This document shows positions 1-64,000 of a stretch of 64,000 nt of DNA, piece after piece. This DNA comes from Amoebidium appalachense (lineage: Eukaryota; Protista; Ichthyosporea): positions 8,863,962 to 8,927,961 of the forward strand of contig CAVNZM010000007.1 in assembly GCA_963693365.1 (NCBI GenBank), in the 5' to 3' direction. A model generated the notes under the pieces. The model ran no database searches. It was not told where the DNA came from and saw only the letters and a list, made by a program, of their open reading frames with translations. Each line of letters opens with the position of its first letter. Position 1 is the stretch's first letter. A program made the position numbers and the translations under genes.

Positions 1-76
1 ATGCACGTTTCTATTTCAATGCTTATGACATGCTGCCTCCCATGCAAGTGCGCGCGAAAACCTTTGCCAACCCACA

Positions 77-556
77 TGTAAACAGTTGGACTAGTTAGGA
101 TAAGGCAGAGTACAACTGAATCAAAATAAAGACAGAGAACGGGTAGAAAGGCACACGCGGCCAGGTTGCTTTTACTATGGGCCGACTCAGTCTGTCTCAG
201 ACTTCACTGATGTGATCCCCGTACTGGGACGGCTTTCTTATATAGCCCCCAGGTTTCGGATCAAGGCCCAGGATTGGTTCATCCGCGGCCAGCGCGGGTG
301 GCAACATGCCATTCGTGATTCTGGTGCGGTCCGAGCCAGTCAGACCTTCGTCCTATTTATGCAAACCTCTTATTGGTTCACTTCGTTTATGTGGTATGCA
401 GCGGAAGAACCATATATGGTTCAATTCTTAGGTCAGAGTGAGTCCTATTGGTGCGGACATAATATTTATGTGATATTCATGACAAAGCACGAATCGTGTG
501 CTAGTAGATCACATTCTTTAGTAAACATGTACAGTTCATGTGTACAGTTGTTTACA
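77..556 (-). repeat. 3' LTR of the non-autonomous element
   Basis: Direct repeat of 3144-3623, no differences seen by eye. Confidence 0.95.
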
Positions 557-3143
557 CTCCCCCCTTGTCGGGAGCCTGGTGGTGTCGTTAGACAAGCAAA
601 CCACCAGGCTGAGAGGCGATAAACAACCTTCAGCGAGAATTCTTGTGTGTGCCGAGCTGCTGGACAGAACAGAGCAAGGACGGTGGAATAGAGTTGTGCA
701 CGTCTATGAGCACTTCTTCATTTGCCAAAACGTAAATTCATGCAGCATTCTTCTGTGATTTCATTTTCGTGGCGAAGATTGTTGCAGAGTGTGCGTGCGA
801 ATAATTCGCTAAGCCTTCGTCTCTGTGCTTGGCTTTTCTGTAGAAGTAGTATTTTCCTTTTTGGGAATTTTTCCTTTTTAGGATACTCCCGCAGATTCGT
901 TTTCAATTGCGAGTAATTTGGTTGTGTGGATGAATGATCATACCAAACATTCGATAATGAATATAACTCGAGCCTTAGGTCACTTCGTAGCTCAGGTAGT
1001 GGTGGATAGCTTCAAGGCTTAGCCGCTGCTCCTTATCCCGGTTCTACCTTAAGACTGTAAGGCGAGTCACCATGGCCGGAAAAGCCACTTCTTTCATGAA
1101 CAAAGAGCACTTCTTTCCTTTCAGCTTTAACCCTGCATCATCGGAGCTGGGAAAAACAGAATAAAAATGCCCAAGTGTTCTTCGTTGGGCGACATAAAGA
1201 AATATATCACCCGTCAGAACCAGTAAAAGCCCGGTTCATAATTCATAAGAAGAGGGTAGGCAAAGCAAGCCTCCTTCAGAAAACACATGCTTCCATTCGT
1301 GAGCAGTTTTCGTATCCCATTTGCCAGCCATTTTCGTTGAGCAGGGGGATTCCAGGCATAATACATTCTTCTGGAGGCTTGGCCTAAAAAGAAAAGTCGT
1401 CGCAGTCGCCCTTTCTTTTGTAAGCAACTTCGTGAGCGCGCTTCGTATCTTCATATCCTCCAGTGCAGGTCTGGATGGTGCCCCATCCTCTGCTTCATTT
1501 GTAGGTGGCCCTACTGTAGGTTCTGTTCGTTGTGTGGAATACCAAAACCATTCGTATTCGTGGAACTGCTTTGTGCTGTGCTTGCTTTCGTGTTGGTGTT
1601 CATGAAGTTACCCCATTCACACACCTACTACTTTCATACATCAGACGTAAGTAGCTGCCTGGGGGGTGTGTGGTTCGTGTTCGTGGCATTCTTCTGTTCC
1701 TTCGTGAGAAGAATATTCGTTTTAGCAGAGGTGCCCAATAAGGCAGCTTGTGGGGTTGTCTCCCGCATGTGCCCATTGGTGGGGTATGCACGTGCTAAAT
1801 TGTTACAGTGTCATCATATTGCAAGGGAATAACATGGTCACCTCCGTACCAGGGCCTAGTAGGTACACATGATGGTCCGATGTGTTAGTCAACAACACCT
1901 TGCATTCGTATTCGTATTCGTCTTCCACGTCACTTTCTTCAGTAGTGAAGGAGGGTATTCGTAATTCGAAACTGAAAGGCTTCCAGCCAAAATACTGACA
2001 CTGTATGCTGGGGTTGTGAGGGAACGGTGCCCATACCACATTCTTTTGTTCTGGTGGGGGTGTGCCGGCAGCTAGTGCAAGGCTTGACAGTGTAATTGGT
2101 ATGTTACACAGTATTGCCACAGACGGGCATTCACCTTAAAATTCGTACCCAACACCTTCTTTGTTTTTCACATGCATGAACAAAAGTTCTGCATCGACTT
2201 TATTACATGCCTTTTGTGCACCAAGAGTGCAAATTCGTTAGGGCGTGGCACCAGGAAGGGCCGCCATACATGAGGCATATGTTCGTAATGTGTTTAGGCA
2301 TGCCAGCATACATTCATGCGCATGTTGTGCATCCTGTGCGCTAAACTATGGGGCATGCTGTATTCGAAAACAGCAAGAAATTCGAAGCATGCATGCAAAA
2401 CTACTTTCACAGAACCTTATGTCCTCAATGCTATAGGAACAGCGACTATCTTCTTCTTTAAATGCATTCGTGCTGAAAGTGGCCGTGCATCTGGCTTGCG
2501 AGTGTGGAGGTGCATGCGGTGGCATGGACACGATGACAGTGTGCAATAGCGCAATGCACGCAAGGGCAACGGTTTTATTTTCTTCCTAACATAGAGGGGG
2601 CTGTGTGCATTGCAACCCAAGCAGTGTTGTGCATTCGTTCTTGCATTTTCGTATTTCCAGTTCATTTTGCTTTCGTTTTTCGTTTTTTGTCGTTTGATAA
2701 ATTCGTTACTTCGTTTTGTTTTCGTGTTGCATTCATTTCGTATTTCCTCTATGCATTCGTTTGTCGTTCATTCTTTATTTCATTGTGTATTCGTGATGGT
2801 TCGTTTTTCGTTGGTTCATTGCTTCGTTAGCAATTCTTTATTCGTTTGTTCGTGTATTCGTTGTTTCGTTGTGTATTCGTTTTTCTTCACATTTTTGATG
2901 TGTCGTAGCAAAAGAAGTTTTACATGCTTTCAATTCTTTCCGTGTAGGTGGGCTGGCCACTTCAAACTTGTAGGTGTATATATTCTAAGCCGGACAAGGA
3001 AAGATGTGCCTATCATCGGGGTAAAAAGGATTGTGATCGGCCATGGGAGATTCTTGAGCTGATTGAAAGATGTGAGATTCTTGAACTGATTGAAAGATGT
3101 GAGATTCGAAGGATGCGAGATTCTTGAACTGCGCGGTCGCCAA

Positions 3144-3623
3144 TGTAAACAGTTGGACTAGTTAGGATAAGGCAGAGTACAACTGAATCAAAATAAAGAC
3201 AGAGAACGGGTAGAAAGGCACACGCGGCCAGGTTGCTTTTACTATGGGCCGACTCAGTCTGTCTCAGACTTCACTGATGTGATCCCCGTACTGGGACGGC
3301 TTTCTTATATAGCCCCCAGGTTTCGGATCAAGGCCCAGGATTGGTTCATCCGCGGCCAGCGCGGGTGGCAACATGCCATTCGTGATTCTGGTGCGGTCCG
3401 AGCCAGTCAGACCTTCGTCCTATTTATGCAAACCTCTTATTGGTTCACTTCGTTTATGTGGTATGCAGCGGAAGAACCATATATGGTTCAATTCTTAGGT
3501 CAGAGTGAGTCCTATTGGTGCGGACATAATATTTATGTGATATTCATGACAAAGCACGAATCGTGTGCTAGTAGATCACATTCTTTAGTAAACATGTACA
3601 GTTCATGTGTACAGTTGTTTACA
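3144..3623 (-). repeat. 5' LTR of the non-autonomous element
   Basis: Direct repeat of 77-556, adjacent to the PBS. Confidence 0.95.
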
Positions 3624-6206
3624 CCACACCCACCTATGCAGGAACCTGTCCTTGTTGCCATGGATCCACAGCCCCAATTGTTTGCCGCTGGCAATGCCGC
3701 CCCCGTGCCCCACGTTGGTGGTGCTGCCCCCGTGCCCCACGTTGGTGGTGCCGCGCCCCAAGTTGGTGGTGCTGCCCCCGTGCCCCCGGGCCTTGGTGTC
3801 CCCGTGCCCCCTGTTGCTGGTGCTGCCCCCGTGCTCCCCGTTGCTGGTGGTGCCCCTGGTGGTGCTGCTGCTGTTCCTGGTGGTGTCCCGGCCGCTGCCC
3901 CTGCTCAGGGTGCGGGCCAGCCTGCCGCCCACATGGCCGCTGTGGTCCCTGCCGAGCATCAACAGCACGCTGCTGCTGCCGCTGGTCACGCCGTCGCACA
4001 ACCGGTGATGCAACCCATTGCCTTCCTCCAGCAGGGTGATGCTAACCTGGCTGCCGCTCTCGCCATTGCCCACCGTGACCAACAGCTGCGTAACCCGCGC
4101 GCCGAGATTCTCAAGACTTGCAAGGCGTCCCTCATGAATGTCACCACGTCTGACAAGGACGCGTTTGAGAATTTTGAGACGCACCTCAACTACACGCTCA
4201 CCACTGTTGATGGCGCCAACACCCTCACCGACGGGGAAAAGAAGATGCTGTTGCTTGCCCTGCAGCACAACGTGTACAAGAATGCGCTTAAGGACATCTC
4301 CGTCCACCCGGAGCTGGCGTTTGAAGAGGCACTCGCCCGCGTGAAGAATGTGCACCTCACTCCCGACGAGCTTTGCCCCTGGCGCAGCTACCACATTGCA
4401 GATGGCACGAAGATTTCCACGGTGGCCACCGACTACCACAACCTGTTCAACACACACGACGCCGCCGAGACCGCCGAAGCCTTTGGCCACCTGTCCGGCA
4501 ACCTTGAACGTGTGTGCCCGGCTGCCATGGAGCGCCTGAACCGTTGGATGTATGACCAGCGCATGATCACCGGCAAACGGCCCACCATCCCCGAGCGCCT
4601 TCGCTTTCTCTCCACCGGCAGCGAAACGTGCACTGAGCCGCGCATTGGTGGTGGCTACATGCCTGCCCCGCCTCGTCCCATTGCCGCTGTGATGCCCCCT
4701 GCTGACCACGGACCACTGGGTGGGGAGCGTGATTTCCCTGCCATGCAAGACCGCCGCCCCGCCGCTGGTGGGCCTTTGCGTAAGCAGGTGCGCTTTACCG
4801 ACCGGGACGCCCCCCGCGACAACACCGAACGCCTCTGCCCCTTTGGTGACCTTGACTGCCCGGGCAAAGCGCGCAACGGCCAACCCCACCCCTTCCGCTT
4901 TCTGGGCTGCAACTTCTACCACCGCATGCTCCACGACACCAACCTGGAGGTGGACTTTGTGCGTGTGTACCGCGCTGCCGTCCGCTGCAGCGTAGCTGAG
5001 GCCTCTGCGGCTTGCGAGGAGATCATGGAGGATTTGCGCAACAACGCACGCCCGCGTGCCGCTGGCCCCGCTGAGCGCAACGACCGCTTTGGTCGTAACA
5101 ACCGCTTTGACCGTGATGACCGCGGCCGTGATGGTGGAATCCGTGCCCGTATGCCTTCCTTTTTCCCCACCCCAAAACCCACAGACGTAAACTTTAACAG
5201 CAGACGCATTGCTACTACGCACAGTATACGTGTAGGCGTGAGCTTTCGTGGCGCACTTACAGGCACAATGGACTCCGCACACCCTACCACACACAAACCA
5301 AACCTACGGCCAGTTGCTCCCATTGTATATTCCGCCACTCTTGATCAGGAAGATAGATACAGAAATGGCAGATGGATTGCAAAACGCCCGAAAATGCTAC
5401 CTGCACAGAAAACACCACTGCGCACTGCCCCTGCCCCCCCTTCTTCTGCCCCCCCCCACCCCACCAACACCCAAACCCGCCCCCTTTACCCGCTCGGGTT
5501 TCAGCGCATTTTGGCCACCACGCGTGAAAGACCCCCCTCTCACGAAGTTGTGCAAGCACTGCATATGCCTGTGAAATTACACGACCTTCCTTACAATGCA
5601 TGCGCAGACAGTGGCTCGTACATTACTCTTGCAGATCAGACTGTATATGAAGCTCTAAGCGCAGAACACCAGCGCACACACAACAGACGCTTGCCTCTTT
5701 TTCCCTGTCCCGATGAGCGTGCACAAGCAGTGAACAACACAACAGTTGACTTTCTTGGTTATGTGCACACTACTCTGACTGTGGGACACGTAAACAGAAA
5801 AGTGCGAGTGTATGTTGCAAGAGAAAGCCCGCTTCCCCTTATTATTGGAACAGACTATTGGGGCACACTGCTCACCTCAGGCATACACACCGCACTCATT
5901 GATTTCCGCACGCTCATGATTGGAAATGCACACCTTGGCTGGTCTGAAGTAGCATGCCAAGTCGAACGTGTACCTGCCCCGCAGTTCACCCCCCCCTCCT
6001 GCCTCACCACCCGTGCACAACAGCAAACGCAGAAGACTTATGTTATTGCCTCTCTCTCGCGGCAGGTGCCCAGCCCTACCGCCGCTAAGCAACAACAGGC
6101 CCCGCCGTGCCCACCCGGACACTCTGATAACCGCCCCGCCAATGCTTCCACCGTTCCTACCCCCCTGCCACCGAGACCATCCCCCCCACTCCCTGGCTTA
6201 TGCTGA
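3624..6206 (+). pseudogene. Gypsy #1 gag + aspartic protease (N-terminus continues at 3-76 once the nested element is removed)
   Basis: Ala/Pro/Gly-rich gag. Protease motifs ACADSGSYITL and LIIGTD. The rejoined frame reads MLPPMQVRAKTFANPHPPMQEP. Confidence 0.85.
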
Positions 6207-7250
6207 CGGCCTTGCGCCTATGGACCTGGGATCCGGCACCGCCCATCCTCAGACGGTCACCTCGACACTTTTAGCTAACGCTGGCGCCTATACGGCTATG
6301 GACATAGACACGGGCAGTGCCCCCTCTACAAATGTCAACACTGGAATAAATGCAAATGTACTGTACTCGCCTACCGCGCTGAATCATGTAAACCAAACCG
6401 TGACTGAAACTATGACTGGCAATGTTACTGGCTTTACCTATGAACGCATGAAAGACACAACTAGTACTTGGATTCCCACTGCAGTGTCTGGAATACCCCT
6501 CTCCCTCTCCGATCCGGAACCCCCCCCACCCTGCCCAGATTTTGCCTCTCTCCCACATATGCAGACACAACCGGCCAACCCCCCCCACCCCCCGCCCTGC
6601 CATCCACCCCACGTAATTGCATCCACCCACCCAACACCCCAAACCCCGTCTTCCCTTCCACCCCCGCCACCCCCACCCACCCCTTCCCCCGCCGCCCGAA
6701 CTGCACCCACATATCAATATTCCGTCTGCTGCCTCGAGAATGTTATAATCCCCCCGCACTGTATATATGACGGATTGTAATGCAGTGTGCCTGGTTTGCA
6801 AACTCAACACATGAACACATACGCAGATATGTCCCCCCCGAGTGACCGAAAGAGGCTAAAACGATTGGACGGGTTGGAAATTGCATACCACCTATTCACC
6901 CTCCGCAGCGATAAGCGTGTCAGTTTACAAGTTATGAATCTGACAAACCATCCGATCAAACTTAGCCGCAAGCAATTAATGGGTTACATTGTGCCGGGTG
7001 AAGTAGAAGCGATTCTCCCTATACCTGATATTCTCGAAGACATTAATCTACACAACCCCACCCCCCAACAACAAGACCTCCTAGCCTCTTTACAAAATGA
7101 TTGGATTACCGGCCCAGACTCTGAGCCCGAGGAGGAAATGCAGTACAACATCCCCACACCAAAAGTAGTGACAGCCACGCATGCGCGCACACGGACACGC
7201 CAACCGGTTCCCCCACCCTCGGATCCCCCTAAACCCCGACTACCGACCAC

Positions 7251-8800
7251 TTGCCGACCGACACTGATTTTGAGGCGCGCCCGCAAGCCTTTGACTATGA
7301 AGGTGAACATGATGACATTTTCTTTGATCCCCGCACAACGATGACTCATGAACAGATTATTGCGCTCGGCGAAAAAGAAATGAAACACTTACCCCCCGCC
7401 GATCGTGACCGTCTCGTCCAGCTGCTGACCGATTACCGCGAACTTACGAACACAAATGTAGTTGGCTCTATGACCAAAGCCATGGGAATTTTCCACCACA
7501 TTGTCCTCACAAATAACACCCCCACCACTTCAAAATTTCGCCGGTACGCGAAAATCGAGCGTCAAGTCATAGCGAAGGAAATTTCGGAAATGTTGAATTT
7601 CGGAGTGATCGAACCATCCACTAGCGAATACAACAGCCCACTGGTACTGGTAAAAAAGAAAAATACCAACAAATTAAGGACATGTTACGATGCAAGAATT
7701 CTTAACGGCAAGACAAAGCGCACAATTTACCACATGACACGCGTAGATGAAAGCCTCGACTCCCTCTCAGGTGCCAAATTTTTCACCTGCCTTGATGCAC
7801 GCAGCGGATACTGGCAAACATTCATTGCTCCTGAGGACCGCAAGTACACTGCATTCAGCACACCTGAAGGGCATTTCCAATTTGTGGCCATGCCTTTTGG
7901 ACTCACCAACGCCCCCGCTTTCTACCAACGGCTCATGAATATCGTGCTGCACGGCCTCACGTGGAAATGTGCCGCTGTGTACTTAGATGACATCATCATC
8001 ATATACAGCAAAACCTTCGACGAACACATGGAACACATCAAGCTAGTGTTCGACCGCCTTGCTACCAACGGTGTACGCCTTAACCTTGAGAAGTGTGCAT
8101 GGGCACTTTCCCAGGTCGTGTACCTGGGCCACCTAGTTTCTGGCTATGGCGTGCGAGCCGATCCACAAAAACTCACGGCAGTGAAAACCTGGCCCACACC
8201 GACTTCTGTGAAAGATATCCAAACATTCATTGGCTTTGTCAACCGCTATCGCCGCCTCATACCACACTTATCACAAACCGCTGCCCCTATCCGTGCCCTG
8301 ATGATTAAAGGCACAGCATGGAATTGGACACCAGAATGCGCCACAGCGTTTGAAGCACTCAAACAAGCACTAGTGTCAGACCCGATTGTTGCTCACCCGA
8401 ACTTCGATCTACCCTTCTATATCGCGTGTGACGGTTGCACCCGCGGTATCGGTGCTGTGCTATATCAGATACACGACGATGGCATGGAGCACCCTATTGC
8501 CTACACAAGCCGCGCTTTGCACGGAGCAGAAAAGAACTATGCCCCCACGGAGCTTGAGTGCCTTGCGGTTCTACATGCAATTCAGCAATTTCGCCCGTAC
8601 GTGTACGGCCAACGCTTCACTGTCATCACTGACCACAACGCTCTGCGTTACCTCATGACAAAAGAGGAGCCAGCTGGCCGCCTTGGACGCTGGGCACTGC
8701 AGCTGACAGACTACGATTTTGACATTGTACACCGACCAGGCCGCCTGCACGTTGTACCTGATGCGCTGTCACGCCAACCTCATTACCCACCTGCGGTACC
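7251..8800 (+). pseudogene. Gypsy #1 reverse transcriptase + RNase H
   Basis: LDARSGYWQ, MPFGLTNAPA, YLDDII. RNase H: ACDGCTRGIGAVL, ELECLAV, TDHNAL. Frameshifts and a stop separate it from PR, and a frameshift separates it from IN. Confidence 0.95.
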
Positions 8801-10896
8801 CATCAACCCCCCAATCCCCCCCTCAGCCCCTCCTGCAACACACCACACCCATCCCACCTGGCCCTCAGCAATCGGTGATTGCTGCAACCCAACCGGCACC
8901 TCCATCCTCCCCGACCATACCACCCGCACCACCAAACTCGCCCGTCCTCCCTCGAGCACCGAGGCCACCCGAGGATGTGATTTGGCCGGAACCAGATCTC
9001 CCCGACGCAACCCCAACCGCTGATCCTGATCTTGTACCGACTGCCACACGCTCTCATTATGACCCACCGGTTCACCCGACACGAGGACATATTATTGCCG
9101 CTATCATACCCTCTTACACTATCATCGACCCCACCGCACTTAAGGAAGCACAACAGCTTGATCCGGAGATTAAGCCAATTATCGACTACCTTGTACATGA
9201 TATCCTGCCACTGGATAACGAGCAATTAGCCCGGCGGCTAGTGCTTGAACGCGACCAATATGTGTACGAGAATGAAACACTTTACAAAATCAACATCCCC
9301 ACCCGCCCTGGCTATAAGAACAAAATTCAATTCCGCATTGTGATACCAAAAGGTTTCAAAAAGCAGGCCCTGCAGGCATGCCACGACGATGTCTTTGGTG
9401 GTCACTTAGGCTTTTCAAAAACCTACCAGAAGTTGTGTGAACGCTTCTATTGGCCAAGTATGTACGCTGATGCCAAACACTATGTCGCGTCCTGCAACAC
9501 CTGCCACAGCGCCAGACGGCCGCGTGTAAACCCTCATGCCCCCTTTCAGCCACGCCTGCCCGCTCAACCTTTTGAGGAGATATCCATAGACCTCCTCATT
9601 CCCGCCATAGCCTCCTTCAACGGTAACAAATACATTCTCGTTGTGATTGATAATTTGACATGCTACGCGGAAGCATGTGCACTCCCCTCAAAAGCCGCCG
9701 ATGTTATTGCCCGGTGCCTCATTGACAACGTGTTCTGCCGCTATGGTTTTCCGAAGCGCATACTTTGCAACGCCGAGAGGATTCTCACAGGCGAGGTTAT
9801 GACTGATTTCTACCGTATTCTGAATATTGACCGAATTGTGCTGCCCCCATATCACCATGCATCTAACGGCCTGGTAGAAAAGCTAAACAGGGACATTATC
9901 GATATTCTGAAGATGTATGTGTCCTCACATCAGGCTGACTGGGATATATACCTACCCACTTCCCTCTTTGCTCTGCGCACATCACTTAATGCCAGCCGTG
10001 GTAACACACCCGCGTTCCTCCTTTATGGCTTCGATCCCCGTCTACCCACGGATCTCCCCTTTCACCATCCTGACGCTGAACGCCTTACCGAGCAAACATA
10101 CATGGAGCAAATGCTAACCAACTTGCAATACGCTCGGGCGCAAGCACAAGAGACCTTGCGTGAAAGCCGTGCGAAACAAAAAGAGCATGCTGACCGCACA
10201 CGCACAAAACCACCCCGTCTCTACACGCCCGGCACACGCGTATGGGTGTTCACCCCAACCACAAAGCAATATCGCTCAGGGAAGCTCACGCACCACTGGC
10301 AAGGTCCATACCGTGTCGGCCGCGTCTGGCCCGGTACCACCCATGCATACCAACTGATGACTCCTCGAGGTAAAGCAACGGCCTACCCGGTACACCACGA
10401 CCGCCTCAAACCGTACATCGATCGCCCCTCCCGCCCGTTAGACGATACCTTGCCAGCCGAGCCTTCCATTCCCAGGCAAGCTGACCCAGATGCCGCCCCA
10501 CATGTGCACCAAGCGCAGGCCGAAGCTGTGCGCATAGAAGCCGCCGCGTATGTTCAACCCCTTGACGAGGCCGATCTACCGGAAGACACACAATTCCGCC
10601 CTGCCACCCCTCCACCTATGCCTCCACCCCCGCCTCCGCCCTCATCCCCAACCCGCACGCCACCACCTACCCCGCCCCGTACACGAAAGCGACACCGCCG
10701 GACCGAGAGATCACCATCACCGCCTCCCGCCCCGCCACCACCATCCTGGCAGGCACCCGACGGCCACATAAATGCGCCATACCAATTCACCTGGCTTGCA
10801 CCAGGTAGAACCCGAGCCCCCAATGGTGACCACTACTACCGCCACAAAGACAGACACACCGGCCAGTCGATCTGGCTACTACAAAAGTACCAGTGA
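8800..10896 (+). pseudogene. Gypsy #1 integrase
   Basis: HHCC finger (CHDDVFGGHLG...CNTC), ISIDL, SNGLVEKLNR, GPY module. Confidence 0.93.
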
Positions 10897-10996
10897 CCGC
10901 CTGGACTAAGTTAACTTACCACAAAACTGATACCTCGTGACCGGATGCCGCTGAGTAAGGTAAAACACACACACACGGCACACACACACACACACG

Positions 10997-11032
<36 letters not shown>

Positions 11033-11478
11033 GCACGCACATGTACACGCACACTGCCACACACACGCACACAGGCACACACACTGGCACATACCGCACA
11101 CCACATGCACCCGCACTCTTGACGCATGCACTCAGTCGCACGTGCCCTTTAGATCTAGACTTAGTGTGTGTATAGCCGCAGCAAAAATGTATATTTAAAA
11201 TGGCATGTAATGTATATGATGGGCCACTATAGGGCGTCCCCTGCTGTGCAGTGTCCTATAGTGGAAATGGCTGATGGATTTTGGGACTTTGCCACAGCCA
11301 CGCGCGACACTCCCCATCGGTGTCTCTTAGCAACCCGCTGGCCGGGCGATAGCTTTCTCACCTCTCTGCTTACCTTTTCTTTTCGTTGTCTCTAGCTAGC
11401 TCTGCCTACTGTTTTTGCTTTTGCTTACCCTTGTCTCTTCTGCATGAGCTCGGGGCGAGCTCACCGCCGCCCGGGGGA

Positions 11479-11740
11479 TGTATGAGCGAGATATCCCTTG
11501 GATAGTCGGGCCTATAGACCCCCCTCTCTGATAGACCCCCCTGGCATGCCCCTAGCCTGCCGCACGCATCATGCCAGCTCAGTCTCTCGCTGGCGCTCTC
11601 TCGTTCAGGTCTGATCCTTTCTAGCTGCCACGTGTCGTAGCTCTCGCGCACGTCTGACAATACAGGCTCGCCCACGTTATCACGAGGTCAGTGTCCCTTT
11701 GCTTGTCTTGTCTCCTTTCCGTGCCTGGAGCACGTTGACA
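11479..11740 (+). repeat. Candidate 3' LTR of Gypsy #1
   Basis: Follows cggggcgagctc...ccggggga (PPT-like), starts TGTA and ends ACA. No partner LTR in the window. Confidence 0.5.
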
Positions 11741-12945
11741 CATTTGAATCGAGGCTCAAAAAACATCTACAATATGATTGGCTAAGAGCTTGCGTCATCA
11801 GTCTCCCAAAAACGGTTATATTTGCCTGCCCAGTGACCAGCCACTCGTGCTGCCGATGTGTATTAGAAATTTCTGAATTTCGAGATTAGGAAACTTTTGC
11901 CATTGAAAGTTCCGTTACAAATACATAACTCTACGTATAGTATTAACTGTTAGCTAGATAAAAATATATGTGGAAATAGGTATTTGGAATCGTTAGGGAT
12001 TGAAATTCTAATGATAAATCGTGCAACTATTGTCCCGTTACAAAAAATGTCCCGGACGGCTGGTTGTTACGATACGCCCCACAATCGAAACTCTGGGGGG
12101 AATCACATGTGGCTCATCACATGAAAAATTACAAGACATGGATTTTTTCTGTATAGTATGTTCCCTCTTTTCAAATAATTCTTGAGTTTTTTTTTTCTTT
12201 TTCCTCTCAATATCCTCCCCAAAAATATAATAGCTGAGAAAGACTTTATTGGGGTTGGATACAAGATTCCCAACAGCGTCAGGAATGTCAAAATGTGGCT
12301 CACCTGACAACCTGACTCTCTGAGGCTCACTCACGCGCGCACGGGCCGCAGCCGTAGAGGAGGGCAAAAATGTAACACAAATGTTTTGTAGAACCCGCGC
12401 GTGACCTATAAGCGATAATATCAAAGACTACAAGGTAGCCTGATATTACGCTAGAGCATGTTTGAACATGGAATTGAGAATTATATGGTATGAACTTAAA
12501 AACTGCAGTACAGAATTTTTATAGCTCAATCGAGTAAAAAGTTTTTGTAATACGCAATCTCCACCATTAAATGTACTGTGTGAAAACGTACCGAATTTGG
12601 TGCAACCGTGCAGTTGGTTTTTGGGTCGCTGACGCCGAACCAACTGAGTTATAATTTTTCCGTACTGATCGTTTCAAGAAAACACTATTTAGATAATTAT
12701 AATCCGAGAATTATGTCTCTAGCGGATAATTGTTGCTACCTTTGAAGGTTCGATGTAACCCTGTTTTTCTTTTTCTTTTTCTTTTTTTTTTTCTTCTGAG
12801 TTTGGCCCAGAGACCGATCGCCGCAATTCCATGATTCCAGCTACCTTAAAACCTTAAAAACATCTATATTATGATTAGTTACTGATCACGCTTTGTTCTC
12901 ACCGCTTTCTGGTAGCTGCAGGCAACTACAACATTCGGTACCGAC

Positions 12946-14768
12946 TGACATTCGCGAATGCCAGAATAATGTGGTACACACAGAAACTCTACCGAAACTG
13001 AAGTAACTGTATTTGGTGTGACCTCTGCTTATATACCCCGAGCCCCAGGCTCATACAACAACCAATCAACTACAGGCACGTATGATTACCATGCATTCCA
13101 TGCATAGCTACATACCACAGTTTACCACCGATTGTATTTCTACCAATCAGCTATGCCCACGTTCACTTGGCCTACATACCAATGAACATACTACAATAAC
13201 ACCACATGCCAATGCATCACGATCATACAACATACTAGCACGTCCACATATACTAATATAACAAATATATTAGTATACAATACCTGATATGCCTACGAGC
13301 ACATATAATATCCAGGATATTATTTTCACACTCTCCCTTGCTCTAGGCACTATCACCCATTCACAGCACATACTCGGCATACCCACAGCCATGGACACAA
13401 CTCTCCGTGCGTACTGCACCCGTTTCTACTCTAAGAAACTTCGTTTCACTCATACTCTCCCTGAACCTAACACGTGCTCACTGCACACAACAACTACGAG
13501 CAATGTACTACTCTAGGCCCACATGCCGCCTACAACGTGATAGCAAAAGGATCCACTGGCAACTCGTTACCAGCAATAGCCCTAAATGCAGTAGCTTTGC
13601 GACCATCAGACAGAGGACAATTCTTAACCAAATGCTGGTCCGACTGGCAACGATGGCACACCTTCTTCTTGCCCGAGTCCTGCCCCTCATACGGCAGACC
13701 AGTAGCATCGGCATAGCCCATGAGCACCTGCTCCTCTCTCATCAACCGCTCGACCACCTTGTCGATACTGCGGTCCACCTCGCCTGCCGTCTCCAACGCT
13801 GTCACCGCCACACGGAAACGTTTGGGCAGACTATCACAGAACACTGCTATCAGCAGCTCGGGATCTATCTCCTTGCTCCCAGCGTCGTACAGCAATAACA
13901 CGGCCGCGTTAAAACGCCCGTAATACTCGGCAATACTCTCGCCCTGCAACATTTGCATACGAAGAAGTTGGCGCCACAGCGTAGACTTACGCGAACCCGC
14001 ACTCATCCGGTGAACTTGTCGGAGTTTCTTCCACATGTCGGCTGGATGGTCAAGCCCGTGAAGGTGTTGTAGTTGGTCGTCCGACACCGTCATGATGATC
14101 ATAGCACGCGCAACATCACAACGATACTCATACCGCTCAGTTCGGCAGGATCCACGGTGTTAATCGTGGTAGTAGTCTCCGTCGCAGGCTGCCTTTGCTG
14201 ACTACGAGTTTTCACACCTTCCTCTCCCTCGACGGTGGTTGGTGTCGACACCGCCCTGGCGCTCGGCGCCTTCTCAGTGCCATTCACAATCGACCACACC
14301 CCGTTCACGGTGAAGGCTGCTTTCATACGAAACTCGTACGTCAAAAAACTGTCGGCCTTTTTCAGACGAACACCATCGATGCCAATGATCTTCGTACCCT
14401 TGGCACCCATGTCACTCGACGCCATTCTCGAAGCGATGACACAACTCAGCACACACGGCCCACAAAACGGCAATTAAGCCCCGGCACACACGGCCCAGAA
14501 AACGGCAATCAAGCCCGACCACTCTCGTCGGCGAAATAAACGGCGTACCCCACTACAACATCCGGTACCGAATGCTATTCGCGAATGCCAGAATAATGTG
14601 GTACACACAGAAACTCTACCGAAACTGAAGTAACTGTATTTGGTGTGACCTCTGCTTATATACCCCGAGCCCCAGGCTCATACAACAACCAATCAACTAC
14701 AGGCACGTATGATTACCATGCATTCCATGCATAGCTACATACCACAGTTTACCACCGATTGTATTTCT
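12946..14768 (-). mobile_element. Gag-only Ty1/Copia derivative (TR-GAG-like) upstream of the SDR gene
   Basis: ~200-bp direct repeat (12950-13141 / 14577-14768). The left LTR extends to 13330 (TGTGAAAA on -) next to PPT caagggagag. The right LTR is truncated. Confidence 0.8.
13530..14410 (-). pseudogene. Copia-type gag with zinc knuckle (frameshift near 14100)
   Basis: YEFRMKAAF..NGVWSIVNG, MWKKLRQVH, GESIAEYY, SLPKRFRVAV, CHRCQSDQHLVKNC. Confidence 0.85.
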
Positions 14769-16204
14769 CTGACATTCGCTGATAAATACCGTGCACGTTT
14801 CCAGCCGAACAGTTTTCCTCGGGTTTGAATCCTAATGTATTTTCGCATTCGGCGCTAACACGCACAAAAAACACCAAACAGAACAAAAATGGAGTCGATT
14901 AAGAACATGCCGGGATACGTTTGGGCCACAGCTGCTGCCGCTGGCGCCTACTCTCTCAGCTGTTTTTACAGCATGTTCACCAAAAAGGTAAGTCTTGCAG
15001 CCTCCGCGTGTGTCGTCAAAACTGGTTTTTTTCAATTGGTTGATTTTCTTTTGGTCTTCATTATCTTCACCAATAATGCCTTCACTGCCCAGCTTTTTAA
15101 ATCCTCAATGTTGCACGAGGCTTAATCACGTGTGGCACGAGGCGAAATCACGTGTCACTGTGCTTCACTGTGACTGTGAGTAGAGGTGCACGGATAGGCA
15201 AGAAAGCTGAATTGCTGCAAATTTGGAGCTCGAGGTAGAAAGCTTTGCTTGAGCGGGTGAAGAGTTCGTTTGAAGGCAAGCACTTCTTGATGCATATATG
15301 GCTCGTCGACCTCTTTGGCATCTAGTACTAACATACATGAAAAGAGGGAGGCCAAATCTTTGCCTTTTGTTTTTTCATGATCACCCAAGCTAGCACGCCA
15401 ACACGTGGGAGCATATGAACCGAGGTACAAATTTAGCGGCGGAAGTAATGAATCACTTTCGTGCAAGGTTGTGTGAATGAATACATTGAAATCGAGGCAA
15501 CATTTGAAGGGGACTAGCAATCGAACAAAAACTTAGGCGGGTAAAACCACCTGTTTCCATATTCAGCGCCTGTCTATCATAGCAATCCCACATTTTATGT
15601 TTAGGAAGGTGCGGCCACACGATAACATTTGCTGCAGGTGCGTACCTTGTCTTGGATATGTAAAAAACAAGCAAACTTGAGCAATTGTTTTTGCTAACAT
15701 TTTTCAGGTTTATTGTCGGTCTGTGATGACAAGAAAGCACATACGTGCATGGGACTCATTGTTGCGTCGCTGACTCATGTGCAAAATAGAGATACCCGAA
15801 GTATACAAGTAGAAATACCATTTAAACCCCACATTCAATACCCCATTCATTCAGTCTCTGGGCCCTCAGATATTGCCTGAAACACCCAGAAAACTGAAAA
15901 AGGTGACAGAAAACAAAAACAGGGCCTATTTTCTCACCTTTGATCCCCCCCCCCCCCCCCCCCCCCCTCCCCCAACCCGCCACCACCACCACCACCCACA
16001 CACACCAAAAACCACCCACCCACCCACCCACCCACCTACCTAACGCGCGCGCACACACACAGACAACCCACACACATACCTACACACACACACGCACACC
16101 TATGCACACTGACATGCACACACGCATGCACACAAGCATACACACACACGCACACAAGCACACCATCCCCCCCCCCCCCCCCCCCCCCCCCATCCCTCCC
16201 CTTT

Positions 16205-16247
<43 letters not shown>

Positions 16248-16674
16248 GAAAAAAGAAAAAAATAAAGGATCTCATTGGCAAGATTGTGGTGATTACGGGT
16301 GCCGGATCGGGCATTGGGCGGCTGATGTCTCTCAAGTTGGCCAAGTTGGGGTAGTACGTGCTGCTATGGGACCTGTCCCTGGAGGTGTGTGTGTGTGTGT
16401 GTGCGTGTGTGTGTGTGTGTGTGTGTGCGTGTGTGTGTACGGTGTGCACATGCGTGGACACGGATGCGTGTGCGGGGGGGGGGGGGGGGAGGGGGGGGAG
16501 GGGGAAGGGGGGGGGCTTGTGTATGTGCGTGGTTTTTGTGGTGTGTGTTTGTATGTGCCGGGTGTGTGTGCTTGTATTGTACAGTGTATGTTGTGTCGGT
16601 GCAAGGTGGTGTTTGCGGATGTGGTGCAGTCTGTGCGAGTGCATGCATGTGGTTTAAGTCCCTTTCTTTCTTTG

Positions 16675-16836
<162 letters not shown>

Positions 16837-17293
16837 TGCTTTTTTTTATTTTATTTTTTATTTTGCGCGGGCGAGGGGGGGAAGGAGGGGGGAGGGGGAG
16901 GGGAGGTGGGTGGGGGGAGGGGGGGGGGGGGGAGGGGGGAGGGGGGGGGGGGGGGTTGGCGGGCAGCAGACCCAATTTGTGGTTTGAAGTTGGTCTCTTT
17001 AATGGGCACCACTCACCCTTTTATTATTATTATTATTATTATAATTATTTCTCTTCTTTCTTTCTTTCTTTCTTTTTTTTTTTTTCCAGAGTGCCCAGAA
17101 GGTTGCAGCCGAGATCATCGAGGCCGGGGGCAAGGCCAAGGCCTACCAATCGGATGTGAACGATCGGGAGACCGTCTACCGTCTGGCCAATCAGATCAAG
17201 GAGGAGGTCGGCCCCGTCGACATCCTGGTATGTGTGTGTGTGTGTGTGTGTGAGGGGGGGAGGGGGGGGAGGGGAGGGTTTTTTTTTTTTTTT

Positions 17294-17324
<31 letters not shown>

Positions 17325-18414
17325 GGGGCGAGCGTTTGTGTGTTTTTTTTTTTTTTTTTTTTTTTTTGGGGGGGGGGGGGGGGAGGAGTGTGTCGTGCAT
17401 GTGCATGTTTTGGGGGAGGAGGAGGGCAGGGAGTGTGTACCCGTGTGTGTTTGTGTGTGTTGGGGGGGGGGGGGGGGGGGATGGTGGGGGAGGGTAGTGT
17501 GTGTGTTTGTGGAGGGGGGGAAGGAGGAGCGAGTGTGTGTGTGTGTGTGTACCAGCGGGTGGATGCCGTAGTATTAGTTGGCGCAGGGATTCTGTGCTTC
17601 TTTTAAAAAAACAGGACACAGGCCAACGATGTGTAGAATACAGTACGTGCACCAATAGTCTTCTGACATTAAAACTTTAAACCACTTTAAATGCAGATCA
17701 ACAATGCCGGCATAGTCAGTGGCAAGAAAATTCTGGACGTCCCCGACGGTCTTGCCGAGAAGACGATGGATGTCAACACCACCGGTACTTATACCTCCCC
17801 CGCCACTATCCCCCTTATACCTGCTGCATCCGGATAGGAGACCACTACCCTCACACACACAGACCTTAAAGCTCAACCAGCATGAATAGTCCCCCCCACC
17901 CCCACCCCCCTCCCCCTTTCCCCCCCCCGCATCTTCCCCTTTCTCGGGCAGGGCGGCTTCTGTTTCCTGCTTACCTTGCACACCCCTACCATCCTCCCAC
18001 CCCACCTTTACTCCCATAGCTTGTTCCCTTTGGCAGCCTTCTAATCCAGTGTTTTTAGGGAAGCTCAAATTTCTGACATCCTTCGGGTAAGTCCAGGCTC
18101 TATTATGATTCTGACGTCCTCCATCCCAACCCCCACAACCCCCCCACCCCCCACTCCATCCCACCCCCACCTCCCCTCCCCCACCTCCCCTTCCACCACC
18201 ACCATCACTACCACCAATACCGGCAAACCCCCCCCCCCCCCCCCCCTCCCCCTCCCCCCCCCCAGGAAAAAAAAAAAAAAAAAAAAAAACACGCACACAC
18301 ACAGCGCACTTCTGGACGATCAAGGCATTCCTTCCCGGCATGTTGGAGAGACACAGCGGCCACATTGTGGGCGTGGCATCGGCTGCAGGCATCCTGGGCA
18401 CAGCGTACGTGTAG

Positions 18415-18489
<75 letters not shown>

Positions 18490-18508
18490 CGCACGCGCGC
18501 GCGCCCGC

Positions 18509-18569
<61 letters not shown>

Positions 18570-19088
18570 TGTGTCTGTGTGTGTGTGTGCATGTCTATGT
18601 GTGAGTGTGTGTGTGTGTGTACTGATGGTTGTGTGTGCCCATGCCCGCCTGCCTCCACGCGTGTGCGTGTGGGCGTGTGTGGTTGTTAGTGTTTTTCTTT
18701 ACAGTTATACCTGCGTGTGCTTGGGAAGCAGGGGAGGAAAGGCAAGGGGAAGATGAGACAAAGCACGATCATCTGTTCGTGTGTGTGTGAGGGTATGTGT
18801 GTGTGTTTTCTTTCCCTTTTTTCCTCTATCTTTTCTATCCCCATTTTTCTAACTCACCCACACGTTTCCACAGTGGCCTAGTTGACTACTGCGCCTCCAA
18901 GTTTGGTGCGGTGGGTCTAATGGAAAGCATCCACCTTGAAATCAAGAAATTAGGCAAGTACGGTGTGCGCACCACTGTGGTGTGTCCCCTCTACATCAAC
19001 ACCGGTATGTTTGATGGTGCTAAGACGAGGTTCAAGTTCCCCCTCATTCTGCCCATGCTCGAGCCGGAATACGTCGCTGATAAGCTAC

Positions 19089-19175
<87 letters not shown>

Positions 19176-19802
19176 AGATTTGCCCAGGGTGGGGGAGGAG
19201 GCGGGGGGGGAGAACGTGGTGGGGAGTTGGGGGGGTGTGGGGTGGGGGTGAGTAAATATTTTGTATGGCTGCTGATTTTGCTGGTCTGTGGCACACTGCT
19301 TGATCTGACTTAAATAAGTCAGCTCATCCCCTCTCTCCCCCCCCTCCCCCCCTCCCCCCCCCCCCCTGGTTACTGTTTGTAAGTATCACCCCCTAGCTTT
19401 TGATTCTTGATAGCTCACCCCCCCCCCCCCCCCCCCCCCCCCCCCTCTCCTCCCCGCCATCCCTCCCTCCTCTTCAACCTTCCAACACTACTGCCATGAA
19501 AATCTTCAGTGGTAAAAGTCATCACGCACTCATACCTGCCCCTCCCCCCCCCCCCCCCCCCCCCCCAACCCCAACCCCAACCCCCCCCCCCTTCCTTTCC
19601 CCACCCCTCTTCCTCCCCCCCCCTCCCCCTTCCCCCGCCTCCCAAATACACCCGCCCACCCACCCACCCAAACACCCCCCCACCCCCCTCCACTGCTGCC
19701 CCCAAACACACCCACACCCACACACACACATTCACCCTTCCCCCCTCCTCCCCCCCCCCCCCCCCTCCCCTCCCTCCCCCACATACACACGTACACACAC
19801 GT

Positions 19803-20690
19803 TGTTATTTTGTATAATTCTACGGGACTATACTTATGTCTACGGCAAGCAGAGTGCACAGAGGTGTCATGTAGAAACACGACCAACACAATAATGAGAG
19901 GGCAATCGGAGTTGTTGACGATACATGAAAGATTTTGAAACAACAACTGACGTTTATTGATCTCTCTCGAGCCCTTTTGTACCGGGCCAAATATTCATCT
20001 TATCAAAAATACAGAAAAGGAACCAATCAGCTCTTCCGAATGATAGAGAACTACATTCCACCATAGCATACGCTATTCTACCTTCTGACCCAGCAGAAGT
20101 CTCAAAACACTACTTAAATAAATTAAGTAATACAGACAACTTGTCACTATCAATTCAAATATATATTTATACTTGTCTCTATAAAGAAACTCGTCTAAAT
20201 ACATATGTTTCCTAATAGATGACACTCTTTAGAGAGAAGATATCTTATCTCGAGACACATACCATACAGAAACAAAATGTCCAATCATAACACGTCTATG
20301 ATTAAACGTACTGAACAGGAATGCACAACACAATCTACGAGTGTACTTACTCGCGTCTATTGGTGAGCTATCACTGCTTGAACAAAAGCACAAAGACAAC
20401 GACTATAGCTAACCAATCACGCTACTATTCAGATAAACTGAGGAGAGCAAACAGAAATGGAATACAATAAGTTCTTATCAGGCAAATGAGCCAGGTGTGC
20501 CCAGATCTCAAGATATCTATGCACACAGGAACACGGGAGGGAGAGAGAGAGATACGGGGGGGGGGGGGGGGGGGGGGGGGAGGGAGAGAGAGAAAAGACC
20601 AAAAGCACAAAGAGAAAAGCAGACACGAATACAAACAAAGCTAAGACACATACATACTTCAAACTCTTGCTGTCTATTTCTATTTCAACA
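19803..20690 (-). repeat. Copia 3' LTR
   Basis: Matches 44164-45050 with roughly a dozen differences. Confidence 0.96.
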
Positions 20691-21107
20691 TCCCCACTCA
20701 AGGGGTTGAAGTTTGTGTTCTCGTGTCTGTTGATGTGACTGTAGATGGAACACACGGGGCCGTCACACAGAAGTCTCCCCCACTCGAGGATGCAAACCGA
20801 AAATCCTTGATGTGGGAAGAAGAAGACAAAACCGGGAAGAAGAGGAGGCACACGACGACGGTTGCCTCGAGGTCACACACTGAGATAATAAAGTAATAGG
20901 TTGTGAAAATAGCAGTTATGGTGGTGAAGATATATAAATTATGATGAAACGATTAATACCGTTATTAGGACCAGAAAGAATTAAATAAATAATTAAATAA
21001 TTAAATAAATAATTCCAAGAGATATAGTCCCCACTGACGAGTATGAGCAAAGGAAACATCTAATACTAAAGAGACGTAATCCCCACTGAAAATCGACGGA
21101 AATAAAG

Positions 21108-22984
21108 TCAGTCACGGAGGCTGAGGTGGGCACAGTGTGCCTCATGGGCCGGACCAGCCAGAGGCTTGGTGAAGATGTCGGCCAGGTTCTTCTTGGTGTC
21201 GACGTAGGTGACGGTGACGTCCCCACTGTTGATGTAATCTTTAGTGTTGAAGTACCGAACAGCAATGTGTTTAGTCCGGTGCTTGATGGTGTTGGAGTGT
21301 ACGAGGGCAATGGTTGACTGGTTGTCACAGTAGACGGGGGTTGGCTCGTGCATAGGGTAGCCCAGCTCCTTGAGGAGGTCACGGTGCCAGACGACATCCT
21401 GTACGGCAGAGTTGAGAGCCAGGAGCTCGGCCTCGGTGGTGGAGGTTGCCGTAATCGTCTGCAACTTGGAGTGGAAGGTGACGGGGGTACCCTGGATGAG
21501 GATGACGTAGCCGGAGGTAGACCGACGGGTGGTGGGGCAGCCAGCAAAGTCAGCATCTGAGTAGCACTCAACGATGGGTGCCTTGCTGGTGGGGGCCTGC
21601 TTGATGTAGTGAAGGCCGAGGTTGATGGTACCGATGAGGTAACGAACCACACGGAGGAGAAGTTCCCAGGCAGTTTTGGTGGGCTTGGAGCTGAACCGAC
21701 CGAGGTAGCCAATGGCATAGGAGATGTCTGGCCGGGAGCACCGAGCAACTCAGAGTAGACGGCCGAGCAGTTCACGGTAGGGAACGGTGGTTGGCAGGGA
21801 GGCAAGGGAGTCCTCGTTGATGATGACGGTACCGACGGGAATGGGGGTGGCTTTGGGCTTGGCGTCGGTGAGGTTGAAGTCGGTGATGATGTCCTTGATG
21901 TATGCAGCCTGCAGCAACTTGAGGGAGCCGGGAGTGTGAAGCAGCTGGGTGCCGAGGAAGATGTCCAGTAGATCAATCTTACACTCAGCAGACTGCATGA
22001 TGTGTTGGACGAGCTTGGTGACGAGGTCGGAGTGCCTGGTACAGGTGATGATTGCATCATCGACGTAGTTGCCAGAACGGATGATGTTACCGTTGGGAAA
22101 GATGAGCACGTACACACACGGGTCGGAACGGAGACGTTTGAGGCCGTGGGCTATCAGGATGGAGTCGAAGAACTGGTACCAAGCCAGGGAAGCCTGCTTG
22201 AGTCCGTAGAGAGCCTTCTTGAGTTTCCACACCTTGTGTTCGTTGCCGGGGAGGATGAAACCGGGAGGCTGCTCCATGTACAGAGTCTCGTCGAGGGGGC
22301 TGTTGAGGAAGGCAGTGCTGATGTCGAGTTGATGAATCTCATGGTCCTGCTGCACACCGAGAGCAAGCAGGGCACGGACGGATGATGACATGACAACTGG
22401 GGAAGAGTTGTCACCGTAGTCGACTCCATACACCTGGGTGAAGCCTTTGGCCACACCTCGACCCTTGATCTTGGTAGCCCCGGCAGAGTTGAGCACCTTC
22501 TCCGTCACAATCCACTTGAAACGAATGATGTTGGCATCAGGAGGGGGTTCAACCACGTCGAAGATGTCCTTGTCGATGAAGGCCTGGTACTCAGAAGTGA
22601 GTGCAGCAGCCACGGCATAACCCTGGGGGCCGTTGCACAGCTTCTGGATCGAACGGGGCAGCTGTGACACATCGAGGGTAGGCCGGGAGATGCTGATCAT
22701 AGCCGTGGCAGGCCTGGAGGACAGACGGGAAGAACGACGGAGGGCAGAACGGGGAGGCTCAGGAACCGGTGGGGTGACTGCCAGTGGGGCAGACACTGGG
22801 GGGTCGGAAAATGGAACCTGGAGGCCGGGAACGGGAGCTTGGAAGCCGGGGAGGGGCGCGGTGTTGAGGGGGGAGTCGGCTGGCACTGGGCTGGACGGGG
22901 CAGAATGGAAGTCTGGAGACTCAGGACGGACGCCGTGGGGGTGACGTTGCCAGGCACATGGGCAATGACGGCTGGTGCTGGCAA
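21108..22984 (-). pseudogene. Copia RT + RNase H (frameshifted)
   Basis: QLDISTAFLN, LKKALYGLKQA, YVDD, YSDADFA, STTEAEL, CDNQSTI, HRTKHI, LADIFTKPL. Confidence 0.96.
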
Positions 22985-23112
22985 GAGAGGCTGCTGGCCG
23001 GTGGGGGGAGGGGTATGTTGTAGATGGGGAAGTAGATGACGCGGAGTGGTAGTTTAATAATAATAATACTCGGGCTTGTATACCATGTATTTATAGTTAG
23101 GTAAATGTATAA

Positions 23113-23367
23113 ACCGTGTACAGGCAGTGTGAATAGAACCAGTGAGCTTACAAGGGTGCTCTGCCAACGTTAGTTACACCAAAATGAACGGTGACCTAAG
23201 GAGCGCATCACCACTCGTTCATTAGCTAAGCGTTGGTCTAGAATGTAAAAATACACACTAGCGGACTTAGTCCCTGCCTTAGGCGTCCCAAGTAGCTATA
23301 CGCAAACTGGTTCGAGCCGGTGTATGGCTATATGTTATAGTGGACACTGTGATCAATGGTACACGGT
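23113..23367 (+). ncRNA. Putative structured RNA of unknown family (multibranch fold, possible pseudoknot)
   Basis: Closing helix accgtgtac/gtacacggt and at least six internal helices, with about seven G-U pairs that form only on the + strand. Confidence 0.55.
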
Positions 23368-23865
23368 AATCGGTGAAGTGAGGTTTTCGATGGTCACACA
23401 AGCCTTATTGTATCCGAAAATCAATAGCGTAGGCTAATCAGCGAATCTGATAGGTCATAACTCAATAGCGGGAATACGTCAAGGGATCTTATATGTCTAA
23501 ATGTGATACATTCGGGTCATTACATTGGGTGAGGATAAAACCAACATTCTTGAATAACAGATATATTGTGAGGAGTTAATATTTAGTAAACTCATAGAAA
23601 CTCCGGAAATGAGAAAAGGTTGGAAAACTGAGTTTAAGAAGAAATGATGAAAGAATTACATATCTATCTATGGAAGTGGTGTCGGGTGTGTGTGCGCGGT
23701 GCTGGGTGTGTGCGCGCGAAGGGTTGAATTCGGTATGGTATTTGGGAATGTGGTCATGTTGTGGTGGATTGTGATCAAAGTGTAGTGAACGAGCGCGATC
23801 GGATATTCATGGAGAGGAAATTAGGGAGGGAGAGGGGGAGAGAGAGGGAGGGGGGGGGGGGGGGG

Positions 23866-23932
<67 letters not shown>

Positions 23933-24457
23933 TAGAAAAGGAAAGGAAATGAAAAGAAGAGGAAAAGGATATGTGTGTCTGCATATGTGTGTGTGTGTGT
24001 GTCTGTAGGTGGGGAGTGAGGTGTGTGCATGTATTTGTACGTGTGTTTGGGGGGGGGGGGGGGGGGGGGGGGGAGGCTACGTGTTTGTTGTGTGTTGGGG
24101 AAGAAAAGTTAGTGTTGATGTAATCGTGGTCACATGGAGAACCATAAGCAAGTACGAAATCTATGTCAAAGTATTTAGACTATCCAAAGAGAAATATGGG
24201 GAGAGAGAAAGAACAGTTAGTGGGAGAGGGTTGTTAGTTGATGTACCTGTCGGGTTGTGTATATGGATGTGTGACAGTGTATAACAGTGTGTGGGTGTGG
24301 GTGTGGGTGTGTATAGGTGTGTGTGCATGGGTGTGTGTGTGTGTGTTGGGGGGTGAATGTATGTTTGCATCAAGCAGTGTATTGGCGTGACGGGGTTTTG
24401 TTTATGGGGAGATGGGGAGGAGTGGGAAAAATGTAAAAAGGGGTAAAGCTGTGGAGG

Positions 24458-24613
24458 TTAGTGTATTAGTGAGTTAGTGTGAAGGGAGGGGGAGATCCCG
24501 TAGGGATTGATAGCACTCCTGGTAGGTGGGTGCGGGCATACGTGATTGGAGGGGTTTGAAGGCTGCCACTAGGATGGAGCGGGGGTAGTGCAAAGAGTGG
24601 AATTCGAGGGCAA
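24458..24613 (-). pseudogene. C-terminus of the Penelope-like RT (thumb)
   Basis: ALEFHSLHYPRSILVAAF...LIH* joins PQILLL in frame when the insert and one AA are removed. Confidence 0.85.
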
Positions 24614-24829
24614 CATCAGCAATCTCCCCCCCCCCTCGTAACCCCACCGAAGACCTCGTCGATGGGTTGGCACTGGTTTAGGACTGTCTAATGGATGGGT
24701 TTACGCTATATGAAGGAAAAACCTCCAAACCCGTCGACGACGTCGTAGACCGTCGGCGGAGTGGTTTACGACCCCTTTAGGGATGACCGACAGTATTGGG
24801 ACAGCCCAATGTATAACCCTAACCACACC

Positions 24830-26890
24830 TATGGATGGGTTTACAGCAACCACAACTTTCGTGGTACTCCTAACCCCATACATTGGATGTACACTGGATG
24901 TCGTGCACTCCTCCGGATTACGACATCATAAGATGGTCTTGCTGCACCCCCTCGGAAGACTGTCTTACGACGTCGGAAATAACTGTCGAATGGATGGGTT
25001 TACAATATCCATACGAATGTCCTCGACAACCATTAGTTGTCGTAAACCCCACCTGTGTACGACATCGTAACATGCTCTTACGACACCCCACGTGAGACTG
25101 TCGCTAGACGTCTGAAACCCCGCCGTATGGATTGGTTTACAGTATCCATTTGAAGGTCCACGATACACTGTGTATGTCGTAAACACCTGCACATTACGAC
25201 ATCGTAAGATGATATTATGGTGGTACTCCTAACCCCATACATTGGATGTACACTGGATGTCGTGCACACCTCCGGATTACGACATCATAAGATGGTCTTG
25301 CTGCACCCCTCGGAAGACAGTCCTACGACGTCGGAAATGACTGTCGTATGGATGGGTTTACAATATCCATATGAATGTCCTCGACAACCATTAGTTGTCG
25401 TAAACCCCACCTGAGTACGACATCGTAACATGCTCTTACGACACCCCACGTGAGACTGTCAATAGACGTCTGAAACCCCGCCGGATGGATTGGTTTACAG
25501 TATCCATATGAAGGTCCACGATACACTGTGTATGTCGTAAAGACCTGCACATTACGACATCGTAAGATGATATTATGGTGGTACTCCTAACCCCATACAT
25601 TGGATGTACACTGGATGTCGTGCACACCTCCGGATTACGACATCATAAGATGGTCTTGCTGCACCCCCTCGAAAGACTGTCTTACGACGTCGGAAATAAC
25701 TGTCGAATGGATGGGTTTGCAATATCCATATGAATGTCCTCGACAACCATTAGTTGTCGTAAACCCCACCTGAGTACGACATCGTAACATGCTCTTACGA
25801 CACCCCACGTGAGACTGTCAATAGACGTCTGAAACCCCGCCGGATGGATTGGTTTACAGTATCCATTTGAAGGTCCACGATACACTGTGTATGTCGTAAA
25901 CACCTGCACATTACGACATCGTAAGATGATATTATGGTGGTACTCCTAACCCCATACATTGGATGTACACTGTATGTCGTGCACACCTCCGGATTACGAC
26001 ATCATAAAATGGTCTTGCTGCACCCCCTCGGAAGACTGTCTTAAGACATCGGAATCAACTGTCGAATGGATGGGTTTACAATATCCATATGAGTGTCCTC
26101 GACAACCATTAGTTGTCGTAAACCCCCCCAGTATACGACATCGTAACATGCTCTTACAACACCCAACGTGAGACTGTCAATAGACGTCTGAAACCCCCCG
26201 GATGGATTGGTTTACAGTATCCATATGAAGGTCCACGATACACTTTGTATGTCGTAAACACCTGCACATTACGACATCGTAAGATGATATTACTATGGTG
26301 GTACTCCCAACCCCATACATTGGATGTACACTGGATGTCGTGCACACCTCCGGATTACGACATCATAAGATGGTCTTGCTGCACCCCCTCGGAAGACTGT
26401 CTTAAGACATCGGAAACAACTGTCGAATGGATGGGTTTACAATATCCATATGAGTGTCCTCGACAACCATTAGTTGTCGTAAACCCCCCCAGTATATATA
26501 GTATACGACATCGTAACATGCTCTTGCGACACCCAACGTGAGACTGTCAATAGACGTCTGAAACCCCGCCGGATGGATTGGTTTACAGTATCCATTTGAA
26601 GGTCCACGATACATGGTGTATGTCGTAAACACCTGCAAATTACGACATCGTAAGATGATATTATGGTGGTACTCCTAACCCCATACATTGGATGTACACT
26701 GTATGTCGTGCACACCTCCGGATTACGACATCATAAGATGGTCTTGCTGCACCCCCTCGGAAGACTGTCTTAAGACATCGGAAACAACTGTCGAATGGAT
26801 GGGTTTACAATATCCATATGAGTGTCCTCGACAACCATTAGTTGTCGTAAAGACGTCTGAAAACCCCGCCTGATGGATGGGTTTACCGTA
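24830..26890. repeat. ~359-bp subterminal tandem array, ~5.6 copies, with internal ~120-bp sub-repeats
   Basis: gtggtactcc(t/c)aaccccatac recurs near 24861, 25220, 25578, 25937, 26298 and 26666. Confidence 0.93.
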
Positions 26891-27466
26891 TCGATAGGAA
26901 GGTCATGGCAGGCCATGTTGAAATCATATAAATTAGCACTGGTAGTAAAAAACCAAGCTGTGTACATTTTAATTGAGCATCTGGAGGGGCTGCTGTATAG
27001 CTATATGATACCGGGCCACTATCATTAGGCAGGTATGTGTAATATAGATGTTAATAATTTTCTTGTAAAATTGTAAATAATAACTGGTGGCACGGCCTTC
27101 TGGATACATATAACAATGGATGTTTTATGGGGGTTTCGTGGGAATGCTGGCATACTTGAGAGAGAATACATAAGAGAACGAATAGGATGCTGATTCGGAG
27201 GGGGTACAAGAACTAGCAGAGTTTGTGGGTGCCTGGAACGGCAGGGGATTATAGTAGTGGGATAATTATATTGCGGAAAGCTGAACAGTGTAGCGTATAG
27301 ACGGCGGTGAACTTCTTGAACATGCCGGTATGAAGTCCATATGCGTGTACATGTATTAAAAGTAAATCAAGAGCGGTGCCAAAAGAACTTATTTAATAAA
27401 CAAAAAAAACAAAACTGAAGATAATCTGATAGAAAACACCTGACATTTACAAACCATGCACTCAAT

Positions 27467-29158
27467 TCAAGAGTTACGACCCATGTGCACGTATTTGTTA
27501 ACGAGGAACTCCTTCCTCCCCCCTACAGGGACCTTCACCGGGATGCAGTGGAAAATCCCCAATATAGACTCGACGTCAATAACGTCGTACCTCGGTCTTC
27601 GCTGCGCATTCGCACCAACCATCTCCCATGTCAGTCGGGGACAACGTGTGTGTTCGTCCAGATGTCTGCGCTCTGTGTAGTATCGAACGAAGGCACGATT
27701 CAGAAGCTTGTCCCCATGCTCTGAAGTGCAGGTGAAGAGAAGCACCACCTTTGCGTAGAAATGCACCTCATCGCCGTCCTCGTCTTCCCCCGCACCAATA
27801 ATGACGTCATCGTACCTATCCCGAGCACACAAACCCAAACCAAATATATATATATATAAATTCTCCATGTTTCAAACCCCCCCCCGGCCCATTACGCCTC
27901 CCCAATGTAAACCGGGTACTAATTTATTGCCCAGGGCCTCCCAAAGTTTGGTTGTGCTCCCATCAATCCCCTGCACGTTATTAACTGTTGCCAACCCCCA
28001 ACCCCCCCTTTTCCCTATGTATTATAGCGCATTTTGCCTAATATGGACGTACAACGGTTAATAACTTTCCCCACAGAAATGGGGAGACAGTCCGACCGGT
28101 TTTGTTAGACCCCCCACACAGAGACACTGCCTAATGCAAATTTTGGTTGTGCTCCCATCAATCCCCTGCACGTTATTAATCGTTGAATCCCCCCTTTTCC
28201 CCACGTATTATAGCGCATTTTGCCTAATATGGACGTACAACGGTTAATAACTTTCCCCACAGAAATGGGGAGACAGTCCGACCGGTTTTGTTAGCCCCCC
28301 ACACAGAGACACTGCCCTAAAATGCAAAGTTTGGTTGTGCTCCCATCAAACCCCTGCACGTTATTAACTGTTGAACCCCCCCTTTTCCCCACGTATTATA
28401 GCGCATTTTGCCTAATATGGACGTGCAACGGTTAATAACTTTCCCCACAGAAATAGGGGGACAATCCGACCGGTTTTGTTACATCACCCACACAGAGACA
28501 ATGCCTAATGGAAAGTTTGGTTGGGCCCCCATCCATCCCCTGCACGTTATTAACCGTGCAAATGTATCCAGCTTGTAGTATCCACCTTTGAAGGTGGTTC
28601 ACATGTCTACGGTGTAATAAAGATGTCCAAACATAGTCCATAAGACGCCTTATGTATATCCATGGGCCATTCCCCAAGACTGTAACAATACCATCCATAT
28701 TACTGTCGTAAAACGATATATCGTACGGTACAAACGGTCGTAAGACGATACATATTATCGTCGACATGTGGACTACGACATACAAACATGCTCGCAGGAT
28801 ATCGTAGATTTCACCATAATTTGGAGTACTAGTACTCACCTGCAAAATGAATGCATGCAGAGTTCTTGTTGGTCATATGATACGGCATCTTGCAGTAGTA
28901 TTTGTGAGCACGCTCCCAGCTCTCAGCTGACTCCACCGGGCCAAAGAGGCGATAGTCGTCAGAATAATGCACACCAGCATGGAATTTCGATGTTTTGAGT
29001 TCGTTCTTGGTGGAGTCCTTGAAGCACTCGTACGCAGCTTTGCCGAACCTGCGTTTTTTGTTGGTGATATTACTTTACAATATAATGCACTAGAGCGGCA
29101 CGGAGTCCATTACCAAATGGCGAAAGTTCTGCCATCGTTTCGTGTAGGATCTATACAC
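27467..29158 (-). pseudogene. Plavaka-type transposase, C-terminal exons (about 29158-28840 and 27820-27467)
   Basis: KFHAGVHYSDDYRLFGPVESAESWERAHKYYCKMPYHMTNK and RYDDV...YAKVVLLF...VIDVESILGIFHCIP match remembered Plavaka motifs. Stops are present and the N-terminal exons were not found. Confidence 0.8.
27940..28560. repeat. ~188-bp tandem repeat, ~3.3 copies, in the transposase intron
   Basis: tttggttg(t/g)gc(t/c)cccatc recurs near 27946, 28142, 28330 and 28516. Confidence 0.9.
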
Positions 29159-29219
29159 CTAGACACGTGCAGGGGGGGGGGGGGGGGTCGTAGTGGGGAA
29201 GGAGGGAAGACAGGGGGGG

Positions 29220-29265
<46 letters not shown>

Positions 29266-29409
29266 CGGCAGACACGTATGTTCTGTAACGCTCCTTCATC
29301 TCGTTGAGTGAGTCCTTTTTTATAATGTATTTCCGTTTATATATTTACACATAATCGCCACATGCATTTACCGGTGCGCCATGATAAACACATGGCCGGC
29401 TTATCATTG

Positions 29410-29445
<36 letters not shown>

Positions 29446-29571
29446 CACACACAGCATTCGATACCGTCCAATCTTGCTCTTCCCAAGGCATCCACATGCT
29501 CGCACACAATGCAGAAACATGCACTCACACACACGCACGCACACTGGCACACCGGGACACACACACACACC

Positions 29572-29617
<46 letters not shown>

Positions 29618-29820
29618 ACACACACACAAACACACAACACACACACACACACATACAGAGAGACACACACACATATGCACACACACGGTGCATTTCCTCC
29701 CCTCCCATTCCCTCTCCACAGAGCACACACACACACACACGTGCACACATGCACACACATGGTGCATCCCCCCCCCCCCCCCCTTCCCTCTCAACCGAGC
29801 ACATATACACATACATACAT

Positions 29821-29853
<33 letters not shown>

Positions 29854-30594
29854 ATGCACACATGCACACATGCACGGACACGAATCCCCCCTTCCCCTTC
29901 CCTCTCCACCGAGCACATGCACACATGCACAGACATGCACACACACGCACACACCACACACGACGCACACAGACATGCACACACACACACAAACACACAA
30001 CACACACACACACATACACACAGACACACACACACACACACACACACATACATGCACACACACGGTGCATTTCCCCCCTCCCCTTCCCTCTCCACAGAGC
30101 ACACACACTACACACGTGCACACACGCACACACACGGTGCATCCCCCCTCTCCCCCCCCTGCCCTTTCAACTGAGCACATACACACACACAGACATGCAC
30201 ACACACACAACATACACAGACATCCACACATCAGACACAGACACGCATACACACACACACACAGGCACACACACACACATGCACATATGCACACACAGAC
30301 ACACACACATGCACATGCACACTCACATATGCACACACACACACACACGCAAACACACACACACACACACACATACAGATATGCACACACACACACTGTC
30401 TCTCTCTCTTTTCTCCCTCCCTCCCCACCCCTCCCCTCCCCCCCTCCCCCCCTCCCTCCCTCCCTCCCAACCATCCCTCCCTCCCTCCCTCCGTCCCTCC
30501 CTCCGTCCCTCCCTCCCCCCTCCCTCCCTCCCTCCCAACCATCCCTCCCTCCCCTCCCCCCGTCCCTCCCTTCCCTCCGTCCCTCCCTCCCTCC

Positions 30595-30651
<57 letters not shown>

Positions 30652-30667
30652 ATGCACATGCACATGC

Positions 30668-31078
30668 ACCCCTTGTAGCATAGAACCCCCTTTGTAGCAT
30701 AGAATATGTACATATGTTACCTAGACATTATTGGTTTTTCAATAACTACCCACAGAATAGCCTCTAGCACGAGAAATTTACCACACAGTTTATGGGGGGG
30801 ATGGGGAATGTGCCCCTGGAGTACGAGGGTCACACGAAAAAAACACAACGTTGTAGCTCGAATAGAACCCCCCTTGTAGCATAGTATATGTACATGCGTT
30901 GCTTACACATTATTGGTTTTTTCAATAACTACCCACAGAACAGCTTCTAGCACGAGAAAGTTACCACACAGTTTATGGGGGGGATGGGGAATGTGCCCCT
31001 GGAGTGCGAGGGTCACACGAAAAAAAACACAACGTTGTAGCTCGTATAGAACCCCCCTTGTAGCATAGTATATGTACA
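30668..31078. repeat. 182-bp satellite units (continue at 36498-36670), reverse complement of the 57092-59290 array
   Basis: ccccttgtagcatag...cattattggtttttcaataactacccacagaa. Confidence 0.9.
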
Positions 31079-31745
31079 TCTATGAAAACTACTCCGGGAC
31101 GTGTGTTGCCTCTAGGGGGACATCCCCTTGGACGAAAGTGAACCATTGCAGCCACGGCAGGCCCCCAGTCATCAATTTATTGATCCGTGAGGTCCTTGTG
31201 CCCAAAAAACGGGGGAAGTCTTCGCCCCGTGAAAAAAACAGCACGTATGTGGGGATCAATGGGGGTTGAGTGTAGGGTGTAGGTGGGTGGGTGAAAAAGA
31301 AAATATAGCTGTAAAGCTGTAGGTGCTAAACACAGAAGATGTGTTGTTGCCTGCTGATCTGCTAAAAACTGTCGTGCTTATATACCTACGGCTACCGAAC
31401 TGAGCCAATCAAAACCGATCTAGTGTTATGTGAAATCTTATCCTGAGCCAATCAGACTCGGTCTAGTGATCTGTGGAATCTGATGTTTTGATCGGCTAAT
31501 AGGTGCCCGTATGCGGGCAGCCGAACGCGAACTGCTAAAACATGAAACAAAGCCTGTTGATATCGGACACCCATCCTACGTGTTTACCCAGAAAAATATT
31601 TATGTCAATAATTTCCACAAATAAAACCTCTATGAAAACTACTCCGGGACGTGTGTTGCCTCTAGGGGGACATCCCCTTGGACGAAAGTGAACCTGCAAT
31701 GGTTGTAAACCACGGCACGAGAGCAGCATGCTTGCTCCAAAGGTT

Positions 31746-32777
31746 TCACTTAAGAATAGAGGCGAATACACGTGTGGTAGTGGCAGCAATGGAGGCCGGA
31801 CGAAGTCGTGTATAGATCAGGAAACAGTCGGAGGACCACCTGCCGAGTTGTTTGATCCGGGAGTCGTCGACCCCGGCCTCAGCCAGTGCTGTGGCCCCCC
31901 CGATGCGGAGGCTGTGTCCGGCAAACCGGGAGGGTGAGAGGCCTGCCCGGGAGAGGAGGGCACGGAAGTCGGCAGAGAAAGCACTCTTGGTGTAGGGGAT
32001 GCCACCGAGACTGAAGAGGGGGTCGTCGGGTTGACCGGACGTTGTATGCAGGAACTGCCGGAGGAGATGGGCTGGGGAGAAATGGGTGAGGGGCAGGGCA
32101 GCTAGAGTGACGTTGACACCTCGGGCCTGTACATCCGTCTTAGAGGTTGGCAGGTGGAGGGTGGCATGGGACAAAGTACCGGTGGGGGTGTAGGTGAAGG
32201 TCACGTCTTTCCGTTTAACGTGACGGGACGGGTTGAAAGAAGTCAGGGTCTTGGAGGTAAATTCCCCTGAACGGAGGAGACCACAGAAACCGACGATGAG
32301 GGCTGTCCATAGCCGGAGATTGGCCGAGGAGGCCTTTGTGGGGCACTGGCCATGAAGTAGGCTGAGGTGGGAGGGCAGGAGGGGTTCCCTGGTTGATGAG
32401 CGGGGTCGGATGTTGTGAGAAAGCTGCCATCTGCCCACCCCCCGTAGGAACCAGGCCAGAGACTTGTCGTGGGGGTAGGGAGCAGGGAGGCCCATGTCGA
32501 GGTGGAGCCTGGTGATGGCCGAATTGTAGCCGGTTAAGGAAGAGGCCTGTACCCCTCGTTGGGCACACCAGGCGAGAAAAAGTTGCACGGTGTGTGGGGA
32601 GGCCGGGAGGGAGGACCCGGAGGGGGATTGCAGCCGAGATGCCACACAGAAATCGATGAACACTTTCTGCACCCGGGAGTAAAAGGCCCGAGAGTCGAGG
32701 TTGAGACTCAGGGCCTGGCATTCCTGCAGGGTAGTGGTGGCTCGAAGCAGCTCGGCCGGAGCAAAGTGGGGGGCCAA
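31746..32777 (-). CDS. Tyrosine recombinase of the Ngaro element
   Basis: GLLRSGE, SKTD, GHSLRIGGAT, LGRWSS..FLIY (R-K-H-R-W-Y). Confidence 0.95.
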   Translation of the reverse strand: MAPHFAPAELLRATTTLQECQALSLNLDSRAFYSRVQKVFIDFCVASRLQSPSGSSLPASPHTVQLFLAWCAQRGVQASSLTGYNSAITRLHLDMGLPAPYPHDKSLAWFLRGVGRWQLSHNIRPRSSTREPLLPSHLSLLHGQCPTKASSANLRLWTALIVGFCGLLRSGEFTSKTLTSFNPSRHVKRKDVTFTYTPTGTLSHATLHLPTSKTDVQARGVNVTLAALPLTHFSPAHLLRQFLHTTSGQPDDPLFSLGGIPYTKSAFSADFRALLSRAGLSPSRFAGHSLRIGGATALAEAGVDDSRIKQLGRWSSDCFLIYTRLRPASIAATTTRVFASILK

Positions 32778-32828
32778 TCTGCCAGCGTTGCTCCGGAACG
32801 GGAGATCTGGGGGGGGGGGGGGGGGGGG

Positions 32829-34400
32829 TTAGCCCAAGGGAAGGGATAGGAACTCGTGGACCCAGGAGGGGAAGGGGCAGGGCTCCGGTTGCAGGGAAGG
32901 TCGGAGTCGTCGGGCCCGGGGAAGTTGGTTACGAGAAATGGCATCGGCCAGATGGTTGAGGGGTCCTGGTAGGTAGGATGCCTGTAACGTAAATTGGTAT
33001 TGCATTTCCATGCGGGTGATGAACCGAATAAGTTTGGCCATCACGGGGTGGGGGGAAGACCGGGAGTGTAGGTCAGACACAGCACCCGTGTTGTCGCATA
33101 AAATACGGACATGGTGGGTGGACCAGGAGGGGGCCCAGAGGGCCACGGCGGCTGCGATGGCCAGGAGTTCAATGACGGAAGAACCGAGTTTACCCTCATG
33201 AGCATAGAGGGCTTGGGTGGAGGGGGACCAGGGCATGAAGAACCATTGGTCGAGCCAGTGGCCTCCTAGACCCACCGATCCGGCAGCATCGGTGGCCAGG
33301 GTGGTGTATGTGGGGGGTGTGATGAGGTGCACCCCATTCCATGATGTGAGGAACTGGTGCCATTCGGCTATGTCGGCCCGGGCGGCAGCAGTCAGTCGTA
33401 TGTGGTGGTGGCCGGCAAGGTGTGGGTGGGTCCGGAGAAGGGCCCATAGGCGCTGGGAGAAGGCCCTCCCGGGGGGAACCAGCTGGGCACACCAGGTGAG
33501 TTTGCCGAGGAGGGACTGGAGGTCCCGAATGGTGATGGTGGGCTTTGGGTGGGAAGTGAGGTCGAGTAGGTCCGAGAGCTTGGACGCCGGGATTCGTGCC
33601 TCCATGGTGATGGAGTCGAATTCGATACCGATGAAGACGACACGGGTAGCCGGGCCCTGCATCTTGTCTTCGGAGATGGCAATGTGCAGCTCTCGGCAGA
33701 GTTGCAGGAAGGTGGATAGGTGACGTTGGCACTGCTCTTGTGTGGGGGCGACTATAATCCAGTCGTCTACGTAGTGGCGGATGAGGGTAATACCGTGCTG
33801 GTGTGCCAGCCACTGTAGGGTGGCCGCGATCCGTTCCCAGATGGCTGGGCTAGATTTCAGGCCGAAGGGCAGTCTGGTTTCAACGTAAAAATGCCCCAAC
33901 CATTTGAATGCCATTAAGTGATGGTCTTCTGGTCGGATGGGCATGTGCCGGAAGGCAGCCTGTACATCTGCCACGGCCATGTAGCAGCCGGGGCCTGCGT
34001 CGAGAATGAGCTGGGTGACGTCCCGGGCGCGAATGTACTGAAGTTCGTCGGGGTAGGTGATGCTGTCATTGACACTGCTACCCCGGGGCCAGGAGAGGTG
34101 GTGGATTCGACGGTACTTGGGGGGGTTCCCTTTCTTGGTAACGGCGCCGATGGGGGAGGAACGGTGGACCGGAAATTCGTCAAAGAATTGGGCCGGGGAG
34201 AGGGGGCCGCGCAGGTGGCCGAGGGCGACTTCTTTGGCAATATCCGCCGTGATAGCGGAAGCTGCCTCCGGGGTGGTGGGTAGGTTGGGGCCCACCCGAG
34301 AGGTGGAGGGCCCGCGATAGCCGATGTCGACACCGAATTCGACATCGTGGAGGAGTTGTGCGGCGAATGATTGGTCTGGGTAGGAGGCCAGCAGTTCCCG
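32829..34400 (-). CDS. RT/RNase H of the Ngaro element (true start uncertain)
   Basis: RRIHHLSWP, DVQAAFR, LPFGLKSSP, YVDDW, TDAAG, IELLAI, CDN, NHLADAISR. Confidence 0.93.
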   Translation of the reverse strand, partial: RELLASYPDQSFAAQLLHDVEFGVDIGYRGPSTSRVGPNLPTTPEAASAITADIAKEVALGHLRGPLSPAQFFDEFPVHRSSPIGAVTKKGNPPKYRRIHHLSWPRGSSVNDSITYPDELQYIRARDVTQLILDAGPGCYMAVADVQAAFRHMPIRPEDHHLMAFKWLGHFYVETRLPFGLKSSPAIWERIAATLQWLAHQHGITLIRHYVDDWIIVAPTQEQCQRHLSTFLQLCRELHIAISEDKMQGPATRVVFIGIEFDSITMEARIPASKLSDLLDLTSHPKPTITIRDLQSLLGKLTWCAQLVPPGRAFSQRLWALLRTHPHLAGHHHIRLTAAARADIAEWHQFLTSWNGVHLITPPTYTTLATDAAGSVGLGGHWLDQWFFMPWSPSTQALYAHEGKLGSSVIELLAIAAAVALWAPSWSTHHVRILCDNTGAVSDLHSRSSPHPVMAKLIRFITRMEMQYQFTLQASYLPGPLNHLADAISRNQLPRARRLRPSLQPEPCPFPSWVHEFLSLPLG

Positions 34401-34511
34401 GAGGCGGGAGGTGTCAATGCGGTGCTGGGGCAGCGGGCGGGCCTCCGGGTCTGAGCCTCGGGGGAAGGGGTGGTTAGCAAGGGTGGGGCACCCTCGGGGA
34501 GATCCCGGCAG

Positions 34512-34564
<53 letters not shown>

Positions 34565-34958
34565 CAGGGCCCCGGGGGGGTTAGGGTAGGGCAGCTGGGC
34601 CCGAGTGAAGGTTGGCAGGGAGGGCAGCGGGGCCCTGTGCAGGGGAATGTGCCCGAGCACGCGGGGGTGTGGGCGGACACAGAGGTAGAAGAAGGGGGGG
34701 GGAGGGAGTGCTAGGTGAGTGTAAGGGGGGGGGAGGCTCGTGGGATGGGGGGGGGGGAGTAAAATTATGTGCAGTGGCCAGAATAAACGTCTTTGTGTAG
34801 GGACATTTATTCTTGACGCGCGCGGGCGCCGTAGTTTGGCCTGCGAAATTTTGTACTCAGCCCTATGGGCCCGTTCTCCCGAGCTCCGTTTCCCTGTACT
34901 CGTGTGTCCTAGCTCCTAACCCCTATGTTCTAGCTGTGTGTGTGGGTGTGCGCGTAGA

Positions 34959-36131
34959 CTAGGCATTGTGTTTGCAGTCTTTGCGGGGGTGTGTGCCAGA
35001 GCAGAGCGGGCACACGTGGGAGAAGGGGCAGGGCTGCTTAGCGCAGGACCGACCGTTAATGTGGAAATTCCTGCAGTGGGTCGCGGGTAGATCCACGGGT
35101 CGGGCCGGTTTTGCCGGGCCGGGGTGCGGGCCAGGGCGGTTAGGGGTTTGACCCCCGCCGGGCTTGTGGGGCGGCTTAAAGCCGTCAAGACCACAGCCGG
35201 GCTTGGGGTACATGGGGCAGGCCGCGCTGGGGTGGTCAGGGAAGCCACAGCGCTGACATGCGTCCGGGATGAGCAGAGTGGGTGGCAAGAGGAGATCCTG
35301 GTGGAGTTGGGCGAGCAGGTTGGGACACTCGATCGGAGCCCGACCCTGCTGGTGGGCAACGGTTCGGGCGTATACGTCATAGTTGTGGATCTGGGCCCAC
35401 GGGTATCGGGTGCTGAGGCGAGTGATGTGCTGAGTCCAAAGTACGTCTTTGTCCGTGGGGAGGCCGAGGTGGTGCTTGGCGGCCATGTAATGGGTCCAAG
35501 CCTGGATCCAAATGACGAGTGAACGCAGGGGAACGGGTTTGTCTTGGCGAAAAGTCTCGATGCTGCCGTCTTTGGCCATGCGCAGATGCTGACCTTTCTT
35601 GGATGGGGCCAGGAGGGCGGCGGGGGGTGAACTTATACAGGTCGACGAAACGATTGGCGCGCAAATCTGCCAGCACATCCGCGGGGGGAAGCGGGGAGTG
35701 TGCCCGGCTGAATGTCGCCAGTGTTCTCACCTGTGATGGGGGGCGCGGGCAGGGCAGGTAGGTCTAGGTCAGGGCCGAGATGCAGCCCCGGGGAAACCTC
35801 CCCGGGTGCGGAGGGCGCGGCGGGGGGCGCGGGAGGGTCGCGGTTGGTGAGAGCAGCCAGGACGCCAGCCATCTGGGTGCTGATGGCGGTAAGGGCGGCA
35901 AGGACGGCGTCTTGAGAAGTCATCTGCGGGGACGGCGGGGCCTGAGGGGGGGACTTCAGGAGGGGAGGGGAGACTAGCCGGCGGGTCCGGGTCCGAGGTG
36001 GTCTGGGCCGCTGGAGGCGCGTCAGTGTCCGCGGGAGCGTTGGTCAGCCTGTGGCGGAGGTCGCTGCGGGTCAGGCGCTTGGGTGCCGCGGCAGGGGCGG
36101 TGGCTGAGGCCTGGCGCTTTTTCGGCGGCAT
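34959..36131 (-). pseudogene. Ngaro gag-like ORF1 with C-terminal Cys/His fingers (frameshifted)
   Basis: WIQAW, YDVYAR, CQRCGFPDH, CRNFH..C..C.FSHVCPLCSGTH; spread over several frames. Confidence 0.8.
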
Positions 36132-37906
36132 GCTGACCGGCGTACGGAAAGATAGGGAGAGTGAAAAGAAAATATAGCTGTAAAGCTGTAGGTGCTAAAC
36201 ACAGAAGATGTGTTGTTGCCTGCTGATCTGCTAAAAACTGTCGTGCTTATATACCTACGGCTACCGAACTGAGCCAATCAAAACCGATCTAGTGTTATGT
36301 GAAATCTTATCCTGAGCCAATCAGACTCGGTCTAGTGATCTGTGGAATCTGATGTTTTGATCGGCTAATAGGTGCCCGTATGCGGGCAGCCGAACGCGAA
36401 CTGCTAAAACATGAAACAAAGCCTGTTGATATCGGACACCCATCCTACGTGTTTACCCAGAAAAATATTTATGTCAATAATTTCCACAAATAAAACCTAT
36501 GTTACTTGCACATTATTGGTTTTTTCAATAACTACCCACAGAACAGCTTCTGGCACGAGAAATTTACCACAAAGTTTATGGGGGGGATGGTGAGTGTGCC
36601 TCTGGAGTACGAGGGTCACCCGAAAAAAACACAACATTGTAGCCCGGATTGAAACCCCCTTTGTACCATATACATCATATATCAGGCAGCATGTGTTACT
36701 TTCGCGTTATTGGTTTCCTGGCACGAGATATTCAGCACACAGTTGGGGTTGTGGGGGCAGTGTACACCTACAATATCAGGGGTACCGCGTGGCAAAAACA
36801 CCCCCCCAGGGGGGGGGGGGGGGGGTCACGCGTGCGATGGTGCACTAGTTATTACGTCAACTAGGCAGGGTATAGCATCAACGTTATTATATGTGCTGCT
36901 GAGTTTCTTTGGTTGTACACCCGTCACCAGTCAATTTATTGGTGTTGGCGCCCACCTATGACACCACCTCGGAAGACTGGGGTCACGTGGAGGACACGTA
37001 ACTATAGTCTGATAGTTGTGACTAAGGGCACCGCTAAGGGCACCAAGCTGATGCACGCGCGCGCGCGAGCCGAAATCTATTTTTATCTTTTCCCTAATCA
37101 GGCGCGGCGGTTACTAAACCGAACTATAGCAAATAGCAAATAGTGATTGGCTAAACCCAATCCGGTTTGCAATTTTTTGTCCGTTTAAGCCTGTACGCAC
37201 GTTGTTTGCTCCATTTCTTTTCCCCCTTCCCGCAGGTCCGCAGTTCCGCAGGTCCCTTCCCGCAGGTCGCCTGGTCGCAGTTCCCTTCCCGCAGGTCGCT
37301 GGTCACAGGTCCCCTCCGCAGGTCGCGCTTTCGACCATGCTGCATGCTGAAGCATCTTCGCCTAACGGCTGAAAGGCCGTTTGAAGGTTAGTTTTGTGTT
37401 GCCTGCTTTTGTGCATATGGCGTTTGTCTGTCTGGTCTGTGTCCGTGCCTGTGATTATATCTGTGTCTGTGTCTGTGTCTGTGTGCGTGTGTGTTTATGT
37501 GTGTGTGTGTGCGTGCGTGTGCGTGTGTTCTGCTGGCTGCAGATGCACGTTGCCTTTTCACGTTCATGAACCAGCGACTGTGGGCACTACTTTTCCTGTT
37601 AGCACTATAGCTATCATCCCCTCCACCAGTCGTTCAAGCTATTTTCTGCTTCTCTAGACTTCATAAGTTTGTGCTTTTGTCTTTCAGCACAACGTACGCG
37701 TGTTTCACATGTTAGCATTTAGTGTTATTCATTCATTCTAACCCCCCCCCCCCCCCCCCCAAACACACACACACACTCACTCACTCACTTCCCCACCCAC
37801 ACATACAAAAAAACACACACACCAAAAGCCCCTCCCATCCCCCCCTCCCCCCCCTCCCCCCCCCCTTCCAAAAAACTGTCAAATGCCTCCATGCCCACCA
37901 ACACAG

Positions 37907-38332
37907 ATGTTCCAGGTTGCCCCTGTCAATGCCGCCGACCCCGACAAGTTGGCAGACCAGGTTGGGTGCCGCAAGAAGACGTGGGAGGGGTGGTTGGTGG
38001 AGGTTCAAGTTGAGTGCAACAACCATCCCTGTGGCCACATGTACAGCGTCGATCCGGTGAGGGGCAACCCATGGGGCAACTCCGCCCTTCACCGCATCAT
38101 GTGCATGTCCCCCATCAACGGCTCCTACATCAAGAACCGCCTCAGCAGCTTCAAGACACTAAACGTTTGTGCCCATTCCCCCCTCCCTCCCCCCCCCCCC
38201 CCCCCCACACACACACACCACACCCCAATCAAAGACGAAATCTTCTCATGCTGCTTTTTTTAACATGCTTATTCATGTTTAATGTTGTTGTTCTTCCTTA
38301 TTGGTTCATTCTTAATGCACTGTGACCCCCCC

Positions 38333-38365
<33 letters not shown>

Positions 38366-38816
38366 ACTCCCACTCCCTCCCTCCCACCTCCCCCTGTTGT
38401 CCCACGTACGAATCACCAACACATAACCACACAAGACATCAAATCCTTATCACTCAGAGAAACGGTACATGCATGGTTATCCAGTATCCATTCAGCTTCC
38501 CACTTCCTCAAGTCATTTCAGATTTTTCATTGTCGAATTCGGTTTTATTTGCTGCTAATGGAGAATACCCCCTTTCCTCATCACCACATACACACATGCT
38601 TACGTGTACGTACACGCAACACACACACCCACACCCACACAGGAGTTTCAAAAGGCGTTGCCCGAGCTCTTCAGCTTCATGCTCCACACATTTGAGTGCG
38701 GACTGCGGGATCCAATGGCCCACAAGTCTGCCACTCAGATTTCGTGGTCAGCTGTGAAGTATGGAGCTGACATGCCTGACTACGAGGGTGGTGCTCGGCC
38801 ATCAGAGATCAGCAAG
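37907..38816 (+). CDS. Two phase-0 exons (37907-38164, 38643-38816) of an unidentified protein inside CMC element #1
   Basis: AG/GT-bounded, 258 and 174 nt, stop-free, GC3-rich codons. Confidence 0.6.
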
Positions 38817-40360
38817 GTAAACAACTACCCCCCCCCCCCCCCCTTGCGTCCTCCCTGGGGATGGGCTCTGCTTATGACGCATACTGTGCACATGGCTGAT
38901 GTTGCGTGCTTGAATGTTTGCCTTTGCATGTGTCCTGCACCATGCTTCTCATCGTGTATGCGTATTTCGTACCGTATTCTGCATTCAAACCCCCCCCCCC
39001 CCCCCCCCCCCCATCATTGTGTTTTAGCTCCCGTCCGAAAGACAACGTATGGATATCGAAATGATGATATTGATAAGTCGTATGTATGGGTTACGTGTCA
39101 TCGTAGTGTTTTAGGATATCTCCTAAGCATGGGCAAGTATCATCCTATCATGTCATCTTTAGGTTTGGTATGGTAACATTGTGATAGCATTTTTCCCAGG
39201 TACATACATGCTCAGGCTAGCCAGAAAAGTTAAAAACACTCACACAATCTCCTTCTGTCCCAACCCAGTATGCAAAGACCTGGGAAAAGATCTGCAAGGT
39301 CCGGGAGAAGGCAGTCCTCAGCCTGTCAGCAGAAAGGCGATGTGGGTGGGAGGGTTGAGGATGATTAGAATGAGGAGGAATAGGGAAAGACCCCCCCCCC
39401 CCCCCCCCCCACGGAGGAAAAAAAAAAGAATTAATACTTAGTTTATGTCTCTTTTGGTGTAGTCCCGGCCTCTGCAGGGGGGAGATAGGGGGGAGATGTA
39501 GACTTCGTATTTTATTTGTGTGATGATGTTTGTTTTGTTTTGTTTGTTTGTTTGTTGGTTTGTTTAGTTTGTTCGGTGAAAGCTGGACTCCTGTGGAGTC
39601 TAACAGAGTGAAATTGTCTCTACTCCTGTGGAGTGAGACTTAGAAATTTTTAAACATGAACAACTTGTGCGGTCTCTGCTCCAGTGGAGCGAGACATAAA
39701 GGAACAACAGTCTTAATGGTATCTCGTGTACAAATTGTGAAAAAGTTAGAAAGGTAAGAAGGAAGGGGGGGGGGGGGGGGGGAGGGAGGGAGGGGAGGGA
39801 GGGAGGGGGGGGAGGGAGGGAGGGGGGGGGGGGAGGGGAGGGAGGGGGGGCACAACGGTGGTGGTTACTTTTCGTATTATGATATTACGACAGCTCGTAA
39901 TCGTATATTACGATATTCCGTAATATTGTATTTAGTTAGTCATGGTATACTCGTAACATATTATTTGGCTATGCATAGGATATCTTATGGATGGGCAAAG
40001 AGCTGTCGTAATGATGTATACACGACATGCTATGTATATACATACGAGTGGTGTACGGGCTCTTATGGAAATGTCTACGACGGTAATATGGGGGTCGTAA
40101 TGTACCCCAGGACCAGCCATATGTATATCATATGTATATGGTTGGTAATTATTCGTAAAATACATCGATATATATCATATGTCATGGGTTACGATGGTAT
40201 TAAGCCGCTCCTAAACATATACTCAAGATATCCAACGGGATGGGTTTGGATACTCGGATGGTGAAGATTACGATGGGTTTCCGACCCCTCGTAACGCTCT
40301 CGTATGTATGTTCTATGTATAGTCGTATGTATATACATAGGTTATACATTGGATATACAT

Positions 40361-40500
40361 AGGTTATCCTATGTATAGTGCAATGTATATACATTGGATA
40401 TCTTATGTACAGTGCAATGTATATACATTGGATATCCTATGCATAGTGCAATGTATATACATTGGATATCCTATGTATAGTGCAATGTATATACATCGGA
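40361..40500. repeat. 34-bp tandem repeat x4 in the right subterminal region of the CMC element
   Basis: atgtatagtgcaatgtatatacattggatatcct units. Confidence 0.85.
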
Positions 40501-40769
40501 TATACATAGGATATACATATGACATACGCTTTACGACATCCATAAACCCTATGGATGTCGTAAAGAGGGTTGATGGATGTCGTAAAGCGTATATCCAATG
40601 TATATACATAAGACGCTCCGTTAACCCCATGGAACTCTTTACACTATCGTAAAGAGGTCGTGCAACCACTCCATATGAACTCGCGGTGTGCTTTACGATG
40701 GGTGACAGGTTTACGCCATCGGAGATGGCATTACGAGGGGTATACGATCCCCGGTGGAGATTGCTGATG

Positions 40770-41655
40770 AAGAAGGAGAATTTGGGGGAGGAAGTAGGGG
40801 GGGTGAGAGGTATTGACCCAAACTCTAATGAATGCACCAGTGACGGTGGCCTGCTTGGAGGCATTAGATTGGTATGCATGCCAGGGTTTGAAACGAATGA
40901 TGGATTGTCCCAACCCTGCTAGAAGGGAAGTGCGGTTTTTGTTGTGGTAAGAGCAGTGTAACCCGTAGTTGGTGATGGTGATATCTACCTCGAGCTGTTT
41001 GTAGGTGTAGGAGTCTGGTTTTAATTCAAGGGTGAGAGCTGAGGGGTAGCATGAGTGAATGAATGCTCGTTTTAGGGGAGTCACCAGGGGGGTGTGGTGG
41101 GTCGAAGTGAGGGGGGTGACAGCTAGCCAATATGCGTCATCTACATATCTGGCTCCTGCGATCACAAGGCGCATGAAATATGCCTGTGTCCGTAGGGAGA
41201 GGATCATGAGTTGCTCACTGTGTGCACATACTACCAATGCATTAGGGGCACTAGTGGGAGAGCCCATAGGGATGCCCCCTGATTGTCGTATGACTTGGTC
41301 GGTGCCTACCAGAAACAGAGCGTGTTGTAGATCGAATTTCACTATCTCGTGGATTTGGCTGAGAGTGATGCGAACATAGCGCTTGTCGGGGTGTTTGCCA
41401 AATTTTCCGTCGGCGGAATCTCCAATCGAGACTGAGATAAAGGCATCATGTGGGTGTGTTTGGCTAGCCCGGTCGAGTAGCCATTCGACAGCCTTAAGTA
41501 CGTCAGCGTGTTCAAGGTTAGTGAACATGTTTTTGACATCAGCGGCTACATGAGTGCCTTTGATCAGTTCCCCCGGGAACTGTTTCTCGATGATGCGATT
41601 GGTGGTGTGTACAAAGTCTGTGATATCCTGTGTACGCCACACATAACAACCATAC
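40770..41655 (-). pseudogene. Penelope-like reverse transcriptase core
   Basis: ADVKNMFTNL, QSGGIPMGSPTSAP, ARYVDD, long insert between motifs A and B. Confidence 0.9.
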
Positions 41656-41662
41656 CTTTCTC

Positions 41663-44035
41663 TCGCGGTAGATGCTGACCATGTTTCCTCGGAGGTTCAT
41701 AATCTTGTGGGCCTTGTTGGTGACGTCCCAACCCACGTAGATGCCGAGCTTGAAGGTGGAAGCCAACTTGTCCCGTTTGGTGGCTGGCACGTGAACATAT
41801 GCAGGGCAGCCGAACACGTGCAGATGAGTGATATCAGGCTTGACGTGGCACCATAAAAAACTTCGAATGGGGTGTGTTTGTTGGCAGCACGGGCAGGGGT
41901 GACGTTGACGATGTAGGCAGCATGCTTGAGTGCAGCTCCCCACAGTTTGGGGGAGAGGGGGTCAGCCTTGTCTTGATGGAGGAAGCACCGAACGATCTCC
42001 TGTAGATCTCTCATCTTCCGTTCCACCAGGCCGTTGAGCTGCGGGCAGTCGACGGGGGCAACCTCCTGGATGATGCCCTTGGACTGACCGTATTGTTCCA
42101 TGGCATGGGAGGTGAACTCAGAGCCAGAGTCTGAACGGAAGTGGGTGACGACCTTGTCCGGTTGCTTGTCAATGCCTTCCACCAGGGCCTTGACGTAGTC
42201 GAGAGTCTCAGACCTGTCACGGAGAAGAAACACGATAGTGTAGCCGGAAGCATCACACGTGCACACGAGTGCCACCTTGTAGCCACCGTAGGAAACACAG
42301 GGAGGCTCGAAGAAGTCCATGTGCCACTTGGCACCGGGGAAGGGGCACTGAGTCCGGGTGCCGGAGAACGGGGCCTTGGTGGTCTTGCCGGAGATGCAGC
42401 CGAAGCAGTCAGTGGTGTCGACCACTGAGAGGGAAGAGGGTAGGCCAGTCACAAGTTCACCCTTGGCCATCTTGGTGAGGGTGGACATGGCACGGTGCCC
42501 TAGACGATGATGCCAGAGTTGAGGATCCACGTTGACCTTGGCGTTGGCGACCATAGCAGTGACGGATCTGGGAATGGATGGACGGATCTCATAATCGGTG
42601 ATGAAGTACAGACCGTCGTTGCCGAGAAGATTACACACAATGTTTCCACCACGGGTGTAGAGGAAGGATGGGTAATCATCCTCATCATCGAGGTGGGCGA
42701 GTAGGCCCGACTTGGAAGCCATGGACGGTGAAATAAGGAAGGCTGGGGAGTCAGGTACATAGAGTGTGTTGAGGTTACGGTACGGAGGCAACACCGTTGT
42801 AGTTGACAGCCAGGTTGATGATGCCACGGTGATGAGCAGTCACAATGCCGAGGCCGTGGACTTCGGTGGGGGGGCACGGTTCGAGGGTGGAGAAGTACTC
42901 CTTGATGGGGAACACATGGACGTTGGAGGCTGAGTCCCAGCAGGGGTCCATGGAGAGGGTGGCTGTTGATGATACGAGGGCAAAATGCACCTCCTTCCCA
43001 GACTTGGGGTTAGTACGGTGACGACGAGCAATCTTGCAGCCAGGTTGGTCACACTGAGTGACATGATGATCTTCATGGCAGTAGGAACAGCAGAGGGTGC
43101 CAGTTGACTTGGCACGGGGGTGGCTGGGGTAACGGTTACTGCCTTGACGGGGGGGGGTACGGGGAACGGGAACGGGGTCCGGGGGAACGGGAGCGTGAGT
43201 TGTCACGGTCGACGGAGGAGGAACGATCACTGGAACGTCCACGGGAGAAGCGTGAGCCTGAGCTGTCACGACGGGGAATACGGTTACGGAGGTCGTCCTT
43301 GGGGAGAACACGGCTTTGCAGTGCACATGCAGTACGGACGGAGAGGGAAGACCCGGAGCCAGAGTCAATAAGACCTTCACGGATCTCGGCAGCTCGGATA
43401 TCACTAACGAGACGGTTGTAGGAGTCGTAGTTGATGCTGCGACGGAAATAATCGGCAATCATAGCCTTGATGTCAGAACAAACCAGGTTACGGTGTTTCT
43501 TGAGGTGGATAAAGAAGTTATCAACCATGGTGTTATGAGAGATGGGTTCTTCGAGGATGTGCAGGGTAGTGCACAGACGGCGCACCATAGTGAGGTAGGC
43601 CGTGACGGTCTTGAAGTCCTTGAGTTCGAGTTCGTGGTACTCGAGGAGGATTTGACGAGCACGATCTTCACGTTCAGCCGCATACGTCATACGGAGGTTG
43701 TGGAAAGCTTGGGCAGGTGACACATCATCCTGGATTTGACCGGAGTTATACAGCTCATCACTGGAGACGAGTTGAGTAAGCATCTGGTCGAGGAAGTTGG
43801 AAACTTCGGTGTAGGCTTCCTCGGTGTCGTAGCCATGCCAATCGTTCTCGTCGGAGGCATCAACCCACTCGAGGGTCTTGATGGCGGCGACTAACTTGGC
43901 CGCGGTGGTGGTACGTAGGTACCGGAAAATGACGGGTTCCCACTCATAATAGGTGAGACGTTTACCGGACTTCTTGTCGGTGGTGTCCTCCCCCTTCCAG
44001 GGGGTGAGGTTGAGATACGCGGGTTTCTCCGACAT
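41663..44035 (-). pseudogene. Copia gag, protease and integrase (frameshifted)
   Basis: CSYCHEDHHVTQC, WDSASNVHV, LWHHRLGH..CFGC, WHMDFF, RSDSGSEF, NGLVERKMR, HVFGCPAY. Confidence 0.95.
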
Positions 44036-44163
44036 CGTTAACGAGTAGTCAGAAGTCGCGATCGCGGAATGCGAGAGGAATTTAGATTGGTATGTAAATC
44101 TAAATCGGTATCGATTGCAGAGAGAAATTGTGTTACGAGAGCGTGCAAAAGGGCCTGTAAACC

Positions 44164-45050
44164 TGTTAGTTTGTATAATTCTACGGGACTATACTTATGT
44201 CTACGGCAAGCAGAGTGCACAGATTTGTCATGTAGAAACACGACCAACACAATAATGAGAGGGCAATCGGAGTTGTTGATGATACATGAAAGATTTTGAA
44301 ACAACAACTGAAGTTTATTGATCTCTCTCGAGCCCTTTTGTACCGGGCCAAATATTCATCTTATCAAAAATACAGGAAAGGAACCAATCAGCTCTTCCGA
44401 ATGATAGAGAACTACATTCCACCATAGCATACGCTATTCTACCTTCTGACCCAGCAGAAGTCTCAAAACACTACTTAAATAAATTAAGTAATACAGACAA
44501 CTTGTCACTATCAATTCAAATATATATTTATACTTGTCTCTATAAAGAAACTCGTCTAAATACATATGTTTCCTAATAGATGACACTCTTTAGAGAGAAG
44601 ATATCTTATCTCGAGACACATACCATACAGAAACAAAATGTCCAATCATAACACGTCTATGATTAAACGTACTGAACAGGAATGCACAACACAATCTACG
44701 AGTGTACTTACTCGCGTCTATTGGTGAGCTATCACTGCTTGAACAAAGCCACAAAGACAACGACTATAGCTAACCAATCACGCTACTATTCAGATAAACT
44801 GAGGAGAGCAAACAGAAATGGAATACAATAAGTTCTTATCAGGCAAATGAGCCAGGTGTGCCCAGATCTCAAGATATCTATGCACACAGGAACACGGGAG
44901 GTAGAGAGAGAGATACGGGGGGGGGGGGGGGGGGGGGGGGGAGGGAGAGAGAGAAAAGATCAAAAGCACAAAGAGAAAAGCAGACACGAATACAAATAAG
45001 CTAAGACACATACATACTTCAAACTCTTGCTGTCTATGTCTATTTCAACA
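44164..45050 (-). repeat. Copia 5' LTR
   Basis: Matches 19803-20690. Confidence 0.96.
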
Positions 45051-47146
45051 CACGTACACACGTACACACGTACACGTACATACAGATTGTGGAGGCCATT
45101 CAGACTGGTCAGCAGGTGCTGTGCATGCCTCGCATGGTGTACCTGTACCCCCTCTTCCGCATGCTCCCAGTGGATCTCATGGACTCACTGTGTGCATGGC
45201 TGGGAATTAGCTCGAGCATGGACGACTTTAAGGGCAGGCAGGCAGAGACAAAGAAGGTCCTTTAAGGGGCCGGTGTGTGATGGTTCAGGCATTGGTGTGG
45301 ATACCATATATGGCATAAGCTCGAGCGTGGACAACTTTAAGGGAAGGCAGGGTGAGACAGAGAAGGTTCTTTACGGTGGATTCGTTAAATTTTAAGGGAG
45401 TTGGTGTTGGTGTGTGATTGGTTGAGGTATCAGTGTGGATACCATAATATGTTTGGACTCGAACATTTGCATCGAACACTGCCCTTAAGAATTCCTCATG
45501 CTCACATGCACACCCAACGTACATGTAGTATCGATACCCAATTTAGGCAGTTGTTGTCGATAGACGATTTAAAACTTTTTGCACGAAACGAACCACTGCC
45601 TTACACCACCAACAGACACAGACATGTTTTGCACTTTGTCCCCAACTCAGGGATTGTCTTTTCCTTTCTTTTTTAACTTTTCCTTTCCTTTTTAACTTTA
45701 ACCCATGATTTTCTATCCCCAACTCAGGGATTTTTTTTTAACTTTAATCCATACTTTTCTATCCCCAACTCAGGGATATTTTCTTCTTTCCTTGTTAACT
45801 TTAAAACATATTTTTCTTCACCACAATCATAAGGTTTCATAGCGTCATGTAACTGTGAGCGTTAAGCTTTTAATTTAATCACGGTGACATGTGGACACAA
45901 ATGCACATATTCTTATACCAGGTACAAGTTTCCTTTTTGGACATGCCATAATCATAATTTTTCCATAAATGCGCAATAAGAGGCACTGCGGGCAGTGGCT
46001 TTGGATAATAAAACTGGGCGAATTTTTCACTGGATTGTATTTCAGATTTTATATTCACATGTGTAGACATCATGGTTGTGTACATTCACGTGCACACCGT
46101 GCTGTTCCCCCACAACCAGTCTACGTGCCTTTGTGTCTTCTCGCCAGAGGCTGGAATAGAGCCTCGGAAGCAGCTACCAATCGGCTGCATCACTTTTAGC
46201 TGTATTCCTTATTAGGGCAGTTGCTCTGCACTTTAAGTATGCAGTTAGGAGCGATGCAAAGAACGTGAACACTTTGCCAGCATGTATCTTAGGTGTACGG
46301 CACACACTGTGTGCCGTAGACACTTTATTGGGCACTAGACATACACATGTAGCACTGTAGTATAACTTGAAGCTAGATTATGATCACCCAGGAAGCTCAT
46401 GTACTCATGTATATGTCATGTACTTTATTTTAAGTAGGGCCACATGCCTATTGGCTGTCGCCTTACAAAAGTATGCGAGCAGTGCTCTCCGGACCGGCGG
46501 AAACCAAGGGACTATAAAAGGCTGGCACATTCCAGACTTGGGTCACTTGGGCGGGGCTGTGTGTCCGAGTAAACGTTACACTAGTCGTGCGGTGTCAGAC
46601 TAGCTGTAGCACCCGCTTTCTTGTCTCTATACTTACGTGCTTCTCCTAGCCTGCATATGTTAACTAGGGCATAGTATTAGTGTATACACACCCTGGTTTT
46701 CACTGGCGACCGCAGGCAGTCGAAGGTCTAGAGCGTTGGCATTAGCGTTTTTAGACTTTCGGGTGATCACAATCAAGCGATTTTGCACATTCTTTACGGT
46801 AAACAGTCCGGAAATTTCTCCTAGTTACAACTTTGTGATTGGTTGGGATTCGCGCTGTGTTCCCGTGATTGGATACCTAAAATTTGTTGGCCACATTTGG
46901 GTGTTTGCGCCATCAACTTGGTATCCGGCGTGCTACTGCGAAGTTCCGACTTTCACCGTGAACGTGGGTGGCTGCCAGCGTAGCTGGAGCTGCTTGCACT
47001 GTGCTTTGCAAGTGCAACCGGTGGTACTGTGTGACAGTGACCACTGGGAGGGTAGGCTGCTGTGTTGGGGCCGTGGGCACGACCAGTAGGGAACCCTTTT
47101 GACACGTTGGTGTGAGCCACTGTGGTGTCAAGAACGTGCAGCTGAG

Positions 47147-49598
47147 ATGGCTGGCACTGGGGCTGAGAGAGGCGGGCGCCGTTCCCGCAGTCGCAGCCGT
47201 GAGCCTGGCCGGCGTTCGGCCACGCCTGAGGGCGGTCGGGAGAGTTCCCCTTATGATTCTGGTGAGTGTGCTGATGATTCCCGTGTGTGTATGGCTCCCC
47301 CCATGTCGGGGCTGGGTGACGATACAGAGACACGTGGCATACACACACCTGGCCGTCGTGTTATGCCTGCTACTCAGTTGCGTGGGCGCAGGACTCTTCG
47401 GGGCACTAGGCCTATTAATGTTGCTGCTTTCCATGTTGAGCCTGAGTCTGCTGATTCTGAATGGGAGCAGAATGGGTCTAGTGAGAGCTCGGGGTCTGAG
47501 AGTGACGAGGGTGGTGACTCAGATTACGAACCCCAGTCACCTGTGCGCTCTCCTGGTGTGTGTGATCGTGTGGGGGATGGGGATGACGTTAGTGAGAGTG
47601 ATGGTTCTGAGTCTGAGCCTGATCTGACTGTACCCCCACCTGCACGTGACCCTAGCACACCGGAACGTTCTTTACTTGATCATGCCGCTGAGGTTATGGG
47701 GGTAGATGCTAGCAGCACGGAAGAAGTGTTGCGCCGGCAGACTGAAGCATTGCGTGCATTCGAAGCCCTGAGAGAAGCTGGGTGGGTTCCTGCTAAAAAG
47801 AGGGGTGCACGTGGTGTTGGCAGTCAGGCTGGTGGGAATAAACAGGCAGTTGGCAGTCAGGGTGAGACCCAGGAGGGTGATGTTTACTTACGGAATAACT
47901 ATTATGGGGTTTTGGCAGATGACCAGCGGGGATACAACTACAACCCGCCCACCCCTGGCCGTGAGTACCGTTCACCATCACCTGACCGCGATGCCGACCG
48001 TTCCCGCTCCCCTCCCTCGCGGCACCGTTCTCCGTCTCATCGTAGCCGGTCCCCTGATCGTGTGCGTGAGCGCGAGCGCGGTGGTGAGCGCAGCAAGGAG
48101 CGTGGGTGTGTGCACGAGCGCACTCGCTCGCGCAGCCGCTCTCCCCAGCGCAACCGCACTCCAGAACAGGAGTCTTCTCGCGCACGCACCCGCGACCATT
48201 CGCCACGGGGTCGGGACTGTACAACACCATCTAACTGTGGGTGTAACCACCGGGGTTGTGGGCCGGTGCAGCAGTGGCCTTTTGGTTTCCCGGCCATGCC
48301 TGCAGGGGGGCCCAACACTAACATGAGTGGGCCCATGATGACCCCCTTCCCCATGTTAATGTTTGGTTATCCGCAGCCCAACGTTGGGGCAGCAGGTACC
48401 AACACTCAGCCCACAGATAACAAGGTGGAGAAGGAGAGAAAGACCCGTCCATCTAGCAAGCGTAAGTCTTCTGGCCGGCGTGCACGTACGCCTGTGTCTG
48501 AGGAGGACTGCAGCGAGGATGACGGGGCGAGCCAGAGCAGCTCGGAGAGTGAAGATGACAACCACCCGCCAAAGAAGGTGAAGTCTGCACGTGATTTGCT
48601 CCTTGCTTTGATGCCGGAGCATGATATGGCATGGCGTAAACCGTTGGTTGTGCACCCCTCTCGCCACTATGCGCCTCTGATCACTGCAGATAAGGTGCTC
48701 CAGTTTAAGGGTGATATGAGTGATACGCGCACGGTGGTTGAGTGGCTCTCTGAGCTTGCAAGCTTGTTTTTCAGGGTGGCTGGTGTGCCTGTGCATGATG
48801 CTGTGCCTTTAGTTGTCTCGTGCTTTCCTCCTGCAAGCCCCGCACGCAATTGGTTTTCCAAATTTTTGCCGCACGCACCCTAATGCCACGTTCGAAGCTT
48901 TTGCGCAAGAAGTGGTTAAGGAGTTCCATGGTGAGCACGTTTTGGAAAAATGGCAGGGCAAGCTGGACAAGTTGAAGCAGGGAAACATGGAGGTTTCGGA
49001 ATTCTATACACAGCACGCTAGCTTGTGGGCGCGAGTGTATCCACATGGCACGGATGAAGCGCGTTTGATTGATTTTTCGCACAAGTTGAACGCTGCCGCA
49101 TTTAGTGATTACCAAAAATGGGCGGTGAAGCAGAGGCGTGCGAAAAAGTGCCTAACCATCCAGGATGCACTCGTTCACTTATCGGAAAAAGAGCGCGACC
49201 GCAAAAGCACACAGAAACACACAAAGGGTACAGCCGGTGTGTTTAATGTGCAGCAGTCGGCTATGGTGGCTGTGCAGGAGCAGGCAGCAGCATTGGGCTT
49301 GGATGTGCCGTCGTTTCTTGCTCTGGTGGGGTCCGGTTTGACTAAAAATCCGTGGAAAACTCCCCCACAGAAGCCCAGATACGGTGCATCGGGCAGCAGT
49401 GTCGTTTGCTACGGCTGCGGGAAGCCGGGACATCGCAAAGGTGATGCGGAATGCCCGGCTGCTAATCGCCGCTGCAACGTTTGCAAGAAAGTAGGCCACT
49501 ATTCCGATTCCCGGTTGTGCAAGGGAGAGCCCAAGGGTAACGGCAAGCATCAGCAGGGCCGTGACCCAGACAAGAAGAAGCATTCACACCGCAAATAG
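47147..49598 (+). pseudogene. Gypsy #2 gag (RS/acidic N-terminus, capsid-like region, two zinc knuckles; frameshift near 48860)
   Basis: FKGD...EWLSEL, PARNWF, LKQGNMEVSEFY, CYGCGKPGH, CNVCKKVGH. Confidence 0.85.
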
Positions 49599-50567
49599 GA
49601 ACTCGCGGGGGTAAAAGGCGCGGTGCCGGGGGTAGTTGGTGTGCGTAGCGCATTTTTGCACATCGGAGAGGATAGTGTACAAAGTAGTGAAGTGGTTAAC
49701 GAGAATTTTGTGCACGACCCTTCTCCCCTGGCGGGAAATTGCAAGGGAAATAAAGCAATCACTCGAAAAATTGTGTCTTTTGCCCCCACCCATATTGTGA
49801 TCCCGTCCACCCTAGGTGCAACCACCCCCACAGGTCACGTTGGGGAGGGGCAGGGTGCACCCGGGAAGGAGGGTGTTATGTCGGTTCAGGATTTTGCGGA
49901 TTTGAAGCAGGCACGGGCAGAGGGGTTGGCGGGGCTGGCGGGGCGCGTGCATCCCACCCCCAAAGAACCATCTGTGTGCAAAGTGTCTGCTAAGGGCTCT
50001 ACCTCTTGTTTGCTTGCCACTGTGAGGTTGCATGGGCACCTAGTTACGGTGGTTGTGGATACCGGTGCTAGCCATTCATGCTTGCAATATGATTTTGCGC
50101 TGAAATTACCATTTGCTACGCGGAAGCGCATTTCGCCGGTTCACAACTTTAGTGCTGTTGGTGCTAGCGGGGACACCTTGCCATGTGCAGGCCGTGTGGG
50201 TTTGCACCTGCAGGTGCCCAACACAGAATGGAGCCATGTGCAAACCTTTCATATTTTGCGTGGCCTCCCCTATGCAGCCTTGCTAGGCATGGATTTCTTG
50301 TTGGGTTTCGATGCACAGATTGACCTGTTGTATAAGCACTTGTTGCTCAGGCCTGCCCACGGCCAGGCAGAGTGCTATATGCCTGTTTGGTGGCTTGGGG
50401 CGGGGGTGCGGGGTGGTGAGGTGGCAACACTTATCACCACCACCGGCGTGCATCTCCCTCCTTTCAGGTCGAATGTGGCTTTGTGCTCGATGAAGGATGG
50501 GGGGGAAGGTTTGGAGGCTGGTGTGACGGGTGTTGTCGTACCCAGACCCACCTCTAACACCGATATT
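49599..50567 (+). pseudogene. Gypsy #2 pol N-terminus (aspartic protease), truncated
   Basis: VVVDTGASHS, ALLGMDFL. Confidence 0.9.
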
Positions 50568-51487
50568 CATCAGCAAACATCTCCCGGCATCTTTTTCCCG
50601 TCTCAAACCAGTCTGGGACATCCTAAACCCGTAACCCATCCTGAACCATACCCTTTGTAACCGTTATTAGTTAGAGATGACTCCAAGCTATCCCTAACCC
50701 GTCCGGCTTTAGCAGGCGATATTAAAGACATCTCTGTAAGTACGTCCTTAGCATATCTGTAACCCGGCGAAACCCTATCCCGTGTTCCATCTGTTTCCTC
50801 CCCCAAGCATATCTTAGAGCCGTCTTTGTTATGTCTTAAACGAATCTATAAAACGACAATATTTATGAACTTTTACTAAAAAGATATCCCCAGCATATCT
50901 GTAAGCTATCGATCAGCCGTCTACAAGAGCGCTTTGCGATCACCAATATCCATCTTTAATACTACTTTATGTAGTTCAGACGAACATATATTGCATACTT
51001 AACACCTATTGAAGAATTTGCAGAGATATATTACAGATATGTTGTGGTTAACCTAAATGTATCCTTACGATGTAGTTATGTAATATGTTATTTCAGTCTA
51101 ACACGAGTTGTCGACTTTAGGACGTACTAAAAGCAACTCACCGATAGGCTAGGGATATTTTTATTGGTACATAGTGACACAAACAAGATATGCGTGAGAC
51201 GTATTTACGTCATAATATAGATTCATCATCAATTGAGGAAAAGACACAAAATATATACACTTTAGACGGCTTTAGGACGGCCTAACGTTATATATGGTCG
51301 CTCCCATAGATAGAATAATTATATATTCATAGTTCTGGTAAGAGCACCGGAAGATTTCTTGATGCAATTTTAAAGCCATCTTTCAGGATGTTCTAAAAGT
51401 CACACTAAAAAGACCGTCGTCATCCTTAAAGTCATCTGTTGGATGGCTGGAGGTTGTCGTGATGATATCTTAAACCCCCCCTCCCTC

Positions 51488-52030
51488 CCCCCCCCCCACC
51501 CCACATGAACCTTTGACGATCGATGACGACAATGAGGTGCCAGACCCACAGGGTCTTTTCCTGGGGACCACCACCCACCCCACATGAACCTTTGACGATC
51601 GATGACGACGACGAGGTGCCAGACCCACAGGGTCTTGCCTCCATACTTTATTTACCTTAACAGGACAAAGAGCCGGTACCCACCTATGGGTGCTAAACAT
51701 GCACATGATCATTCATGTGCTATAAGAGCAACACAGAAACGAAACACGGAAACAACAGCAGCCATAGGACAAAGAGCCCCAGACCCACAGGGTCTTGCCT
51801 CCATACTTTATTTACCTTAACAGGACAAAGAGCCGGTACCTGTGCTATAAGAGCAACACAGAAACGAAACACGGAAACAACAGCAGCCATAGGACAAAGA
51901 GCCCCAGACCCACAGGGTCTTGCCTCCATACTTTATTTACCTTAACAGGACAAAGAGCCGGTACCCACCTATGAAACGAAAAACGGAAACAACAGCAGCC
52001 ATAGGACAAAGAGCCGGTACCCACCTCTAG
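51488..52030. repeat. Compound tandem repeats (~80-bp x2 and ~125-bp x3)
   Basis: cagacccacagggtcttgcctccatactttatttaccttaacagg recurs near 51620, 51780 and 51905. Confidence 0.85.
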
Positions 52031-52854
52031 ATGATAACGTAGCCTTATAGCTGCTGATGACTTCATGGGCCAACCTTGCCAAAACCTGTAAAGGAACTCG
52101 AGCTAAGAATTAGCTCATCCTACTTGCGAGAAGTGGGGGGAGGGGGGGGGGGGACTGAGGGGGCTGACTGAGAGTGGCAAAAAAAGAGTCGACAGAACCA
52201 ACCTCAAAAATAGTAAGGACGGAAACCCGGACCAGAACTTATGAAGTCTAGAGAAGCAGAAAATAGCTTGAACGATCGGTGGAGGGGATGATAGCTATAG
52301 TGCTAACAGCAAAAGTAGTGCCCACAGTCGCTGGTTCATGAACGTGAAAGGCAACGTGCATGTTAAATTGTATAAGTATTTGGGATGTAAGCAGAGACAC
52401 AGTGGTGCAGTGTGAAAACACCACAGACACACACAACAACAAAACACGGAACGATCGGAGCAGTGTACACAACAGACATCAATGTTTAGACACGACTGAA
52501 CTGAATTTATTCTGATCTTTGAATAAATACCTGAAATTCCTCTAAGTCCAATCCATACATGATTTCCGACCAGTCGGAAATCAGATCTATCTCTAATAGA
52601 AACCAATCACTAAGAACCAATTGCTTTCAGAGAGATCTGGTACGCGGAGACGTACACGATAGGACACAGACACTAGTTAAGATCAACTCGTGTCATCATC
52701 AAGGAAGTTCTAACCTATGACACACTGCAAAGACTCAGACATATCACACTTAACCTTGATGATTGGTTAAAGCCCGGCAACACATGAAAACTAAAGTAAA
52801 TTAATGAAGTCTAAACACACATGTTATTCTAAGTGTAGCCTAAGTGTGTTAGCT

Positions 52855-54874
52855 CTAGTAAGTCTTGTGGACCTGATGGACTCCCTGCTGGGTTTCTTAA
52901 AATCCTTGTTCCCTCCTACCCACAAAAGGAAAGTGATCGTGCTATTAAACCTGATCTTACTATCATGTTAAGCTCTCTCTTTTCTTGGTGTGTTAAATGT
53001 GGACATGTCCCGTCATCTTGGTTAGATACCTTAGTGATCCCCATAGTTAAGAAGGACTCTGAGGGCCCCATATCATCCTTTCGCCCCATTACACTAACCC
53101 AGGTTGTTCGTAGATTCTTTGAAGCTTGCTTACTTAGGTTATTTGCACATCACCCTAGGTTTCAATCTATTCTTCACATACACCCATGCCAATCCGCTTT
53201 TCGTAAAAACAATTCATGTTATGTTCAAATAATGGCACTGCACGATTCTATGCAAGTTGGTGCACAATATGTTGGCTTTATTGATTGGAAAACTGCTTAC
53301 GATTCTGTCTCCCCTGGTCTCCTATGGGAAAAGCTTGCTGCACGGGGTGTACCACACTGCATTGGTGTTCTGTTAGAAGCACTCTTGTCTCAAACCTATG
53401 GTAGAGCTGTGGTTAATGGGCATCTTTCATATGGTTTTGCTCGTACTAGAGGTCTCTTGCAGGGCTCATTGCTTAGCCCCTTTTTGTTTAACCTATTTAT
53501 AGATGATTTGGCTGTCAAGATTTACGCCGAAAACGATGACCCTATTAATAACTTTCCGCCTGCACTTCTCTATGCTGATGATCTGTCCCTCCTTGCCCGT
53601 ACCCCTAGACGCCTGCAAAGATTGTTCGATGTAGTGTCAGAGTGGTGCAAGGCAAACCTTATGATCCTTAACATAGACAAATGTGGTGTTCTTGTACCTG
53701 ATATAGCTAACAATTTACACACATTTACATTATCATCTAAACCTGTACCTATAGTTCCAGAATACAAATATCTTGGTGTTCCGGTTGATTCTGTTGGTGT
53801 TATGTTTCCCCATATGGTCGAAAAGAGGGTAGAGTTGGCTCGTAAGCGGTTAGCTTTCTTCTCGGCTAATATTTTTAAAGACACACCCCTCCATCCTTCT
53901 ATTAGACTTACATTTATTCGCACTTTTGTCTTCCCGGCATGTGAATATGGTTTACCCCTTCTCGCCGCTTGGATCAAGAAAGAGAGAACTAGAGCGCTTA
54001 AACCCTTGGCAAATTTCCTTGAAGCAGAAGTTGCCTCCTTTCTATCTAACAACTGTTGTAAACCTGGGCCTGTAACGCTCTCGATATATGGTCTGGTCCC
54101 AATAGCTGCTAGAGTATCCTATCTCGCGCTGAAATTCAATAAGCACATAAGCCGCTTAAAGAAGTATTTGCCCTCCCACCCTCTCTTCTCTATCCGACCT
54201 GTCCCCTCCTCACCTCTCCCCTCTTTCCTCCCCTCTCTCTCCCCTTCTCCCCTGGGCACAAATACAAATAAACCCCGCAATAGTGTGTGTGTGACTTTGG
54301 ACTGCCACTTACTTATTAAACATGTACACAATCACAAGATAATCACGCAATATAACAAATGGAAAAAGATACCAAACGACACTAGACCCGATGAAAGCAT
54401 ACACCTTGAAAAACTAAGCCTTATGTCTCGTTTTATATATACTGACCGCCTCAACCATATTGCCAAATATGGCACTCGCAAGTGTATAACACCTAAATAC
54501 ATATTACCTTCCTGTAGAACTGGTCTTTCTCTAGCTGATGGTATTATTGATCAATTACCACGCTTTTACTGTACACGTGCTATACAGTGGAGATCTAATA
54601 AGTATAAGGTGGCATCATTTGCATGCCCAAACAACACACACACACACCAGTTTAACCGGTCATGTATCGCCAAATGTAGTTTGATAGACCACATAATACC
54701 GCAACACACACACGTCACATTCACAACAGACACCCAGAAAGATAGCCTACCTGTAAATTACAACATCCTTGATTTTATACTAAACACGCGTAACTACGAC
54801 CTGTTTATTAGATGTATTGATTGGCTTGAGAAACACATCACTACAAAATTATAGCGCACGCGCACACACACACA

Positions 54875-54929
<55 letters not shown>

Positions 54930-54961
54930 CCAGCTGATACCGAGTGTCCCGAGGGGAGCCC

Positions 54962-55013
<52 letters not shown>
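52855..55013 (+). mobile_element. 5'-truncated LINE (non-LTR retrotransposon) with poly(A) tail
   Basis: KSCGPDG at ~52860, RT ORF, (CA)n 3'UTR, A-tail 54966-55013. Confidence 0.9.
52965..54854 (+). CDS. LINE reverse transcriptase (endonuclease missing)
   Basis: FRPITL, FIDWKTAYDSV, GLLQGSLLSPFLFNLFIDDL, LLYADDL, YKYLGV. Confidence 0.93.
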   Translation: MLSSLFSWCVKCGHVPSSWLDTLVIPIVKKDSEGPISSFRPITLTQVVRRFFEACLLRLFAHHPRFQSILHIHPCQSAFRKNNSCYVQIMALHDSMQVGAQYVGFIDWKTAYDSVSPGLLWEKLAARGVPHCIGVLLEALLSQTYGRAVVNGHLSYGFARTRGLLQGSLLSPFLFNLFIDDLAVKIYAENDDPINNFPPALLYADDLSLLARTPRRLQRLFDVVSEWCKANLMILNIDKCGVLVPDIANNLHTFTLSSKPVPIVPEYKYLGVPVDSVGVMFPHMVEKRVELARKRLAFFSANIFKDTPLHPSIRLTFIRTFVFPACEYGLPLLAAWIKKERTRALKPLANFLEAEVASFLSNNCCKPGPVTLSIYGLVPIAARVSYLALKFNKHISRLKKYLPSHPLFSIRPVPSSPLPSFLPSLSPSPLGTNTNKPRNSVCVTLDCHLLIKHVHNHKIITQYNKWKKIPNDTRPDESIHLEKLSLMSRFIYTDRLNHIAKYGTRKCITPKYILPSCRTGLSLADGIIDQLPRFYCTRAIQWRSNKYKVASFACPNNTHTHQFNRSCIAKCSLIDHIIPQHTHVTFTTDTQKDSLPVNYNILDFILNTRNYDLFIRCIDWLEKHITTKL

Positions 55014-55014
<1 letters not shown>

Positions 55015-56413
55015 GGGGAACCCCAACTAATTGATTTCTCCTTGTAGTCTTTATGGTGTCTCGTAGAGAAAGTAAACCCTGATATATAGTCACCACCCGA
55101 CATCTATGTACGTGATCATGATATACCGCTGAGGGGATATTCCGAGCAAACCCCCCCCCCCCATACCTGAGACTGGTTCTCTTTGCCTCGAGTAAACAGC
55201 GTAAACCCCAAGTGTGTTACTGTCCAATGAACACGTATTAAGTAACACAAATCTACCTAACATATATTAGTAGAAAAGAAATATGATTATACACATGAAG
55301 ACAAAGAGAGAAAGAAAAGAAAATAAGGAAGGAGAAAGAGGAAGGAAAAGAGAGCACAGATCAACAAACAAGATAGCAATAGCATAACTATAACCAGAGA
55401 TATTTATGTACACACGAACATGTACACGTCTCTCCCTGAGTGGGTGGATCCGTGTACACACAAATAAATATTCTAATCGATATCACAATACACGATTAAA
55501 GCCGATACAACACGATTACAAGTATACAAGCATATCGGAGATCGATGCTACACTTTACATAATAGGAGTGTGGCATTTACACTAAGCATATGAACTGAAA
55601 CATAACACAAACTGAGAAGATCTTACCATATGTAAATACTATGTATTACAACAGTGCATCTGCAGCCAGCAGACACACGCACACGCACGCACACACACAC
55701 ATACACACACACACACACACAGACACAGACACAGACATAATCACAGGACGGACACAGACCAGACAGACAAACGCCATATGCACAAAAGCAGGCAACACAA
55801 AACTATCCTTCAAAGGGCAGCATGGTCCAAAACAATCAGCACGGTGGCTGCAAAACAATCAGCACGGTGGCTGCGCGATCTGCGGAGGGGATCTGTGACC
55901 AGGCGACCTGCGGGAAGGGAACTGCGACCAGGCGACCTGCGGGAAGGGAACTGCGACCAGGCGACCTGCGGGAAAGGACCTGCGGACCTGCGGGAAGGGG
56001 GAAGAGAAATGGAGCAAACAACGTGCGTACAGGCTTAAATGGAGAAAAAATTGCAAACCGGATTGGGATTTAGCCAATCACTATTCGCCGCGCCTGATTA
56101 GGAAAAAGATAAAAATAGATTTCGGCTCGCGCGCGCGCGTGCATCAGCTTGGTGCCCTTAGCGCTACCCTTAGTGCCCTTAGTCACAACTATCAGACTAT
56201 AGTTACGTGTCCTCCACTTCTTTGTTCTTGACCATTTTTTCGGCATGAAAGGGTTTCTGTTACTTCTTGCTGTCCTTCTTAGCGTGCTTGCTTGTCTTTT
56301 TTTCAACATGGGTGTCACTGGCGCTTTCGACTTCTTTGAAATCACACACACACACACACTCACACACGCGCGCGCGCGCGCGCGCGCGCACGCACACACA
56401 CTCACACATGCAC

Positions 56414-56449
<36 letters not shown>

Positions 56450-56937
56450 CGCGCACACACAGGCACGCACGCACACACACACAGGCGCACACCTACACAA
56501 CACACACAGCACAGGCACACACAAGCGCACACACGCACACACCCTGTTATCCCTGATCATGATGCCCCCTCCCCCCCTCCCTCTTCCCCCCCCGCGCACC
56601 CCCCCCCCCCCCCCCCACCCACCCACCCCACCCACCCACCTACAAAGACGAAAACATTGTACACTGTGGCATGTATTGCATACACAAATATACTCGCACA
56701 TATACATACACACATTCACTTTAATCTTTCAGGCTACATGTGCAATATACATTAATTATGCACAGTCGATAGAATTCGTTGTGAAACCCCTCCCCCCCCC
56801 CCCCCCCCCCCCCCCCCTCCCTCGTTCCCCCCATATGCAATGGGGATAATATTGTTTCCCGCTATTAATAAAAAAAATCACCGTTCTAACTTCCTAAGAC
56901 CGTACCACTTGTAACACCGACAGTTTCGGTTGTGTGG

Positions 56938-56977
<40 letters not shown>

Positions 56978-57091
56978 CCCACCCACCACCACCTTACCAA
57001 TATTGAGGTGTACACTGCCCCCACATCCCCAACTGTGTGCTGAATATCCCGTGCTAGGAAATCAATAACGTGAAAGTAACACATGCCGCAT

Positions 57092-59290
57092 GTGGGTAGT
57101 TATTGAAAAAACCAATAATGTCTAGGTAACATACTATGTACATATACTATGCTACAAGGGGGGTTCTATTCGAGCTACAATGTTGTGTTTTTTTGTGTGA
57201 CCCTCGTACTCCAGGGGCACATTCACCATCCCCCCCATAAACTTTGTGGTAAATCTCTCGTGCTAGAGGCTGTTCTGTGGGTAGTTATTGAAAAACCAAT
57301 AATGTCTAGGTAACATATGTACATATACTATGCTACAAGGGGGGTTCTATACGAGCTACAACGTTGTGTTTTTTGCGTGTGACCCTTGTACTCCAGGGGT
57401 ACATTCACCATCCCCCCCATAAACTTTGTGGTAAATGTCTCGTGCTAGAAGCTGTTCTGTGGGTAGTTATTGAAAAAACCAATAATGTCTAGGTAACACA
57501 TGGACATATACTATGCTACAAGGGGGGTCTATTCGAGCTACAACATTGTGTTTTTTTCGTGTGACCCTCGTACTCCAGGGGCACATCCACCATCCCCCCC
57601 ATAAACTTTGTGGTAAAGTTCTCGTGCTAGAAGCTGTTCTGTGGGTAGTTATTGAAAAAACGAATAATGTCTAGGTAACACATGTACATATGCTATGCTA
57701 CAAGGGGGGTTCTATTCGAGCTACAATGTTGTGTTTTTTTTGTGTGACCCTCGCACTCCAGGGGCACATTCACCATCCCCCCCATAAACTTTGTGGTAAA
57801 TCTCTCGTGCTAGAGGCTGTTCTGTGGGTAGTTATTGAAAAACCAATAATGTCTAGGTAACATATGTACATATACTATGCTACAAGGGGGGTTCTATACC
57901 AGCTACAACGTTGTGTTTTTTTCGTGTGACCCTTGTACTCCAGGGGTACATTCACCATCCCCCCCATAAACTTTGTGGTAAATGTCTCGTGCTAGAGGCT
58001 GTTCTGTGGGTAGTTATTGAACAACCAATAATACCTAGGTAACATATGTACATATACTATGCTACAAGGGGGGATCTATACGAGCTACAACGTTGTGTTT
58101 TTTTCGTGTGACCCTCGTACTCCAGGGGCACATTCACCATCCTCCCCATAAACTTTGTGGTAAATCTCTCGTGCTAGAGGCTGTTCTGTGGGTAGTTATT
58201 GAAGAACCAATAATACCTAGGTAACATTTGTACATATACTATGCTACAAGGGGGGATCTATACGAGCTACAACGTTGTGTTTTTTTCGTGTGACCCTCGT
58301 ACTCCAGGGGCACATTCACCATCCTCCCCATAAACTTTGTGGTAAAGGTCTCGTGCTAGAGGCTGTTCTGTGGGTAGTTATTGAAAAAACCAATAATGTC
58401 TAGGTAACATATGTACATATACTATGCTTCAACGGGGGTTCTATTCGAGCTACAATGTTGTGTTTTTTTCGTGTGACCTTCGTACTCCAGAGGCACATTC
58501 ACCATCCCCCCCATAAACGTTGTGGTAAATCTCTCGTGCTAGAGGCTGTTCTGTGGGTAGTTATTGAAAGACCAATAATGTCTAGGTAACATATGTACAT
58601 ATACTATGCTACAAGGGGGGTTCTATACGAGCTACAACGTTGTGTTTTTTTCGTGTGACCCTCGTACTCCAGGGGCACATTCACCATCCCCCCCATAAAC
58701 GTTGTGGTAAAGCTCTCGTGCTAGAAGCTGTTCTGTGGGTAGTTATTGAAAAAACCAATAATGTCTAGGTAACACATGTACATATACTATGCTACAATTG
58801 CAAGGGGGGTTCTATTCGAGCTACAACGTTATGTTTTTTTCGTGTGACCCTCGTACTCCAGGGGCACATTCACCATCCCCCCCATAAACGTTGTGGTAAA
58901 GGTCTCGTGCTAGAAGCTGTTCTGTGGGTAGTTATTGAAAAAACCAATAATGTCTAGGTAACATATGTACATATACCATGCTACAAGGGGGGTTCTATTC
59001 GAGCTACAATGTTGTGTTTTTTTCGTGTGACCCTCGTACTCCAGGGGCACATTCACCATCCCCCCCATAAAGTTTGTGGTAAATCTCTCGTGCTAGAGGC
59101 TGTTCTGTGGGTAGTTATTGAAAAACCAATAATGTCTAGGTAACATATGTACATATACTATGCTACAAGGGGGGTTCTATACGAGCTACAACGTTGTGTT
59201 TTTTTCGTGTGACCCTCGTACTCCAGGGGCATATTCACCATCCCCGCCATAAACTTTGTGGTAAATGTCTCGTGCTAGAAGCTGTTCTGT
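57092..59290. repeat. ~182-bp tandem satellite, 12 copies
   Basis: gtgggtagttattgaa recurs every ~182 nt from 57092 to 59107. Confidence 0.97.
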
Positions 59291-59470
59291 GTCTGATGTG
59301 TGGATGTCTGTGTATGTTGTGTGTGTGTGCATGTCTGTGTGTGTGTATGTGCTCAGTTGAAAGGGAAGGGGGGGAGAGGGGGGATGCACCGTGTGTGTGC
59401 ATGTGTGCACGTGTGTGTGTGTGTGCTCTGTGGAGAGGGAAGGGGAGGGGGGAAATGCACCGTGTGTGTG

Positions 59471-59520
<50 letters not shown>

Positions 59521-59548
59521 TGTGTGTGTTGTGTGTTTGTGTGTGTGT

Positions 59549-61639
59549 CAAGGCCTCCTAAATACCACACCGGGCCGAGGCACGCAATAGACTAATACTC
59601 CAGATTACGTGAAAAGAGTAGGGTGATCGAACACTGAAATCTTACGTGCCCCTCCGGGGTCTCCTACATCAGACTAATTTTAGTGCAAAACTTGTGCAAA
59701 CATTACGCTAAACTACCAGACGCAATCATCACTGCCTATAACTGCCTAAGTCTCACACAACGCACCCAGTGCGTCGTCGTTCAAAAACGAGAAAACGTCG
59801 AAGTCCTCCTCCTCGAGCACAGCCTCCACGTCGTCGCTGGCGCTGGGGCCGTCGTCCGCGGCGTGCGCCGCCAATAAACCGGTTGATGCACCCTCGTATT
59901 TCTTGGTTTGCCGGTTTGGCTTGTTGGTTGGTGTTTTCTTTTTCGCGTTGCGTTCCTTGGTGTAGTTGTTGAGCAAAATGTTGGTCATTCTCATGGCGAT
60001 GCCGTCGAGGTACTGCGCCGTGTCCTCCCCGCACTCCTCACAAGTAATGCCTCGAATTGTCTCTGTCTCCGGCCGGCTCTTGGCGTGCTGAACCGCGAGC
60101 GTGTGAACCAGCAGGCGGTGGGAGCCGGCGTGCAGAAACTTGCCCTCCAGCTCCTTGCTGGTGAGGCCACTCCATCACGCGCACAGTGGTCTCCGCGACC
60201 ACATAGGCCGCGTAGGAGGGAGTAGAAAGCCCCCCACGGTCGATGGCCTCCAGGTATGACGTGTCGATGACGTCCGGCCCAAGCTGGGCTCTGACGCTGG
60301 CTGGGATCTCCACCACCAGGCGGCGGCTGCTGAACAAGCGCCCACGGCACTGCTTGCAGCTGCAGCCCCGCCCCGTCTTGAAGCAGGCATAGCCGGCGAG
60401 AAAGACGACCACGCTCTTGTTGGGGACGGTGATGGCAGCCAACAGAGCGCCAATGCTGGAGATGGGCTGCAGCAGAACGTCCAGTTCCACGGCAGGCTTG
60501 GCCAGCAGGGCAGTCTCGTTGAACTTGACGGCCTGCTTGAGAGTGCTGATGCCCACGGCCTTGCCCGTGCCCCGGCGGAACGTGAAGAGGTTGATGAGCC
60601 GGATGCGCCGCTCAGACTCAAGCACCTGTTCAATATCACACCTTCCGTTAGCTTGGCATTATCCTGATTTACAACTGTGCAGATGAAGAGCACCGCACAG
60701 ACCATAAATAGTTGCCAGCTGCAGCCGGCTGATTTGGGTGTTTGCAAGTTAATGCAATGCTTGTGTCGGTAAGGAGGGGATCTGGGAAATGGAAGTGGAA
60801 AAGGGAGGGGGGTGAAGGGGGGGGGGGGGGGGGGGAGGATTACTTCTTTTGGCAATTGGTGTTTAAAGAAGGAAGGTGGGGGTAAGCCTTCTAGGATCCG
60901 AAAAAAAAGGGGGGGGGGGGGGGGGGGAAGAGAGAGTAGGGGAAAAGGGAGGGGGTGGGGGGGGTGGATGGTGGTGGTGTTGGTGGTGTTGGTTGGGAAC
61001 GAGGGGGAGGGGGGAGGGGGAGGGACTCTTAAAAATTGTCTCAGAAAAAAAGGAGTGGGGGGAGGAGGAAGGGGGGGGGGGGGGGGGGGGAGAACAAGGG
61101 TGGAGGGAAGAGGCTACCTGGCGGGTGGAAATGTGGTAATTGCCTCCGTTCATTTCCCTGTAGTGTCCAAACCGACCCTCCAACTGGTCGGTCATAATCT
61201 TGCCCAGAAGAACGTAGACCCAGTTGAGGTCGTCCTTTAGATACTCCACAAGGGCTATCTGCAAACATTTAAAACCCGAGTGTTAAGGATAGTTTCCCAA
61301 AAAAAAAGGTGGCCCAGAGTGCATAACCAACGTGCTTATCGAAGCACAAAGGTTGAGTGCACGGGTGCCCACTGATCACACAATGGCCCAGCATAAAACG
61401 GGAAAGGGGGGGGGGGGGGGGGGGGGGGGGGGGGAGCGAGAAGGGAGGGTGTGTGGGGGGGGGGAGGGGGGGGGAATAGAGAGAGAGCGTGTGTGTGAGA
61501 GAGAGGGGGGGAGAGAGAGGGGGGGGGGGGGGGGGGAGAGAGAGAGAGAGAGAGAGAGCTAGAGAGAGAGAGCTCGAACCATGATCAACACTGCAGCAGG
61601 CCATTGCAAAACAGTATGCATGAGGACTACTGTATGAGA

Positions 61640-61684
<45 letters not shown>

Positions 61685-64000
61685 GAAAAACCGTACCTGA
61701 GCTCGAGTAGTGTGCACCAGCGCTGTGTATGTCTGCTCCGTAAGACACCCACCCTTCGTCCACTTTCCACCGGTGTGTGTTTTCCAACTCTCCAACCACA
61801 CTAAGAAATTGCGCAAGAACTGCATCTGGCGGCCGGTGGAGCTCCAAATAGGATCTTGCCATCGATCACGTTTGTGCTTCCCCTTATCCTTCGTTTTCAC
61901 GTTCACAATCTTCCACCATCGGCTTAGTATCCGGACAAACGAGAGTGTGCCCTTGAAAGCTGGGTTTGTTTTGGAAAGAACTTCGAGTGCAGAAATAGTG
62001 CTGTCGTCTAAAATAGCAAGAGCGAGATTGGTGCGCTGTCGCTCGTATGGGCTGGGAAAGCATACCTTGGCTGTGAGTTTTGGGGCTAATGTGACCAAGA
62101 GATCCACCTGGGAAAAGTGAATGGAGCGAAAGTGGTTAAAATCGGCACAGCCCCCAGGAACAACACCACGCGGAAAGTTCTCGTCGAAGAAATCAGGAAA
62201 ATAGAATTTGGTTGCGGCTAGCCAATTGTTGCGTATAGTCTTGCAGAGGTGGTTGGTATCGTGAAGAAGAAACAAAGGATAACCGTCCAAAAAGGGGTGA
62301 GGAATACGAACTGGAAGGCCCTTTTTCGTGTCGACCCCGGCCTCCCGAGCGAGGGCATAAAAAGAGCTGCTGTTTGTTCTATTTCCGTCGGCGACAATTA
62401 TTATGGGAAGAAAGCCCGCGCGCACCGCTAGTTGAATGCTACTCTTGGTCCCCTCCTTGAGGAAATTTGCGTCCTGGCCCTGCACCGGGTATAGAAGGAG
62501 TGTTTCCCGAAATTTTCCTCGAATAGAAGAAAGGTAGAATGACTGGACTTGCTTGGCCGATTCCGTTTGTTTGTTAACAGCTGCACCAACAAGGATACCC
62601 CAGCAAAAATCGGTGGAATTGGTCATGTGGATCTCGTCGGACTGTATCATGCAAAGCAACTCGTGCGGTTCACACTGCTGTTTGCGTGTTGAAAGGTATA
62701 AGAGGTTGGCACCGTCCGGAGAAAGGGCGGCGGTTGGAGAAAGACCGTTGGTTTTGCGATCTAGTGTGCGATCGTCCGGAAGTACTAGAAAGCCGCTGCG
62801 GGATAGTGCACGGTAGGCCGTGTGTGATCGTGAGCGTAGCTCGAGGGAAAATAAAAACGTGTTGGTTTCGTACCTCCGGTTGTTCTTTGGGACTGAAAAC
62901 AAACGGAGCTGTTCGCAGATGAACCCGAAAAAGCGTGCCTCCTGCTCGCATTCGTCCGACTCCGCTTCCTCGACTAGCTCCCGGAGATGTTGCTCCAGAA
63001 ATTCTCTGGCAAGCGCTAGAGGAGGGCGCGGCAGCACCGCCTTTATCTGCTCACGCTCGCTCCCAATGCCTACTGTCGTTGGCTTTGCTGAGTTGGCCTT
63101 CTCCTTGCACGAATGAAGTAACTGGTACAACTCGGACCACCGAGATATAGAATGTGACGTGTGCGAGTCAATCGAAACCGAATAAGATGTAGCCCCAAAC
63201 ACAGACGGTGTGTGCACAACAGGCACTGCAGAAAGGTTATGATCAACAGTTACCACTGCCCCCACAAAGGGAAAGGGCACCCCGCCGGGAAATGACGGGG
63301 TAACTGTTGTCAGCAGTACCGCTTGTATGCTTTCACTGCTCGCTTGTGTGACTTGCCAGAGCCCCAGCGTGCCTACGCTATTTAGACGGTCTAAGAAGTT
63401 GTCGCACAACTCGCTGAACGAGTGTATGGTGTCAAGTTGTTCTAGCCGGGCCTTCTCAGCCTCTTCCTGGAGCTTTGCTCGTTTGTTTTGCTCTTCTCGT
63501 CTATCCTCTGGGTTTCTCCTGGGTGTCTTTTCCTCTATGACTATATTCAGTTCTGTGTTGAAAATGCAAGGAATCTGATTCTCTTTGCACCTCGGGTGGG
63601 AATGTTTAATAAACCGAGATATATCTGTTTTAGGATCTTTGTAGTCAAAACCTAGGTCAAGTTGTTCGGGCCTAAAATGTTTGATACAAATACCTATACA
63701 GCTTGTGTTACTATTTACCGTTAAGTCTTGGCGTTTGCAGAAACTGACCCACTTGTGAAAACGCTCCGGCTCTTTAGTTTTGTTAGGAAAAGCAAAACAA
63801 GATGCACTCTCGTGCCCTTTGTAATTAGTTGTGCAGCCGTAGACAGCACAAGATCTTGGCATCTGCGTAGCGGCTGGGCGTGGCCAAAGTGGCACTGCCC
63901 AGCCTTTTTTATATATAATGCAGGAGCACTTCACGTAAAGTGGTGGCAAAGAAATAGTTACTTTTCCACGTGTAGCAGCAACACAAGCGGCCGGCACACA
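59549..64000 (-). mobile_element. P-element-superfamily DNA transposon (other terminus just beyond the window)
   Basis: CAAGGCCT terminus abuts a (GT)n tract that is uninterrupted in the paralogous copy near 30000; THAP transposase inside. Confidence 0.8.
59746..63862 (-). CDS. THAP-domain P-element transposase (THAP9-like); exons 63862-61697, 61258-61118, 60625-59746 (frameshift near 60170)
   Basis: THAP MPRSCAVYGC..FAFP..W..ICIKHF; QSDEIHM; VADG; HDTNHLCKTIRNNWL; TDQLEGRFGHYREMNGGNY; GT-AG phase-0 introns. Confidence 0.92.

What the first reader, a model, noticed from the sequence alone, without database searches (positions are those of the whole stretch)
23060..23530. Unrecognised multibranch structured RNA, antisense to a telomerase-related Penelope-like RT, at the distal end of the element
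Seen: nested helices accgtgtac(23113-21)/gtacacggt(23359-67); aggcag(23122-27)/ctgcct(23274-79); agtgtg(23126-31)/cacact(23254-59); ccaacg-ttagtta(23164-76)/tagctaa-g-cgttgg(23223-36); aatgaacg-gtga(23183-94)/tcacc..cgttcatt(23208-23); tagctatacg(23293-302)/tgtatggcta(23321-30) capped by ctggt-tcga-gccgg; ttatagt(23335-41)/actgtga(23346-52). An outer helix ggcttgt..accat/atggt..acaagcc spans 23073-23404. The loop ccta(23195) can pair with tagg(23280) as a pseudoknot. About seven mismatches are G-U on + against one on -, pointing to a + strand RNA, opposite to the RT. Known: PLEs often carry hammerheads, whereas Naiad/Chlamys lack canonical ones; I see no CUGAnGA/GAAA core here. Inference: a new ribozyme, a priming/template RNA, or an RT-partner ncRNA.
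Basis: partly seen in the sequence, partly recalled or inferred. Interest (0 to 1): 0.85.

Follow-up and report, generated by a model that had tools for sequence, protein, structure and literature searches.

The report
Knotted RNA tail of Penelope-like retrotransposon
The stretch lies at the tail end of a multi-copy Penelope-like jumping gene that has no hammerhead ribozyme there, and it is predicted to fold into a large knotted RNA shape that likely serves as the docking site for the element's own reverse transcriptase, rather than being a separate antisense RNA or a proven new ribozyme.

Summary
23073-23404 lies 60 nt inside the 3' end (23013) of a 5'-truncated Chlamys-type Penelope-like element (PLE). 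Its RT is split by a 16-kb nested insertion, and other copies end in (GT)n. The quoted span folds like shuffles (z -1.4/-1.1), but the 334-nt domain beats them after correcting for chosen bounds (1 of 80). They fit an alternative scaffold of 86 pairs (85 Watson-Crick) that includes a 7-bp pseudoknot: 3 of 21 hit its pairs (core 1 of 9, P=0.003, model chosen afterwards). That scaffold is strand-neutral, so 'antisense' is unsupported. No Rfam family, hammerhead core, HDV-like fold or group II intron match was found, nor a relative in 26 distant PLE loci. Best reading: a cis-acting RT-binding domain in the element's own RNA, just upstream of an AC-rich start site (inferred by analogy). A new ribozyme is not excluded. 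No two-sided covariation or transcript was shown.

The parts
23013..23071 (-). 3'-terminal tail of the PLE: a short (TAT)n run, then a C/A-rich end abutting a C-run target
   Evidence: Contigs of runs X2, X3, X10, X13 and X15 leave the window at 23013 into (GT)n; copia contigs of X2 and X3 leave at 23014 into other sequence; sequence
23073..23404 (.). Folded domain closed by an outer helix (23073-79/23398-404 and 23082-86/23390-94); linkers 23087-112 and 23368-89 vary between copies
   Evidence: loose ends and indels
23113..23367 (.). Nested Watson-Crick scaffold: 23113-21/23359-67 (9 bp), 23125-30/23344-49 (6 bp), 23136-43/23306-13 (8 bp), hairpin 23315-29
   Evidence: Found by variant-blind folds (- strand RNA; DNA on both strands); variant test
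23144..23305 (.). Inner multiloop: hairpin 23144-61, long arm 23164-236, hairpins 23238-61 and 23263-73, 22-nt single-stranded 23284-305
   Evidence: core contigs differ from the window by 6 of 133 and 4 of 103 letters (plus 2 gaps), against 26 letters plus 6 gaps over 23305-23530 in a second subfamily
23195..23283 (.). Predicted 7-bp pseudoknot between the arm's apical loop (23195-201) and the junction strand (23277-83)
   Evidence: Longest complement of that loop; none of the 21 visible variants falls in it; not shown by covariation
23405..24473 (-). Rest of the 3' UTR: an unstructured AT-rich part to about 23620, then low-complexity sequence
24474..24611 (-). C-terminal (thumb) end and stop codon of the PLE ORF
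   Evidence: Best of 1527 reading-frame pieces of the window for a profile of the homologues' C-termini, E=0.0002; next best 0.0015; translation
24614..40769 (.). Nested DNA-transposon-like insertion that splits the PLE ORF: 14-bp terminal inverted repeats, AA duplicated at 24612-13 and 40770-71
   Evidence: Sequence
40772..41657 (-). 5'-truncated PLE RT core (P0001), N-terminal-endonuclease (Naiad/Chlamys) clade
   Evidence: 489 relatives at E<=0.001, best 31-38% identical; domain order of relatives
19803..23014 (-). Host copia element, 3' half (RT, RNase H, LTR 19803-20690); its 5' half is at about 41660-45050
   Evidence: RVT_2 E=1.8e-59; LTRs 98.5% identical over 888 bp

Best explanation
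The segment is the 3'-terminal domain of a multi-copy Chlamys-type Penelope-like retrotransposon, predicted to fold into a 330-nt nested, pseudoknotted RNA that likely acts in the element's own (sense) transcript as the binding site for its reverse transcriptase. Proposed working: the EN-RT protein binds the folded domain, the endonuclease nicks a (CA)n/(C)n target, and reverse transcription starts in the C/A-rich tail 60 nt downstream (23013). Synthesis often stops early, so most copies keep only this end. Shown: element identity, 3' boundary, target type, 5'-truncated copies, a conserved core with divergent linkers, and variants avoiding the scaffold. Inferred: that the fold forms, that the pseudoknot forms, the strand, and the RT-binding role. 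Odds by layer: element about 0.9, selected fold about 0.7, this role about 0.45.
For: PLE RT core plus thumb upstream on the same strand. YxDD-to-end distance is 172 aa against a median of 173 in relatives. Copies end at 23013 in (GT)n in 5 of 7 runs laid; short copies 23013-23085 (X10, X13) and 23013-23177 (X15) are flanked by GT-repeat sequence on both sides. This matches Chlamys targeting of (CA)n/(C)n (PMC8557442, sections 9, 15). The fold beats bound-corrected shuffles. 3 of 21 visible substitutions fall at paired sites, core 1 of 9 against 5.4 expected, P=0.003; two of the three become G-U on the sense strand. Loose ends of both outer-helix arms in other copies would close the internal loop into 8 contiguous pairs (read by eye; arms not linked on one contig). 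In the one PLE studied in vitro, the RNA must include a 172-nt region proposed as the protein-binding site, RT starts in an AC-rich site, and hammerhead cleavage is dispensable (PMC11167929). 5 of 12 related loci scanned also have 3'-flank windows with z<=-3.
Against: No two-sided compensatory change was seen on one molecule. The scaffold was preferred after the variants had been seen (two models compared). The distal region alone is not significant (2 of 12 against 4.4, P=0.11). Variant tables were cut: 17 substitution rows and 11 indel rows were not shown, and 4 of 6 differences of the main X13 core contig are unlisted. G-T exceeds A-C 6:0 on +; + has the lower energy for the scaffold (-98.7 against -94.6) and the better DNA z-score (-2.8 against -1.8), so the sense strand is not established. 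Copies ending at 23085 and 23177 lack the domain, which fits truncation but gives it no positive role. No relative was found in 26 distant PLE loci. The in vitro analogy comes from another PLE clade. The link between tail and RT rests on this one window copy.
Confidence: 0.45

Rival explanations
1. The domain is a new self-cleaving (or protein-assisted) ribozyme that does the job hammerheads are thought to do in other PLEs, cutting tandem transcripts to unit length.
For: It sits where PLEs carry hammerheads (PMC8557442). It has a sequence-conserved core, a predicted pseudoknot and a multiloop, and no known ribozyme core is present.
Against: At 250-330 nt it is far larger than small nucleolytic ribozymes (own knowledge). 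No shared motif in 26 related PLE loci. Hammerhead cleavage is dispensable for a PLE in vitro. No cleavage evidence of any kind.
Confidence: 0.12
2. The fold acts on the + strand, as an antisense RNA or as the first-strand cDNA (for example to set up second-strand synthesis or the inverted copies typical of PLEs).
For: G-T 6 against A-C 0. + strand z is better for 23112-23370 (-3.1 against -2.4) and as DNA. Variants at 23301 and 23337 give G-U on +.
Against: The G-U-rich hairpins are hit by variants at chance rate (11 of 21). Four variants give G-U on - only. Whole-domain RNA z is better on - (-3.4 against -2.2).
Confidence: 0.15
3. The domain serves the pseudo-LTR's expression role (internal promoter, 5' UTR, intron or translation signal for the next tandem copy), not RT binding.
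For: In Chlamys-3_cRei the transcription start and a 5'-UTR intron start lie in the pLTR, that is in 3'-end sequence (PMC8557442 section 10). A pLTR-like tandem is seen in related locus L021.
Against: No tandem copy in this window. A DNA promoter would not explain variants avoiding paired positions.
Confidence: 0.1
4. Ordinary 3' UTR of a young repeat: the helices are chance, and core identity reflects recent exchange between subfamilies.
For: Quoted span folds like shuffles. 120- and 200-nt windows reach only z -1.9 and -1.8. Few variants, no covariation, model picked afterwards.
Against: 1 of 80 and 0 of 40 shuffles after bound correction; stem avoidance P=0.003 in the core; linkers vary while helix strands are kept.
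Confidence: 0.18

Closest known systems
Chlamys / Naiad N-terminal-EN Penelope-like elements (Craig et al. 2021, PMC8557442; read: abstract, passages, sections 9, 10, 15, one supplement search)
   Same: C-terminal RT with long A-to-B' spacing, 5' truncation, insertion at (CA)n/(C)n, no canonical hammerhead.
   Different: The parts read describe no folded 3' domain or pseudoknot in hammerhead-less families. This RT is at most 38% identical to the best 150 relatives listed.
PAc Poseidon PLE RNA: 172-nt required region and AC-rich RT start site (Frangieh et al. 2024, PMC11167929; read: parts 1-2 of 4, the whole main text)
   Same: PLE RNA region near the element's end needed for activity, with an AC-rich terminus.
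   Different: PAc is C-terminal-EN, carries a hammerhead, its required region lies in the ORF start, and it targets AT-rich DNA. No sequence comparison was made.
Structured 3' UTRs bound by non-LTR RTs such as R2 (own knowledge, recalled)
   Same: Folded cis element next to the priming end.
   Different: Different RT class; not compared here.
Telomerase RNA template/pseudoknot core and DRT2/DRT10 ncRNAs (search listing and abstract starts only)
   Same: A pseudoknot and a single-stranded stretch enclosed by long-range helices, beside a TERT-related RT.
   Different: Here the domain is part of the element's own UTR; no repeat product or template use is seen.
Group IIC intron domain I
   Same: A 30-nt pattern drawn from 23128-23157 also occurs in Bacillales group II introns.
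   Different: An HMM of 46 such domains does not hit the segment; no domain V; Rfam group II models silent.

Membership tests
Chlamys/Naiad PLE | PLE-type RT at the C-terminus, no endonuclease after it | tested here: met
   ORF ends 172 aa after YxDD, median 173 in relatives
Chlamys/Naiad PLE | N-terminal GIY-YIG, CxC and DK motifs | not testable with these tools
   This copy is 5'-truncated. In relatives: Pfam GIY-YIG near the N-terminus in 9 of 25 scanned; CxC 47 and DK 32 of 51 by loose pattern
Chlamys/Naiad PLE | Insertion in fingers (long spacing from motif A to B') | tested here: inconclusive
   88 aa against a median of 87 in relatives; no canonical PLE measured as control
Chlamys PLE | Insertion at (CA)n/(C)n and frequent 5' truncation | tested here: met
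   Loose ends at 23013 and short flanked copies
Chlamys PLE | Pseudo-LTR / partial tandem | tested here: inconclusive
   No second copy in the window; no genome held
Hammerhead ribozyme | CUGAnGA and GAAA core joining three stems | tested here: not met
   No exact CUGAnGA on either strand of 23013-23700; one-mismatch hits listed have no fitting GAAA by eye; Rfam silent at E<=10
HDV-like ribozyme | Nested double pseudoknot P1-P4 with L3 and J4/2 cytosine | tested here: not met
   One loose descriptor hit on -, with a P1 mismatch; 5 of 40 shuffles give a hit too; Rfam silent
Group II intron | Domain I homology and domain V | tested here: not met
Group I intron / lariat-capping ribozyme | P3-P7 pseudoknot with G-binding site | tested here: not met
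   Rfam silent; by-eye check against recalled consensus found no consistent P7
Self-cleaving ribozyme of a new class | Site-specific self-cleavage | not testable with these tools
   Needs in vitro assay
Telomerase-RNA-like template/pseudoknot core | Internal template copied repeatedly by the RT | not testable with these tools
   Only the architecture is predicted; the 22-nt single strand carries 4 of the 9 core variants

The most novel reading that the evidence does not exclude
Hammerhead-less Chlamys PLEs of this lineage carry a new class of large pseudoknotted RNA, either a self-cleaving ribozyme that replaces the hammerhead or a telomerase-RNA-like core that docks the IFD-bearing RT. That would be a living model for how a TERT-like enzyme acquired a structured RNA partner.
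Probability: 0.13. Interest if true: 0.85.

Novelty: new variant of a known kind. Interest (0 to 1): 0.45.

Why it matters
What the RT of Naiad/Chlamys elements recognises, and what (if anything) replaces the hammerhead, is stated as open in PMC8557442 (section 15). These RTs share the insertion-in-fingers domain with telomerase. A bounded 330-nt domain with a concrete pairing model, a pseudoknot and a mapped 3' end makes both questions testable with one RNA. If it is only a lineage-specific UTR fold, it is a modest addition to PLE anatomy.

Tried and rejected
No whole genome is held, so genomic copies could not be aligned. Sequencing-run search: no RNA holder listed; X13 is only guessed to be RNA, so nothing is concluded about expression or strand. 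Contig depths (highest over about 23115-23335) and gaps in cover were not used as copy numbers or evidence. My first boundary (23057, with an in-frame copia rejoin) was wrong and was corrected. Word-indexed protein searches found no RT relatives; Pfam did not hit P0001; the full HMMER search did. Viral contigs: no RT relative and no match to two patterns. Plasmid and phage blastn: only hits of about 30 nt at E 2-6. Rfam: none at gathering; one SNORD58 hit at E=6.6, taken as chance; none in 17 of the 26 related loci at E<=0.5. nhmmer on 26 loci, local alignment on 20 3' flanks (1 of 40 strand tests above all 60 shuffles, L024, AT-rich) and a single-sequence covariance model on 36 sources found only the window itself; the model is weak by construction. 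Group IIC domain I lead, which came from recall, rejected. HDV-like hit rejected. No tRNA. Four 10-11-nt motifs in the Craig et al. supplement: one hit, inside AT-rich coding-like sequence, taken as chance. Earlier-findings look-ups by place and sequence were empty. Literature searches listed no paper on a folded 3' domain of hammerhead-less Chlamys; only listings were seen for most. bioRxiv supplements are closed and could bear on this.

Full report
Context. The window is repeat-rich eukaryotic DNA with nested mobile elements. A copia element on the - strand (LTRs 19803-20690 and 44164-45050, 98.5% identical; RVT_2) is interrupted between 23014 and about 41660. The interrupting sequence starts with a PLE RT core (40772-41657; P0001). 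That ORF is itself split by an insertion at 24614-40769 with 14-bp inverted ends and a duplicated AA. The ORF resumes at 24611 and stops at 24474-76; this piece is the best of 1527 reading-frame pieces for a profile of the relatives' C-termini (E=0.0002, next 0.0015).

Which PLE. HMMER over 1.84 billion representatives gave 489 relatives; the best are 31-38% identical, with the match at their C-termini. Of 25 scanned, 9 have an N-terminal GIY-YIG hit. Among 51 long relatives, 47 have CxC and 32 have DK by loose patterns; spacing from motif A to B' (88 aa) and from YxDD to the end (172 aa) equals their medians (87, 173). This is the Naiad/Chlamys layout of Craig et al. (PMC8557442; abstract, passages, sections 9, 10, 15 read). 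The N-terminal features cannot be checked in this truncated copy.

Boundaries and copies. Nineteen of 24 listed runs hold part of the stretch; 7 were laid (X2, X3, X10, X13; X15, X16, X18 and X13 again). Contigs in five runs leave the window at 23013 into (GT)n, and copia contigs leave at 23014 into other sequence, so the 3' end is 23013 and part of the copia was lost at insertion. Short copies (23013-23085, 23013-23177) lie between GT repeats. This matches Chlamys targeting of (CA)n/(C)n and 5' truncation. On the element's strand the last bases are C/A-rich. Several subfamilies exist. Core contigs differ from the window by 6 of 133 and 4 of 103 letters, while one subfamily differs by 26 letters and 6 gaps over 23305-23530, and contigs in three runs leave at 23113 into a different linker.

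Is the fold real? The quoted span is not unusual (z -1.4, -1.1), nor are 120-nt windows inside it. The 334-nt domain 23072-23405 is (z -2.2 and -3.4), and it stays so when shuffles get the same freedom of bounds and strand (1 of 80; 0 of 40 for 259 nt). The signal is long-range and moderate.

Which fold? This encloses the long arm and three hairpins. Of its 86 pairs, 85 are Watson-Crick. I tested both models on the 21 substitutions visible in 23072-23405 (25 were listed; 4 lie outside). Scaffold: 3 at paired sites, 1 of 9 (5.4 expected, P=0.003) and 2 of 12 (4.4 expected, P=0.11). Listed indels lie in loops, linkers or at helix edges (by eye). Loose ends of the two outer arms in other copies would turn the internal loop into 8 contiguous pairs and break one other pair, but they are not linked on one contig. 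Caveats: I compared two models after seeing the variants, the tables were cut, differences near contig ends are unlisted, and no two-sided change was seen.

Strand. A Watson-Crick scaffold cannot give the strand. For -: better whole-domain RNA z, and 2 of the 3 hit scaffold pairs become G-U on -. 'Antisense' is therefore unsupported. I prefer the sense strand mainly because that RNA must exist for retrotransposition (established knowledge).

Known families. Rfam gives nothing. There is no hammerhead core, no group II domain V and no HDV-like fold above chance. A recalled likeness to group IIC domain I did retrieve such introns by pattern, but a profile of 46 of them does not hit the segment. 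A metagenome scan gave 26 related PLE loci; none matches the segment. Five of the 12 scanned have 3'-flank windows at z<=-3, and none of 17 searched has an Rfam hit. Folded tails therefore seem common in this clade, and this particular fold is so far lineage-specific.

Mechanism. In the only PLE reconstituted in vitro, activity needs a 172-nt RNA region proposed as the protein-binding site, reverse transcription starts in an AC-rich site, and hammerhead cleavage is dispensable (PMC11167929, main text read). By analogy, this domain likely docks the EN-RT 60 nt upstream of the C/A-rich terminus, which is copied onto a nicked (CA)n target (0.45). Rivals: chance fold (0.18), + strand or cDNA structure (0.15), new ribozyme (0.12), pLTR expression element (0.10). 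For bioRxiv 10.64898/2026.07.22.740005 I saw three passages; they did not bear on the question. Four earlier AI notes on PLE tails in other genomes are leads only.

Verdict. A real, bounded, probably selected RNA domain with a predicted pseudoknot at the 3' end of a hammerhead-less Chlamys-type PLE; not shown to be antisense or catalytic. New variant of a known kind; interest 0.45.

Noticed in passing
proteins P0004, P0005, P0006, P0008, P0012, P0035, P0036, P0039: 8 of 25 scanned Chlamys-clade PLE proteins carry a Pfam PF12237 (PCIF1) domain between EN and RT, each with an NPx[F/Y] motif. This is likely an adenine methyltransferase domain (own knowledge of PCIF1/CAPAM). One search (Penelope + PCIF1 + retrotransposon) found no paper.
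   Followed up: partly
window 24614-40769: 16-kb insertion with 14-bp terminal inverted repeats and a 2-bp duplication. It holds a 359-bp tandem array (24861-26851), a 188-bp array (27942-28557) and an ORF piece at 27467-27871 that resembles CACTA/Plavaka-type transposase C-termini (recalled; no Pfam hit).
   Followed up: no
window 31076-36498: Tyrosine-recombinase retroelement on - (RVT_1 and phage integrase hits) with split direct repeats 31285-31629/36155-36498 and 31076-31144/31626-31694, a Ngaro-like layout (label recalled).
   Followed up: no
window 21750 and 23014: The copia has a stop codon between its RT and RNase H frames, and at least 214 nt of it are missing at the PLE junction relative to other copies.
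   Followed up: partly
L008, L010/L015, L002, L003 3' flanks: Strongly folded 200-nt windows (z -3.3 to -5.9) behind Chlamys-clade RTs, with no Rfam match; L010's 330-nt UTR also folds as one multibranch unit closed by a terminal helix.
   Followed up: partly
L021 (3' flank, 339-432): Head-to-tail repeat of the 3' UTR start, a pseudo-LTR-like tandem.
   Followed up: no
window 3171-10893, 47090-50657, 52839-54851, 59749-64000: Further mobile-element ORFs read by eye: gypsy-like gag/pol, a second gag/protease, a LINE-like RT and a THAP/P-like transposase (labels recalled, not scanned). Exons of a short-chain dehydrogenase-like host gene lie at about 16200-19300.
   Followed up: no
window 30673-31079, 36495-36776, 57091-59291: A 183-bp repeat unit is shared between three sites, with a long array at 57091-59291.
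   Followed up: no
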